DNA of 64,000 nucleotides from positions 14,632,001-14,696,000 of the forward strand of contig CM119378.1 of NCBI GenBank assembly GCA_051294905.1. Direction: 5' to 3'. The notes beneath the pieces were generated by a model. The model did not search any database and was not told the origin of the DNA. It saw nothing but the letters and a program-made list of their open reading frames with translations. Below are positions 1 through 64,000 of the stretch, in pieces. Numbering within the stretch: position 1 is the first letter of the stretch; every line of letters starts with the position of its first letter. Source of the DNA: Botryllus schlosseri. Lineage: Eukaryota. The translations under genes were made by a program, and so were the position numbers.

Positions 1-1808
1 CAATTAAAATGAGTGTGCACAGTAGAATATTGCATCTCAGACGGCTATTCTGTTTATGTCAATCCTGAAGTTTTAGCAGTTGTAAAGCGAAACTATGCCT
101 CGTGATTAGGTTATCAACCATTTTTCAAATTTTAAGGTTTCGCAGACCCCCTGCCAATGCTTTGCTGGCCCCTGGGGTTCGCGGACCACCCAGTTGAGAA
201 CTACTCCTATATAGTCATTTATGTCAGATAGCGAAAGTCACTATCTCAATTTAGAGTTGAATATTTGTTGTGGTCGGAATACTGGCGTCGAGTTATTAGC
301 TATTGGGTCAATTGTAACAATGCTGTTGCGTAGCGCATACCCTTTTTATCCTCGTGAAATATTCGTTGCAGGCCACACTGGCTGCTGCTGGGTCAAATGT
401 AATATGTAATGTCGTTCTGGGGTCACGATTTTCTTACGATGATGAAGATTTCAAGGGGATGTTGAAGGCTGTCAATGAAGAGTGAGATATCTGCATGACG
501 AGACCTGATATCATAGACTAGCCTGGGTCATTGTTTATTAGGTTCTCGGATAAAATCTATGCATTTTGTGTCAATATGTTAATGCTCGCACCTCAACTAA
601 GGTTCATTCCGCCATTCTCTAAAGCATACAAGCGACTGTTTGAAGAAATAGATTACGTTGTGGGTAAGCGACGCTTTTCTGCGGTACGCGTTGACCTTAA
701 TTTTAACACTGATCACTAGATTGACATGTGTGATGTTGGATATCATTTTTATTGCAATATGATGTTAGACCAGACAAAGTGAACTGCAAATCTGGATACT
801 GCCAACTGCTTATTGCACCCCTAACTTGAGCGAGACTATTGCTAATACAGTCATAATTACAGTATACCATTTTTTAATATATTTATAAGTCATAACGCAA
901 AAATGAAAGCGAATGTAGCATAAATTTTCCGATATCGGACATTATCCCTGGTCAAAAAAATTTCACTGGATTTGTTAAATGAGAACGTTAGTGCGTGATT
1001 TTAGATATATGTTTTCACGTTGATTTCAGATCTACCTTTAATTTTGTTTTTCTAGCAAATCCTTTTTTCAAGATATGATCGAATAAAAGAATATATATAT
1101 ATGCCTATTTTTCATGACATTTAAAATGTTTAGCATAGTTTTCTTAGACCACATGATTGATGTCAACTCGAAATAACATCCAGCAGCAGACCCCATTATT
1201 CCCTCGTTCCAAAAATCATGATAACGAGATTCTACTTTCACTTCAGATACTTTGGTGTGATTAGAATTGACAATTTTTTTTCGTGTGACAATACATCGTT
1301 TCACGTTCTCTTTGGAGAGTCGATGAAACAAATATTTTCTCATTCAAGAAATTCTGAAAAAAATATGGGAGGAACACAAAATATCACTGGACCCCGAAAA
1401 TCCACGTGATTTTATTGATGAATACTTGATTCGTATGCAAAGCAATGATACGAACGACTCATGGATTAAATAAAGGGTATAAGCTACAGAAGGCCCGTGG
1501 ACAGATTCCATTCATGCATTATAATGGAACCCGCGGCCACACCAATCTCCCTCCTTACCTCGCCAAATAGTTTTAGCAAAATCAGTTTTAGTTTTAGTCA
1601 AATTTTCCGTCCGGCCCTTATGCTATATATGCATATAATCATATGCTGTTTCTTCATAAATGGCATGCACGCATCTGGCGATATTTTTCTCAAATCTACA
1701 TTAATTTTTTCCTCGAGCCGCTATCCGCGGATTTTGCAGAGAAACATACACGTTACGAATTTCCAGAGACAGTTGGACATGACGGTACTTGTGTGGTTCG
1801 GGTATAGC

Positions 1809-3945
1809 CAGGCCGTGTTATTTTTGGCATATGCCAAAACTGCCAAAAATAACTTATTTTTGGCATTTTTCGATTTTTATTTTTGGCAGTTTTGGCATCG
1901 TCCTCTAAATAGATAGTTTTAGCCTCGAATTAGTCACAAAAACGCTTTATTTGGGCTAGTTTGTCAAAAGACACTACAAAATGTGCAGCATCCACGTATA
2001 ATCAGTGCCAACAAACAATAATAAGAAGAAAAAACCTAACGATTTCATAGGTTAATAATACCAAACGAAACCACAAAATGTGCAGTAGCCTATCCATCGG
2101 AATCGGTGCCAATAAGCAAAAAAATAAAGAAAAGCCTAACAAACACGCTCAACAGCTGATTGTTACAGAGCTTCAAAATCTTTGAAGGGCCGAACCGGCT
2201 TCCATTCATCATGAAAAGAGATCACTTCGCCAGTGCCATCGATCTCATCGCGGAAAGAATTTTCTTCCTGATCCTTTTCCAGGAGTTTCCTGTGTTGTCT
2301 CTCAACACATTCTATTTAGTAGCCCGACTATCATTTCTCCTTCAGTCTACCGATATATTTTCGGAGGACTTTTGTCACTTCAAGTGGCTTTAATATTACC
2401 AACTCGCATGGAAGGGTCCTGGGAAGGTTAGCTTGTTTAAAAACATTGACGCAACAAGACTGTCTGGCAAAACGAGACTATCCACCTCAGAAATAGCCAG
2501 ACAGTTTGTTGCGTCACAATGTTCAACTCGATCACAATGCACAAATCGTGGTTGATTTGGGGGGTTCCAGTTCCATGAGCAGAATATAATTTATATTTCA
2601 ATAATCAGTACTGCGGCAGCTTCTCATTGATACCCGTTTTATCAAATTTAGCGCTCAACAAGCCGGTCAAAAATGGTCGTAAAATTGCCTTTGGACAAAT
2701 GGAAAGTATGACGTAGGGGAGATGTGGTACCGATGGATCACTGGGACCGAAAATACTTTGAAAATTCTCTATGATAATTCCATGATTGCACTCCATGAAC
2801 TTGTCTACAATTGCATGCTGGCAAAATCTTTCCTCGCATACAAAAAAATTCGACGTGCGCGAGCAATGGGGTCTCTCACAGATGATTTTTGTTTTAGGGG
2901 TTGTAAACTAAATTTAGATCGACATATACATTTTTCTTTGTAACCTTCAACACGAACAAACCAGCAATCATTTTTATTGTGAAGTGTAGGGCTTGTATCA
3001 GGCTATATAATGGCACCTATTATTTTTTTCAGTACTTTCCTTGAGTGGACTTTTTTTCGATTTATGTATAAAATTCGTTGGGTGGGGACCGATGATACAA
3101 TAGCCAAATCAAGCAAATTAATCAAGCATACTAATCACGAAACAAATGAAACATGCCTACGTATAGAAAATCTTTATGTAATAATTACATATGATGTTTT
3201 ATCGCTATAACGAGGTATTTGGAAGTCACACTGTCGATTTTCAGGCAATATGTATGTACCCTCAAATTTATAAGTCCGAGCCTAAATCGAAACGTGATTT
3301 TATGACAACATTTGCGTTAATATTTATTCTATTTTTTGACAGTTGCGACCAAACATTCTTCTTTGGCTTGCTGTAGCTTAGATTATAATACTGAGCAAGA
3401 AAAGTAGTCACATTTGAGTTTTTAGGGTATATGTGTCATAGGTCCCCGGGTCGTGTGTCATTGGACCCACCGGGTGGGGACCGATGACACGTTCGAGCAA
3501 CAAATTTTGAACGTCCATTAATATTTTTTGAGAAGACGGATATTCATGTATATGTTCGCGATAGGTAGAGCTTGTATCAAAGTGCTGAGCCAGCAAAAGA
3601 TCTGCTGTTTTCGGCTGAACATTTCAGGGTCAGCGATCATTTTCCGATTTTTGATCCATCGGTACCACATCTCCCCTAAACCAAATGCAGTCAGCCGTTC
3701 AATTTCACTGTGCTTTCACCCCTAATGGGTGGGCTGGACCCAGATTAAGAAACCTGCGTTTCACAAACGCTCTTCTCGCTTGTAACGCAGTCCTGTTAAC
3801 ACAACACCATGAAAGAAATACACTATTTGGCAGGCTGTGTTATTTTTGGCATATGCCAAAAATTGCTTATTTTTGGCATTTTCAAATTTTTATTTTTGGC
3901 AGTTTTGGCATCTGGCACCTGAAATGCCAAAAATAACACGGCCTG
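1809..3945. mobile_element. Composite non-autonomous hAT element (2137 bp) in CYP-A intron 6
   Basis: 22-bp TIR CAGGCCGTGTTATTTTTGGCAT at both ends; perfect 8-bp TSD GGTATAGC (1801-1808 and 3946-3953). The paralogous intron of B lacks the insertion. Confidence 0.9.
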
Positions 3946-4983
3946 GGTATAGCCTACATTATGATCAAACATTTCCGATCATAAATAATAATAAGCGGAG
4001 GCTTCGTTCCATGCGAACTAACGGTCGCGTGTGAGTCCTGAGAACTTTTTGAAAATCTTGTGCGAATTACGCTATGCTTCCATTCATCAAGCACTATTTC
4101 TACGCTAACATAAATCGATATATTTGTTTCGCCGACCGAGGATAACAAATTGATGAAGATGCGTATTCTCAATCAACACCCCGATCTCGATTTCCATTAC
4201 TAGTTATAAGCTACTCGCAGCAACCCCTGAATCCTCGTCAAATATATCAACAAATCCGATTATCACTTACGATTCCCCTCAATCAAATGCTGTGACTCCG
4301 ACTCTGCCTGTAAACTCCTTTTTATCGAATTTCGCGAGTCTTGACCCGATTTCCAGGTGACCCGAAATATGATGACTTTCTATACTCGCGACACTGACTC
4401 CGACTCCCGAGTCAGATTGGTAGAAAATACTGGATTTGCAAACTGCGACATCGAACTAGAACTAGAAGTCACTACTCACTTTTCAACACTCACAACTAAA
4501 ACTATAACGACTGTTACGAATGAGCAACTAACTAACAAAAACACAGCTACCTACATTCAATTCTGATAGTGACGACAGTGTCGGTATTTCAGAGGGACGG
4601 GGTTTCTATAGTTTGCAATGGCAACGTTTTCGATCTCCATTCCGCCGGCTGAGTTAGTTGCTCAACACCGGAAAAAGTAGATATCCAGATTCGTTGTAGC
4701 GATTTAAAATCAACGAAGTCTTTTTGTAGGAAAGACAGCTCTATCAAACAGTTCGTGATTTGTTTGTTGCGGGAACTGATACGACTTCGAGCACTCTTAG
4801 ATGGGCTGTGCTTGTCTTTGCTCATCGTCCAGATATTCAACGGAAAGTTCACCAAGAAGTTAAACAAGTTATTGGTAATTATAACTATACTTGAGTAGTA
4901 CATACACTTGCAATACGTGATTCTTATATTGCGGTCTTTTGACATGAGTTGAATCGCCATTTTTCGCTTAACAATGGGTATAG

Positions 4984-6115
4984 CAGGGGTCGACAACCCC
5001 TGGCACGCGTGCCAATTGTGACACGCGAGATGATTTTTCATGGCACGCCGAATGAATTGACTCGCACGACATGTCATAATCATGTTTGTTGCAATAATTT
5101 ATGCATAGGAGTGCTCAAAACGGAAAAAGCTCCAAGATGACCAAAATTATTTCGTAAATCAATCAATGCAATAGTGTCTTTTTGGGCGGGATCTATTTAT
5201 AATGAAAATATTCTTCGCCCCTCACGCGTTTGTTGGAGCCGTATTTGATTTTGCTGTGGATACCACCAAGCAATACATCAAAAAATACGAAATATGCTTA
5301 CTATACAGCAAAGACACCAAACGTATTAGAAATTACGTGAGAACGGCAAGCTAATATTGTATGTGGCCGTTGGCATGCCTTTTAGTCTAGGGGAGCGCGA
5401 TTATTATAAACCGGCATATTTGCCGTGGGTGTTTATAAACTAAGAGACACCAAGACATGCGGGAAACATGAGATTCCGTGAAGTGCTCTCCTAAAATGAT
5501 TGGCGGCGATAAAACCTTAAAATTAAGTAACTGAAGCATGTTGGCCAAAACGTTCGATATTGATATGTCCCGGCGTCGAAATGACCGGCCCCGAATAGTC
5601 CTGTACGTGAGGCGCACGGAGCAAATGAGACCCACCGAGAAAACTAATGGGCCCTGTTTCGAAAAGCTAATTTGGAATCGGTTTCGTCTCACGAAAGGAG
5701 ATTCTATTTTATAGTTTCGCCTGTTACGTGTAAGCGATTCCAATATATTTTTAAACAGCGACAGGTCTTTACTGCGATCTTTAGAGGTTTACAAATAAAC
5801 CTATAGCGTGTCATCAAACCGATTGTATGATACAGGGGTGGGCACTTCTTGTGTCACTTCTTGGCTATGGTACGGAACACAGTAGAATTTGAAACTGCAC
5901 AAGCAACCACAGAAGATTGCTCTTAGCGCAAATAGATTTTTTTTGCAATCACTGGCGTAACCAATGCCGTTGCCAGCTTCCGATAAGCGGTTGGCCGAAT
6001 TCCTTACTTGAAACGATAAATATCACAAAAGTAAGGTTGTTTGACACGCCAGTTGGTAATATTTTTAATATTGCCATATCTTGGCACGCTGCACACGAAC
6101 GGTTGCCGACCCCTG
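4984..6115. mobile_element. Non-autonomous hAT element in CYP-A intron 7
   Basis: TIR CAGGGGTCG(A/G)CAACC; flanks GGGTATAG / TTGTATAG (6 of 8 match, decayed TSD). Confidence 0.7.
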
Positions 6116-6132
6116 TTGTATAGTATTACCAT

Positions 6133-7165
6133 TAGGGTTGCATTTAAAACAAATGCTGTTTAAAATGAACGCCACTTCAAAAAGAACAAAATTGTTTTGT
6201 TTTTCAAATGTTTTATAATTAAGCCATAATTGTGTAAATACTTACGAAAAAATGAGGTATGAGCCTATACCAGAGGCGGTCAACTTCCTCTGTCGGCGGG
6301 CCGGATATGGCAAAATAAAGTACTCGTCGGGCCGAATTTCTGAATCGATACGTTAAACGCGTATTACCCCCTCCCCCTATACAAGAATTATTCATATTTA
6401 AGAGAAACTTCATGTTTGAAGCATAGAGACCTAAGCAGTATTTACAGTATTCAATGAATTTATCAACGTAATGAACTTAAATAACTGGTGAAGCCAATGA
6501 GACATCTGTGGTCGATCAAAGTTCAGAGTTGTGTGCAGGTTCTTCGAACTCTGGCTGCATGTCGGTCACAAAAAATACAAATAACTATTCTTTGTGTCCG
6601 AAAAAAAGAAAAAACGAATAACCTACAGTCACTATAGTTTGATGTAGTGAGAATTGCGGAAAACTGGGACCGACGGCTAGTATATTATCATCTCTGACCA
6701 CAAGCCGTCTGCGGGGCGCTCAAAATCACGTCGCAGACCGTATGTTGGCCGACCCTGACCTATACGGACGATTTGTACCCGATATAGTCAACGTATACGA
6801 AATGAAATCGTTGGTACCCTCGAAATCGTCGTCGGATCAAGAGGTATAGCTCATAGATTTGTAGATCATTGGTACAACATGGATGTTCTGATGATGATGA
6901 CCACCGACCGTAAAATGCTGCATTACAGTGTAGACCTGGTCCAAGATCTTTAAGACAGGAGTCGGAAGCCTTTCGGACAATGGGGTCATATCTGCCCTAT
7001 ATTTTCCATTGTCAATGTCATTTCACTGCAACGTCACAAGTAAAGATACGTGATGTCATGGCTAATAAAAAACAAACAAAATAAAAACAAGAAAAAACAT
7101 GTTTTTAACAGGAACCTTGTGTTAAACATGCTTGCTTTAATTTTTTTGTTTCAAACGTAACCCTA
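6133..7165. mobile_element. TAGGGTTGCA-family MITE with an internal insertion
   Basis: Begins TAGGGTTGCATTTAAAAC and ends ...AACCCTA; same family as 25434-25837 and ~39855-40188. Confidence 0.6.
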
Positions 7166-8584
7166 GTTAATAGGCTTGGCTATTGAACAATTATGGGTAA
7201 ATTATTTAGTTGTGTAAAACGTCCCACTTAATGTCAGAATGATTGATGTAAAACATTGCTAACAATCGGATTGTTACGTGATCAGATCGCACTTCTCCTC
7301 TCGTGGGAAAATGACATAACTCAGTAGCAGTACGACCCGTTTTTCAATACTGACTAAACGCGGTAGATTATTTATGATAGGCACTATAGTTTTGACTCAT
7401 TTTAACTGGTGAACAAACCTTATCTTTAACCTGCTACATAGCTATACCAATGTTTAGCTCGCGAAATATATGTGAGACACTAGAAATGGGCGTTATTGCA
7501 ATCCATCTACTTCTAATATTGTGTGAATGATTACTCAGGTGATGGATTGCCCTCAATGACATGCCGTATGTAAGCGCGTTCATCCTCGAGCTTATGAGAC
7601 ACAGGACTCTGGCTCCTCTCGCAGCCCCGCACGCGACTGTCCGACAAGCGTCATTTCGCGGATACGACATGGCGAAAGGGCAAATGGTAAGTCAGAAATT
7701 GTGATTTTTCGACAACTGTTGTTTTCCTGGAACGTTTGCAGGTTTTGCCCAACATATGGGCGGTCCACCACGATCCGAAGAACTTCGAAAATCCGTCGGA
7801 ATTCAATCCTGAGCGGTTTCTGGACGGTGACGGGAAATTCAACAAACATCCAAGGGTGATCCCTTTTTCACTCGGCCCTCGATATTGTATTGGGGAACAG
7901 CTTGCAAGAATGGAAATATTTCTCTTCCTAACCAGCATAGTTCAACGTTTTGAGATTGTTCCCGATTCGTCAAGACCGCTGCCCGAATTAGACGATGGTA
8001 ATTCTGGAATTACAGAAGTCCCGAAGATGTTCGATGTTTCGTTTAAAGTTAGAATATGATTTCCTCATTGATTGCGGATAATTTCAGTGTAGCTCATCGA
8101 AAAATGATCGCAGCCTATACCAGTCAGGAAAATTGGAAAATTGGTATTTTGTGAAATAACTTTGCGCCACAGATAGATAGGTTCATTTATTTGCCAAACC
8201 TGCGAAATCCGGTAGGGAACAAGTATACAACGTGGAAGCCGTGAGGCCTTCGTACCTCCATATATAGAAGAAACGATACGATGTACGATACGATGGTTCT
8301 CAACCGGGGTGCCAATAGGACTGGCTGGGGAGCCGCGAGAAAATAAGGTATACAGTCGTTCCCAACCTTTTTGTCTTCGCGGACCCCGTTTTGGGCCGTC
8401 ACGGACTATTCATAGAAACAAACAACAACTGTCGTCTATTACATTTTGTGGCATGTTTATAGCTCAATCAGAGCCACAAGAAGGCTACCTCGGAGCCGCG
8501 GTTGGGAATCAATGGTCTACAAGCTAAACTTAAAGTTGCGTGCGAATAAATAACGAAAATCTGATTGTATCTCATTGCATATCT

Positions 8585-8815
8585 CAGGGGTGTCAAACAT
8601 ACGGCCCGCCAGACGATTTCATCAAGCCCACGAAGCGATTATGATATTACAGCACATTTCTGACAAATGTTGAGATTTTTAGTACGAAATACTTTCTCTA
8701 AATAATCCCCGAAGACAGCAAATGTCGAGTATGTTCAGAGGCCACCGATATGACAGCGGAATCGTGGTTTCACAGTAGTCACCATAAGCAACAAATCGCC
8801 TCCATTGACACCCTG
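8585..8815. mobile_element. hAT MITE, CAGGGGTGTCAAAC family (short derivative)
   Basis: Left end nearly identical to the element at 47634; right end TTGACACCCTG. Confidence 0.6.
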
Positions 8816-10190
8816 TTCCTATAAGAGTTCAGGGTTTATTGAAAATGGATCAAAAAGTAGTTATTCACAGAAGTGAAAACGCTAGTTAGAAAACGGTATA
8901 TGCGGGTTACATGAAGAATATAATTGTTACACAAAAAGAGAATTCAAATATTCCTGGTCGCACTCCTTTTTCGCTTATGACTAACAGCTTCTCGTCCTCC
9001 AGAAAAAAATACGGAATCGCGGTATAATAATAATGAACCAAATTTCAACGTCAGTTAAAATATCTTGCATTCCTCCCACCACGACGCATACACGGACATA
9101 TTGCCAGATTATGACTAAACAAAGCAATGAAAGATGTATGTCAAGGTCTAGCGTCGTTGAAGCCACTGTTTTCGCAGTTTATATAACTGTATTCAACCAG
9201 CAATCGAGTCGTCATTTATCGTTCACTCGACTTGACTCGAGTCATTTTCTCGTCCTAATTCGCTGTACCAAACATCGTACGCCTTGAAATCTTAGCTTGC
9301 ACAATGCTTTGAATAATTGGAGCAGTGGTTCCCAACTGGGGGGAATTCCCCCCTTAGGGGGTATTTTGTAGTTTTCAAGGGGAATTTTGCTTTATAATAT
9401 ATAACGGATTTACCCAATGTTTCATTTCCGAACTGTCAAGTAGAAAATTAGATATTTCCGAGCGTATGTTCTTTTCGGGTGTTTTTGTTGTTGTTGCTGG
9501 AAGTATGTTCAACTGCTATTTGAAATCTCTAGTGGCAATTAGTCCAACGTCATCGATTCAAAAGAGATCGCAAGTGAACTTACTTTATTTTTAGTGAACA
9601 GCTACCCGAGCGATAAAAACATGCTAAACCTATGGTGCAATGTTGCCAAAACGGAAAGTGACGAACTATAATTTCTTGTGCTATATTTTTTAGCCAGAGG
9701 GCGAAAGGGACCATGACTTCAATTCTTTAGTAGTTTAATGAGCAATAAATAGACTATCTGGGGGCAAATTCATTTAATCTGAGAAATCTGAAAACCAAAA
9801 ATGAATAAAATAACGCATTAATACGCTTGATTTACAGAATTGAGTAAAACTTTATTTGAAATTATGAACGGACGGTATTTTTTTAGTCTCGCTTGAGGCA
9901 GTAGGGATACATCAGTCTAGAGTTGTGCAGTAGGCTAGTGCGGGACCATTGCGCACGTGCATATTCGCGCTAGGACACATCATGACATATGAACGTTTCT
10001 CAAAATCTGCGAATCCGCAAAGTGTGCCCCCAGAAAAATCGACGGTGATAACACTTAAAATCCAAAATGACCGACAAATGTTTACCGAACAATCGATATT
10101 GATATGACTGCGTGGCTCCGAATAGTCTGCCCTTGAAATCTGAGCCCAGCGGTACAAATGAGACCCGACGAGGAAACACATCACCTAGGC

Positions 10191-10670
10191 AACAGGAAGT
10201 GAGATTTATTGCTCATGTTTGCTCCAAAGTTTACATATATGCAGATACCAATTCTCGGACCAACTGTTTGTAATTGGGTGCTTTGTAATCTACATCCTAG
10301 AAGGGACTCCATGCAATGAGACCCTGTCTTAGCATGAAATTGGAATCTTTCATACGTGTTCGAATCTGAGGTTCATCAAAGATACCAGATTTAAGCTTCT
10401 CGTTTGATAGGGATACTAGGTATCTACCCCCTTTTTCGGCTCAGCGAAAAATTATCGATTTAAAAATCGAAAGAGATGAGACGCATATGTGTAATTTAGT
10501 TATGTTCTCCAGAGAAAAACTTGATAGCTTTATACTCCTCTTTCATCTTGGTAGAATGACCAATTGGTACAGGAGAAAATATATTTCCGTTGTGCAAAAG
10601 TACAATTTTTAGGCTTGACAAACTGCTTTTTTAACATACAAAGATCTTGATGGAATAAGTGAGAACGACA
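10191..10670 (+). repeat. Left arm of a ~0.5 kb inverted repeat pair (partner 14801-15301)
   Basis: AACAGGAAGTGAGATTT...GACAAACTGCTTTTTTAACA matches the reverse complement of 14801-15301 along its length, with substitutions and small indels. Confidence 0.85.
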
Positions 10671-11143
10671 ACTACGAACAACAACGAGTACTGAAAATGT
10701 CGTTGTGTTGACTAAAATTAAAGGTCATTTGCCATTGATATACTCTCGAATGACTCGCTCGAACTCCGCATTACAGATTTCGCGTCATTCGCGTTTTTTA
10801 ATTCAGTCTGTCCATTAGCTTTCAAAGCTATAAAGTAGGACGAGGAGACACGAACACTGGGAATCCGCACACCGTGAGCATTTCTCAATCACCATTCAAC
10901 GTATTCAGTCAACTATCACGCAATCAAGAAGCCAGAACGCTGACAGGCAGTGAAAGCGCACTTGTATTGTATCCTAGAAGTATTCAAGTATTACGTAAGA
11001 AATGAAAATTACAGACCGCACCGCAGACCTTCACGCACATCGGTCAAAATGAAATACGTAATGCCGCCCCATTTCGAAATTGATTTCTTGCGAGCAGAGA
11101 AGAAAATGCAGAAATGACGATATTGTCGCCATACAGTGTGACG

Positions 11144-13370
11144 TCATCCTCGCTGCGTCTTCTTCCCAGCTGCCCCTTTCTGAACGACCGCGTACACGTC
11201 GCCACCTTGCGGATCTGTGCGCACGACCTGCGCGTACGTGTCGGTCACCGGAGGCGATCGAGAGTCGTCCGCCAGATCGTACTCGTTCTGCGCCTCCTCG
11301 TGTGACGTCACAAGGTCGGGTCTCGCGGCCTCGTCATAGAGCGGGTTGTCGTTGGTCTGGCGCGTATCGTCGGCGGATCGTCTGTCTTCTTCTTTGTTCC
11401 TGCGGGAGAGAATGGGAATGTTCCTGGCAACTGTCAACGCTAAATTTCGGATTCGGATTCAGCGCCCCAAATGACCCAAAGAAATCATTCCACAGATATC
11501 GTGCAACGTTATCTGTCTGCAATTTACGACTAACAAACCGCGTCGTATCGCGCAACTATACACCTCCTAGACCAGTGGTTCCCAACCGGGAGGAATTCCC
11601 CCCTTGGGGGGAATTTTGAAATTTTTATGGGGGAATCTGGCTAAATTTTTTTAGGGGAAATCTGGCTTTGGCATTGTATCGGAAGATACACTTGGTTCAC
11701 AAGGTTTTTAGATTTTTATGGTATAGAACTGTCAAGTAGAAATTAGTTCTTTACAATTGTATATTTCTTTGGCGGATTTCAAGCTAGGTGTATGTTTAAA
11801 TGCCTTTCGTAGATATTACACCCCCTGATAAAGTGAGGCTCACGAGACGATTTCGTTGGGTCCACGACAGCAGCCTCTCAACCAAATTGCTATTAAGTAG
11901 GAAAACGTCAAGTCGAATTCAGCGCAAGGCCGCTAGTGAAATTGTTTCAACTTTTTAAGCCAACATATGAGCTAACGTGAAAAACATACCGTACCAAATT
12001 CATCGATTCCCCTTAAGTCCATATCAAGCGGACTTGGTGATTTATTCTTCGTCAGCGGCTACTCGACCGGTCAAAAACAGGTCAAATTTGACTGTAATTA
12101 ACCAAAGTTTAGTGCGGTCCGCATTCGCCATAGTTCGGACACATCTGAATATATTTGGCCATTAATTGCTCAGTCAACAAATGGTTGCGAGCGAAAAAGC
12201 ACATTTTTTTAGTCACAGGCAACTTTTTCATAGGGGGAATTTTAGCTCAAATATCGGACAAGGGGGGCACGAGACGAAAAAGGTTGGGAACCACTGTCCT
12301 AGACATACTCAAAATAACAAAAGCCGATTGACCAAGTTGACTCTAGTTTGTTCAAGTCTTCGCGTTATGACGATGAAATCGGCTTTTCTGTCAAATTACT
12401 ACAGAACTTAACTTCAGATTAACTACCTGCACTTCACAGTCCAATCTCACCTTTTGCACCGAAATGCAATGATTGCCAATACCACAATGAAAACAATCAG
12501 GCCTCCAACTATACCTCCAATGATACCCGCGTATGGAAATGAACGTTGTAGTTGCGGCAATGACGCCGTGTTGTTGATCTGTGCTTCGGTTGTGCCTAGA
12601 CAGGAATACAGCGTTTCAGGTTACTACTTACTGCACAGGAAAGTGATTAGACTGCACTTTCTATCTCTCCGACTTGAACTAGAGATGTGCTTCCACTGCC
12701 AACAGTACATTTCGCGGGTTCCTTCACTTCGCCGCTGCACTGAGACAGTCGAACCGTAATGTTCCATCCGTCTTGCTTGTGTGTAAATGACTCTAAAGCG
12801 ACAAAGTCAGGAAAGGCGATAATGTTATTTCAAAACCAACTTGATTCTCCGCATTCCCTAAATCTCGTCAAGTTGTAGACGTTCAATTTGATTCTGTAAA
12901 CTTCTATAGCCGTCCAAGTGCAACTAGAGTCCGCTGGAGTCGCGTAGTTTGATTCATTGCTTGTTTTCCATATTACGGGGCACTGCCCGGCCACCATCGG
13001 AGCAGTCACTGTAAGCAAAGTATCGGTTATCGGCGTATAACAGTATCGATAAGCACACAAACCTGCTATTTTCACGATTACTAACAGTAGCTCCAGTATG
13101 ACGGAACACTTTGAACTAATCCGAACCTTATACTCAAGAAAACTAATGGTAATCATGTAAAATTTCTGAATTTTATATAACTTGAATCAACTTCAGTGAG
13201 ATATTTTCATTTACCCCGTTTGCCTCATCCGCTCACGTTTATCTGCTGATCACTGACACGCAGCTTGTTCAACACAAAAAATATGGAACATACACTTTTC
13301 TGCGCTCATATCGGCCACGACAACTGCAACAAAAGCAATTTTGAGGAAATCCTACCAGACTCGCAACCAT
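11144..13370 (-). CDS. Type I membrane receptor-like gene: signal peptide, CUB-like ectodomain, TM, tail with 4 Tyr motifs; this copy has an apparent +1 frameshift in exon 1
   Basis: Predicted exons 13370-13294, 13008-12841, 12792-12658, 12595-12451, 11399-11144, with consistent phases (1,1,1,2). TM GIIGGIVGGLIVFIVVLAIIAF followed by RCKR. Tail contains NPLY, EYDL, DTYAQV and DVYAVV. Ectodomain SNY..P.DSSCTWT....YRIKLNVYNL...C ... DGWNITV resembles a CUB fold (inference). The last two exons are strongly supported; the donors at 12840 and 12657 are weak. Confidence 0.65.
11573..12296. mobile_element. hAT MITE (724 bp) in the last intron of the receptor-like gene
   Basis: TIR CAGTGGTTCCCAACC; perfect TSD TCCTAGAC (11565-11572 and 12297-12304). 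Confidence 0.9.
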
Positions 13371-13499
13371 GGCGAAGGCAACATTCTTTCCATTGCTATT
13401 TTGACAACGCTGAGTCAGCCATTTCGCCTTACTTCCTGCCATTTAGATCGGGTTTCTGGCAGCAAACTTTCACCAACAATAGCAAGTAGATGACATGCT

Positions 13500-13505
13500 T
13501 TTATT
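13500..13505 (-). terminator. Candidate polyadenylation signal (AATAAA) of the adaptor-like gene
   Basis: AATAAA on the minus strand about 400 nt after the stop at 13908 and about 130 nt before the next ATG at 13370. Confidence 0.4.
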
Positions 13506-13907
13506 GTTCTTGGTACTGAGGCTAGATAAATAGAACTGAATTCTAAAATCCGTTAACTATAGTGCGATGTGAACTATAGCGCTTGCGATTACTGGATCTG
13601 ACATCTCGACCTTGCCTTCCTAGTCCCACACATGGCACCTCAATAACGTCATCTCCCATAACTTTCCCTTCAGTGTGCTTTTTACATCGCCCCCAGGATG
13701 TTTGATTTCAAAGACTATATACTCAGAGTTGTTTCCTAACTTTTCACTGCATCGCAATCTTGTGGTGTTTTGAAGCGATGAAATTATCAATAAAACTTAT
13801 GCATGTTTGAAAAAGGACACGGTCGGTCTATTCAACGTTCGAAATGCGATAGGTCTCATCAAGTATTGAAAAACACTTAGGACTATCGCGAGGATGTGTA
13901 TTGAAGT

Positions 13908-15419
13908 TCATTTTGCGTGGGAAGAGCCAGCGGATACGTTGACTTGTTCGTACGCTGAACCCTCTTGTAATGTCTTAGACGCGTTGGGAATATCTTCGTA
14001 ATTACGAATTGAAGCTTCGTACGTCTCGTAAGCTCCCGCCGCCTGCTCGTCTGTATGCGCTGCCATGTCGATTGCAGGCGTGTCGACTTGTTTGTGGTTC
14101 CTGAACCGTCTGATGCTGAAATTTGAGTGTCGTTTATTGACGACTTTGCAGCAGCGAACGTTGGAAACTCACTTTCTCGTGCCAACGACGATAATTTCAA
14201 CGAACATCATTCCGATCGCACCGCCGACAATCGCCACCGCGGCCACGTTCGAACATTCCATACTTTTGCTTCTAAACCACGAACAAACCTCGAGCTAATC
14301 TACTTCCTGCTATCTGAACGTTTGACTCATCTAGTGCGCAGAAAAGATCGCGTCGCAACACTGAAACGCGCATGATGTCATGCTTTGGCGTGAGAATGGC
14401 GTGAGTCGCAGCAAGCAAGCAACGCTCTCTGATAGGGGCATTTCGACGCAGGGTCCTGGTATCAGGGATGTCCCTGCCTGGTATAATTGATGTCGCTTAC
14501 TGATTCGAACCGCGATTAATCGAGGCAATACATTTTTTCGGCTTTCTGTAGCTGGTCTACAGGATGACAAAGAAAATTGGTAGAACATCTAGGAGTCGTT
14601 TCTGGGGTTTTCAAGGTTGCTAATTACGAATATCACATTGGTTTCGCCAGATTGGCTCTAGAAGAGAAGATATTTATATCCATAAAAAGCTTAAAATCAC
14701 TGTATTTACCCTTGAATATTTCACTTGGTAGGACGTAAATCTTAGATTCTTCTACTTTTATACTGCGCATAAATAGATAATTGACTATGATGAACACTCA
14801 TGTCGTTTTCAGTTATTCCATCAAGCATGACCTGATCCGTGAACTTTGTTTGTTAAAAAAGCAGTTTGTCAAGCCTAAAAATTGTACTTTTGCACAATGG
14901 AAATATATTTTCTCCTGTACCAATTGGTCATTCTACCAAGATGAAAGAGGAGTATAAAGCTATCAAGTTCGTCCCTGGAAAGCTTAACTAAAGTACTCGT
15001 ATGCGTCTCATCTCTTTTCCCTTGTAAATGGATGATTTTCCATAAAGCCAACAAAGTGAGTATACCTGGTATCCATATCAAACGAGAAGCTTAAATCTGG
15101 AGTCTTTGAGGGATCTCAGATTCGAATACGGACTAAGAATTACAATTTCATATTAGGAAAGGTGATCACTGCATTGATGTAGTAAATAAAACTTTTTGGA
15201 AGATCACAAAGCACCCAACTATACAAACAGTTGGTCCGAGAATTGGTATATGCATATGGAAACCTTGGAGTAAACATGAGCATTAAATCTCACTTCCTGT
15301 TCAGTCCTCTTGATATATTTTCTGATAATATTTTTGATTAGAGGGAGTGGAAAGGAGAAAGGTTCCACCAATACATAACAACCACAAAAGAAAGATATCA
15401 GTGAAGATGCGACGAACAT
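13908..15419 (-). CDS. Small single-pass adaptor-like protein (about 162-172 aa): signal peptide, short Cys ectodomain, TM with Glu, ITAM-like tail
   Basis: Predicted exons 15419-15294 (MFVASSLISFFCGCYVLVEP..., donor GTGAGA), optional 14657-14628, 14556-14501, 14271-14173 (SKSMECSN-VAAVAIVGGAIGMMFVEIIVVG-TR, donor GTGAGT), 57-nt intron, then 14115-13908 (NIRRFR...AYETYEASIRNYEDIPNASKTLQEGSAYEQV...AK stop). All junctions are GT-AG and phase-compatible. The TM and tail exons are the best supported. Confidence 0.7.
14801..15301 (-). repeat. Right arm of the inverted repeat; occupies intron 1 of the adaptor-like gene and overlaps its exon 1 donor
   Basis: Reverse complement of 10191-10670. Similarity ends at 15301, 8 nt inside predicted exon 1. 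Confidence 0.85.
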
Positions 15420-18400
15420 ATTATGGCAGACTATAGCTGGAACCTTTCGAAAAACTGCACTAAATTGCTTACAACCGAAAATAGTACAAGAACCAATTTT
15501 CCTTTAAGATAAGTTAATAATATATTATTCCAACTGATTATTTCGAATTTAAAATAGTCTCCGATTATGATAAATCTAATACCACGAGATATAATTCTGT
15601 TGATGTATTTTGAAACAGTCTTCAGCATGTCAAAATAACAAGCAGATTGAATTTCTGAACTTTATAGTACGACTGAGCCGATTTTTTATTATCCAGCCCA
15701 TACAGCCAAAATATGAGATTTTAGTAATATTAGTAACGTATTTACAATAGCTATTTATAGACGATAACTGTAACCGTTTATGACCACTACAACGAAGATG
15801 TCGTTTTAGTTGATTGAAACGTGTTGTGAAAAACCTAGCGTGGATCATATATGATCCACCCGCTGGTTAACTGAAACCATTTCACTTGCGAAGATTAGAA
15901 ATTGTATTTTGGTAAATTGTGATTGCCCAGATTGAATAAATTATATCGTGTCCTTGTTTACAGTCAAAAATAAAAATTATTAAATAATTATAAATTTCGG
16001 TTTTAGATGAAGACTGTATAGTGTATATACCGTCTAATTTGAATTTGCCCGACACAAATCTGTTCTGAGCGGCCCTGGAATTCAAAATAAATAATCTACC
16101 ATTGACTGTTAATGCGTGGACTAAAACCGACTGAACTGGAACTTCGTTTACTTTGAAGACTGTTTATTTATGTGCCGCGATTACGTAGCCTACGTACGTC
16201 CATGCGTAGGCTATAGTCCCTATTCAAAATAAAGTCAATGTAGCGAAGTATACCGTAATAATTGAAGTCACAAGCAGTCACTGTTTCCATATAGTCCAGT
16301 TCAAATCAGTGCTCGTGATTGAGTCATCATCAACCATAAAGTAGGGATGGTGTGAACGTGTGCGGTTCACGTTCGCGTTCTGTGTGTGAACCTCAGAAAT
16401 GTGGAGGTTCACGTTCACAAACGAACCTTGGAAGGTTCTGCACTGTGAACCGTTTTCATATATTACAGTCTTCACTTCATTATAACATCTTTGATTGCAA
16501 TTTATTGCATTCAACTGCAATACTACTATGCATAAAGTGCTTTCATATTGAATCTTCAGGTAAAGAATCGACACTTAATTATTACACAATCATGTGAATT
16601 ATAGCTAAAGACAGCTGTAGTCGAGACTCGAGAGTCGAGACTCGTAACAAAATTGAGGTGAGGCGGAGAGAAAGTTCAATATAAACGCGGCTCAGTAGTG
16701 TATTCGCCACTTCTCTTCGCTTATTTACATTAGCGTCGGATTGCTTGAGACGCGTCCTGTATATCAAACCTGTGTATCAAACCATTGAGCCGTGACCGAT
16801 CTATCCTACAACAATCTCGCAACAATATTGTTGCACGCACAGTTGTTGAATAACTTTCTAAATGTCTTGAGCAATACGCCGGATATGTTGCAGGCAGATG
16901 AAAGTTGTTGCAGTGTAGTACAGTACAATGCAGTGGTAAATCGGTAATGTCGTCGATAGTTCCGTCGTCTGACGATTTATTCACTATCTCACTTCGGTGC
17001 GTATGAAGACTGTGTGATGAATGGGCGTCACTTCAATTCAATTCAATTTATTGCTAACAATTTCATCATTTCAATACACCACAAGACTGCGATACAATGC
17101 AAGATAGGAAACTGTCGAAACGACTTGGAGTAGTCTTCGAAATCACACACCCACTTGGCCTAGGCGATGTAAAAAATGAGGCATGTGCACTGAATGAAAA
17201 GTAAAGAAGATAATATAAAAGGTCAGGCGACAAAAAGAGGTGGCATGTGTCGGAAGGCGAGATCGATATTTCAGGTCGTGATCCGGTAAACTAGAGCGCT
17301 GACTAGTATTGATCCAGTGATAGTAATTGTTTGTATTTCGACTTAAATGTGGATATGGACAGGGACATGCTCGATCACTGTAGGATAGCCGGCGAGATAC
17401 TATTTCACAGTGCAGGCCCGGCATATTTGATAAAGCGATGATCTTATTTGTCGGCCTCGGCCATATGGTAGTTGGACGACGTGGGCGGGCGTCTGTTGTA
17501 CTTTAGTACTTTGTACTTATATATACACTTTTGATAGCGAGTTAAGAAGCCATTGGCAGTGACCACAGTGGAACTGATAGCCTATACATAACTTATCAAT
17601 TTCTAAGTTTTGGCATATCTTTTATGTTTAGGACACCGAATGTTTTGAGCAGTAATTTGTTGGACACACATCCTGGCCCCTGGCCCTGGCTATGATACTT
17701 CACGCATTGTCTATAGTTCCTGGTATAACTATTTTTATAAATTCAAAACACCGGAATACTACGATTAAATGAAAAGATAGGCACCCACGTTGACCTTATT
17801 TACATGCTGTGGGCCCAGAAGGGTGTCTAATCAAAATACCAGGGGAAGGTGGAGCACAATGTGCCCAAAACACAATTTTAGTCATAAATATATTTCGAAT
17901 CCAGAAATACCAATGAACTTTAGCAAAACGACGGATGAACATTAAACGTATATTTCCAAAGAAAGAAGATTTCAAAATACGAAGAAATAACGAAATCACA
18001 GTCACTTGAAAAACTTACCTTTTTTGTCCAATTATGCCCCATAGCCATAAGTCATCTAAAACACAGTCGAAAGGTAGCGATGTAAATTAACGCAGGCAAA
18101 ATTAGGAAACTCGTCATTTACTCATAAAGATAGCGACCCTGGCGAAATCAAACCACATCAGGACTACACCTGATATAACATTACATCATCGAAGAGATGT
18201 ATATTATTCCTGTCGGGTTTTTAAAATATTCACGATGTACCATTGTACTCCTGTATCCATTGCGCCCCGTCTTCCCGGGGTTAAGAATAACATAAGCTAA
18301 CGAAAAAGACAAGAAATTAAACTTAAGTGGCATGTATCGATGATCGAGGTATAGATATATGCCTGATCGTGATCTGATAATCTCGAGCGCATACCAGTAT

Positions 18401-20362
18401 GGTACGACCAATGCTTTTTTGATAAGTTTAAACCCTATTGTCCTACAATGGTGTGGTCTCAAGCAAATCTCATGGCTTATTGCGATTGGGTTACATCTCA
18501 CTTTCCATTTGACCGAAGGCGGTTTTGCGGCAATTTTTGACCGGCTTTCCGAGCGCGAAAATTGATGAAACTGGTGTCAATTGAAAGCTACCGTGGTACT
18601 GATTGCGAAAGTATTAATTTTTCTCGTGCTAGTGGTCCTGGAACCCCAAAAATCAGTCTCGAATTTTGAACTGTAACTGAGTTTGATATTATGACGCAAT
18701 AGTGCAATCTGTAACCAAGTTATGAGCTGCGCAAACCGCAAGCGTATTGGCCATTGTTACACAAGCGATTAAGCATTCACACTCTCGATGTGCAACGTGC
18801 ACTTGTTCCTGTTTTGCGACATACTATTCAAAGAGACGCTTAGGAGTACAGAACTTCATAACACATTTGAATAAAATATTCATATTTATTCCCGAAGCTT
18901 TTTATGCCAACAGAAAGAATTTGTGAATCATTTGAAAATCGCGCATTAACTTGTTTTGCTTCGCTATCTCCATGCCAACGCTTCAGTTCTCTCGTTTTCC
19001 TAACTTTGTATATTTTCTGTGTGACGTCATAATTAGCGATATATATTGTTGTTCAACATAGTTATTCGAATTCTCGCAATATTGCTGACGATATCCCGTG
19101 ACGAGGGTCAGCCGAAAAGCTTCGGGAATAAATATGAATATTTTATTCAAATGTGACATACTATTCCCGATGGCTTTGTTCCGTCACAATGCAAAACACC
19201 GTTACAATGAAAAATTTGAAGTTGATTTTGACGGGTGCTAGAACAAAGAGCACAATAAAATTTATATTTTACGTAATCAGTACCACGGTAACTTTCAATT
19301 GATACGATTTTTTTCGTGTTTTTCGCCGAGTAAGCCATGCTTACTAGTGCCGTAAATTGCCTTTGGGCAAATGGAAATAATGACGTGAACCATGTCCTAC
19401 GAAAAACAAGGCCTCACACCCAACCTTTTGACCTGAACATTAAGAGGGCGAAAGTCGATCTTTCAACCCTTACCAGATGTGCACTTCACTGGTCAAAAAA
19501 TGCCATATTGCCATAATACTTCCTGTTTCTGGCACTCTACTAACACACCAAGGCAGAATGCTTGTAAAAATAGTCTATTGCAGGCATATATAAGGGACCA
19601 ATACACATATACTGCATGACGAGATGCACATTGCGCTTCATAAGTATGGTGCATATAACTGAAGAACGATATCAACGAAATCTGTTATGTAGAACTATGC
19701 AAGTATACACATTGAACTCCAAATGGCATGGTACATATAAACTGAAAATATTAGCAACGAAATGAGCACAACCAATGCAAATTAATACAATAAAATCTGC
19801 ATATCTTGAGAAAAGTATTTGCAAAGCTATCGAATTTGAGATTCAGGAAACAAATTTGTCAAGACATTACTACACGATCATTTCTTTTTGTCTTTGCCTC
19901 TGTCTACATTGGCAAACATGGTCTTCTCTGAGGAAGGAATGTACTAATTTCTGCATATTTTTATTTAAAAAAAGACTACAGTTACCTGCAACGCCGCAAC
20001 TGTTAAATTTTTGCAATGTTCATTACAAGCGATTCGGGATTTACCTATCACGAATTTTTATACAAATAATATTGCACGTCACAGTTAGATATCAGCTGAT
20101 TAGACGAATCTGGAGCAGGGGAGGAATAGAATATGTAACGCGTGAACGAATCGCAATGAGGACACTGTGGTTAAACTAACCGTCAATGACATTACAGACA
20201 AACGTTCTTCGGCGTGCTCGTAACTGACGTTACTAAGGCCTTGAGGTTGCGTGGTATACCACATTATAATGTATATATCGCCGCATAGTTGACAGTTAGA
20301 ACATTGCATGTGTGCCAGGGTTATACACGTCCATAATGATATTTATTGATTCTGTATAGGTG

Positions 20363-23300
20363 ATGCTGGATTCCGTTGGCCTGTACCAATTACTAGCGGT
20401 AGCGTTGGTACTGTTGTTCGTATATTTTTGCCGTAATCGTGAAAATCGACCACCAGGTCCATGGGGACTTCCAGCTTTGGGCTACTTACCATTTATCGGT
20501 AAGTATCCTTCCAGAAGGTATTTTGAACTGTCAAAGAAATACGGACCTATCATTAACGTGAAACTGGGATCTAAGAATATCGTCGTCCTTAACGACTACG
20601 AAAGCATACAGGAAGTAAGTCGTTCTATTTCTCTACCAGATATGAGTAAGATTGCTATAGCAACCCTATATTTCACTTTTTTACATCTCATGCATATTAA
20701 GGCGCTTGTAAAACAAAGTGACGTATTTTCCGATCGACCCCGCAACGAGTTTATTCACAAAATGACCGGAGGTTACGGAATGATCTTCCAGGAGTTCAAC
20801 GAGGAGTACAAGATTCAAAGAAAGTTCGCTCTTGCAACTTTGAGGGGGTATGTGCGGATTCCAACTGAATAAACTGCCCGACTAATCGGGCGGATTTAAT
20901 GTAGGCTTGGGGTTGGAAAACGAAGCATGGAAGGCAAGATAATCGAAGAAATTGAAAAATTATGTCACGAAATTGGATCACGAAACGGACAACCCTTCAA
21001 TTGCCAAGTAATAAAATGATTTTTCTCTAAACATGAAAAACATCAGTAATGGACCACAAGAACATTTTAGCACTGGGCAGTAAAGTAATTTACAAAATTG
21101 TAAAGTTGTTGAGATGTTTTTTTTCTTGTTATTGTTTAGTTTACTTCTTTTGTTCCTCCTAACGATATATTCATGTTGCCATATTTATTCTACCTCAAGC
21201 TGTTTCGGCATCACTTGCGAACGTCCGTGCATGCGAAAAAGTTGAAGAATATTTTCACAAAATGGCAAGGAAATCGACTCTTGAGCGGCATATGACCACG
21301 CAAACTTAACAGTGAAGGCCCAAATTTGGCGATAAAATACCCGAAGACGATCGCTATGCGAATAAAATATTCCCATGCAGTCATCTGTGTCAGATTGCGA
21401 AGATGACTAGTCTCAATTTCGAGTTGAATATCATATTGTTCCCGTCTAGATAACTGGTATTGAGTTATTAGCTATTGTATCAATTTGTTAACGCCGTTAC
21501 GATAGCCTATCGCATTCCTTTTTGGTCCTCGTGAAACATGTAACATTCATTGCAGGAAACTCTGTCTGCTGCTGTGTCAAATGTAATATGCAATGTCGTT
21601 CTGGGGTCACGATTTTCGTACGATGATGAAGATTTCAAGGGAATGCTGAAGGCTGTTAATGCGGAGTGAGTTATCTGCATTACAAGACATAATATCATAT
21701 ACTTGCACGGGCTATTGTTTATTAGGTTCTCGGATAAAATATATGCATTTTGTGTCAATATGCTAATGCTCGCACCTCAACTAAGATTCATTCCGCCATT
21801 TTCTAAAGCACACAAGCGGATATTCGAAGATATAGATTACGTTCTTGGTGAGCGACCCTTTTCATTGCTATGCATGGAGCGTGATTTTAACACTGATAAC
21901 TAGATTTACAAAATTGATTCGGTCAAAAACATGCGCAAATGAGCGCACGGAGCTCGCACGTCAGTGCAAATTGGCTGCAAAAACAGACTGCTATGATGAT
22001 TACCAAGCATATGCTTCGTCAATCGGTCAGCATCTGAGCGAAAACCTTGCCTGTGCACAGCACTATGATGACAATATGTTCACTGTCATTGCGCGTGGTA
22101 GGTCTGTGTTTCATTTAAAAGTGTTGGAGTCTACTATTATTCAGTTGAGCAAACCTATTTTATGCAGTCAGAAAGATTTCCTCTATAACCTACAAATTTC
22201 TCATTAGTGCGTGTTGTTCCGTGCGTGTAATTGTTTATTTACAAATTGTGCTGTTACTATAGTACCGTTTGTCCGTATACTTCGTAGTTTGTGATTGTTG
22301 CCATTGATACAATGCGAATTTCATGGTCTGTGATTTTGATTGTTGCGTCATACTTTGCCTTTTTGGTTTTGCTTTTAAATCTGTTTAAATCCCTTCAGTG
22401 TGCCGATAACTCTTGAAAAGAGGCACCCGAAAAGTCTTCGAGTTTAATAAATATACTGCTACAATGGATGTTGTATTGAAAGCTATTTACAAATATGATG
22501 TTGGATATTATTTGTATCCATTATGATGCTATCCAGTGGTCGGGAACCTTTTTCGACCGAAGAGCCATATTGACACAATATTTCCATCTATAACTCCCAA
22601 AGAGCCATACATGTCAATCAACTGTTACGTCACAATTGAATATTCGTGACGTATTGGTAGCACTAATATATGGGATTCATAGTTTGCGCCATATTTTTCC
22701 CGTATGCGTAGCTGGAGCCAAACAGGTAATTGTCAATGTCACTTCTAAGGAAGTTTACTTTATCGGCGTAGAGCAGGAAGTCAATGTGTATTTGAAAACT
22801 GCATTGTCCAACAAGCGTCGCCATGTCAAGGTATCAAACAAGGTATCGTGCAATTCAAGATTTCGAGGCGCGCGATGGCGGGTATCGATCGAATTTGCCA
22901 GTGGTTTCAGTCGCCGGCGCGACAGCAACTTAAATTTTAGGATTTTCGAATGGGGGGTAACGAACCCCATACCCTGCTTACCCAACTGTGTTAACCTCTC
23001 AACGACATGTTTATGCTGCCAAGAGAATAATTATCCGGGTCGTCATCGAAATTTACTAACAAGTTGCAGCAATATTGATAAATTGAGTACAAAATTAAAA
23101 ATTTGTCTTTTACCCAAAAGAGCCACATATGGCTCGCGAACCATAGGTTCCCGACCACTGCAGTATAGACTATAGACAAAGTCAACGGCAAGTCTGGATA
23201 CTGTCAGTCGCTTATTACATCCTACCATTACTTCCTGCCGTAATTGCAGTATACAGTTTCCTAATATATTTCATATCATAATGCAAAAATAAAAGCAAAT

Positions 23301-26300
23301 GCTCCAGAAATTTTCCGATGTCTGATATTATCACTGGCGAACAACATTTCACTGGATTTTTTTTAAATGAGAACGTGAGTTTGTGATTTTCGGTATATTT
23401 TTCACTCTGATTCCAAATCTGCCAATAATTTTTTTCTAGCATATCATTTTCAAGATATCACCGAACTTGTACTTTCCAACGAAATAAAAGAAAATATAGA
23501 TGTGTACAGCTATTTTTCATGACCTTTAAACTGTTTAGCATATGATTTTCTTGTACACATTACCGAGATCAACACGATAGAACGTCCAGCCGCATTCCCA
23601 CATTATTACCTCATTACAAAGATCTTGGTGACGAGCTCCCACTTCCATAGTTCGAATGTCCTGGGGAAATGGTTCAGTTAGTTCTTCATTAACTGCACCA
23701 TATACAAGCATTGTACTGAATAGTAGGGATTGTGTGAACGTGAGGTTCACCATCGCGTTCTGTGTGTGAACCTCCGAAATTTACTTTCACAAACGAACCT
23801 TGGTAGGTTCTGCAGTGTAGACCTTTTTCAGGTATTACATTTTTCACGTCATATAACATCTTTGGTTGGAATTCTTTGCATCTCACCTTCGGCCCACTCT
23901 ATGCATGGCGCTGATAGCATAAAAATTCAAAACTACACGAGCATGCACCTTGTCGATCTCAAAATCTTTACTTGCTTTGTTACAAAAGTTTGCTCGCAAT
24001 AATCAGCTCTACGTTTGTGAATATTTAGTGACTCTCTACCGTGAGCTTGACCCGCAATCACACAACATCAAGAACGAACGAAATACACTACACGTATGTA
24101 GTCATCGAATGATGCTTATTACACCAATCAATGAAATTGATATAAAGAATACATCGTTGTCTAATGTCAAAAATTTCGATGGCGTACGGGATCCATCTTG
24201 ATTTGACATGTTTATTGTAACATTAAAACCGAATCCGTGCGATTGGGTACTCTATAGCTTGTTTATGGGGTAATATTGGTAGCAAGTATAGAAACCCGTT
24301 TTACACTCTGCTCAAAATCAATATAGTAAATTTAGTAATGGTCGGACGCCGAATATATTGTCCGATCTGGCCTAGGCCGTTAAGGCGTAAGCTTATATTC
24401 CCATGCAAATCGAAATTGCTGGCAAAGCCACGGAAGAGATTGCTTTTAAGCGATTATTATAGCATTTGACTGCTCCAGTTGATACATTTGGTGACGTTTA
24501 AAAATTCAGCATGCTGTAGCCTTCAGCAATATGGCATGATTGTGGCCTGGGTCGTCGCTAGGTATCTGGTATATCACTTCACTGAAATGTAAGGTCGGAA
24601 TTATCAATATGACATCACGTGACGCCATAGGTTCACGTTAACGTTCACACAGAACCTTTCAAAAACGCTCGCGTTCACACGAACCTGAACCTTTTAGGGG
24701 TTCGTACCACCCCTAAAATAGCTTCCAAAAGGACTTCGATGCTTTCATAAAATTGTTTCGAGTGAACGTGCTATAGGATCTGACAGTCTTATATTTCTAT
24801 CATGCGACAATACAGCGTTTCACCATCTCTTCGACGAGTCGCTGAAATAAATCTTTTCTCATTCAAGAAATTTTGAGAAAGATATGGGAGGAACACAAAA
24901 GGTCACTGGACCCCGAGAATCCACGAGATTTTATTGATGAATACTTGATTCGTATGCAAAGTAATGATACGAACGACTCATCGTTCTGCGTGAGTATGGG
25001 CTAGCTAGATCAGGAGTAAGCAACATAAGGTCAAGGGAGGTTTACATTATTACATTATAATGGGGCCCGCTGCCACATCAATCTGCTACTATGCTTGTTT
25101 ACCGCGTCAAATGGTTTTAGTCAAATTAGTTTCAGTTTAATTCTAATTTTCCTGTAAGCACTTATGCTAAATATACATAAATACATACGCTATGTTTCTT
25201 CATAAATGGCCTCCGTGAATCTGGCGGTATTTTTCTTTAACTCTACAATAATTCTTCCGCGAGCCACTATCCGCGGATTTTGCAGAGAAACATAGACCCT
25301 GACAGGTTGACAAGACGGTACTTGTTTTGTTAGGGTATATCAAACATTTTTGACAATAAATATTAATAAGCCAAAGCTTCGTTCCAATCTAACTAATTGA
25401 CTCAAGTATTCTTCACTGGGTAGGTCTTGTACGTAGGGTTGCACTTAAAACAAACGGTGTTTGTTTTAAACAAAGCCTTTTAAAAAAAAATTGGGTTTTT
25501 TATAAGTTGTAAAACTATGCCATAATTGTGTAAATTTTCCAAAAAACATGCTGTATGAGCCTACGGACAATTACCACCCGATATCGTCGAAGTATATCGA
25601 TGTGACGATGTGGGATGCTTGGAACCCTCAAAATAGTCGGTTCAACAGCAATAGTACAGACATTTCGTCAAAGGAGCTATATTTACCCTATATTTTCAAT
25701 TGCCAATGTCAACCCATTATGACGTCACAATTAAATATTCCTGACGTCCTAGCTTTAAAAAAAACATGTTTTAAACAAGGGCCTATCGTTTTAAACATGT
25801 TTGTTTTAAATTGATTTTTGTTTTAAATGCAACCCTACTTGTATGCAGCTTTAATTCTTGAGAGAATATTGAAAATTTTGAGCGATCACAGATGCCCCAT
25901 TGACTTGAGCATATATTGAAGTATACGTTACACTTTCATTCATCAAGTTTTGTTTCTATGCCAACAATGATCGAGAGATTTGTTTCGCCAACCGATGATA
26001 AGAAATTAATAAAGACGGATTACTTGTATGCACGGATGAATACTCGATTTCTATTACGATTCCAGAATCCTGCTTCCGTAGCGCTGGGGAATCGCACAAA
26101 TTAATCGGCGACTCCTATACTTCCTACTCTTAGCAATTGCAAATTGCTTCTGCGGTTCTGTTTCCGACTCCGAAAAATCAAATTTCGTGTCTCATACTCC
26201 TACACCTCCGACTCTCACGTGGCCGAAATTTCTCACATCAACCCCCGAGTCCTCCTCAATTATGTCAATAACTCACTTTTCGACACTCGCAACTAGAACT

Positions 26301-27907
26301 AGAACAAAGATTCAATTACAATACAGTCGGCATTTTAAAAGGACGGGGTTTCGAGTTTGAAATGGGACGTGTTTCGATACCCGTTGCGCCGAGGTGGTTG
26401 CTCAACCCCTGACAAGGTATATTTAGGGACGGTGCGAACGTGAGGCTCACGTTCGCCTTCTGTGTGTGAACCTCATAAAATTGGAGGTTCACGTTCACAA
26501 ACGAACCTTGGTAGGTCCTTCACTGTGAACATTTTATTAATAGATATTTAATATTGAGATATTTCAACATCTTTGGCTGAAATTATTGCGTAGCTAATCT
26601 GTTTGATCCCTCAAGTGTTGTACAATGCGAATGTCGTGTTTGAGATCATAATTGTGACGCCACGTGACGTCAGAGTTTCGTGTTCATGTTCGCGTTCACA
26701 GCCAACCTTCTGTGTTCATACGAGCCAAAACCTTTCAGGGGTTCGAACCATCCCTTCGCTGTAGCAGTTTCAAACCAACGAGGCCTTTTTCTAGGAAAGA
26801 CAACTCTATCAAATAGTTCGAGATTTGTTTGTTGCGGGAACGGAAACGACTTCGAGCACTCTTAGATGGGCCATGCTGGTTTTCGCCCATCGTCCAAATA
26901 TCCAACGTAAAGTCCACGAAGAAGTTAAAAAAGTTATTGGTAATTTCAAATTATGCTTTGTTAGTGACTTTACTAGCAACGTGTGATTGTTTTTGCGGCC
27001 GTTTGACATCACCATCCTTCGGCAATAATATGAGAGTCTTCAAATTCAGCATGTACTGGCAAATTATTTAGTCGTCTGAAACGTAACACTGTCGAAACGT
27101 AGTCGGAATGATTGATGTACAACATTGCTGACAATCATATAGTTACGTGATCGGATCATACTATGGCATAACTCATTTCGACACGATTTGCAATAATGAC
27201 TAATGATGGTGGATTTTCAATGCTGTTACGGACTGGTTCTTACTCACTTTAACCAGTGAACATGCCTTATTTATAGCCTGCTACGTAGTCATACCAATAC
27301 CTGACAAGATATGTGATCCACTGGAATTGGACGTTGTTGAAATCCATCTAACAGTAAGAATAATTCCTCAGGTGATGGATTGCCCTCAATGAAGCACAAA
27401 GATGACACGCCGTATGTGAGCGCGTTCATCCTCGAGCTTATGAGACACAGGACTCTGGCTCCTCTCGCAGTCCCTCACGCGACTGTCCGAAATGTGACAT
27501 TTCGCGGATACGACATGGCGAAAGGGCAAATGGTAAGCAAAAAAAACTGTTATTTTTCGACAACTGTTGTCATCCTGAATTGTTTACAGGTTTTGCCCAA
27601 CATATGGGCGGTCCACCACGATCCGAAGAACTTCGAAAATCCGTCGGAATTCAATCCTGAACGGTTTCTGGACGAAGACGGGAAATTCAACAAACATCGA
27701 AGAGTGATCCCTTTTTCAGTCGGTCCTCGATTCTGTCTTGGAGAACAGCTTGCAAGAATGGAAATATTTCTCTTCCTAACCAGCATAGTTCAACGCTTTG
27801 AGATTGTTCCCGATTCGTCTAGACCGTTGCCCGAATTAGACGATGGCAATTCCGGACTTACAGAAGTCCCGAAGATGTTCGATGTCTCGTTTAAAGCTAG
27901 AATATGA
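20363..27907 (+). CDS. Cytochrome P450, CYP2 clan, paralog B (intact, 492 aa, 9 coding exons)
   Basis: Exons 20363-20614, 20702-20847, 20905-21007, 21556-21665, 21726-21847, 24868-24989, 26795-26939, 27372-27532, 27590-27907. All introns are GT-AG; total 1479 nt, in frame. N-terminal TM anchor, PPGPWGLP proline hinge, I-helix AGTETTS, K-helix ELMR (ExxR), PERF, heme motif FSVGPRFCLG. Confidence 0.95.
22534..23160. mobile_element. hAT MITE in CYP-B intron 5
   Basis: TIR CAGTGGTCGGGAACCT at both ends; no TSD match found; absent from the paralogous intron of A. Confidence 0.7.
25434..25837. mobile_element. hAT-type MITE (404 bp) in CYP-B intron 6
   Basis: TIR TAGGGTTGCA.TTAAAAC; TSD CTTGTACG / CTTGTATG (7 of 8 match). 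Confidence 0.8.
26424..26757. mobile_element. MITE of the TAGGGA(T/C)GGTG-GAAC family; relatives at ~16343-16460 and ~23724-24715
   Basis: Shared GTGAACGTGAGGTTCACGTTCGCGTTCTGTGTGTGAACCTC block and an imperfect TIR. Paralog C has the empty site ATATTCGCTGTAGC. Confidence 0.65.
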
Positions 27908-29450
27908 TTTCCTCATTGATTGCGAATAATTTCAGTGATAGCGCAACGAAAAATGTTCATATACCAGTACGTGGTATCGGAGAACTATAGCATTTTTTGC
28001 AAAAACTTTGCACCATAGATGGATACATAGCACGACTATCGGACCCGCCAAACGTCCCACACTATAGATTTCTGGTGCTCATATTGAGCTGCTGTGCAAT
28101 GGTGTGCATCAATATAGGCTAGTGTTAAAAGAACAAAACAATTACAATAATATTTCCGCACACAACTGAAAGATTATAATAAATATTCGTTGCAAATCTG
28201 CTGTTCCCTTTTAGATAACAGTTTAGCAATGCGAGGCCTAACAACTTGTAAAGTGTCGTCGTATTGACCGGTCCAAACGCAAGCGTGATACCAATTGCTT
28301 GATTACAAATGTATTGGAGACAGAAATGGCGTTTCTGGGTTTAGATTTCAAACCTCAATCCCCCATGTGTACGCTATTGCACACGCCGTACCACCACAAC
28401 GGCCACAATACGACTACTTATCGGCCCTACATGTCTGCAACCAATAATGGTCAAGACGGGTGTATCATCACAATTCGTATGTGAGAGTTGAGTGAGTGTC
28501 ATGGCCTCCAGAGAGCTAGGGAGACTAGCTCCCTAGAGAATTCCTAGTGTCCCATGGAACACCTCTTTATTCACAGTAAAACTGATAAATACACACATAA
28601 TCCGGGGGGCAACCTGTCCCCAAATGAAAATGGCGAGATTCGAGTAAATTTTTAAAATTTCAGTACTACAGTATGGTAAAAAGTAGTAGTGGCGCTTATC
28701 TCCCGTAAGGGTCTGGTGCGCCACGATCTGTGATTACCTTCTGGTATAAGTTACTTTTAAATGTAATTCATCCTCGACTATATATACGGATCAAAGACTA
28801 AAGGATTCTCCGAGATGATATCACGAAATTAGCCACAGGGGTTGATAGTTCGGGCTGGACTACAGGTTATAAGTCGTGAATGGGAATACCTCTTAAAACC
28901 ATTGCAATGAATATTGGAGATAGAATCGGACAGGGAGGAGAGGAGTTCAATTTTAACCCCCTACACATACGGCACTGCACACGACCTAAAACCACGGTAT
29001 TCACAACTCATTCAATACCAATTATGGGGAACCATCGCAAATCATATGTATGCGTTTTGTGTGTCTTGACCTCCTGCGGACCCCCCGAGACTGACTCGCT
29101 GAGCCCCTGGTGTTCCGTGGAACACTGGTTAAGAACCAGTGGTATAATCTATGTATGTTTTGATTTTGCAAAATTGCCCCATTACCCATTTTGAGTACGT
29201 GATCCCTGACCTACGACATGTAACTGTTCAGCCCGAGATGATGATGACTACAAAAAGGTCATTGTGTCAGTAATCAGGCCATGATGCAGTGATATTTAGG
29301 TGATGCAGTGATGCAGTGCAGTGATGCGCTTCTTCGATATAAGCCCGAGATCGAAACAGTGCTTCACGTAACACCAGCAAGTGTTTCCCATGAGCAAGAT
29401 ACAATTTTATAAACGTCAAAATAAACTGTTTTTTGCCTTTGGAGAGACAG

Positions 29451-30041
29451 GTATTAGGGTTGGAGGTGGGTTACGGTCAAAGTTGGAGTTAGGGTATCCC
29501 AAGATTACGGTTGGGGGAGGGGGTATTAGGGAAGAGGAAGGAGGGATATTAGGGTTGGATGTGGGTTAGGGTATCCCAAGATTAGGGTTGGGAAGGGGAA
29601 TATTTGGGGTGGGGGAGGGATATAAGAGTTGGATGTTGGTTAGGGTTAGGGTCAAAGTTGAGGTTAGGGTATCCCAAGATCAGGGTTGGGGAAGGGGGAT
29701 ATTAGGGTTGGGGGAGGGGGTTCTTAGAGTTGGATGTGGGTTAGGGTCAAAATTGAGGTTAGGGTTTCCCAATATTACGGTTGGGGGAAGGGGGTTGGAT
29801 GTGAGTTAGGGATACCCTAACCTAAACTTTGACCCCAACCTTAACCCTAACGCACATCCGACCTTATTACCCCCCTCCCCCAACCCTAATATCCCCCTCT
29901 CCCCCAACTCTAATCTTGGGATACCCTAACCCCAACTTTGACCATAACCCACATCCAACACTAATATCCCTCCTTTCTCTTCCCTAATACCCCTCCCCCA
30001 ACCGTAATCTTGGGATGCCCTAACTCCGACTTTGACCCTAA
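29451..30041. repeat. TTAGGG-rich ~90-bp minisatellite: about 4 G-strand copies followed by about 2.5 inverted copies
   Basis: Unit like TATTAGGGTTGGATGTGGGTTAGGGTCAAAGTTGAGGTTAGGGTATCCCAAGATTAGGGTTGGGGGAGGGG. The strand switches at TTAGGG-ATA-CCCTAA, around 29805-29819. Confidence 0.85.
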
Positions 30042-32779
30042 ACCGGGTAAATCGGTTTTGGGCGACATAATATAACATTAGGGCCTAACTATCGCAATAG
30101 GCGTCGTAAACATATACATATCGAGGTAGTTTCGAAACATATACGTGCTGTAAAATCTTTATCATGTTTTTCGTTCGTGGCGTAATGGAATAGATTATGC
30201 GTCACCGATAGATTTATCCGATCCATGACATTTACATAGGAATATGTAAAGGACGAATTAATACTTTATAGTCCGGGTACAAGCCTGTGTCTATCGCTCG
30301 CAACGGCGCTACGTCATAAGCGCTTGCATTAGGCGGTATTCCATATCCCTTTTTAATATGTACGATTGATACATACAACGTCATAGCTATCTAAGCTTTT
30401 GTTCATGCCGTCACTTAATACATCATGAAGAAAATGGACGCCGGTTCGGTGCAATACATACATATAAATATACGTGAGCCGGTCTCTTGCGTTGAAGTGG
30501 AAAACATGAAAATGTCGATTTCCAAACGCACAAGTCCGAGTACGATTATTGAGATGTTACTCGAGAATGCATTACGTAATATAAGTTTCGGGTAGACGTT
30601 CTTACTCAACCGTGCTAATGCGTGCGGTTTACATACCCACGCATTAATTTTTTTCGTCATTTTCGATGCGTGACATCGCTAAATACCTCATATCATGTCG
30701 ACCGGCAGTATTTAGTTCATTATCGGGTGCCAATCAATGTCATGTCGACCGGTATCTGTTCACAATTGGTCGACATGTATTATCAAGGCGACCAGTGTTC
30801 CATACGAGGGTTGGATCTGTGATCGCGCTACTATCATCCGTGTGAACTTGTACCTACCGATCCATCTGTCTTCCGGATCACTAGTCCGGAACAATCCGGT
30901 TTTTTTCGACATACTATAATATTGGGGCATAACCGTTCGCAATAATCATTGTAACATATAGATCTTGATATACATTTTAAACATATATGTGCGTTCAAAT
31001 AATTCTTACGTTTTTAATCGTGACGTCATGTAACGCGTTATGCGTAACCCATCTAACTATTGGGTCCACTACATATATAGACGACACTTTAACCCTGTCC
31101 CTTATAGTAGATATGGCAGAAAACCCGTGATAAATGGCGGATTCAAACTGTCGAGTCCGAGTCTCTGACCATTACATGAAACGGCGTGACGTCCTAACCG
31201 CCGCCTACTTTATGCAGTATCCATTTTAAGGTGTACGGTAAGCATATTATACACGCTTGATATTTATCTTAACTTTAGTTCGTGACGTCACTGAATACAT
31301 TATGATTAAGAGGTATGCCGGTTCGGTCCTATACATATACATATAAATATGCACGAGGCGATCTCTTATATGTGGAGTTTGGAAAAAAACACGAAAACTG
31401 CCATTCCACACGCACGCGTCCGAATACGAGGCTGGATCTCAGTATGTTACCTTAGAATGAAATACGTAATATCAATTTTCGGCCTGCGTTCTCACTCGTC
31501 TGTGTCAATGTGTGCGGTATACATATTACATACATACATTTGTACGCATAATATGTATCATAATTGGTAGTCGTGACATCACTGAATACATGCTGCGGAT
31601 CAGGAATACCGATTCGGTTTAATACGTATATAGAAATATACTCAAGTCACTCTCTTATGTGGAGTATGTTTCATAACAACTATCAGATAGTGATTTTCAA
31701 AGGGCCGAGTCTGATTTTGATTTCGAGTATCTCTCCGTTATCTGAGATGGGATTACGGCCTCCTAACCCTTCGCAATAAGCTTTATCACATATCCATTGT
31801 AATGTGTACGGTACACATATAAAAGCCTGATATTTATCATAATGTGTATTAGCGACGGCACGGACTACATTAAACGGAACCGGGCTACCGATTCGGTCAA
31901 ATACATACGCATATATCGATGAAATATTGCGGTATCTTACGTGGAGTATGGTTGTAATAAAATGAAAACGATCGGTTTTCAAACGGCCGAGCCAGAGTAT
32001 GTGTCTCTGTGTGCGACGTGAGGCGGCATTATGGCATACCCGTTCGCATCATGTCTTATTATAGATCCATGTTAAGGCGCATGATGAACGTATATCTATC
32101 GAATCAGCCAACACAATTATCATTGGACCTTATTTACTATCATATTTAACGACATTATATATGAGGTGTCGATTAAAAATCAGTTCCGACTCTACTATCG
32201 TATCGAACATCAATGTGCATGCTTATACCCAAATATTCGGGACACCTATCGAACAGCATCATCAGTGTTCCTTGTGACGACTACACGCGTTATAACGAAT
32301 GGTATCCATCTTATTTTATCATGTCGGCCGATATATTAAATTAACATTATAGCGGCCACATTAAGTATATTGTCACGACGTTGTTCAACACCCTGATATC
32401 ATAGTATGGTTCGAGTTGTTGGCGTCAAACCTATTGTTAATGCCAGCTTATTTCAATTGCACCATACCTCTTTCTAAAACGTATTGTGGGTAAAAATCCA
32501 AATTAGCATTGGTCACCATTTAGCAGCATTTAGGAACGGGCGACATTAAACATCATACCGACAGGTGTTATTCATTCATAATCGGGCGACATCTACTAGT
32601 ATGTCAATGAGTGCTATATATTAGCATTGCATCGATCAACTTAATCTGATTGTACCGACGGCAAACCAAAAATTGATATGTTATCAGATTTCAAGCACTA
32701 GTCGGCAGTCGTTTTGCCGATGTCATCAGTTTTCATGCGTAATGGAACGATTTAGTGCATCACCATGGTGATCGCGAGT

Positions 32780-33294
32780 AGGGCTGGGCACAATGATTCG
32801 AGTACTCGAATCTGAATCGAGTATTAATTTTAATGATTCGAGTCGAGTACTAAAACACGATTTTTTTGAGTACTGAAATTATACGCTCCTCGCCATTGAA
32901 AGGTAATTTGTCAAAGAGAATTGTATTTTCAATACTAACTTTTGCTATTGATGCCTTGAAACCTTGATTGGCCGCATCGTAGCATACGAAACATATAGTA
33001 CAAAGCTACGAACGCTACTGGAAATAGCACATTTCCGAAGTCATGATCTTCCCACAGCATTTGTCACCAATTGCAATGAAATCGTTGTCGTCTAAAAATA
33101 CCAAGGTATGTTTAATGTAATGGATAACAGGCATTTTATGTTTTGTGGTCGCATAACAGATATGTATTTGAACTTGGACATATTACATTCTGTTGTGACG
33201 TCATAATGAGTGATACTCGATTACTCGACTCGACTCGAAGCATTTTACGTGATTCAGAATCGAATCACTCAGGTACTCGATTTTGCCCAGCCCT
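32780..33294. mobile_element. TIR MITE (515 bp) nested in the foldback-like element
   Basis: TIR AGGGCTGGGCA.AAT; flanking direct repeat ATCGCGAGT (32771-32779 and 33295-33303), which becomes 7 bp if the TIR is taken as TAGGG. Confidence 0.85.
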
Positions 33295-34557
33295 ATCGCG
33301 AGTTAACGCAGCGTTGGGTACCATTTATCAACATGCGAACGCCTTTATAGATTGCATAGGTGGTGACTGATCTTAGCATTGGACGACATTTAACACCATA
33401 TCGATAGCCGGTACAAATTTGAAGTATGTCGGCAAACCAGATTAATTTCTACTGGGTTATTCACACATTTTATAACTAACGATCGGATTCCACCATACCG
33501 GCTACCTTCTATAGAGAGTAGAAATGCGTATCAAATGTACAATACCGAACTATAACAAAACCATGATGTTAGACATTCAAATGAGCATTTGACATCATTT
33601 GCTATCCTGTCGCAAGACGTTATAAATTGTGGGTCGATGGAGATTAAATTAAGATTCGGTCGACATCTATTATCATGTCGACCAGCAGTGTATATTTCAT
33701 ATTCGGGCGACAATCAATGTTATGTCGACCGATGTTAGTTCACAATTGGGCGACATATATTATCATGTCGACCAGCATTATATATTATCATTATATCAAT
33801 AATAGTGTTCCTATCATCCGTGTTAAATTAGACCATACCGATTTATAGGTATGCAAGTAGCATTTGTTACCATTGAGCATCATTTATTATCGGGCGACAT
33901 CTACTATCATGCCGACCACTGTTACATATTATCAAACAACGGTCACAATCGGCTCATTTTCAAAATGACATTGAACCAAATTATAACATAACATATATAT
34001 TTCGAGGTAGCATAAACATATGCGCGCAGTAAATTCATTATTATTTTTTCTTCAGTGACGTAATGGAATACATTATGCGTCACTTATAGATTTATTCCAT
34101 CCATTCCATGAACATGGGAATATTTAACCCCGTCTCCTATACTAAACCGGGTGGAAACTCAAAACGTGCTAATGCGGGCGATGTTGTACATACACACACA
34201 TAAGTTTTATCATCATTTTTATGCATGACGTCACTGAATACCTAATATCATGTCGACCAGCAGTATTTAGTTCATTATCGGGCGCCAATCAATGTTATGT
34301 CGACCGGTGTCTGTTCACAATTGGTCGACATGTATCATCAAGGCGACCCGCGTTACATACGAGGGGTGGATTTATAATCGCGCTACTATCATCCGTGTGA
34401 GCTTGTACCCTACTGATTCATATGTAGTCCGGATCAAGCCGTTATATGTCACTGGCAATTTTTGTACTATTCGCAATAAGCATGACAAGGACAGGAACAA
34501 ATTATGCTCAATTCCTGTTGGATGAGCAATATATATATATGATTAAAAGTGGTTATT

Positions 34558-36058
34558 ATTGTAAATTTGTTATTTGTGATATCGTGTGACTGCATTACGT
34601 CATGATGACACTGCGTTACAGTCAACAATGAATAATGAAGTTATATTGCAGGGTGGTGGAAGGGAGGAGGTGGGAAATATAGTTAAATTGCATTATGTCA
34701 CGCTTGGTAGTGACATGCAATGTGATTGGGGCGCCCTGGCGCTGCGCTCCGCTCGCGCCATGGCTCGTCCGCTTGTCGTATCTCAGCTTTCGTGGCATAT
34801 ATCTAATGAGTAATGCAGCTACAATGAATTGCTTATATATTCCCATAAACGAATACCTAAGTAATGCAGCAATACTGCAATATTGCACAGATGTTGTAAC
34901 CCGTCCGACAGCCAACAACAAATTGAGCATCATTTCTGTCCAGCTGGTCATATGAAGTTATATTGCAGGGTGGTGGAAGGGAGGAGGTGGGAAATACAGT
35001 TAAATTGCATTATGTCACGCTTGGTAGTGACATGCAATGTGATTGGGGCGCCCTGGCGCTGCGCTCCGCTCGCGCCATGGCTCGTCCGCTTGTCGTATCT
35101 CAGCTTTCGTGGCATATATCTAATGACTAATGCAGCTACAATGAATTGCTTATATATTCCCATAAACGGATACCTAAGTAATGCAGCCAAACTGCAATAT
35201 TGCATGGATGTGGTAACCCGTCCGGCAGCCAACAACAAATTGGGCAGCATTTCTGTCCTGCTGGTCATACTCACAGTAGACATTAGAAGAAGGGTGACAT
35301 ACGACGAGCGGACGAGCCATGGCGCGAGCGGAGCGCAGCGCCAGGGCGCCCCAATCACATTGCATGCCACTACCAAGCGTGACATGCTATTTTACTGTAT
35401 TTCCCACCGCCTCCCTTCCACCACCCTGCAATATAACTTCATTATTACCTATCATTTACGGTGACGGTATTGTAAATTTGTTATTTGTGATATCGTGTGA
35501 CTGCATTACGTCACGATGACACTGCGTTACAGTCAACAATGAATAATGAAGTTATATTGCAGGGTGGTGGAAGGGAGGAGGTGGGAAATATAGTTAAATT
35601 GCATTATGTCACGCTTGGTAGTGACATGCAATGTGATTGGGGCGCCCTGGCGCTGCGCTCCGCTCGCGCCATGGCTCGTCCGCTTGTCGTATCTCAGCTT
35701 TCGTGGCATATATCTAATGACTAATGCAGCTACAATGAATTGCTTATATATTCCCATAAACGAATACCTAAGTAATGCAGCCAAACTGCAATATTTTGCA
35801 TGGATGTGGTAACCCGTCCGGCAGCCAACAACAAATTGGGCAGCATTTCTGTCCTGCTGGTCATACTCACAGTAGACATTAGAAGAAGGGTGACATACGA
35901 CGAGCGGACGAGCCATGGCGCAAGCGGAGCGCCAGGGCGCCCCAATCACATTGCATGCCACTACCAAGCGTGACATGCTATTTTACTGTATTTCCCACCG
36001 CCTCCCTTCCACCACCATGCAATATAACTTCATTATTACCTATCATTTACGGTGACGG
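34558..36058. repeat. Head-to-tail array of a ~490-bp MITE with ~170-bp TIRs (one truncated and two full copies)
   Basis: TIR AATAATGAAGTTATATTGCAGGGTGGTGGAAGGGAGG...GGGCGCCCTGGCGCTGCGCTCCGCTCGCGCCATGG. Copies at 34632-34952 (truncated), 34952-35445 and 35543-36036; a ~75-bp leader is repeated at 34558 and 35469. Confidence 0.85.
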
Positions 36059-38249
36059 TGCGATCGATGTTTTCATTGCAGATAGGCAATGACGGGCGCC
36101 TTCCCTCTTGTGCAGTATGTTTCAATGACATCAGGGATCAAAATTATGACAAATATCATGCATGTGTCTGTCTACCGCATACCGTGACACGGATTCGGAA
36201 AAACGCCTATTGCAAAAGGTCGGGCCGTATTGCCGATTCAAGTAACAGACATAGACTAGGGACTCAAACTATGACTCGTACGTCTGAACATCTACATTTT
36301 TATTTTGTTTGCAATCCTACTCCACCTAAGATACATGAGTATAGTCATAAATATGTATTATACATGTACTAATATTATGATAAATAGCATGCGTTTATAT
36401 GTTTACCGCACACCTTAACATGGATATGTAATAAATGAATAGGCAGTAATGCCGTATCAGGAAACAGGAAGCGAGACAGACTCAACCGTTTAAAAACTGC
36501 TATTATTCATTTTGTTTCACCCATACTCCGTATAACACCGTATCAAGTTTATTTATATATTACACCGAATCGTTACATCTGATACGCAGTATATATATCG
36601 TGATGTAAGGAATAAAAAGAATGATAAATATCCTGCGCGTTTATGTTAACCGGACACCTTAACACGGATTTGTGAGAACGCCTATCGCGAATTTTAGTTC
36701 GTATCGTTGTCACACGTAACAGATAGAGACTCGGACTCGGTCTCGAATGGTTGAAAGTTACATTTCATTTTTTCAAACATACTCCACCTACGACGCAGTA
36801 TCAAGTATGTCTATATAAATGTGTTGAACCGAATCGGTATCCCTCTTCCACAGACAGGATTTCGTGACGTCACGAATATACAATTATGAAACATAGCGTG
36901 CGTGTCTTTGTTCACTGGACACCCTAACGCATATTTCTAATAACGTAAACAGCAAACGGCTCGTCAGTAATGCCGTCTCAGGTAACAGAGATAGACTCGG
37001 ACTCGGGTTGCGCCGCGTGAAAATTTATATTTGTTTCTGTTTTTCCACCATATTCAACGTAAGAGACAGCGCTGCCTATGTATATGTATAGGCATTGGAC
37101 CGAATCGGTAACCCTTATATGCATACTATATTCTGTTAGGTCAAGAATAAAAAGTTATGGTCAGTATCCTACGTGTGTATGTTTACATCATACATTATTC
37201 CGATTTTGTACGAAGCATAATGCAAACGTATGCCGTAATGTCGTCTCATGTAACACACAGACTCTCGGATTCATACTCGGACTCGGCTGTTCGAAACCGC
37301 TGTCTTTCATTTGTTTTAACCATACTCCACATCATATAATGTAATAAGTACGTTTATGTATATTCGTTCACCGAATCGATCCATGGGCCGCATAATCTAC
37401 TATGTGACGTCACGAGTACTGATTATGAATAATTATGACATCAATAATGCCTCCCCTTATTGTCACAGTGCGTTGGTATCGATTTTGTATGAAGCATAAT
37501 GCAGACATATGCCGTAATGTCGTCTCATGTAACACACAGACTCTCGGACTTTATTGTCACAGTGCGTTGGTATCGATTTTGTATGAAGCATAATGCAAAC
37601 GTATGCCGTAATGTCGTCTCACGTAACACACAGACTCTCGGACTCATACTTGGACTCGGCCATTCGAAAATCGCTATCTTTCATTTGTTTTAACCATACT
37701 CCACATCATAGAATATAATAAGTACATTTATGTATATTTTTCAACCGAATCGGACCATGTGCCGCATAATGCACTATGTGACGTCACGAATAAAAGTATG
37801 AATTATTACGACATCATTCATACCTTCCATTTAACGTGACGGTATGTCAATCGTTTCTCGCGCATAGTAGTATTGGCGGGTGAGACATATAACACGTGCT
37901 CTAAACACAAACTAAATTGTCGCCCTTAGAGCCATAAGGCTAGCATGGGGAATATTTTCATGCTCTAAATGTTTCCCGGTTTTCTCTAAATGTCCCGTTT
38001 GGATTTAGAGGAATATAACATCAAATGTAGAATCTCAGGTATATCGGGCGACATTCATAGCCCCAACCGGGCAGTACCGGGACCCTAGCCCACATCCAAC
38101 ACCAATATCTCCATTCCCCCAACCCTAATATCCGTCTGTTCAAATGCAAAAAAATATTTTGACATTTATAAAATTGTATCGTGTTTATGGGGAAACATTT
38201 ACGGGTGTCATGGGGAGCACTGTTTTGATCCCGGGCATAGGGCCTATAT

Positions 38250-38659
38250 TAGGCTTACCATACGTCCTCTTTTAAGAGGATTTGTCCTCTTTTTTGACTT
38301 TTTTGAAAGTGTCCTCGGAGGACGGCCTTTTGTCCTCTTTTTTGAAAATGTAGGTCTGATATGCCGCAAATTAGCACAGAAGTGACGGTCCGGCGGATAT
38401 TTCGGAGTGAAAAACGGTGAATTTAGCTCTGAGCGAAAAGATGACCTTTATTTTTTTTTTTTAGTCATCCACCTGGCAATGTAGAGTAAAAGACGGTATT
38501 TTGAGATCTGAGCGCAAGTGATGACCTTTTTTTTTTTTAGTCAACCGACCGCAAAGTGGGAAAAATTCACCGGTTTTTGAGAATTCTACTCCGGTTTTGT
38601 ATCTTGCAAAATTCTGAAAAAGTGTCCTCTTTTTGCATTTTCAAAATATGGTAAGCCTA
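38250..38659. mobile_element. hAT MITE (410 bp)
   Basis: TIR TAGGCTTACCATA; perfect TSD GCCTATAT (38242-38249 and 38660-38667); internal GTCCTC repeats. Confidence 0.9.
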
Positions 38660-39247
38660 GCCTATATCGAAGAAGCGCCGAAGAATCTGTAGCCGAACAG
38701 TGGTACGAGGAGGGTGGTGACATTTTTTGGTGATCATCTTCCGAAATCCTGCACTCATAATACTTTAGATCAGGCATGCCAAACATACTGCCGCCTGAAG
38801 CAATTCTGGGCAGATTAAAAAATCTTGTATTATCCAGCACATTTCTAACAAATGTTGGGATTTTTAGTATGAAATACGCGTCCTTAAATTAACCTTCAAT
38901 AGCGCAAATGTCGAGCATGTTCATAGGCCACATTATAACCATCCGACAGTGGTATTGCAGTTTCATTCTACTCAACTTTAGCAACAAGTCGGTGACATTG
39001 CCACTCAATTTCGTGAAGGCAAAAATTGCACTCTCAATTGAAAGTTTTATGGAAAAAATCATCTTAAAGTAGTGAAATTGCAAAACCGTCATATGCAGGT
39101 TACATGAAGAGTAGAATAGTTACACAAAATATAATTCAAATATCTCAGTACGGTATCACTTTTGATCTGAGAGTACCCTGTCTCCAGAGAAACCCGTCTC
39201 GGGATTTCATGAAAATTAACCGAATTCCAACCGGCGTTGACGGTTAA

Positions 39248-39737
39248 AGGGGCACTGCGCTCTAAAAATGATGTGGTTTCAAATTGAAGGTAAAAACGAA
39301 CCAAAACTTTTGGCCGCGGCCATTTCCTTCAGAACGCCACCGTAATGGAGCTGCAATTTATTGAAATTTCTACAAGACCAGCTGCTGCGGCTGCTTAACC
39401 CGTTACATAGCACGATATCCTCACCGTCGCACTTGCTCGACGCGATTAGGCAGTCACGCAGAGAACGAATTTTAGATAGTTGTCAGCCGATGTTATGAAA
39501 AAAATGTGTCTAAGCTTCGTTCTCTGCGTGACTGCCTTATCGCGTCGAGCAAGTGCGACGATGAAGACATCGTGCCATGTAACGGGTTAAGCAGCCGCGC
39601 CAGCTGGTCTTGTAGAAATTTCAATAAATTGCAGCTCCATTACGGTGGCGTTCTAAAGGAAACGGCTGCGGCCAAAAATTTTCGCTCGTTTTTACCTTCA
39701 ATTTCAGACCACATCATTTTTAGAGCGCAGTGCCCCT
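39248..39737. mobile_element. Palindromic MITE (490 bp) with TTAA TSD (Kolobok- or piggyBac-type)
   Basis: AGGGGCACTGCGCTCTAAAAATGATGTGG... with arms inverted over roughly 220 bp; TTAA on both sides. Confidence 0.85.
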
Positions 39738-41599
39738 TTAAGTTAAATCTCTCAAATTCCTGAAAACGCAGGGCTAACACCAGACTATCTACGACTAAAA
39801 CATAGAGAGCACAGAAATATACCAACTTCTATTGTCGTTAGAGCCACTGTTTCTGCGGTTTTTTTAGTTGTAAAATTATGCCATAACAGTGTAAATACTT
39901 TCAAAAAACATGTTGTATGAGCCTACGAACAGTTACCGCCCGATATAGGTGACGTATATCGATATGGGATGATTGGAACCCTCAAAATGGTCGGTTCAAC
40001 GTTAATAGTACAGATATTTCGTCAAAGGAGCTATATTTACCCTATATTTTCAATTGTCAATGTCAATCGACTGTGACGTCACAACGGAATATTTGTGACG
40101 TCATGGCTTTAAAAAAACATGTTTTAAATTAGGGCCTTGATTTAAACATGTTTGTTTCAAACTGATTTTTGTTTTAAATGCAACCCTATTTATAACCAAT
40201 CATCGCATTTATTCGCCTTCCGTTGATTGCGAATAACAGAATAGAACCCCTATGGTCCGTAATATGATATAATGCTTGATAGTAAAGTATACGCAAGCGA
40301 AAAACAAGGTCATGAGGTTCGAGGGAACATTATGGAATCAGTCTACTGGCGCGGCCAGCGAGTAGCCTGAAGGTCTGAATCCGTCCCGCGCCGTAAGTTC
40401 ATTTTGACCCTTCTGCTGTAGGTGGTCAATACGTCTACTGTTTCCGAGCACTCAATTAGGTTTTACTACTTGCACCGCTTGCTCAAGTGTTTGTTCCCAT
40501 CACTTGAACAAGGCAAAATTGCTCACTCCTTACGCTTTGGATTCAAAAAAAGTGGAAAGTAGTTCTGGGATGTGTTTGCATAGCATAAAGAACGCGAAAA
40601 TACTCCCAGTATTACGATGACTGAATAGAATATATACTTTTCCTGACACCGTTTTTTTAATCATATTTTCGAAGATTGTACTCATTTGTAGTGTTATTAT
40701 TAGTCATTTTGAGCTAGCGGCTAATATATATCTCGAAATTTCCAGAGTAATCACCTCCGATCAACTGCTAAAGGTATATGCATGCAATTGCAAACCCTCG
40801 GCCAAATATCTTTTTCGAAACTATATTTACGAGAGTTCTTTTCAGACAGTTCATCTCTACTTCGAAATGAAGTAGCTGTGACATGTCTTGGGAATCGCTA
40901 CTGGTGCCTGTAAATGAGTAAAACCTTACGACATCACATTTACGCGAGTAGAAACGCTGACTAATACTTTGATCACCTCTGCTAGGTACTCGAAATACTA
41001 GGGTGCCGCGAGGTCAAAACGTTTGGGAAGCACGGAGCTACGTTATACTGGTTATAGCCAGTCACGTAAAGCTATGAAATCACCCAAATTATATCATCAT
41101 TTCTTAGTATATACATTTCAGTAGTGTGACGTGGCCTGAGATGAATTAAGACATTTGTGATTCACAGATCACTAACTTTCAACTAGATTGGACTAACCCA
41201 GATTCACATAAAATCTCTGCATGGCTCTTCCGATATTACATTATCAGTCAAAGTTATTCTGACGACAATTATTATATCATGCCGAAACTGTTTTGTTTAG
41301 AATGTCGCTGAGGATTAGATCAAGCATATCCCAACTTCCTAGTACTACTATAAGTGAAATGCAATAACTATTGTGAATCCTCCTGTATGGTTATCTGATC
41401 CGCGTAAGCGGTGTCCTAAAAGAGGCCAGAACTGGAGATGCGCAATCGTGATATAGGATATCGGCCTGGTGTAAATGACCATTGCAGTCGTAAAACACCA
41501 TAGACATCACAAACAACGACAACAACAACTATTGGGGAAGAGATGTATCAATATTGTATTTAATAAATTCGAATATTAATGATTCACATAATATGAGCA

Positions 41600-42020
41600 T
41601 ATGCAGATATTGAAGTATTATGCGTATAAGTGAGGAGTTGAGTATTGTCAGCGAACAGTGTTGTCCTCGGTGAGGAGGTTGCAACGATATCATTCACAGA
41701 GTGAAAAGGCCCGGCTCAGGTACTGACCCTGGGAGTATACAGCAAAGGAAACCCGGTCGGAAGATCACTCGGCGGCGTCGTTTTCACACGAGCAAATGGC
41801 GCTCTCTCTCGCTCGATGGTAATGCGACTAATAAACAACGCCGTAAGGAATACAGGTTGATTGAAGTCACTCTGTATACTCTTTGGAAACTATTTAGAAA
41901 AGGAAATCAGACCCCTCATCAACTAGTCCAAGAAATCGACAGGACTAATTGGACTACATCCGATGAACGTATAACTTATTTGCATAAATTAGATGTGATT
42001 TTGTTGAGAGGATTCCTTCC
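41600..42020 (-). mobile_element. Decayed non-LTR retrotransposon (CR1/L2-like) reverse transcriptase fragment
   Basis: The minus strand gives frameshifted remnants of the PQGSV, NDI and LFAD(N/D)TQL RT motifs near 41760-41620. Confidence 0.65.
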
Positions 42021-42811
42021 TATGAAGAGGGTATGTAGGTAATAATTATCACATTTTTGACGGGTGCCGGCATCCGCCTTCTCATCAACTTGCACATGTT
42101 CGTAAAGCACGTCGTCGAATTAAAAATACCGATACGACAGCGTTCATAATAGTGTCGCGTTTCACGTCGGGCTTTGGCACGACGTGACCACGTGATATAG
42201 GCTACAGTACTGCACTACTGTATTCGTGAGAATGATATTTTCGAGTGCCGAATTCACCAATTGAAGAATTCTCTGGTAGTCGCACTGAATCCCAGTCTGT
42301 GCTCGAAATTACCGACCCACCATCTGACATATATGTTCCACCTGCCGACAAACACCAGTTCATTTTATTCGCTTGTGCTTTTTATGTTATCTCCTGTTAC
42401 TATTAACTCGGTGTATAGGCCTGTTGTTTGCAGCGGATTTGAGCGGATTTGCGTTTTACGACGGTGTCAGGACGCAAGACTCACACATCAAAAAAACATT
42501 CACATGTTACTATATTTTATAGGGGTTATGTATGGAATAGACAAGATTCAGAGAATGAAGAAAATCAGTCGTAGCAGATGAAGCCTGATTTATTACAGAA
42601 AATCATTGAGCCATGGCACTCAAATTCCCCTACGTAATATAGTTTCAATGCCCATCGCCCAACCATATTCTGGAGACGGACTCGTTGTAGGAAATTTAAG
42701 CTCACGAGCCCATAAATCTTTGAAATTGACGCTACACAATAATTTTCACAAAACCGCGCACTGACGAACAACGTCCGCCCTTATCATGCCAACATCGCTA
42801 TGGCTGTAGAT

Positions 42812-43989
42812 CAGAGGTCTCAAACTCAAATGAGCTCGCGGGCCAGTTTTCCAGTTTCGACGACGCCGTGGGCCGCAGCGTTATAGGGGTATTTTACGTC
42901 TTTCCAAGTAGGACTTATTTGGCGGGAATGAATTTTCCTATTGAAAGTGAGCCGATCCAGCAGACTGACAGTAAACACACATCGTCCAAATGTGATTTAC
43001 GTTTGTATCAATTTAGGCCTGGCACGAAAAGAATATTCACATTTATAACTATTTGAATAGAATTGTTGTTGTACTTGATATATATTAACTGTAAAATATA
43101 GACACCATATGGGCGGACAAATGCATGATGCCATCAAACAGCTATCGGGTTATAATTTTCAGCTACTATGAATATTTTGAATCCAACAGATTTATAATAG
43201 AGAATGATCTGATATCAAAACATTTTTAAGTTGAGCATTGTAATTCCAATCCAGGATTCGGGTATACTTCTGATAAGTAGACTATTAATCTCATGGACAA
43301 ATATCTTCAAATATAGGAGCAGATATATAATATAAATATAATAATGAATGTGTCCTAGTTATTGAAATGTCGGAACGCCGAACGGCCCATTGCTGTTACA
43401 TCGTTGGAGCGTACCACCACGGTACTCGGTACCTTTAAGTGGCCTTAAAAACATAGATTAGCGACCACAGATGGGACTAACAGATTGCCAATGGTTGCCA
43501 TACTTGCATAGTTAGCGAAATACCAAGCTGCGACCTTCTGATCTATTACTATATTCCCCTGATACGCGATTAGTTTGTTGCGTCTATGGTTCAAACAAAT
43601 TTACGGCATTCCGAGTCACTCCAAGTCCACTCGAGTCATTTTCATTTTGCCATCGAGTTAGCCCGAGTCTGAGTAATTCTAAGAAAGGTCGCGTCCAAGT
43701 CCAACTCACAAATTTCAGTGTAGAATCGTCTAAGGGTCCGATTTTGTCACCATGAATTGGAAATGTGGCGAAATAGTGAATGTTCCACTGCATGGTAGCG
43801 TTTGCAATTGATGTGATAGTGAAGTGCGATGAATAGTTTAAGACTTTCGGAGCAATTTAAGAGGGAGTTTTCACTTCATAACCTGAAAAGATATATGTGA
43901 CACTTATATTTTGTCAAATTAATAACTATCTAAAATGTCGTCGCGGGCCGCAGAAAATGCTCTGGCGGGCCGCGTGTTTGAGACCTCTG
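42812..43989. mobile_element. Non-autonomous hAT element (1178 bp) upstream of CYP-C
   Basis: TIR CAGAGGTCTCAAAC; perfect TSD CTGTAGAT; subterminal GCGGGCCGC motifs. Confidence 0.9.
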
Positions 43990-44565
43990 CTGTAGATCAA
44001 GGCTTCTTCTATAGGCTATCGCTATTCCCAACGTTATGAGCGCATTCCTGTCTTTTCGTTTTATCGCAGTTTTGTATGGTTTTGAAATGATGAAATCAAT
44101 AATAAAATCTGAATTGAACTGAACGGCCTATACGGCCTATACGCAGTGTGAAGCTCAGTGCATAGTTTCATAATAATTTCGTCATCTCGTTTTCGATGCT
44201 ATTCGCAGATTAGCGGTCAGCCAGTGTTGGCAGTTGGCGCATTTGGAAGCCAAATTTCGGAATTTTGGCTCATTTTCATACTGGCTGTCATCAGGATAGT
44301 GAGTTTGGCACGTTGGCCTCATTTTGGAACTTTCGACTTTGATCGACTATCACAATGTAAGTTTGTTGACAGCAATAAACGTGCGCTGAGATTCATGGCT
44401 GGTGAGTCACTATATTTTACGAAAAATTCGGCTCCCAGAGCCTTCTCACAGTTGGCAACTCTGGTCTGGTCTGGCCTATATAATTAGTTCACAGCAGAAC
44501 GTTGCAAGGCTGCCATGGTTAGATTCCTCCATAATGATGTTTTGTTGATCGTGTTGTTGTAGAAG

Positions 44566-47500
44566 ATGCTCGTCTCCGTAGGCCTTTACGAATTACTAGC
44601 GGCAGTGTTAGTGCTGTTGTTCGTATATTTTCGTCGAAATCGTGAAAATCTACCACCCGGTCCCTGGGGACTGCCAGTGTTCGGTTACTTACCTTTCGTC
44701 GGTAAGTATCCGTCAAGAAGTTACTTTGAACTTTCAAAGAAATACGGACCCATCATTAACGTGAAACTGGGATCTAAAAATGTCGTCGTCCTTAACGACT
44801 ACGAAAGCATACAGGAAGTGAGTCATTTTATTTCACTTCCAAATGTAAATACAGCCTAAGATTGCTAGCAACTGCATAGTTCACTCTGTACTACTGATAC
44901 ACATTAAAAAGTCAAAATATACTTAGAACATGTATAATCTAACCGACGGGAACGATGGGTATATATCAGTGATTCCCGAACTGTGTGCCGTTCTTGAAAA
45001 TCTTGATAGTTCAACTAATGCCGATGTAGAGGCCTTTGTCATCTTAATAAGGGCTCTCTATACGGCAGGCGCTTGTGAAACAGAGCGATGTGTTTTCCGA
45101 TCGTCCTCGCAACGAGTTCATTCATAAAATATCCGAAGGTTACGGAATGATCTTCCGGAAGTTCAACGAGGAGTACAAGATTCATAGAAAGTTCACTCTC
45201 ACCACTTTGAGGGGGTATGTGTATATTTCGGCTGATTTAACTGACCGACTCATCATGATTTAATGCAGGCTCGGATTTGGGAAAAGAGGCATGGAAAGCA
45301 AAATAGTCGAAGAGATTGAAAACTTGTGCGACGAAATTGGATCGCGAAACGGGAAACCCTTCCATTGTCAGGTACCAAAACGAATATTTTCTAAACATCG
45401 AAAACATTTATATCAGTGGACAACTGGACATAGGCCAGTGGTTCTCAACTGGGGGTTCGAGAAACATTTTAAGGGGGTCCGCGAAACATCTAAATTTGCA
45501 AAATGGTCGATAACCTAATTTGTATAATTGGGGAAATCACGATGCAGTTTCGCTTCAGAACTGCCAAAGCTTTAGGAATAACATCAACAAATCGGAACTC
45601 TCTAAATGTAGCTGTCTGCTACATATATATAGGTATCTGATTCGGGAATACTAAAATTTAGGATGGCTGTCAGATTCCCATAGAAAATGGACATATAGAA
45701 GCCTTGTCATGTATGAACATGAGTTTTAAAAACCATGTCCGCGTTTTCATGGAATTAACATGAGATGGTGCGACGCATGTCATTTCCATGTTAGAATCCA
45801 TGAAAAAATTTTACAGTGAACTTTTCCAAAATAACTTCAAGATGAGCTGCTCGATAGAAATGTCTATAGGCTGGATGTTATATGTTCATTAAAAATTCTA
45901 TTTCTCAAATTTGGTGCCATATATGTTATGATCATACCTAAAGGTGTCGTCGGAAGCGTTACGCGTTATTATTACATTCACCACCACCTATCGTTCTGAA
46001 AATAGATTGTCGGCACTTGTTCATATCAAATCTAAGACGCAGATTTACAAGACACGATCACGTATTTCAAGAAATGCAGCTACAGAATTCGCTTTGAACT
46101 AATAAAAGTCTACCCAATTTTTACATAAATCGTAGAGGTTATTTTCAAGAAAATACATTTTATTGCTGTTTATGACTAGCCTACAGTTAATATTTACACG
46201 AGACAGATTACGGTTGCACGATTGAGTTTGAGTGAAATTTGAAGTGATACTTTGGGAGTCTGCGGGAGTCCGTGACGGTCCAAAAGGGGTCCGTGAAAAC
46301 AAAAAGGTTGAGAACCACTGATATAGCCGTATCCAAGGGGCAAAGGTCCCATGCCCCAACCCCCAAAATTTTTCGAATTCGAAATTATGTGGAAGTAGTA
46401 GTGGAGTATTTTAGGACATATATATTCAACTTAGAATGTTTCTTCGCGCTTCGCGCGATTTAGTTCCACTAGATGTTTTTATTTAAATACGGGTGACCCC
46501 GAAAACTGCAGCTGTTGGGATGTTAGGAGTGTGAAGCCTGCAAGTGCCTGGCTATTAGGCATCGGCATTTCAGCGCCAGTCATCTCCGCGCCAGGACATA
46601 TCAAGACATGTAAAGTTTCGGCTAACATGCGACTTCGACAAATGCGCTCCCAGGAACATTAATAAAGCCTTGGCACACACGCATGTTTACCAAAGCCTTT
46701 GATTACTTCTGCTCGTAATGGAAAAATATAGTATTGCTTCTACCTGTACTCGAGTATCATCAATGACTACTCAAACCACATCTGGACAACACTAACTACA
46801 ATTTCGAGTTGAACATTAGTTCTCTCCTAAAATGCTCGTGCCGTGCTATCAATTTTTGGGTCACTCCTGTTATGCATCGCATTCCCTTTTTATCCTTGTG
46901 AAGCATTCGTTGCAGGACACACTGGTAGCTGCCGTGTCAAATGTGATATGCAATGTCGTTCTGGGGTCACGATTTTCTTACGATGATGAAGATTTCAAGG
47001 GGATGCTCAAGGCTGTTAATGCGTTGTGAGTTCTCTGCCCGACGATAACCAACCATTGAGTTGCACGTGTTATTGCTATATGTATTATTAGGTTCTCGGA
47101 CAAAGTCTATGCATTTTGTGTCAATATGCTAATACTCGCACCCCAACTGAGATTCATTCCGCCATTCTCTACAGCACACAAGCGGATATTCGAAGATATC
47201 GATTACGTTGTGGGTAAGCCACTCTGTGCAGCACTAGGCACGAAGTCTAATCTTAACATTGATCACTAGAATGCAGTGTTGGGATGACTCATTACTTGAC
47301 TCGAGTCAGACTCGAGTAATCTTTTTCGTATGACTTGACTCGACTCGATTCACTATGCTAAAATGACTTGACTTGACTTGACTTGACTCGGCGTATCAGA
47401 AATGTGGATTGACTCGTGACTCTCGACTCGACCAATTCAATGATCGTGGGTGCCTCCATTGTTCTCTCACAAATAAATTGACCGCAAACGAAGTGATCGA

Positions 47501-50500
47501 AGCTTACAGCTTACGTTGTCATAAACTATAGCATAGCAAAGTAATTTAAAAGCAAAATGTATATTTCTGTTCTCTGTTTTACCTTAAACGAACCTCTAGT
47601 TTTATTGAAATTGAATTCGAAAACGGTTTATATCAGGGGTGTCAAACATACGACCCGCCAGACGATTTCATCTGGCCCGCGAAGCAATTCTGAGTAGATT
47701 AAAAAATTCCTAATTTTCCAGCACAAATTTCGAGATATTTTGCAGGAAATACTTCCATTTTCATAAACCCCATTATAACCACCCGACTACGTCGCTTTGG
47801 TTTCACTCTAGTAACCAGTCTTACCACACCAATAACATGTCGGTGAAATCGACATCCAATTTCAAGAAAGCAAAAAGTGCTAACCAAGTTCAGCAAGTTT
47901 TATACAAATATCGACCAAACTTAGTTATTCACAGAAGCGAAAACGCCAATGCGAAACCGTTATATGCAGTTTAAATGTAAAATATATAAGTGCCACAAAT
48001 ATATAATTGAAATATATATGGTCACACTGCTGTGTCACTATAGATAACTAACCTACGGATAGATGGGCAACACGTGACTTACGGTCGAGTGATGCGACAA
48101 CGGCAGATTTGTTGTCGCTTCATAGAATGAAACGGGAGCGTAATTGCTAAGCCCATAGATGACGACCCGAGCGCTCAAATTAAATAAAGTTGATCTTATT
48201 TGAAAGCTACAGTCGCGCTGATTCTGATGATACACATTAAGCTTTCATCAAGGCAATTGAACCACCCCGAAATAGCCTTCAAAGCCTGAAAATCGGCATT
48301 GTTATAAACAATTGCAATGGCGCAGCACAATGACCATAACAACGGTCCGGGCGTGGTTGCGATTGTTTAGAATAATGCCGATTTTCATATTTTGAAGGCT
48401 ATTTCGGGGTGGTTCCATTGCCTTGATGAAAATTTAATGTATATTATCAGAATCAGTGCGACTGTAGCTTTCAAATAAGATCAACTTTATTTAATTTGAG
48501 CGCCCGGGTCGTCATCTATGGGCTTAGCAATTACGCTCCCGTTTCATGCTATGAAGCGACAACAAATCTGCCGTTGTCGCATCACACGACCGTGAGTCAC
48601 GTGTTGCCCATCTATCCGTAGGTTAGTTATCTATAGTGTCACTTTCGACCCAATAGATCCCCAGACATGAGAGAAACCGGACTCGCGGTTTAATAATAAT
48701 AAACCAATTTCCAATCAAAATCTTGTATTGCTCACAACGAATATGCAGGGCTAACGCCAGATTACGACTAAATAAAAGGTAGCATAGAATATGCCAACTT
48801 GTATCGTCGTTAACGCCACTGATTTAGCGTTTCATAGCTGTATGCAATCAGACAATCATCGTATATTGCCAATTCCATTGTTCTCGAATAAAGGTGTTGC
48901 GACTTGCTACTTCGAAAACCTTACGATAATTGCATTATCTGTATATGATTTAGGGTATTTAAGTGAAGAGCAAGAGCACGGGGTAACATTTTGGAATCAG
49001 TTGACTGGTCCGGCACGCGAGCGATTTGAAAGCTTGAATCCGGCACGCGACGCCATTTCAGTTTGACACCCCTGGTTTATATATTCCTCAACCATTGGCG
49101 AAGGCTCGAATTGTACCATATCAATTTGTTAATGAGTAATGTATTGCATCTTATCCTCTATTTTGGCTAGTAACTATAAATTGAGGCTATGCAATTACTT
49201 ACGTAGTTTAACAGTTCTACGTATATGTGAGCGATACAGCGCCTTCTTGCGAGTATATTCATCTATATTCGTCCATCGGTTCAGAATCAATGACCACTCA
49301 ATCTCTATTTTAGACAGTTAGCAAAATGCAATGACGTAATCAGGCCTCATACTTCGCAAAGGCAACTTGACTTGAATTGTGACTTGACTCGTCACATGAG
49401 TTGACTTGACTCGAGTCACCTCCAAATATCGAGTGACTTGACTTGATTCGAGTCAAAATGTGCAATTACTTGTGATTCGAATGTAGTGACTTGATCCCAA
49501 CACTGCTAGAAGGACTTATGATATTAGATAATATTTTATCCACCATGTTAGACACAGTGGACGTCTGAATAGGCCTACTGCCGGTCGCTCGCACCATTAC
49601 AGTCCTACGTGGAGCGCGGCCATTGCGACCTACCTTATTACAACTTTGTTTAATTGTTCCCTACATGGATAAATATAACTAGAGTTCTATATATCCCTAT
49701 GGTCCCCTACTATATTTAAAGTTAATGATTTCATGCAAGAATAAAAGCAAATGCATCAGATATTTTGTAATTTTTGCAGTTAGTAACAAGCCTTTCCTCT
49801 TTCTAGAAATTCTCAGAAAGATCTTGGAGGAACACAAACGATCACTGGACCCAGACAATCCACGTGATTTTATTGATCATTATTTAATTCGCATGCAAAG
49901 TAATGATACGAACGACGTGTCGTTCTGTGTGAGTATATACTAGATCAGGTGCGGGTGACATACGACCCGCGGACCGTTTCCTGTCATGCATTAGAATGAA
50001 GCACTACAGCACACTCACGGCCACACCAATATCTCCCACTACAATTGTTTACGGCGGCAGGCATCTAATTAAGTACACTGCTCTTTCATAAATTCACTTT
50101 TTATACTTTCTATATGCTAACAACGAGAGAGATATTATTTCGCTAGCCGATGATCACAAATAGATGTTTGATGGTTATGTAACAACTCCGAAATCCTGCC
50201 CGCCGACCTGGGCGGGGTTGTCGAACAAATTTTTAGCCTACTCCACCCTCGAATCTTGCACGATTCCAAATCAAGACCCATGACTGTAAGCATTTTCATA
50301 TTGTTACTCCTGTTCCGCCCACGTCTCCGCAAAATTGAAATTCGAGACCTAGGCTCCTACTTCAGATACTCGTATGGCATTAGTATTGCGTCGAGACTGC
50401 TACGTAAAACCCTGATCCCGACTCGCATTGCAAATTAGGCTTTGAAATTACTATCCAATCGGAAGTAGAGAGAAATTTACCTCGACTCTGACTTCTGACT

Positions 50501-52507
50501 CTGCATCAACTTTGTTAACTTGCTCTTAAAGAGCACAAGTAACGATTTCCAGAACATGTCAAAACTACTTAAAGTCGAAGTATAAAAGAAAAGGTCAGAA
50601 CACTACTAAAGTAAGTAGTTTCGAGGTAGAGGGGTCGCATGCAGTTTTTCGGAGGTGGCTATACATTCGAGCTGACCAATGTTAACATAGATGGGTACAA
50701 TTTTCCAGTTATATACTTAGATACCGTGATACAAGGGCGATTTGATGCGGCTTTTATGACAATTTCATTTACAAAAGTGATGCAAGCTACTTTTTAAAAT
50801 CCAATGTATAAAAAGTAAGTGTTCAAGTAGAAGTAAAAGTAGTCTAATAACATAACCACTCGAGTAGATCGTGCAAGTAGGCAAAATCTACACGAGTACT
50901 CAGAAAAGTAGATTTACTTTAGATCTTACTCAGACACCCTCCAATCCAAAACTGTGACTCTGACTCTGCCAAATACCGACTCCGCCATATCGAATTTAGT
51001 TACTCTCACTGCCTGCCCGCATAAATTCAGAAGTGAGACTCTGGCTCCGAATTCCAAGTATCCAAAAATATACTGACTTGCACTCCGGCTCGCGACTGTG
51101 CCTCCAACTCACCAGTCCTGCTGAACTAGTTCCCTAGCCCTGGACGAGATTTACTTCCATATTCGCTGTAGCAATTTGAACCCTTCAAACGAAGCCTTTT
51201 GTAGGAAGAACAACTCTATCAAATACTTCGAGATTTGTTTGTTGCGGGCACTGAAACGACTTCGAGCACTCTTAGATGGGCTGTGTTGGTTTTCGCGCAT
51301 CGTCCAGACATTCAACGGAAAGTCCACGAAGAAGTTAAACAAGTTATTGGTGATTACTAGATATGCATATTATAGCAAATTATTTAGTCGTGTTAGTCGT
51401 CACGCTATCGCATGATTTCTGTCGGAATAATTGGACTAGAAAATAGCTGACAATCGTATTGTTATCTGATATAATAGCTCGTCCCCTCCCATGGGAATAA
51501 GGCATTATTCAATCCGACCATGCAGTCCTGCAATACTGACTATGGCGGACTGAGAGAGAGAGAGAGAAAGAGAGATCAGATTTATTTTCGCCTGCTCCGT
51601 CGACATGCTCTGACGAGGGAGATATGATACGACCTTAGTATGCACCACCAATTTTTCTCCTCCATGCTATCCGTGGATGCTAAGTGCTTAGCGGGATAGC
51701 CGCGGATACCAGTTTTTCGAGTCTTTGGCCTGACCCGGCCGGGATTGAACCCAAGACCTACCGATCAAGAAGCCGGACGCATCACCATTACATCTCGAAC
51801 AACGGACTGGTGTTCCGTCCTGGTTCTGACTCTTTATAGGCTGTAAATAAACCATATATCCTGCTTCATAGGTATGGGTATACGTATCTGGTTAAACATG
51901 TGAACCATGGGTATTGGGTGCTGTTACAATCTCACAAGTGATGTCGATGATTCTTCAGGTGTCGGATTGCCGTCAATGAAACACAAAGATGGCATGCCCT
52001 ATGTAAGCGCGTTCATCCTTGAGCTTATGAGACACAGGACTCTGGTTCCTCTCGCAGTCCCTCACGCAACTGTCCGACATGTGTCATTCCGAGGATACGA
52101 CTTGGCTAAAGGGCAGATGGTTAGTAGGCCCTATATCAAGTGAAAATTGATTATTTTCCGACAAGTGATCATTTCCTGAATTGTTTCAGGTTTTAGCCAA
52201 CATATGGGCTGTCCATCACGATCCGAAGAACTTCGAAAATCCGTCAGAATTCAATCCTGAGCGGTTTCTGGACGGGGACGGGACATTCAACAAAAATCCA
52301 AGAGTGATCCCTTTTTCAGTCGGCCCTCGATCTTGTCTTGGGGAACAGCTAGCAAGAATGGAAATATTTCTATTCCTAACCAGCATAGTTCAACGTTTTG
52401 AGATTGTTGCTGATTCGTCGCGGCGGTTACCCGAATTACACGACGGTAATTCCGGAATAGCGGAGGTCCCGACGATGTTCCACGTTTCGTTTAAGAATAG
52501 ACTATGA
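44566..52507 (+). CDS. Cytochrome P450, CYP2 clan, paralog C (intact, 492 aa, 9 coding exons)
   Basis: Exons 44566-44817, 45069-45214, 45269-45371, 46916-47025, 47092-47213, 49807-49928, 51205-51349, 51959-52119, 52190-52507. Exon lengths are identical to B (252,146,103,110,122,122,145,161,318). PPGPWGLP, AGTETTS, ELMR, PERF, FSVGPRSCLG. Confidence 0.95.
45436..46320. mobile_element. hAT element (885 bp) in CYP-C intron 3
   Basis: TIR CAGTGGTTCTCAAC; flanks ACATAGGC / ATATAGCC (6 of 8 match). Confidence 0.8.
47634..49074. mobile_element. hAT element (1441 bp) nested in the preceding element
   Basis: TIR CAGGGGTGTCAAAC; perfect TSD GTTTATAT. Confidence 0.9.
48036..48638. mobile_element. ~600-bp near-perfect palindromic MITE (innermost layer of the nest)
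   Basis: CACTATAGATAACTAACCTACGGATAGATGGGCAAC... matches the reverse complement of the right end over roughly 270 bp. Confidence 0.9.
51552..51797 (-). mobile_element. tRNA-derived SINE in CYP-C intron 7
   Basis: The minus strand has an A-box-like TGGTGATGCG, a B-box GGGTTCAATCCC (51752-51741), a body GGTCAGGCCAAAGACTCGAAAAACTGGTA...CCGCTAAGCACTTAGCAT and a (TC)n tail. Confidence 0.65.
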
Positions 52508-55016
52508 TTTCAATATTGATAATATCCGTCTCAACTATCAACTCAACCCCATTTCCGTGTAGCTCAACGTCAACTGTTCATGATGAAGCAGGTAGGGGCG
52601 AACGGGGACAATTGTAACAATTTTCAGATTTTTTGCTCTAAATCCCTTTTTCATGGAAATTTACTTATCAAATTTTTACATGATAAAACTAGCAACCTTA
52701 TACTTGATATAAAAGCAAATACGGAACTTACGTTAATGATACACGATGAAAATTTTGCGTTTGAAAATCGCTTCTTAAGTGTACCCTCTACCCCGGGGCA
52801 ATTGTAACACCATATGGAGCAATTGTAGCAACGTCATTTACGAACAAAAGCTACAATCAATATTAGATTGCTGTAATTATGTAAAAAATCAAAGAAAAGG
52901 AAGTTGATATGCTTTTGGTCTACACCTGGACACTATTTTGACTTGTGAATACAGATAGCACTTTAGCACATTTCACGGGCCAAAGTGTAACAAACAATAA
53001 TATTGTAGCTTCCTATATCAATCCCTAATAGCTCTACACTTTTTATTATCTTTCACATTCAAGAAAATAATTCATGTCTCTACATACTAAGTTTATGGAG
53101 GTCCTTTCCATTTTCTTTCTTCCGTTTTCCTCTCAAATAATGGTTGTGTTCTGAGTATTGTGAAGAAAAATGTCACAATGAATCGAGAAAGTGAAAGTGC
53201 AATAACCGCTTAGTTTGAATAAATTGGTCGGGCCGTGGTATAAAATGAACATAGAAATCTATCGACATATATCCTATTGGTCATCAATATGTAAATCTGT
53301 GGTAGAACACCCGGTGAATTATGTGAAGCGTCCCCGGTGAATTATGTGAAGCGTCCCCCTTCGTTTCGAATGTTTCCAGTCAAATGCCGGTAGATATGAT
53401 GACGGCAATACTGGAACCGGTATTACCGATTGGCCCTGGCTCTTAGGATATAACGCGTTTTGCGTTGATATAAGATGAGCAAATTAGCATTGTACCAGTA
53501 CACGAGGAATGGCAATTCAGCATTGACAAGATATAATCATAACGGGGCTGAAGTAATAGGATATTACAATTGCCCCTAACACGCCCGGTCGTGAAACTTG
53601 TGCCAATACGGTGCTTTCATAGTTTTCATATCAATATAGTTACGCCGTGGTAATATCGTCACAGCTATACACAGCAGTTTGCAACAAATCAGCAAGCTTC
53701 TATTTTTATATACAAAATATCCTCTACAGAAGAATATTTGCTCGGGTATAGTGAAAACAGCCCGAGAATTCCCCAGTTACTCTTTCTAATTGGAGGGTTA
53801 CACTACTTCTACTTGACAAACTGAAAATAGCGAAAAGTAAGTAAGTAGATCACAAAATATTACGAAGTAGAAGTAGCTAAGATTATATCGACTTGAGTAA
53901 GTACCAAAAGTAAAGGAAAACTACTTGAGTACTTCGAAAAAGTAGAAGTACTTCGTTACTAACCACCTCTGCATAAGGGTTGTAGTGCACCGATAAGGTA
54001 ATATAGTTAGTTTTATCCTGAAAGTCATGAAGTAGAGGCTATTTTGCTGAATAGCCAGCTCACGCTAATTAGCATATCTTGAGCTGCATAAAGAGTGAAA
54101 TGACAGATATCACATCATCGACGATTAGCGGGCTCAAAGGCAAGATATTTTATTCAAGTCGGATAGCGTCCATTGTTGACATTTTCAGAAATTTTAATTC
54201 ATGGGTGTTTGAAGTATATTTCATAAAAATGCGAGTGATACAGCTAGAGTAGACATAAAAATTGCCATAATGACCCGGATTTGTTTCTACTTATGTGACC
54301 AGTACATGATAAACATTACATTTCACCAAGAGAGCTTACAAAGAGTAGGCTACTTTTGGCACTTTGGGAGATCAATTTAAATGCCGGCACCTTTGCAAGC
54401 ATGACGCTGAAACTCCGCTCTTATGGACTAGGGGTATAAAGTCAAATCTTATATGCTATTTGGAGTTGCTATTTTTTGGTCCGAGCCAGCGAATCACCAT
54501 GATGATTGTAATTTAGAATATTTTAACCCAGATATCAAATTAACGACAGAGAGATATCAATCAAGGTAGACGGTAAAAGCACATGATGGCGGATTACTGC
54601 CAGTGTCTATCGTAACTTAGCTGTCCACAACCACCAGGCGGAAGTCGTACAAGAGGACTTTCCTGCCGATGACTTCCATCAAATTTGATTAAATAACTTA
54701 TAGACCAGAGATATCTAGAACTAGAAGTTCTATCTAGAAGTTATAGATATCCCTGTTATAGACTGTTCGGATAACACATTAAATTAATAAATTCAATAGT
54801 ATATTCATATTGAAATAAACTCGATTATTTTCGGCTGACACTCGTCTGGGGTAATCGTCAGCAACTCGTGGAGAATTCAAAATAACACACGTATATCAAC
54901 AATCGTATGACAAAATATGACGTCACCAGTATGAAATGTCGAATACCAGCCCAGCGCCCCTGATATTATTCTTACCTTCCATGATAAAATTTTTGTGTTG
55001 GTCAGTGTTATAGCAT

Positions 55017-55632
55017 AGTGTCCTATATGGTGTCGACACAAGCAAATCTCACGGCTCAGTGAAATTGTATCACGTCACAATTTCCATTTGGCTACAGGCA
55101 ATTTGACGGTCATTTTTGACCCGCTTGCCGAGCATCAAATTTGGTAAAACGGGTATCAATCGAAAGCTGACTCTGCACTGATTACGATAATATAAATTTT
55201 ATTCCGCTTGTGGCCCCGGAACTCCCACAATCAGCCTCGAACTTTTCATTGTTATGGAGATTGGCATTGGGACGCAGCAATGCTGTCTGGCGAAACGAGA
55301 GAGTAGCTCATGATGAAACAATGCTGTCTGGCGAAACGAGAGTGTAGCTCAAGAGAAAAAGGTCCAAAAAGCATTGTTGCGTCCCAATGCCAACCTCCAT
55401 AACAATGAAAAATTCGAGGCTGATTGTGGGGGTTCCAGGGCCGCAAGCGGAATAAAATTTATATTTTCGTCATCAGTGCAGAGTCAGCTTTCGATTGATA
55501 CCCGTTTTACCAAATTTAATGCTCGGCAAGCCGGTCAAAAATGACCGTCAAATTGCCTGTAGCCAAATGGAAATTGTGACACAATTTCACTGAGCCGTGA
55601 GATTTGCTTGTGTCGACACCATATAGGACACT
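55017..55632. mobile_element. ~615-bp palindromic MITE; decayed relatives at ~2440-2720, ~18490-18640 and ~19200-19390
   Basis: AGTGTCCTATATGGTGTCGACACAAGC... inverted arms of roughly 265 bp; the loop has a ~40-bp tandem duplication (CAATGCTGTCTGGCGAAACGAGAG). Confidence 0.9.
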
Positions 55633-56131
55633 TTGGTTATAGTATAGAATGTAAACATGGAATGGCAATAACGACCGATTTTGCAGCTTCGTTCCGCTTC
55701 GCTGAGGCTGGAGTTAGAATTGTTTTGCGTAAGCGACTGTCGGATTTCTGGCAATCCAAAAGTTATCTTTCAGAACGCAGAATTTACTGAATCTGGTGTT
55801 AATCGAAAGCTACTGTTGCATTGATCACGAAAATAATAATTAAAAGATGATCAGGCTCCAGACTTCGATGAAAAAACGCCCTCAACATCTGAAATGTGCA
55901 TTGTTCAGAACAATCGGATAACCGCAAAACAATGACAATAACGATGACCCGTTGCGGCTCTCCGAAATGGATAACTAAATTCGCTATGGTATATCTTGAT
56001 TGTGTCATTCATCTTCGCAGTAAGATTCAGGACAGTCACTCAATGATTAGCATAGTAATTCCGTTATGAAAGTCGGCAATATATCGGTGCGCGCTGATCT
56101 ACCAGATACTCGACTTCGACAGCGTAATTAC

Positions 56132-58171
56132 CAGGGCTGTGGAGTCGGAGTCGGAGTCGGTGGAGTCGGAGTCGGGGTAATTTTCGGTTGATGGAGTCGG
56201 AGTCGGGGTCGTGAAAACTATAATAGCTGGAGTCGGAGTCGGAGTCGGAGTCGGTGGGAAAATACTGACTGGAGTCGGAGTCGGAGTTTATGAGAATGAC
56301 CCTGACTTCGACTCCGACTCCGACTCCAACTTCTCTAGCATGAAAACACTTGCTTTCAAAGAATTTTCAATATAATTTTTATGTACCACCAATCACTGTT
56401 ATTATTAACCATGCAGATCAGGTGCGGCCAGCCCGTGGCACGCAGGTCAAATTTGGCACAGGAAAAGGTTAGGTGTGGTCTGCGAGGTAATTCTCGAAAT
56501 TATTTATGACATCAGGTACAATTGCAAGGGCAACCAAAATTTGATTAGCATGAACGCGAAATTTGATGATGACTAAAATAACAGTTCTGACGCCAGGGGC
56601 CAGCAACATTTATCCCAGATCTTCGTATATGACCATAAAGTAGAATATTTCATAGCAGATTTATTTACCTTGAAATTTTTCTCGGTACTTCGCATGATTC
56701 AATGTCACTAGATTTGTTGCATTCAGTATTTGAGCCCCCTTCTGAAAATTATAAATACATATTATTCACCGAATTGAGTCTAACTATTCGCAATTAGGAG
56801 ATAACGTGTCGTCCAACATGCCGCATCGCTTGTGTACTCGCAGCGAGATCGCCGACAAAACATTTGCACAAAATGATAGAGGCATGTTCAGTGTTCACTG
56901 ATACCGTCGATTTTGCTATGTCTAAACGTCGAATAATCTTGTCCTTGTCAAATGAGCCCAGTAGTATACAGATGCGATCCCCAATGTGTGTTAGCGACAT
57001 ATTTATTGATATAGCCTAATTCAGTCGTTATCTTGCAAAAAAAAATTCGCGCTTCGCGCGACTAGGGCCTGATTGCGAACTGCACAGTTGCATGACATAT
57101 TGTGATCAATTTAGAGCGTATTAATATATGTCCTCTTTGCAATGTAACCTAATTCGGTTCGCTCCTATCGACGACTAAAAAAAGGTTATCAACATTCCAG
57201 TTGCCCGCGCATTGGTTCGTAAATCTCCGGTGTCCCTTTCGCCGAAAAAGTTGCCCACCCCTGATATAGATAAAATTAGACATTACTTGCAAATTGCAAC
57301 TCAGTTGCAGAGGGGAAGAAAATCGCAAGATGAGTTTTCCCGATGCAGTCAAAATTGATGCAATTTTTGGAATTATATCATAATACTGTGACAGAGGAAA
57401 TGCATCGGCTGGTTTTGTAAAATTGTAAAAATGATGTAAATATGACGAAACGATGCTTCCCACTTGACAAAATTAAAAATATTTGTAGTGTAGCTTAGCT
57501 GTTTGGGTCGAACAAATGATTAAGAAAGACTGCAAGTCCCAATCCTTGAATACTTGATTAAGTACATGTAGACTAGACATAGGCTATGGTCTTTGACTAC
57601 TGAACTAAATTCCATTTATGATCAATGTCTTAGTAAGAGTGTGTGTGCTTGTAATCAGGATAGTGTGCAATGACAAAATTAGTAAGTTCAATCTCTTTAT
57701 TAGTTGCTGACTCATACACAAGAGCTGCACTTGGATTTTACATCTACATTTCTATTATACAGGATTGGATATCTGCCATATTTGAATGATTCATACATTT
57801 CAGGATATTAGAGAGTCCATATTATAAAAACTTGAAAAAGGAAGGATATTTAGCAAATCTTTCTTTCATGTTAATTGCATAGTGGATATTTCAAGCTGTG
57901 CCACAATGAAACAATTTAGCATGCCACCGTTAATCATATGTTTGCATATGTTTAATGGTTGTATGATAGTCATTCAACCGACAATGTGGCATATAATTTT
58001 CGAAGTAAATTGGTAATAATGCTGGAGTCGGAGTCGGGAATCGGAGTCGTAGTCGGTATACGTTTAAAGACCCAGGAGTCGGAGTCGGAGTCAGAGTCGG
58101 TATATTGAAAATGTGTGGAGTCGGAGCCGGAGCCGGAGTCGGTGGTAAAATTTACTGACTCCACAGCCCTG
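56132..58171. mobile_element. Non-autonomous hAT element (2040 bp) with GGAGTC subterminal arrays
   Basis: TIR CAGGGCTGTGGAGTC; perfect TSD GTAATTAC; many GGAGTC hexamers near both ends. Confidence 0.9.
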
Positions 58172-58484
58172 GTAATTACTACGCTAATCATCGAGTCACA
58201 GCCTTGAAACCGGGTACAGGGCTAAATGACAGCATCAAAATATACCATACTAAATCCTGTCACCCAACTCGTTATGGAAAACAGTAAAAATCGACAAAGA
58301 CCAATTGCGACTTCGCTACGGACGGATCGACAATAACAAAGTCGTCAAAGGCATCTGGCAGTGACAGTCACGTGATTTTCCGAGTGTCCGCATATATATA
58401 ACTAACCTACGGAGGTTAGTTATCTATAGTCCACAGCCACACCATCTTTGAGTACACGCTGATGTTACACTCTATAGTCTATAG

Positions 58485-59726
58485 CAGGGGTTCTCAACTT
58501 CCCTCGTATAGCGGGCCGCATTTTCACACTAAAAGACGCCGCGGGCCGCAGAACTTTATCACCATGTATTTGTGAACCACTATTAAATTTAGGCTACTGT
58601 AGCCTATTTACCAGTCTTATACGGGAATTTAGTACATTTTTATGCATTCTAAAGCATTAATGGAGAGCGTTCTTAAGTTTGCAGTTGCTGTTTTTTGTAA
58701 GGATATCTATTTTCAAGTGGCGCAAGTAGTCTAAATCCCTTCATGGAGCGTACATTCTATTCGTTGCCATGTTGGTATGTGTACCCTTCAAACCCTTCCA
58801 CCAGAGAACCGAACTCGCTCTCTCAATGCGTGAGAGAGCAAGTATAAAAATTACGGTGACATTTTCGTTGCAGAGGTCATTATCACTTTGAGCTCTCAGT
58901 GATATAAGAAGTCAGACGTTCGGGGACATTTCTGAGCAAACCAATCAACTCTTCCCCTCTCCTTGCATGACTGGAGCCTTACACCAATAGTTACAGAAGT
59001 CAGCTTTGTCAAATTGATGTTTTTCACTGGTCCCCTTCCCACGTTTGCCCCGTCAGCATTTCCTCTGGAAATATGTCCACTCTGATAAAACGCACCTGGA
59101 TAATTAGCTATGCAATGTGTGTGCAGTGTGCACTGTGTGCAGTCGATGGATTCGTCCAATGCTAGGCTAAAGTAGTCTATGCGTGGCAACGTGTTTCAAA
59201 ACATGCGATAAAAGATCGACTGAGATAGCTGTTACTCTTCTGGTGACTGTTGAGTGTTGAATCAGACAACTGTATAGCCTCGAAATTTGTCAGGTGATAT
59301 TGAACTTGCTGCTAAGTTCCGGAAACAGCGAATATTCGCACAGTACGTTAAATTTTTATTGAAGTCACACATTCTCTAGCAGACTATTCGGTTTATCGAT
59401 ACACCAAGCAATTTTGAACAAATCGTCTGTCACTCCGTCGGATATTTTAAAGATGCCTCGAAATATGGATTGCTGGGCTTGACACTAAGCTAGCAACGTT
59501 TTCTCTAAGATCAGGCGTTATGTATAACTCCAGACGAAGCCATCGTGCTATCATTTGAAGCTCCTAGGCTTTTTTACAACAACTGTTCTTCGACAAATGT
59601 GACACATCGGTCTTCCATAACGATACTACCAGTAGTAATTGCGTTCATATTGAAAGATGTCGCGGGCCGCAAAAGAATCGTCTGCGGGCCGCATGCGGCC
59701 CGCGGGCCGCGGGTTGAGAACCCCTG
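58485..59726 (-). mobile_element. hAT (Buster/Charlie-type) element (1242 bp) carrying a decayed transposase
   Basis: TIR CAGGGGTTCTCAAC; perfect TSD GTCTATAG. The minus strand has YFSLALDES and LTKLTSVT remnants typical of GTF2IRD2/EPM2AIP1-like transposases, broken by stops and frameshifts. Confidence 0.85.
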
Positions 59727-59742
59727 GTCTATAGTTATAGAT

Positions 59743-59934
59743 CAGTGGTTCCCAACCTTTTTCGACCCATCGCCCCCTTTTCAAGGTCAACACCGATCAT
59801 CGCCCCCCAAATTTTGTGCACCGATAATTGGGCATACAGGCTGTAATCACCGGCGGGTTGACTAAAAAAAAAAAAAAAAAAGGTCATCTTTCTCTGAAAT
59901 AACGTTTTTTCTCTCCGAATGGCTAGGTGGATGA

Positions 59935-59967
<33 letters not shown>

Positions 59968-60138
59968 TCAGCCGTTTTGACGCGTCATCGCCCCCCCTAT
60001 CGCCCCCTTCGCTATTTTCGCCCCCCGTCGCCCCCTTTGTCCATTTTCGCCCCCCTATCGCCCCCTTCGTAATTTTCGCCCCCCTAGATCGCCAAATCGC
60101 CCCCTGGGGGGCGATATCGCCCACGTTGGGAACCACTG
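59743..60138. mobile_element. hAT MITE (396 bp) just upstream of C1orf131
   Basis: TIR CAGTGGTTCCCAAC; perfect TSD TTATAGAT; internal TCGCCCCC repeats and A-tracts. Confidence 0.9.
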
Positions 60139-60334
60139 TTATAGATAGATTACTGACCTAAGACCTTCCCTATCATCTTCCACTGATTATCCGGAGATCG
60201 ACGAAAACCGGTAAACATGCGATTTCAGTTCGTCTTGGTACTCAGTAGATTAGTTATTGATACTACGGACTGTACTCTGTAACTGCTATAGTTCACTCTA
60301 GTTCGCGTTTTCATTCTCATCTCTATTTACCGTA

Positions 60335-61030
60335 ATGGGCCGTAAGTCATTTGATGCAAATGAACCGGTACGCAAAAGTCGTGATGTACTTGATTCAACT
60401 CGAATCGAGCTTATGCTGGATCGTTATGCAGCAAATATATTAGGAGAGCCGGAACCACATTTGCAAGCCGAGCATGTAAAATGCTCAACCGAAGCATCGA
60501 AAAACGAGCAGAAAGAAGCAAATAGTTCTAAAAAAGAACCTGAGGTTGTAGTGTTTAACTCGCGATCCAAATCTAAACAGTCCTACCTAAGCAGTCATAA
60601 AATAATGAAAAACATAGTGTCTAAGCAGAACGATGATTCCAATTCAGCAAAGTTAACAAACGGGCGGCTAAATTCGTCTGAGGTTCTGCAAAAACTCAAG
60701 TTTGATGTCGGCTCATTTGGAATGAAGGCTCTTTCCAAAGAACAACAAAGAGAAAAAGAGAAACGAAGAGCCATAAGATTGGGAGCAAAGCCCCCAAAAC
60801 GAAAATCGACTAATTACAAGGACTATATCGAAGAACGAAAAAGATTGAAAGAGACCGCCACTGACAATGCTATGCAATCACAGGAGATGAAATCGAGAAG
60901 CAAGAATCTGCCTCAGCCTAAATTTTGGAAAGAAGGTAATAAAAGTTTATCGGCGCAGGTCGGGAAATACAGAAACGGTGTTCTGAAGCTCTCCTCTAAA
61001 GATATCAAGTCAATTAGTAAGCGACGATGA
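60335..61030 (+). CDS. C1orf131: C1orf131/DUF4602-like small-subunit processome assembly factor (231 aa, single exon)
   Basis: Uninterrupted ORF with family-like motifs EVVVF, KFDVGSFG, AIRLGAKPPK...NYK and C-terminal QVGKYRNGVLKLSSKDIKSI. Assignment is by motif recognition; no search was run. Confidence 0.8.
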   Translation: MGRKSFDANEPVRKSRDVLDSTRIELMLDRYAANILGEPEPHLQAEHVKCSTEASKNEQKEANSSKKEPEVVVFNSRSKSKQSYLSSHKIMKNIVSKQNDDSNSAKLTNGRLNSSEVLQKLKFDVGSFGMKALSKEQQREKEKRRAIRLGAKPPKRKSTNYKDYIEERKRLKETATDNAMQSQEMKSRSKNLPQPKFWKEGNKSLSAQVGKYRNGVLKLSSKDIKSISKRR

Positions 61031-61725
61031 TTTTGGGATAATTGTAATTGCTTGTGTTGTGCCGGGGGATGGAATTGATAGTCATATAGGCAGCAGATTC
61101 ATTAAGAACTTCGCACAATTATTGACAAGTGTGATTGTGTTGAGTTTGTGAATAAGAGAAGCGTGGAGCCTCCTAAAATAACTGACTGGGGAAGAATATA
61201 CTGCCTGAATTACAATGTTATTGCTAGTTGACTATATGATACAACATATGACTTGCTGTCTGCACGATTGTAGCTTCTTCCGATTTTGACCATGTCTTAC
61301 TATATCCTGCATATTTTGTGGTGTCTTGCAACTATATTAATATCTTGAATGATTTGCATCCAACAAAATATTTACCTGCCCTGCTAAAGTCTGTGAACTT
61401 TATTTGTGATGGTAGTCAAATATCTTTCTCGGATTACCTGGTGAAGTTGGTATAGTAATGGATAAGTGTATAGACAATTATCCCAAAATATGTGTAATAG
61501 CCTATCCATTGATTCAGGAGGAATCACATGGAAGCATGTGCAGAAGTGCGTATCTTGCTTCATTCGGTCCGTTTTAAATTGCTTTACCTTTGCAATGTCC
61601 TGTTTTAGGAATGATACATGAGCAAAACCTTTGAAATGACCGTTTTCATTTAAATTGTCTTACAGAAAGCTACTAATAGCGCTATACAATAAGCTTGAGA
61701 TCATCCGACGCCTTGTGAGCTCGCA

Positions 61726-64000
61726 ATGGGCTCTTCGTCGAAGAAAAGCAAGAAGGATAGCAAGCATAAAAAGCACAAGCGCTCCAGTCCCGAATACGAG
61801 GAAAGCCGCAGTCCCCGGGACAGACGCCGCAAGAGAGAACACAGCGAAAGTGACGAAGAGAGGTCGAGGCATAAAAAGCAAAAGAAAAAACAGAGAAAAG
61901 AGCACCGTCAGGAGCGCGAATCTCCAGAACGAGAGAGAAAGCGTCCGAAAGAGCAACGTACAGACCGAAACGGAAATGGCGTCGAAAGCAATATCCGTTC
62001 GGAAGATACTTCAGATACTGCAGCCGGTAATAGAGAAGGCGCTGCTTCTCTCAGTATCGACGAAACCAACGCGCTGCGCGAAAAACTCGGGCTCAAACCT
62101 CTTGATGTTGGCGAATCTTTGAAAGTGGAGGATGCCGAGAAAAAGGCTGACTTTGTACACGCTCCGGCCGAAGATTTGTGGAAAAAGCAAAAAGAGGACA
62201 AGATGAGAGAGAAATTGAAAGCGATCAAAGAGAGGAGGAATATCAACAAAAAAATGGGGAAAGTAAAAACTATAGGTGAAGAGGAGGACGAACTCGATTC
62301 GGTGACCTGGGTCCAAAGAAGCCGAGAGAATGAGAGAAAACGGAAGGAAGCGGAAAAAAGAGAGAAAGAAATCTCGCGAATGGATAAAGAATTCGGCATC
62401 GGGGGTCTGGTTAAAGACGAACTTCGCGACATGAGAAACCAAAGTTACACGTCAAAAGATTTGAAAGGTATGACCGTGAAGCATTCGCTCGATCTCTTCA
62501 AGGAAGGCCGTAGCGAGGTGCTGACCTTAGAAGACAGGGATGTGCTGGACACGGAAAACGATGACGTGCTGGTCGGCGCTAACTTGATCGATCTGGAAAA
62601 GGCAAAAAGAAACAACGAAGTAAAGACTAAAGGCTCGCGATACCAAGCTTTTGAAGACGAAGAGGTGGACGAATTGGGGTTTTTCAAACCAAAATCTTTA
62701 CTGTCTCAGTATGATGAAGAAATTGACGGCGTCCGCCAAGATAAATTCACTATCGGCGCGCACGGCAAAGTCGACACCACTTGGGAGAAGCAGAAAGAAG
62801 ATATGAAGAAAGAAATTCGTGCGGCCGGCGTCAGTTTAGCGCCGCCCCAATTGAAGATAGCCTCCGAGTATTTAACGGAAGAGGAGATGAAGTTTAAGAA
62901 GCGCAAGAAAAAAGTGAGGAAAGTGCGCAAACGCGAGAATCTCAAAGCGGACGACTTGTTGCCTCTACCCGGGAAGTCGTCTATGTCTGATTTAGGGTCG
63001 AGGGGTAAGGTTAAACCCGGGACCATACCAGGTTGGGATGAAGGTGTCGAAAAGGCTCATATCGACGACGCCAGCATCTCGTCTACATCTTTGATGGACG
63101 TTAAAGAAGAGAGAGAGGTGATTTATGACGATGGCGATGTCGGGCAGGAGTTACAAAAAGCCTTGGACAAAGCGAGGAAGGCTAAATTCGTGAAAGCCAA
63201 CATGGTGTCCGAGGATACGGCGGCCGAAAAAGTAACTGCGCACTTGGAGAAGTTAAATCGTGTCAAGTTAATCGATCCTGCGTCTAATTATTCCACGACA
63301 ATCTCATTGAATTCGACTGACGAATTCTGTAGGCAAGTCGGAATTGGGTCTGATTTACGTATGATCAAAGAAGAGCCGATGAACGCCGAGTCCAACTTAG
63401 ACGAGGCAGACATGGATATTGACGCGCAAGATGAGCCTACAGGTTGGAATGAACCAGCGGAACAGCCTACCAAGTCGATACCGCAACCTCAACCAGATGA
63501 GGATGAAGGCCACGCACCTATCGAAGCAGAGCCGTTAGCTAAAGGCGGATTGGCTGGAGCCTTGATGTTGGCAGGGAGGAAAGGTTATCTTGTGGAGGAA
63601 AAGAAAAAAAATTCAGTTGTGTTCACGCATGAGCAACGACAGCTGCTGTCTGCTAATTACTCGATTGAAGATAAAAACGCAGTTGATCATTTGGATAAGT
63701 ACGCTCATGAGAAATACTCGAAAGACCGCACCAGCAGACACGACCGCGGCGCTGTCACTGAGTTTGAAGAGAAGAAAAACTACAAGCCTGCGGTGAAAAT
63801 TGAATACGTAGACGACCATGGCAGGTTGATGAGTTCGAAGGAGGCGTTCAGGAAGCTGTCGCATCGTTTCCACGGGAAAGGCTCGGGCAAGATGAAGCAG
63901 GAAAAGAGACAGAAGAAAAGGCTGGAGGAGGACATGATGATGCGCATGAGCTCGACGGATACGCCGCTCAACACCGTGGCGATGATGAAGGATAAATTGG
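61726..64000 (+). CDS. SART1: U4/U6.U5 tri-snRNP-associated protein 1 (SART1/Snu66), single long exon, runs off the window end
   Basis: ATG at 61726; 758 codons with no stop to the window end (absent from the ORF track because it has no stop). HIND motif SLSIDETNALREKLGLKPL, LLSQYDEEI, ASEYLTEEEMKFKKRKKKVRK, KIEYVDDHG, AFRKLSHRFHGKGSGKMK, MSSTDTPL. Confidence 0.95.
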   Translation, partial: MGSSSKKSKKDSKHKKHKRSSPEYEESRSPRDRRRKREHSESDEERSRHKKQKKKQRKEHRQERESPERERKRPKEQRTDRNGNGVESNIRSEDTSDTAAGNREGAASLSIDETNALREKLGLKPLDVGESLKVEDAEKKADFVHAPAEDLWKKQKEDKMREKLKAIKERRNINKKMGKVKTIGEEEDELDSVTWVQRSRENERKRKEAEKREKEISRMDKEFGIGGLVKDELRDMRNQSYTSKDLKGMTVKHSLDLFKEGRSEVLTLEDRDVLDTENDDVLVGANLIDLEKAKRNNEVKTKGSRYQAFEDEEVDELGFFKPKSLLSQYDEEIDGVRQDKFTIGAHGKVDTTWEKQKEDMKKEIRAAGVSLAPPQLKIASEYLTEEEMKFKKRKKKVRKVRKRENLKADDLLPLPGKSSMSDLGSRGKVKPGTIPGWDEGVEKAHIDDASISSTSLMDVKEEREVIYDDGDVGQELQKALDKARKAKFVKANMVSEDTAAEKVTAHLEKLNRVKLIDPASNYSTTISLNSTDEFCRQVGIGSDLRMIKEEPMNAESNLDEADMDIDAQDEPTGWNEPAEQPTKSIPQPQPDEDEGHAPIEAEPLAKGGLAGALMLAGRKGYLVEEKKKNSVVFTHEQRQLLSANYSIEDKNAVDHLDKYAHEKYSKDRTSRHDRGAVTEFEEKKNYKPAVKIEYVDDHGRLMSSKEAFRKLSHRFHGKGSGKMKQEKRQKKRLEEDMMMRMSSTDTPLNTVAMMKDKL

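What the first reader, a model, noticed from the sequence alone, without database searches (positions are those of the whole stretch)
11144..15419. Hidden two-gene tyrosine-motif receptor module (possible activating/inhibitory pair) between P450 paralogs
Seen in sequence: two adjacent co-oriented spliced genes, invisible as such in the ORF track. Each has a signal-peptide-like first exon, a Gly-rich TM (AIVGGAIG versus GIIGGIVGG), a phase-2 intron right after the TM and a tail with four tyrosines. One tail is ITAM-like with an acidic TM residue; the other has tandem YAxV motifs. Established knowledge: linked activating/inhibitory receptor pairs are a hallmark of vertebrate NK and myeloid receptor complexes. 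As I recall, Botryllus fester genes are paired with co-receptors carrying Tyr motifs (verify). Inference: this is a compact invertebrate-chordate recognition module, with an adaptor and its partner or antagonist side by side.
Basis: partly seen in the sequence, partly recalled or inferred. Interest (0 to 1): 0.85.

Follow-up and report, generated by a model that had tools for sequence, protein, structure and literature searches.

The report
Two small tyrosine-tail membrane protein genes
Two neighbouring, unannotated sea-squirt genes are real and transcribed: one encodes a tiny membrane adaptor and the other a small CUB-like receptor, both with tails full of tyrosine docking motifs, but nothing tested shows that they work as an activating/inhibitory pair.

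Summary
Both genes lie on the minus strand between cytochrome P450 genes, and RNA confirms both.

**Gene B (265 aa).** It has five exons, and all four introns are confirmed as GT..AG. It encodes a signal-peptide-like N-terminus, a glycosylated five-cysteine ectodomain that is only weakly CUB-like, and a Gly-rich membrane segment. The tail carries NPLY, YDL and tandem DTYAQV/DVYAVV.

**Gene A (98 aa).** It has two exons, and 53 raw reads plus one contig confirm the junction. The transcript begins between about 14283 and 14390, so the protein starts MECSN, directly followed by the membrane segment (Glu22). Its tail has four YE tyrosines, including YEDI-x12-YEQV. This makes it a leaderless adaptor of the LAT/LIME/SCIMP kind.

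**What holds.** The phase-2 intron after each membrane segment and the four tail tyrosines are confirmed.

**What does not.** No strict ITAM is present. Gene B has no basic membrane residue to pair with Glu22. The tails are not detectably related. One transcriptome holds B without A.

No homologue turned up in protein searches (the widest, of 1.84 billion proteins, used only gene B exon 2). The scan had noted each gene separately before, on this same stretch.

**Verdict.** These are real, lineage-restricted candidate phosphotyrosine-signalling genes. The pairing is unproven.

The parts
14173..14390 (-). Gene A exon 1. The 5' end is heterogeneous, between about 14283 and about 14390. The coding part is 14173-14261 and begins MECSN, followed by the membrane segment with AIVGGAIG and Glu22, then Thr-Arg. 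A possible (trans-)splice acceptor TTTAG lies at about 14283, 22 nt upstream of the ATG. Three short upstream ORFs exist if transcription starts at 14390.
   Evidence: raw-read depth is 29 in bin 14237-14433 and 0 in 14434-14630, and 5 molecules end at 14390. One search gives the translation and hydropathy. One search lists the upstream ATGs.
14116..14172 (-). Gene A intron, 57 nt, GT..AG, phase 2 (the split codon AA|C gives Asn30).
   Evidence: joint 14115->14173 in 53 raw reads (37 start places) and one X3 contig..
13750..14115 (-). Gene A exon 2. It encodes the basic stop-transfer stretch IRRFRNHK and then the tail with Y59 (YETY), Y62 (YEAS), Y69 (YEDI) and Y85 (YEQV; SAYEQV also fits the ITIM pattern). 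The stop codon is at 13908-13910. The 3'UTR runs to about 13723-13758.
   Evidence: contig pieces 13758-14115 (X3) and 13723-14072 (X1), raw-read depth 87 at 13843-14039..
13063..13415 (-). Gene B exon 1. The ATG is at 13156 and encodes 31 residues of a signal-peptide-like leader (hydrophobic core residues 17-32, interrupted by Glu22 and Lys29). Raw reads suggest the mature 5' end lies below 13252. A good acceptor (TTCAG) lies 10 nt upstream of the ATG. One contig extends to 13415.
   Evidence: X3 contig record 17, raw-read depth 4.3 at 13055-13251 against 0.38 at 13252-13448, and an in-frame 9-nt insertion allele at 13148..
12841..13008 (-). Gene B exon 2, the first half of the ectodomain. 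It holds Cys41, Cys61 (a C-x-W-x-x-I motif), Cys84 and the NES and NLT glycosylation sites. It is CUB-like by protein-language-model features only.
   Evidence: joints 13008->13063 and 12792->12841, and an in-frame 3-nt insertion allele at 12924; 57 of 100 nearest Atlas clusters are CUB, at scores of 0.83 or less; no Pfam hit; no real homologue.
12658..12792 (-). Gene B exon 3, the second half of the ectodomain (Cys106, Cys116, NIT site).
   Evidence: joints 12792->12841 and 12594->12657 (16 raw reads, 2 contigs)..
12451..12595 (-). Gene B exon 4. It holds the stalk (NNT site) and the membrane segment with GIIGGIVGG and no charged residue, then the juxtamembrane residues Arg-Cys179-Lys.
   Evidence: weak Syndecan transmembrane match, E 0.0013, 19.1 bits, below the cut-off of 25.2.
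11400..12450 (-). Gene B intron 4, 1051 nt, phase 2. It holds a roughly 730-bp MITE-like element (about 11572-12297) with 15-nt terminal inverted repeats, CAGTGGTTCCCAACC and its complement.
   Evidence: joint in 3 contigs and 7 raw reads, and very high contig depth (up to 3000) inside the intron; a second copy of the end at 9320-9389. Sequence read.
10603..11399 (-). Gene B exon 5. It encodes the tail, including NPLY (Y202), EYDL (Y221), DTYAQV (Y236) and DVYAVV (Y250). The stop codon is at 11144-11146. The 3'UTR runs to about 10603, into the left inverted-repeat arm.
   Evidence: contig pieces 10603-11398 (X3) and 10607-11398 (X1)..
15219..15419 (-).
   Evidence: no joint reaches it, and raw-read depth is 1.6 or less here and 0 between it and the membrane-segment exon; inverted-repeat arm 14841-15301.
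10191..10646 (.). Left arm of an inverted repeat (83% identical to 14841-15301) that brackets both genes. It is a dispersed repeat, judged by the high contig depth.
14841..15301 (.). Right arm of the same inverted repeat.

Best explanation
These are two separate, lineage-restricted protein-coding genes for single-pass membrane proteins whose cytoplasmic tails are phosphotyrosine docking sites.

**Gene A.** It encodes a 98-aa leaderless (type III) transmembrane adaptor. Five residues, including Cys3, lie outside the cell. A Gly-rich membrane helix carrying Glu22 follows, then a basic stop-transfer stretch and a 68-aa tail in which every tyrosine is followed by Glu. I infer that a Src-family kinase phosphorylates the tail. 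YEDI and YEQV would then recruit Src-family or Syk-type SH2 domains, as the YEAI/YESI sites of the vertebrate adaptor LIME do.

**Gene B.** It encodes a 265-aa type I glycoprotein with one compact, probably CUB-like domain, a GxxxG-type membrane helix and a juxtamembrane Cys. Its acidic tail carries NPxY and two closely spaced D-x-Y-A-x-V sites. I infer that it is a ligand-binding docking receptor.

**Shown versus inferred.** Shown here are transcription, exon structure, reading frames, hydrophobic segments and motifs. Inferred are topology, signal-peptide cleavage, phosphorylation and the SH2 partners. Adjacency is shown. Functional coupling is not.
For: - **RNA.** All junctions are confirmed, and one contig spans the whole of gene B. 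Gene A is present in RNA contigs of at least 4 studies. In-frame 9-nt and 3-nt indel alleles occur in gene B coding exons.
- **Frames and hydropathy.** Open frames run across every junction, with one strong hydrophobic segment in A and two in B.
- **Topology.** Positively charged residues follow both membrane segments. The ectodomain of B has 4 N-x-S/T sites and 5 Cys.
- **Motifs.** The patterning is non-random, at p about 2e-5 for each tail.
- **Protein Atlas features.** Both tails fall nearest the same two unnamed clusters of small proteins. After those come tails of SCIMP, LIME, PAG and SIT for B, and of SCIMP, GAPT and opalin for A. Exon 2 of B falls nearest CUB clusters.
- **Literature.** PMC3342071 defines TRAPs as having a short ectodomain, one membrane segment and a tail of tyrosine motifs without enzymatic activity. 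In LIME, pYEAI and pYESI bind the Lck SH2 domain (PMC2194117). Ascidians express Src, Syk, SHP-1 and the downstream machinery. Botryllus co-receptor tails use [A/D]VYxxV motifs in pairs, and DVYAVV fits that pattern (PMC12582321).
Against: - **No homologues.** No homologue of either product was found, so conservation of the tyrosines could not be tested.
- **Weak resemblance scores.** All Atlas scores are below 0.9, and their recognition values are low.
- **CUB not detected.** Pfam's CUB model does not hit either half of the ectodomain.
- **Polymorphism.** Most of the listed polymorphisms are non-synonymous: 9 of 12 in B and 2 of 2 in A. This fits fast evolution but also weak constraint.
- **Upstream ORFs.** Gene A has three upstream ATGs if its mRNA starts at 14390.
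- **Atypical leader.** Gene B's leader has Glu and Lys in its hydrophobic core.
- **Other readings of the motifs.** YxxV/I and NPxY are also endocytic sorting signals.
- **Untested steps.** No signal-peptide, membrane-topology or structure predictor could be run on the spliced proteins.
Confidence: 0.6

Rival explanations
1. This is the reader's model: the two genes form one functional module. Either gene A is the signalling adaptor of gene B, or the two are an activating and an inhibitory arm acting on the same pathway, kept adjacent for co-inheritance and co-regulation.
For: - The genes lie head-to-tail on one strand, about 310-560 bp apart.
- Their Gly-rich membrane motifs are similar and could pack helix to helix. 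Both have the phase-2 intron just after the membrane segment.
- Gene A has an extracellular Cys3, and gene B's ectodomain has an odd number of Cys (5).
- The tails differ in SH2-site flavour: YE-x-I/V in A against YA-x-V in B.
- Botryllus recognition genes are encoded as receptor/co-receptor pairs (PMC12582321).
Against: - Gene B has no basic residue in its membrane segment to meet Glu22, and it has its own signalling tail.
- The tails are not homologous.
- Transcriptome X13 has B without A. In the raw-read run, A is roughly 3-10 times deeper than B, depending on the bins compared. No read-through or shared transcript was seen.
- Gly-rich membrane motifs of this type are common in single-pass proteins (weak Syndecan match).
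- No second such pair exists in the 64-kb window.
Confidence: 0.15
2. The tyrosine motifs are sorting signals rather than SH2 docking sites. Gene B would be an endocytic or scavenger-type receptor (NPxY for PTB-domain clathrin adaptors, YxxV for AP-2). Gene A would be a small membrane protein trafficked by YxxI/V signals.
For: - NPLY and two Yxx[V] motifs are present in B, and YEDI and YEQV in A.
- The ectodomain is CUB-like, as in several endocytic receptors (the comparison with endocytic receptors is from memory).
Against: - The strict context of the motifs is typical of kinase substrates and SH2 sites. Glu follows all four tyrosines in A, Asp lies two residues before each of the two YAxV tyrosines in B, and both tails are rich in acidic residues. 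AP-2 signals do not need this context (established knowledge).
- The nearest Atlas feature clusters that carry a name are signalling adaptors.
Confidence: 0.15
3. Gene A is not a functional protein gene. It would be a transcribed remnant (membrane-segment exon plus tail exon) of a receptor gene that lost its ectodomain exons, or a non-coding transcript with a chance ORF.
For: - There is no leader exon, and upstream ATGs are present.
- No homologue was found.
- Both listed polymorphisms are non-synonymous.
- Its exon layout equals the last two exons of gene B-type receptors.
Against: - A 98-codon frame stays open across the splice site and has a perfect membrane segment/stop-transfer/tail layout.
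- The 4xYE pattern has p about 2e-5.
- Expression is robust in many runs and higher than for gene B.
- The ATG has a strong context (A at -3, G at +4) right after a good acceptor that could take a spliced leader (inference).
Confidence: 0.1

Closest known systems
Vertebrate transmembrane adaptor proteins (TRAPs): LAT, NTAL, PAG/Cbp, LIME, SCIMP, SIT, TRIM
   Same: - Gene A has a very short ectodomain (5 aa; LAT has 4), no leader, one membrane segment and a tail without a catalytic domain that carries several tyrosine motifs (definition in PMC3342071).
- YEDI and YEQV resemble the Lck-SH2 sites pYEAI and pYESI of LIME (PMC2194117).
- SIT and TRIM are disulfide-linked dimers through an ectodomain Cys (SIT: PMC2193021). 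Gene A has Cys3.
   Different: - No sequence similarity was detected.
- There is no juxtamembrane CxxC palmitoylation motif, no YxN (Grb2) sites, and the tail is much shorter.
- A Glu inside the membrane segment is not a TRAP feature.
- Homologues of LAT are reported absent from ascidian genomes (PMC12582321), so any likeness would be convergent.
DAP12 / DAP10 / FcR-gamma / CD3-zeta signalling chains
   Same: Gene A has a tiny Cys-bearing ectodomain, an acidic residue in the membrane segment and a short tail with two YxxI/V sites.
   Different: - There is no signal peptide exon.
- The acidic residue is Glu rather than Asp, and it lies near the inner end of the helix.
- The spacing is 12 residues rather than 6-8, and the second site ends in Val, so the strict ITAM is not met.
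- Pfam ITAM gives no hit.
- No partner with a basic membrane residue is seen next door.
- The preprint PMC11507803 states that no ascidian genome encodes DAP12 or DAP10 homologues.
Botryllus fester co-receptors (FcoR), PMC12582321
   Same: - Both are type I single-pass proteins of an ascidian with C-terminal paired tyrosine motifs.
- Gene B's DVYAVV fits core-2 ([A/D]VYxxV), and DTYAQV nearly does.
- Both are encoded next to another membrane protein gene.
   Different: - The FcoR ectodomain is Ig-Sushi-Ig-Ig. Gene B has one small CUB-like domain.
- Core-2 pairs in FcoR are 29-33 residues apart. Here 8 residues separate the motifs (14 from Tyr to Tyr).
- The neighbour is not a fester-family gene (Ig + Sushi + 3 membrane segments).
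- Whether this window is from Botryllus is not known.
CUB-domain docking receptors of vertebrates (CDCP1, DCBLD1/2); comparison from memory
   Same: They are single-pass receptors with CUB-type ectodomains and non-catalytic tails that are tyrosine-phosphorylated and dock SH2 proteins.
   Different: - Those proteins are much larger, with several domains and other motifs (YxxP in DCBLD2).
- No sequence similarity was found.
- The CUB assignment for gene B is only a lead.

Membership tests
ITAM (Pfam PF02189; YxxL/I-x6-8-YxxL/I) | Two YxxL/I sites 6-8 residues apart | tested here: not met
   there is no strict match in either tail. Only a relaxed pattern (x6-12, Val allowed) matches: YEDI-x12-YEQV in A and YAQV-x10-YAVV in B; no Pfam ITAM hit.
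ITIM ([S/I/V/L]xYxx[I/V/L]) | Small or aliphatic residue two residues before the Tyr, and an aliphatic residue three residues after it | tested here: inconclusive
   SAYEQV in gene A fits the pattern. The two YAxV sites of gene B have Asp two residues before the Tyr and do not fit. A pattern match alone does not show SHP/SHIP binding.
DAP12/DAP10/FcR-gamma/CD3-zeta chains | Cleavable signal peptide before a short Cys-containing ectodomain | tested here: not met
   no upstream exon is joined to the membrane-segment exon. The ORF starts at MECSN. Cys3 is present.
DAP12/DAP10/FcR-gamma/CD3-zeta chains | Membrane Asp that pairs with Lys/Arg in a partner receptor's membrane segment | tested here: inconclusive
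   gene A has Glu22 in the helix. The adjacent gene B has no charged membrane residue. Partners elsewhere in the genome could not be searched.
DAP12/DAP10/FcR-gamma/CD3-zeta chains | Detectable sequence homology | tested here: not met
   no homologue and no family hit.
Transmembrane adaptor proteins (TRAPs; a functional class, PMC3342071) | Ectodomain of a few residues, one membrane segment, and a non-enzymatic tail with several tyrosine motifs | tested here: met
   for gene A: a 5-residue ectodomain, one hydrophobic segment, and a 68-aa tail with 4 Tyr and no Pfam domain.
Transmembrane adaptor proteins (TRAPs) | Tail tyrosines phosphorylated by Src/Syk kinases and bound by SH2 proteins | not testable with these tools
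   This needs biochemistry.
Transmembrane adaptor proteins (raft subgroup: LAT, NTAL, PAG, LIME) | Juxtamembrane CxxC palmitoylation motif | tested here: not met
   gene A has no cytoplasmic Cys. Gene B has a single Cys179 after the helix.
CUB domain (Pfam PF00431) | Match to the CUB profile, and a roughly 110-aa beta-sandwich with two disulfides | tested here: inconclusive
   - there is no Pfam hit for either exon-encoded half (E up to 1).
- no PDB hit.
- 57 of the 100 nearest Atlas clusters for exon 2 are CUB, but scores are 0.83 or less.
- The Cys spacing and the C-x-W-x-x-I motif are compatible with CUB.
- The whole domain could not be submitted because it is split by an intron with a stop codon.
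Botryllus FcoR co-receptors (PMC12582321) | Ig-Sushi-Ig-Ig ectodomain; core-2 motifs paired 29-33 residues apart; encoded next to a fester-family gene | tested here: not met
   - no Ig or Sushi hit.
- the two motifs are 8 residues apart.
- The neighbour, gene A, has one membrane segment and no ectodomain.
Paired activating/inhibitory receptors (KIR, Ly49, PIR type) | Two paralogous receptors with similar ectodomains, one with an ITIM tail and one with a charged membrane residue and a short tail | tested here: not met
   gene A has no ectodomain, and the two proteins are not detectably paralogous.

The most novel reading that the evidence does not exclude
Gene A would be an ascidian counterpart, by convergence, of the DAP12/LAT class of small signalling chains. 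Published work says ascidian genomes lack homologues of that class. It would be genomically coupled to a non-Ig (CUB-like) receptor and would associate with it through the shared Gly-rich membrane helices or a disulfide. That would be a second, Ig-independent way of building receptor-plus-signalling-chain modules in a chordate without adaptive immunity.
Probability: 0.12. Interest if true: 0.7.

Novelty: new member of a known kind. Interest (0 to 1): 0.42.

Why it matters
Ascidians have Src, Syk, SHP and most of the ITAM/ITIM machinery. No homologues of DAP12, DAP10, LAT or SLP-76 have been reported in them (PMC12582321, PMC11507803), so how their surface receptors connect to that machinery is only partly known.

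A robustly expressed, unannotated 98-aa membrane protein with a Cys-bearing stub, a membrane Glu and four YE-type tyrosines is a concrete, cheap-to-test candidate for such a connector.

Gene B carries the D-V-Y-x-x-V motif outside the Ig-type fester co-receptors, and so hints that this motif is a more general ascidian signalling element.

If neither holds up, the result is still a corrected annotation of two hidden genes.

Tried and rejected
- **Homologue searches.**
  - The word-indexed search with gene A's tail found no candidate. The same search with gene B's tail found one candidate and no hit.
  - The full HMMER scan of 1.84 billion representatives with gene B exon 2 returned three hits. 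All are repeat-derived junk ORFs matching only 'PVLWKTSN'-like strings, with no meaningful Pfam content.
  - The PDB sequence search with both ectodomain halves, at E up to 10, found nothing.
- **Pfam on all six exon-encoded pieces.** The only result is a sub-threshold Syndecan transmembrane match.
- **Paralogy of A and B.** It was rejected for the tails. The high score in the 'whole C-terminus' shuffle test is an artefact of shuffling away the membrane segment, so I do not count it.
- **Paralogues inside the window.** There are none (tblastn).
- **Origin of the reads that join gene A's tail exon to other sequence** (22 reads at 14113/14115). The loose consensus letters are not in the window. 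They probably come from paralogues or alternative exons elsewhere. This remains unresolved.
- **Ciona-type spliced leader in the window.** No meaningful match.
- **Poly(A) signals.** None is canonical for gene A.
- The full-length spliced proteins have no reference and were not typed. SignalP-like, topology, Pfam-on-whole-domain, AlphaFold and Foldseek steps were therefore not run.
- **Supplement of the Botryllus paper.** It is not held as text, so actual FcoR tail sequences could not be compared.

Full report
**What is there.** The stretch lies on the minus strand between cytochrome P450 genes that run on the plus strand. The last exon of one P450 is at 7691-8056, and the first exon of the next is at 20360-20869. 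A third P450 gene lies at 44563-52504. All are confirmed with Pfam p450 at E from 1e-10 to 1e-44. Notes by other agents place this genome in the ascidians. I did not test that myself.

**RNA evidence.** I laid three transcriptome assemblies from three studies and one raw-read RNA run on 10100-16000.

Gene B:
- One 1610-nt contig (X3) and raw reads give four introns: 13009-13062, 12793-12840, 12596-12657 and 11400-12450.
- All four are GT..AG on the minus strand.

Gene A:
- The joint 14115->14173 is seen in 53 raw reads from 37 start places and in one contig.
- Gene A words are held by RNA contigs of at least four studies.

Between the genes (13449-13645) raw-read depth is about 0.4, so they are separate transcription units. 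The gap between them is roughly 310-560 bp.

**Gene models.**

Gene B has 798 coding bases and gives 265 aa:
- The ATG is at 13156.
- A leader-like N-terminus has its hydrophobic core at residues 17-32, interrupted by Glu22 and Lys29. Small residues (V-A-G) precede Gln40.
- The ectodomain of about 115 aa has Cys41, 61, 84, 106 and 116, and four N-x-S/T sites.
- The membrane segment spans about residues 155-177. It contains GIIGGIVGG and no charged residue.
- Cys179 lies just after the membrane segment.
- The 88-aa acidic tail carries NPLY (Y202), EYDL (Y221), DTYAQV (Y236) and DVYAVV (Y250).

Gene A has 297 coding bases and gives 98 aa:
- It begins MECSN.
- The membrane segment spans about residues 6-27. 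It contains AIVGGAIG and Glu22.
- A basic stretch follows (R-N-I-R-R-F-R-N-H-K).
- The tail has Y59, Y62, Y69 and Y85, each followed by Glu (YETY, YEAS, YEDI, YEQV).

- The proposed leader exon of gene A (15219-15419) is not used. No joint reaches it, raw-read depth is zero at 14434-14630, and five molecules end at 14390.
- Its downstream end (15219-15301) lies inside one arm of an 83%-identical inverted repeat (10191-10646 and 14841-15301). Judged by its contig depth, that repeat is a dispersed element.
- By my reading of the sequence, the three candidate donors I inspected in that ORF all leave phase 0. The acceptor at about 14283 needs phase 2 to keep the membrane-segment frame.
- Gene A therefore has no signal peptide. 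Positively charged residues after the helix predict N-out, C-in topology, giving a type III protein with a 5-residue ectodomain.
- Depth in bin 14237-14433 is about half that of the exon body. The 5' end is therefore heterogeneous between the acceptor-like TTTAG at about 14283 and about 14390.
- If the mRNA starts at 14390 it carries three short upstream ORFs. If a spliced leader is added at 14283, as is common in ascidians, the first AUG is the ORF's own and sits in a strong context. That is inference, not shown.
- For gene B, raw reads nearly vanish above 13252, and a good acceptor lies 10 nt before the ATG. The upstream ATGs seen in one contig are therefore probably outron or minor 5' extensions.

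**Are the motifs more than chance?** I shuffled each tail within its own composition.
- All four Tyr followed by Glu in A occurs in about 2 of 100,000 shuffles.
- Two D-x-Y-A-x-V in B occurs equally rarely.
- A relaxed bi-tyrosine unit (Yxx[LIV]-x6-12-Yxx[LIV]) occurs in about 1% of shuffles for each tail.
- These patterns were chosen after looking, so the figures overstate significance. The tails are nonetheless clearly patterned.
- The strict ITAM is absent from both tails. SAYEQV in A fits the ITIM pattern. The YAxV sites of B do not, because Asp lies two residues before the Tyr.

**Relatives.**
- None was found. Word-indexed searches with both tails gave nothing.
- A full HMMER scan of 1.84 billion cluster representatives with exon 2 of gene B gave only three junk repeat ORFs. 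It follows that gene B itself is not in that 15-billion-protein collection, so it appears unannotated.
- Pfam gave only a sub-threshold Syndecan transmembrane match for B's Gly-rich helix. PDB gave nothing.
- Protein-language-model features are leads only, with scores of 0.87 or less. They place exon 2 of B among CUB clusters (57 of 100).
- The same features place both tails nearest the same two unnamed small-protein clusters. After those come tails of SCIMP, LIME, PAG, SIT and ITAM-bearing proteins for B, and of SCIMP, GAPT and opalin for A.
- The two tails are not significantly similar to each other. There are no paralogues in the window.
- Twenty-two raw reads join gene A's tail exon to other upstream sequence that is not in the window. 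This hints at paralogues or alternative exons elsewhere.
- Scan notes list several other CUB-like single-pass receptors with tyrosine tails in this genome. I could not check them.

**Constraint.**
- Among the best-supported differences between runs, 9 of 12 in gene B and 2 of 2 in gene A change the amino acid. None touches a tail tyrosine.
- Both indels seen in B's coding exons are in frame (9 nt and 3 nt).
- This looks like a fast-evolving but frame-conserved coding sequence, as is common for surface receptors. It does not prove selection.

**How it most likely works.**
- Gene A meets the working definition of a transmembrane adaptor protein: a few extracellular residues, one helix, and a non-enzymatic tail with tyrosine motifs (PMC3342071).
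- Its YE-x-I/V sites resemble the pYEAI and pYESI Lck-SH2 sites of LIME (PMC2194117) and the pYEEI optimum of Src-family SH2 domains.
- The YEDI-x12-YEQV unit could take a tandem-SH2 protein. From memory, the Fc-gamma-RIIA ITAM also has a 12-residue spacer.
- Cys3 could make a disulfide dimer, as in SIT (PMC2193021).
- Glu22 suggests a membrane-embedded contact with some partner.
- Gene B reads as a small ligand-binding receptor whose tail offers a PTB site (NPxY) and two YA-x-V sites. From memory, YA-x-V fits the Csk-type SH2 preference.
- In Botryllus, the very similar [A/D]VYxxV 'core-2' motif occurs in pairs on fester co-receptors, including the partner of the activating receptor uncle fester (PMC12582321). 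The sign of the signal therefore cannot be called from sequence.

**The pair hypothesis.**
- For it: adjacency, shared orientation, similar Gly-rich helices, shared intron phase, and an unpaired-looking Cys on each side.
- Against it:
  - B has no basic residue in its membrane segment.
  - B has its own tail.
  - There is no homology between A and B.
  - A has no ectodomain.
  - Expression is unequal and separable: X13 holds B without A, and in X23 A is roughly 3-10 times deeper than B, depending on the bins compared.
  - No second example could be examined.
- I put it at about 0.15.

**Comparison with the known.**
These genes are nevertheless not FcoR/fester members. They have no Ig or Sushi domains, the spacing between the paired motifs is different, and the neighbour is of a different kind.
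- They are not DAP12-family members either. There is no leader, no strict ITAM and no homology.
- The same authors state that ascidian genomes lack DAP12, DAP10, LAT and SLP-76 homologues (PMC11507803, PMC12582321). This is what gives gene A its interest as a possible convergent stand-in.

**Verdict.** The finding is real and the annotation is corrected here. The functional reading is plausible as 'phosphotyrosine docking proteins'. It is unproven as a 'pair'. These are new members of a known kind. Interest is moderate.

Noticed in passing
window 10191-10646 and 14841-15301: An inverted repeat of about 460 bp, 83% identical between arms, brackets both genes with 4.2 kb between the arms. Gene B's 3'UTR ends inside the left arm. 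High depth in RNA contigs suggests a dispersed repeat family rather than a structure specific to this locus.
   Followed up: partly
window 11572-12297 (intron 4 of gene B); related end at 9320-9389: A MITE-like element of about 730 bp has perfect 15-nt terminal inverted repeats (CAGTGGTTCCCAACC). It is very abundant in transcriptome contigs, with depth up to about 3000. An alternative joint 11398->11994 (4 reads) suggests occasional exonisation of part of it.
   Followed up: partly
window 14113-14115: Twenty-two raw RNA reads run from gene A's tail exon into upstream sequence that is not the membrane-segment exon and is not found anywhere in the window. They probably come from paralogues with a near-identical tail-exon start, or from alternative first exons elsewhere.
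   Followed up: partly
window 13148 and 12924: In-frame insertion alleles occur in gene B coding exons. One is 9 nt in the leader (three extra residues) and one is 3 nt in exon 2. They are seen in the contigs of one run (9-nt) or two runs (3-nt) but not in the window's haplotype.
   Followed up: no
window 12595-12747: One X13 contig uses an alternative donor inside exon 3 of gene B (it skips 151 nt, CT..AC). This would shift the reading frame. It is probably a minor or non-productive isoform.
   Followed up: no
window 13731-13785 and 17059-17112: A short repeat fragment (84% identical, inverted) lies in gene A's 3'UTR. About 35 raw reads on each side run off into unrelated sequence there, so the depth at 13646-13842 is partly from other copies.
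   Followed up: no
window 7691-8056, 20360-27904, 44563-52504 (+ strand): Three tandem cytochrome P450 genes of similar sequence (CYP2-like by my reading of the heme-binding motif) surround the locus. The two membrane protein genes sit antisense in the first intergenic gap.
   Followed up: partly
window 61699-63999 (+ strand): A stop-free frame of 767 aa runs off the window's end. It is very rich in Lys, Arg, Ser and Glu, and looks like an RS/KE-rich nuclear protein. I did not examine it.
   Followed up: no

What the first reader, a model, noticed from the sequence alone, without database searches (positions are those of the whole stretch)
13908..15419. DAP12/FcR-gamma/CD3-zeta-like architecture in a small adaptor gene
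Predicted product: signal peptide, a short ectodomain ending in a juxtamembrane Cys (MECSN), a 22-residue TM with a GxxxG motif and a buried Glu (FVEIIV), a basic stop-transfer (RNIRRFR), then YEDI-x12-YEQV preceded by YETYE. Established: DAP12, FcR-gamma and CD3-zeta combine a tiny Cys-linked ectodomain, an acidic TM residue and an ITAM. Caveats: the canonical ITAM spacer is 6-8 residues and here it is 12. YEDI and YEQV are also Src-family SH2 sites, so a LAT/PAG-type adaptor is an alternative. Similarity is architectural; homology is not shown.
Basis: partly seen in the sequence, partly recalled or inferred. Interest (0 to 1): 0.75.

Follow-up and report, generated by a model that had tools for sequence, protein, structure and literature searches.

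The report
Small leaderless membrane protein with tyrosine motifs
This is a real, expressed two-exon gene for a 98-residue single-pass membrane protein whose tail carries four Tyr-Glu motifs, so it looks like a small signalling adaptor, but it has no signal peptide, no canonical ITAM and no detectable relatives, so any kinship with DAP12, FcR-gamma or CD3-zeta is unproven.

Summary
RNA joins them in exactly the predicted frame across a 57-nt intron (14172-14116): three contig runs from three studies plus 53 raw reads.

The proposed signal-peptide exon (15219-15419) is not part of the gene:
- It lies in an interspersed repeat with at least 1018 candidate copies.
- No read joins it to the gene.
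- RNA cover stops near 14390.
- Contigs run unbroken from the coding exon through 14319.
- In-frame stops precede the ATG at 14261.

The product is therefore 98 aa and leaderless. It has a 5-residue N-terminus (MECSN), a 22-residue membrane span with GGxxG and a Glu six residues from the inner end, a basic stop-transfer, and a 71-residue acidic tail. In that tail every Tyr is followed by Glu (shuffle P = 2e-5).

This architecture fits leaderless transmembrane adaptors (TRIM, LAT, LST1 type) better than DAP12, FcR-gamma or CD3-zeta. The YEDI-x12-YEQV pair is not a canonical ITAM, and SAYEQV fits the ITIM consensus.

No homologue turned up in any protein, Pfam or PDB search. The only paralogue (contig C4) is decayed. 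Orthologues could not be reached, so conservation is untested. The adaptor function is inferred, not shown. The scan noted this same stretch once more under another title.

The parts
14262..14390 (-). 5' UTR. The transcript start is near 14390. It contains three upstream ATGs (14381, 14373, 14330), all closed by stops before the main ATG.
   Evidence: Raw-read cover falls to 0 in 14433-14631, and five molecules end at 14390. Contigs run unbroken across 14173-14319. The upstream ATGs were read. The main ATG has A at -3 and G at +4.
14173..14261 (-). Coding exon 1 (codons 1-29 plus two bases of codon 30). It encodes Met-Glu-Cys3-Ser-Asn, the membrane span V6-G27 with G13-G14-x-x-G17 and Glu22, and then Thr-Arg.
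   Evidence: Translation. Kyte-Doolittle 19-residue means reach 2.44. The exon end is fixed by the RNA joint.
14116..14172 (-). 57-nt GT..AG intron, entered after the second base of codon 30.
   Evidence: The joint 14115->14173 ('CT..AC' on the + strand) is seen in runs X1, X2 and X3 and in 53 reads of X23. The donor reads AA|GTGAGT and the acceptor TTTCAG|C.
13908..14115 (-). Coding exon 2. It encodes the basic stop-transfer (N30-K38), an acidic tail with Y59/Y62 (YETYE), Y69 (YEDI) and Y85 (SAYEQV), and the stop at 13910-13908.
   Evidence: This stretch has the highest RNA depth in the locus, about 80 reads.
13626..13907 (-). 3' UTR. No canonical AATAAA was found. Depth drops about four-fold below roughly 13835.
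   Evidence: A contig of X2 spans 13626-14115. The depth table is and the motif scan.
14391..14530 (-). Probable promoter region. It is 91.5% identical to the C4 copy, above the roughly 85-87% seen in the neutral flanks.
   Evidence: Regional identities. The duplicated segment ends at 14530.

Best explanation
This is a lineage-restricted gene for a 98-residue leaderless (type III, N-terminus outside, C-terminus inside) single-pass membrane protein. It most likely works as a small phosphotyrosine-dependent transmembrane adaptor.

Shown:
- The mRNA, its splice and the reading frame.
- The absence of a signal peptide.
- The hydrophobic span with GGxxG and Glu22.
- The charge asymmetry: about -1 on the N-terminal side against +5 just after the span.
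- The non-random Tyr-Glu pattern in the tail.

Inferred:
- The span acts as a reverse signal-anchor, leaving only M-E-C-S-N outside.
- Cys3 and the GGxxG face could hold a homodimer, as in TRIM, SIT or LST1.
- Src-family or Syk-type kinases phosphorylate the acidic Tyr sites.
- pYEDI and pYEQV (pYExI/V class) then dock SH2 proteins. Candidates are Src-family kinases or Csk, or an SHP-type phosphatase through S-x-Y-x-x-V.
- Glu22, which sits roughly opposite the GGxxG face on a helical wheel, may contact a partner membrane protein.
For: - Splice joint and transcript limits.
- ORF, residues and coordinates.
- Hydropathy, tail composition, all four Tyr followed by Glu at P = 2e-5, and a good start context.
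- The false first exon lies in a repeat.
- TRIM is described as leaderless, with an 8-residue ectodomain, Cys7 forming the dimer, and SH2-binding tyrosines. LAT is type III (PMC2212462).
- Syk and Src kinases that act on tyrosine motifs have been described in amphioxus (PMC13344425). This is relevant only if this genome is an amphioxus, which is inferred and not verified.
Against: - There is no homologue of any kind, so conservation of Cys3, Glu22 and the tyrosines is untested.
- The only paralogue is decayed.
- Ka/Ks against that copy is 0.76.
- Listed coding polymorphisms are 5 non-synonymous to 3 synonymous, which is not distinguishable from neutral (P = 0.26).
- Up to three upstream ATGs precede the start codon.
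- There is no juxtamembrane CxxC palmitoylation site and no YxN motif, unlike LAT-type adaptors (read directly).
- Translation, phosphorylation and dimerisation have not been observed. The dimer model gave no verdict.
- YxxΦ also fits clathrin-adaptor sorting signals.
Confidence: 0.45

Rival explanations
1. A DAP12/FcR-gamma-type activating signalling chain. Glu22 would pair with a Lys or Arg in the membrane span of ligand-binding receptors. The doubly phosphorylated YEDI-x12-YEQV pair would recruit the tandem SH2 domains of Syk.
For: - An acidic residue lies in the span, a Cys on the outer side, and two YxxΦ motifs 12 residues apart.
- Such a pair arises in only about 1.1% of shuffles.
- Looser ITAM definitions allow spacers of up to 12 residues (own knowledge).
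- A Syk homologue that binds an ITAM-bearing receptor is reported in amphioxus (PMC13344425).
Against: - There is no signal peptide or ectodomain.
- The spacer of 12 lies outside the canonical 6-8, and the second motif ends in Val rather than Leu or Ile.
- Pfam gave no family hit, ITAM included, at E up to 10.
- Nothing in the PDB is similar.
- The acidic residue is a Glu in the inner third of the span, whereas these chains carry an Asp in the outer half or middle (own knowledge).
- The adjacent receptor-like gene has no basic residue in its span. Its C4 copy stays intact while the adjacent small-gene copy has decayed.
Confidence: 0.12
2. A small membrane protein whose YxxΦ motifs (YEDI, YEQV) are clathrin-adaptor sorting signals. 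It would be a trafficking or accessory subunit rather than a phosphotyrosine scaffold.
For: - Both motifs fit YxxΦ with a bulky hydrophobic residue at +3.
- The tail is short and unstructured-looking, and no SH2-specific feature such as YxN or YxxM is present.
Against: - Glu follows every one of the four tyrosines, including two that are not YxxΦ (YETY, YEAS). Sorting signals do not need this, but acidophilic tyrosine kinases and pYExI/V-binding SH2 domains favour it (own knowledge).
Confidence: 0.15
3. A young or decaying transcript whose ORF has little or no protein function, such as a de novo or fast-evolving orphan. On this reading the motif pattern is not under selection.
For: - No homologue was found in 1.84 billion representative proteins, apart from spurious matches to repeat proteins.
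- It is absent from the 5.8-billion-protein collection.
- Ka/Ks is 0.76.
- Listed coding variants are 5 non-synonymous to 3 synonymous.
- The sister copy on C4 has already lost its membrane span, reading frame and stop.
- Upstream ATGs precede the start.
- Both UTRs are about as conserved between the two copies as the coding sequence.
Against: - The ORF stays open across a precisely spliced junction.
- It encodes a strongly hydrophobic 22-residue span with correct positive-inside flanks, an unlikely chance product.
- The Tyr-Glu pattern has P = 2e-5.
- The start context is good.
- It is expressed in runs from at least four studies.
- No well-supported variant was listed in coding exon 1, although 84 variants were not shown.
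Confidence: 0.25

Closest known systems
TRIM / TRAT1 (T-cell receptor interacting molecule) and, by recall, LST1/A and SIT: leaderless or tiny-ectodomain, disulfide-linked transmembrane adaptors
   Same: - Both lack a leader.
- Only a handful of residues lie outside (8 in TRIM, 5 here), including one Cys (Cys7 in TRIM, Cys3 here).
- A single span is followed by basic residues.
- The cytoplasmic tail carries several SH2-type tyrosine motifs (PMC2212462; this gene).
- By recall, LST1/A is of almost the same size (about 97 aa) and carries ITIM-type motifs.
   Different: - There is no sequence similarity.
- TRIM's span lacks charged residues, whereas this one has Glu22.
- TRIM uses YxxL and YxxM, whereas this tail has YE-x-I/V.
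- Dimerisation is not shown here (one search gave no verdict).
DAP12 (TYROBP), FcR-gamma, CD3-zeta, DAP10: ITAM or YxxM signalling chains
   Same: - The exposed part is very small and carries a Cys.
- There is an acidic residue inside the span.
- The tail has two YxxΦ motifs.
   Different: - Those chains are type I with cleaved signal peptides, whereas this protein has none.
- Their acidic residue is an Asp in the outer half or middle of the span (own knowledge). Here it is a Glu six residues from the inner end.
- Their ITAM spacer is 6-8 with Leu or Ile at +3. Here the spacer is 12 and the second motif ends in Val.
- No Pfam or PDB similarity was found.
LAT / NTAL / PAG / LIME: palmitoylated type III raft adaptors
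   Same: Type III topology, a minimal ectodomain, and a tail that serves as a tyrosine scaffold.
   Different: - There is no juxtamembrane CxxC for palmitoylation.
- There are no YxN (Grb2/Gads) sites.
- The tail is far shorter, at 71 residues.
- No homology was found.
- It is therefore not a functional stand-in for LAT in the SLP-76 pathway, for which no LAT-like molecule was found in amphioxus (PMC5431462).
Syndecan / glycophorin-type GxxxG membrane spans
   Same: The GGxxG motif in the span is of the kind that drives helix-helix dimerisation (own knowledge). The neighbouring gene's span gives a sub-threshold Pfam Syndecan match.
   Different: The small protein itself gives no Syndecan match and has none of the conserved syndecan cytoplasmic motifs.

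Membership tests
DAP12/FcR-gamma/CD3-zeta-type signalling chains | Cleavable signal peptide followed by a short ectodomain (type I) | tested here: not met
   The proposed leader exon lies in a repeat with at least 1018 candidate copies. No RNA joint reaches it, cover ends near 14390, and contigs are continuous across 14173-14319. In-frame stops precede the ATG at 14261.
DAP12/FcR-gamma/CD3-zeta-type signalling chains | Extracellular Cys that forms the disulfide-linked dimer | tested here: inconclusive
   Cys3 is present on the predicted outer side. Dimer modelling gave no verdict. The disulfide cannot be tested in silico.
DAP12/FcR-gamma/CD3-zeta-type signalling chains | Acidic residue (Asp) in the outer half or middle of the span, pairing with a receptor Lys or Arg | tested here: inconclusive
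   An acidic residue is present, but it is Glu22, the 17th of 22 span residues, in the inner third. The adjacent receptor-like gene has no basic residue in its span. Partners elsewhere in the genome were not searched.
DAP12/FcR-gamma/CD3-zeta-type signalling chains | Canonical ITAM: YxxL/I-x6-8-YxxL/I | tested here: not met
   The pair is YEDI-x12-YEQV, and the strict pattern is absent. Pfam gave no family hit, ITAM included, at E up to 10.
DAP12/FcR-gamma/CD3-zeta-type signalling chains | Detectable sequence homology | tested here: not met
   No hit. Only spurious repeat proteins appeared.
Leaderless (type III) transmembrane adaptor proteins, an architectural class | No signal peptide, an N-terminal ectodomain of a few residues, one span, positive-inside flanks | tested here: met
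   The RNA-defined ORF starts at MECSN. The span covers residues 6-27 and five basic residues lie within the next 11. The topology itself is inferred.
Leaderless (type III) transmembrane adaptor proteins, an architectural class | Several tyrosine motifs in the tail that become SH2 docking sites | tested here: inconclusive
   Four Tyr are present, all followed by Glu (P = 2e-5), and two are in YExI/V form. Phosphorylation and SH2 binding cannot be tested here.
LAT/NTAL/PAG/LIME subgroup | Juxtamembrane CxxC palmitoylation motif, and YxN sites in LAT and NTAL | tested here: not met
   There is no Cys after the span and no Asn at +2 of any Tyr. Pfam matched no family at all.
ITIM-bearing inhibitory adaptors (for example LST1/A or SIT type) | [S/I/V/L]-x-Y-x-x-[I/V/L] | tested here: met
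   S83-A-Y85-E-Q-V88 fits the consensus by direct reading. A single short-motif match of this kind is weak evidence.

The most novel reading that the evidence does not exclude
An invertebrate-lineage orphan gene has independently assembled a hybrid immune-type adaptor. It would combine a leaderless TRIM-like Cys-linked dimer, a charged residue in the span for pairing with receptors (as in DAP12), and a wide-spaced ITAM/ITIM-like YEDI...SAYEQV pair that engages Syk-, Src- or SHP-type SH2 proteins. That would be convergent invention of the signalling-chain principle outside vertebrates.
Probability: 0.12. Interest if true: 0.7.

Novelty: new member of a known kind. Interest (0 to 1): 0.38.

Why it matters
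Tyrosine kinases and SH2 adaptors of the antigen-receptor pathways (Syk, Src/Lck, SLP-76, GADS, Itk) have been characterised in amphioxus. The membrane-bound scaffolds that feed them are largely unknown, and one study states explicitly that no LAT-like molecule could be found (PMC5431462).

Small leaderless adaptors evolve fast and escape both gene prediction and homology searches. This gene is absent from the protein collections searched.

If this genome is indeed an amphioxus (inferred only) and the protein is phosphorylated, it would be a concrete and cheaply testable candidate for such a scaffold. If it is not translated or not conserved, it is just one more fast-evolving orphan ORF.

Tried and rejected
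Rejected. It lies in a repeat, no joint or cover reaches it, it is outside the C4 duplicate, and its phase does not match.

2. **One transcript shared with the downstream receptor-like gene.** Rejected. RNA cover is near zero in 13239-13636 and no joint links the two.

3. **The neighbouring gene as the charge-paired receptor.** Rejected. Its span has no Lys or Arg. Its C4 copy is intact although the small gene next to it has decayed.

4. **The small gene as a fragment duplicated from the neighbour.** Rejected. BLASTP gives E = 1.2 and E = 71.

5. **Homology searches.** All were blank or spurious:
   - the word-indexed 5.8-billion collection with the tail;
   - phmmer against 1.84 billion representatives, where the nine hits are bacterial or other repeat proteins that score by summed repeats;
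   - Pfam;
   - the ESM Atlas, with best scores of 0.87 and 0.86 to unnamed clusters, below the level that means anything;
   - PDB sequences.

6. **Reaching orthologous loci through the neighbouring gene's ORF.** Nothing was found. A blank there says little, because only proteins of 59-189 aa were eligible.

7. **Homodimer model of the 30-residue exon-1 peptide.** Score 0.11 against a mark of 0.32, so no verdict. It is not evidence either way. The last residue of that peptide was Lys, read from the intron, rather than the true Asn.

8. **The full spliced 98-aa protein as a query.** It could not be submitted by reference, so the searches used its two exon products separately.

9. **The organism's name.** It is withheld. 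'Amphioxus' is my inference from the genome size (495.5 Mb), notes spread over 19 pieces, 41% GC, very short introns and heavy polymorphism.

Full report
**What is in the sequence.**

The gene lies on the minus strand. An ATG at 14261 opens a reading frame that encodes Met-Glu-Cys-Ser-Asn, followed by a 22-residue hydrophobic stretch (codons 6-27, 14246-14181). That stretch contains G13-G14-A-I-G17 and Glu22, and Thr-Arg follows it. A GTGAGT donor follows at 14172.

Fifty-seven bases further on, a TTTCAG acceptor opens a second exon (14115-13908). It continues in frame with Asn30 (the split codon), IRRFRNHK, and an acidic, Ala/Ser/Thr-rich tail that ends at a stop at 13910-13908. The tail holds four tyrosines: Y59 and Y62 (YETYE), Y69 (YEDI) and Y85 (SAYEQV). 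The spliced CDS is 297 nt, giving 98 aa.

**RNA evidence.**

Twenty public runs of the same organism, from seven studies, hold part of 13600-14320. I laid four of them on 11050-17000.
- The joint 14115->14173 skips exactly 57 nt, with GT..AG on the minus strand. It appears in assembled contigs of three runs from three studies and in 53 raw reads (37 distinct starts) of a bulk RNA-seq run.
- Raw-read depth is about 80 over 13836-14034, about 50 over 14035-14233 and about 30 over 14234-14432. It is zero over 14433-14631, and five molecules end at 14390.
- Contigs cross 14173-14295 and 14173-14319 without a break.
- No joint leaves the region upstream of the ATG.

**The 'signal peptide' is not part of the gene.**
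- The ORF at 15419-15219 has essentially no raw-read cover.
- It lies in an interspersed repeat with at least 1018 candidate copies at 85-92% identity.
- It lies outside the segment that is duplicated on another chromosome (see below).
- The frame upstream of the ATG at 14261 has stops.

The product therefore starts at MECSN, with no leader and no ectodomain beyond five residues. With about -1 charge before the span and five basic residues in the eleven after it, the positive-inside rule predicts an outside N-terminus and a cytoplasmic tail. That is a type III protein. The topology is inferred, not shown.

Caveats on translation: the start context is good (A at -3, G at +4), but up to three upstream ATGs (14381, 14373, 14330) precede it. 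Two of these lie within about 20 nt of the apparent cap site.

**Is the motif pattern more than chance?**

I shuffled the 71-residue tail 100,000 times.
- A YxxΦ-x6-12-YxxΦ pair appears in about 1.1% of shuffles.
- All four Tyr are followed by Glu in only 0.002% of shuffles.

The Tyr-Glu pattern is the most non-random feature. It is what acidophilic tyrosine kinases and pYExI/V-binding SH2 domains prefer (own knowledge). The strict ITAM pattern (spacer 6-8, Leu or Ile at +3) is absent. SAYEQV fits the ITIM consensus by direct reading.

**Relatives.**

Within the genome (495.5 Mb) there is one other copy, on contig C4. It belongs to a duplicated segment of about 3.5 kb, roughly 80-87% identical, corresponding to window 11100-14530. 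The segment also carries the downstream gene.

The C4 copy of the small gene is decayed:
- A deletion removes the second half of the span together with the donor, most of the intron and the acceptor.
- A 5-nt insertion shifts the frame before the YEDI site.
- The second Tyr-Glu is changed.
- The stop is lost.

The C4 copy is nevertheless transcribed. Thirteen reads that run off the window sequence at 14113 match the C4 junction.

Ka/Ks between the two copies is 0.76. Coding and non-coding parts are about equally similar. That is the expected picture if one copy is a pseudogene, so it gives no test of constraint.

Listed coding variants in the RNA runs are five non-synonymous (A44T, D46N, S65P, I66F, G93C) and three synonymous. 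None touches a Tyr, Cys3 or Glu22. The ratio is not distinguishable from neutral (P = 0.26).

Outside the genome, nothing was found:
- no candidate in the 5.8-billion-protein collection;
- only spurious repeat proteins among 1.84 billion representatives;
- no Pfam family at E up to 10, for either exon product;
- no PDB chain;
- only sub-threshold Atlas neighbours.

Orthologous loci in other species could not be reached with the tools.

**Surroundings.**

About 750 bp downstream on the same strand lies a separate gene, 13156-11144. RNA joints confirm its introns at 13062-13009, 12840-12793, 12656-12595 and 12449-11399.

It encodes a type I protein of about 265 aa. It has a leader, a Cys-containing ectodomain of about 130 residues, a Gly-rich span without any charged residue, and a tail with NPLY, EYDL, TDTYAQV and DVYAVV.
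- RNA cover between the two genes is near zero (13239-13636), so they are separate transcription units.
- They are not homologous to each other.
- Each exists in two copies only.
- The C4 copy of the receptor-like gene keeps an open frame, and all its indels are multiples of three. The small gene beside it has decayed.

Together with the lack of a basic residue in the neighbour's span, this argues against an obligatory receptor-adaptor pair of the DAP12 kind. The intact small gene could still serve in trans. Cytochrome P450 exons lie at 20360-27907. The neighbourhood is not a recognisable immune cluster.

**Interpretation.**

The anatomy is a leaderless protein with five residues outside (including a Cys), one span, a basic stop-transfer and a short acidic tail studded with Tyr-Glu. 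This is the anatomy of the small type III transmembrane adaptors.

TRIM is the closest documented parallel: leaderless, with an 8-residue ectodomain, Cys7 forming the dimer, and SH2-binding tyrosines (PMC2212462). By recall, LST1/A is of nearly identical size and carries ITIM-type motifs.

Two features are shared with the DAP12/FcR-gamma/CD3-zeta group: an acidic residue in the span and a tandem YxxΦ. Four defining features were tested:
- leader: not met;
- canonical ITAM: not met;
- homology: not met;
- position and type of the acidic residue: inconclusive.

I therefore do not file it in that family. It also lacks the palmitoylation CxxC and the YxN sites of LAT-type adaptors. It would not fill the 'missing LAT' role noted for amphioxus (PMC5431462).

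My best reading (0.45) is a TRAP-like phosphotyrosine scaffold, possibly a Cys3/GGxxG dimer. The rivals are:
- a functionless or barely constrained orphan ORF (0.25);
- a small membrane protein whose YxxΦ motifs are sorting signals (0.15);
- a true DAP12-style ITAM chain (0.12).

A dimer model gave no verdict.

**Verdict.**

The finding is a real, apparently unannotated small gene of a known architectural kind. It has an unusual Glu in the span, and its function rests entirely on motifs. Interest is moderate (0.38). It would rise if orthologues conserve the key residues or if phosphorylation is shown.

Noticed in passing
window 11144-13156 (-): A separate downstream gene, confirmed by RNA joints, with introns at 13062-13009, 12840-12793, 12656-12595 and 12449-11399. 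It encodes a type I protein of about 265 aa with a Gly-rich uncharged span and a tail carrying NPLY, EYDL, TDTYAQV (ITSM-like) and DVYAVV. There is no Pfam family apart from a sub-threshold Syndecan match on the span. Its paralogue on C4 keeps an open frame, with all indels multiples of three. Ka/Ks is 0.64.
   Followed up: partly
G000:C4:8586552-8590084 (L006/L007): A duplicated two-gene segment, about 80-87% identical to window 11100-14530. The small-gene copy there is decayed: the span is half deleted, the frame is shifted and the stop is lost. It is still transcribed, since 13 RNA reads match its deletion junction.
   Followed up: yes
window 15150-15450 and 16340-16520: Two different short interspersed repeats, with at least 1018 and at least 906 candidate copies in the genome at 85-93% identity. 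The second has very high depth in RNA contigs (about 2100 in run X1). ARAGORN found no tRNA-like gene in 14400-17000. The element types were not determined.
   Followed up: partly
window 13741-13773: A 33-nt island in the 3' UTR. About 35 RNA reads run off to the left and about 32 to the right into sequence found neither in the window nor in the C4 copy. It could be a haplotype structural variant, or a short element shared with another transcript. It is unexplained.
   Followed up: partly
window 14272-14381 (-): Three upstream ATGs in the 5' UTR, giving short uORFs that all end before the main ATG. The two I checked in the alignment (14373 and 14330) are conserved in the C4 copy.
   Followed up: no
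window 20360-20872, 27380-27907 (+); 60335-61030 (+): Cytochrome P450 exons (Pfam PF00067, E = 7e-14 and 8e-44), and an ORF matching FSAF1 (PF15375, E = 2e-14).
   Followed up: no
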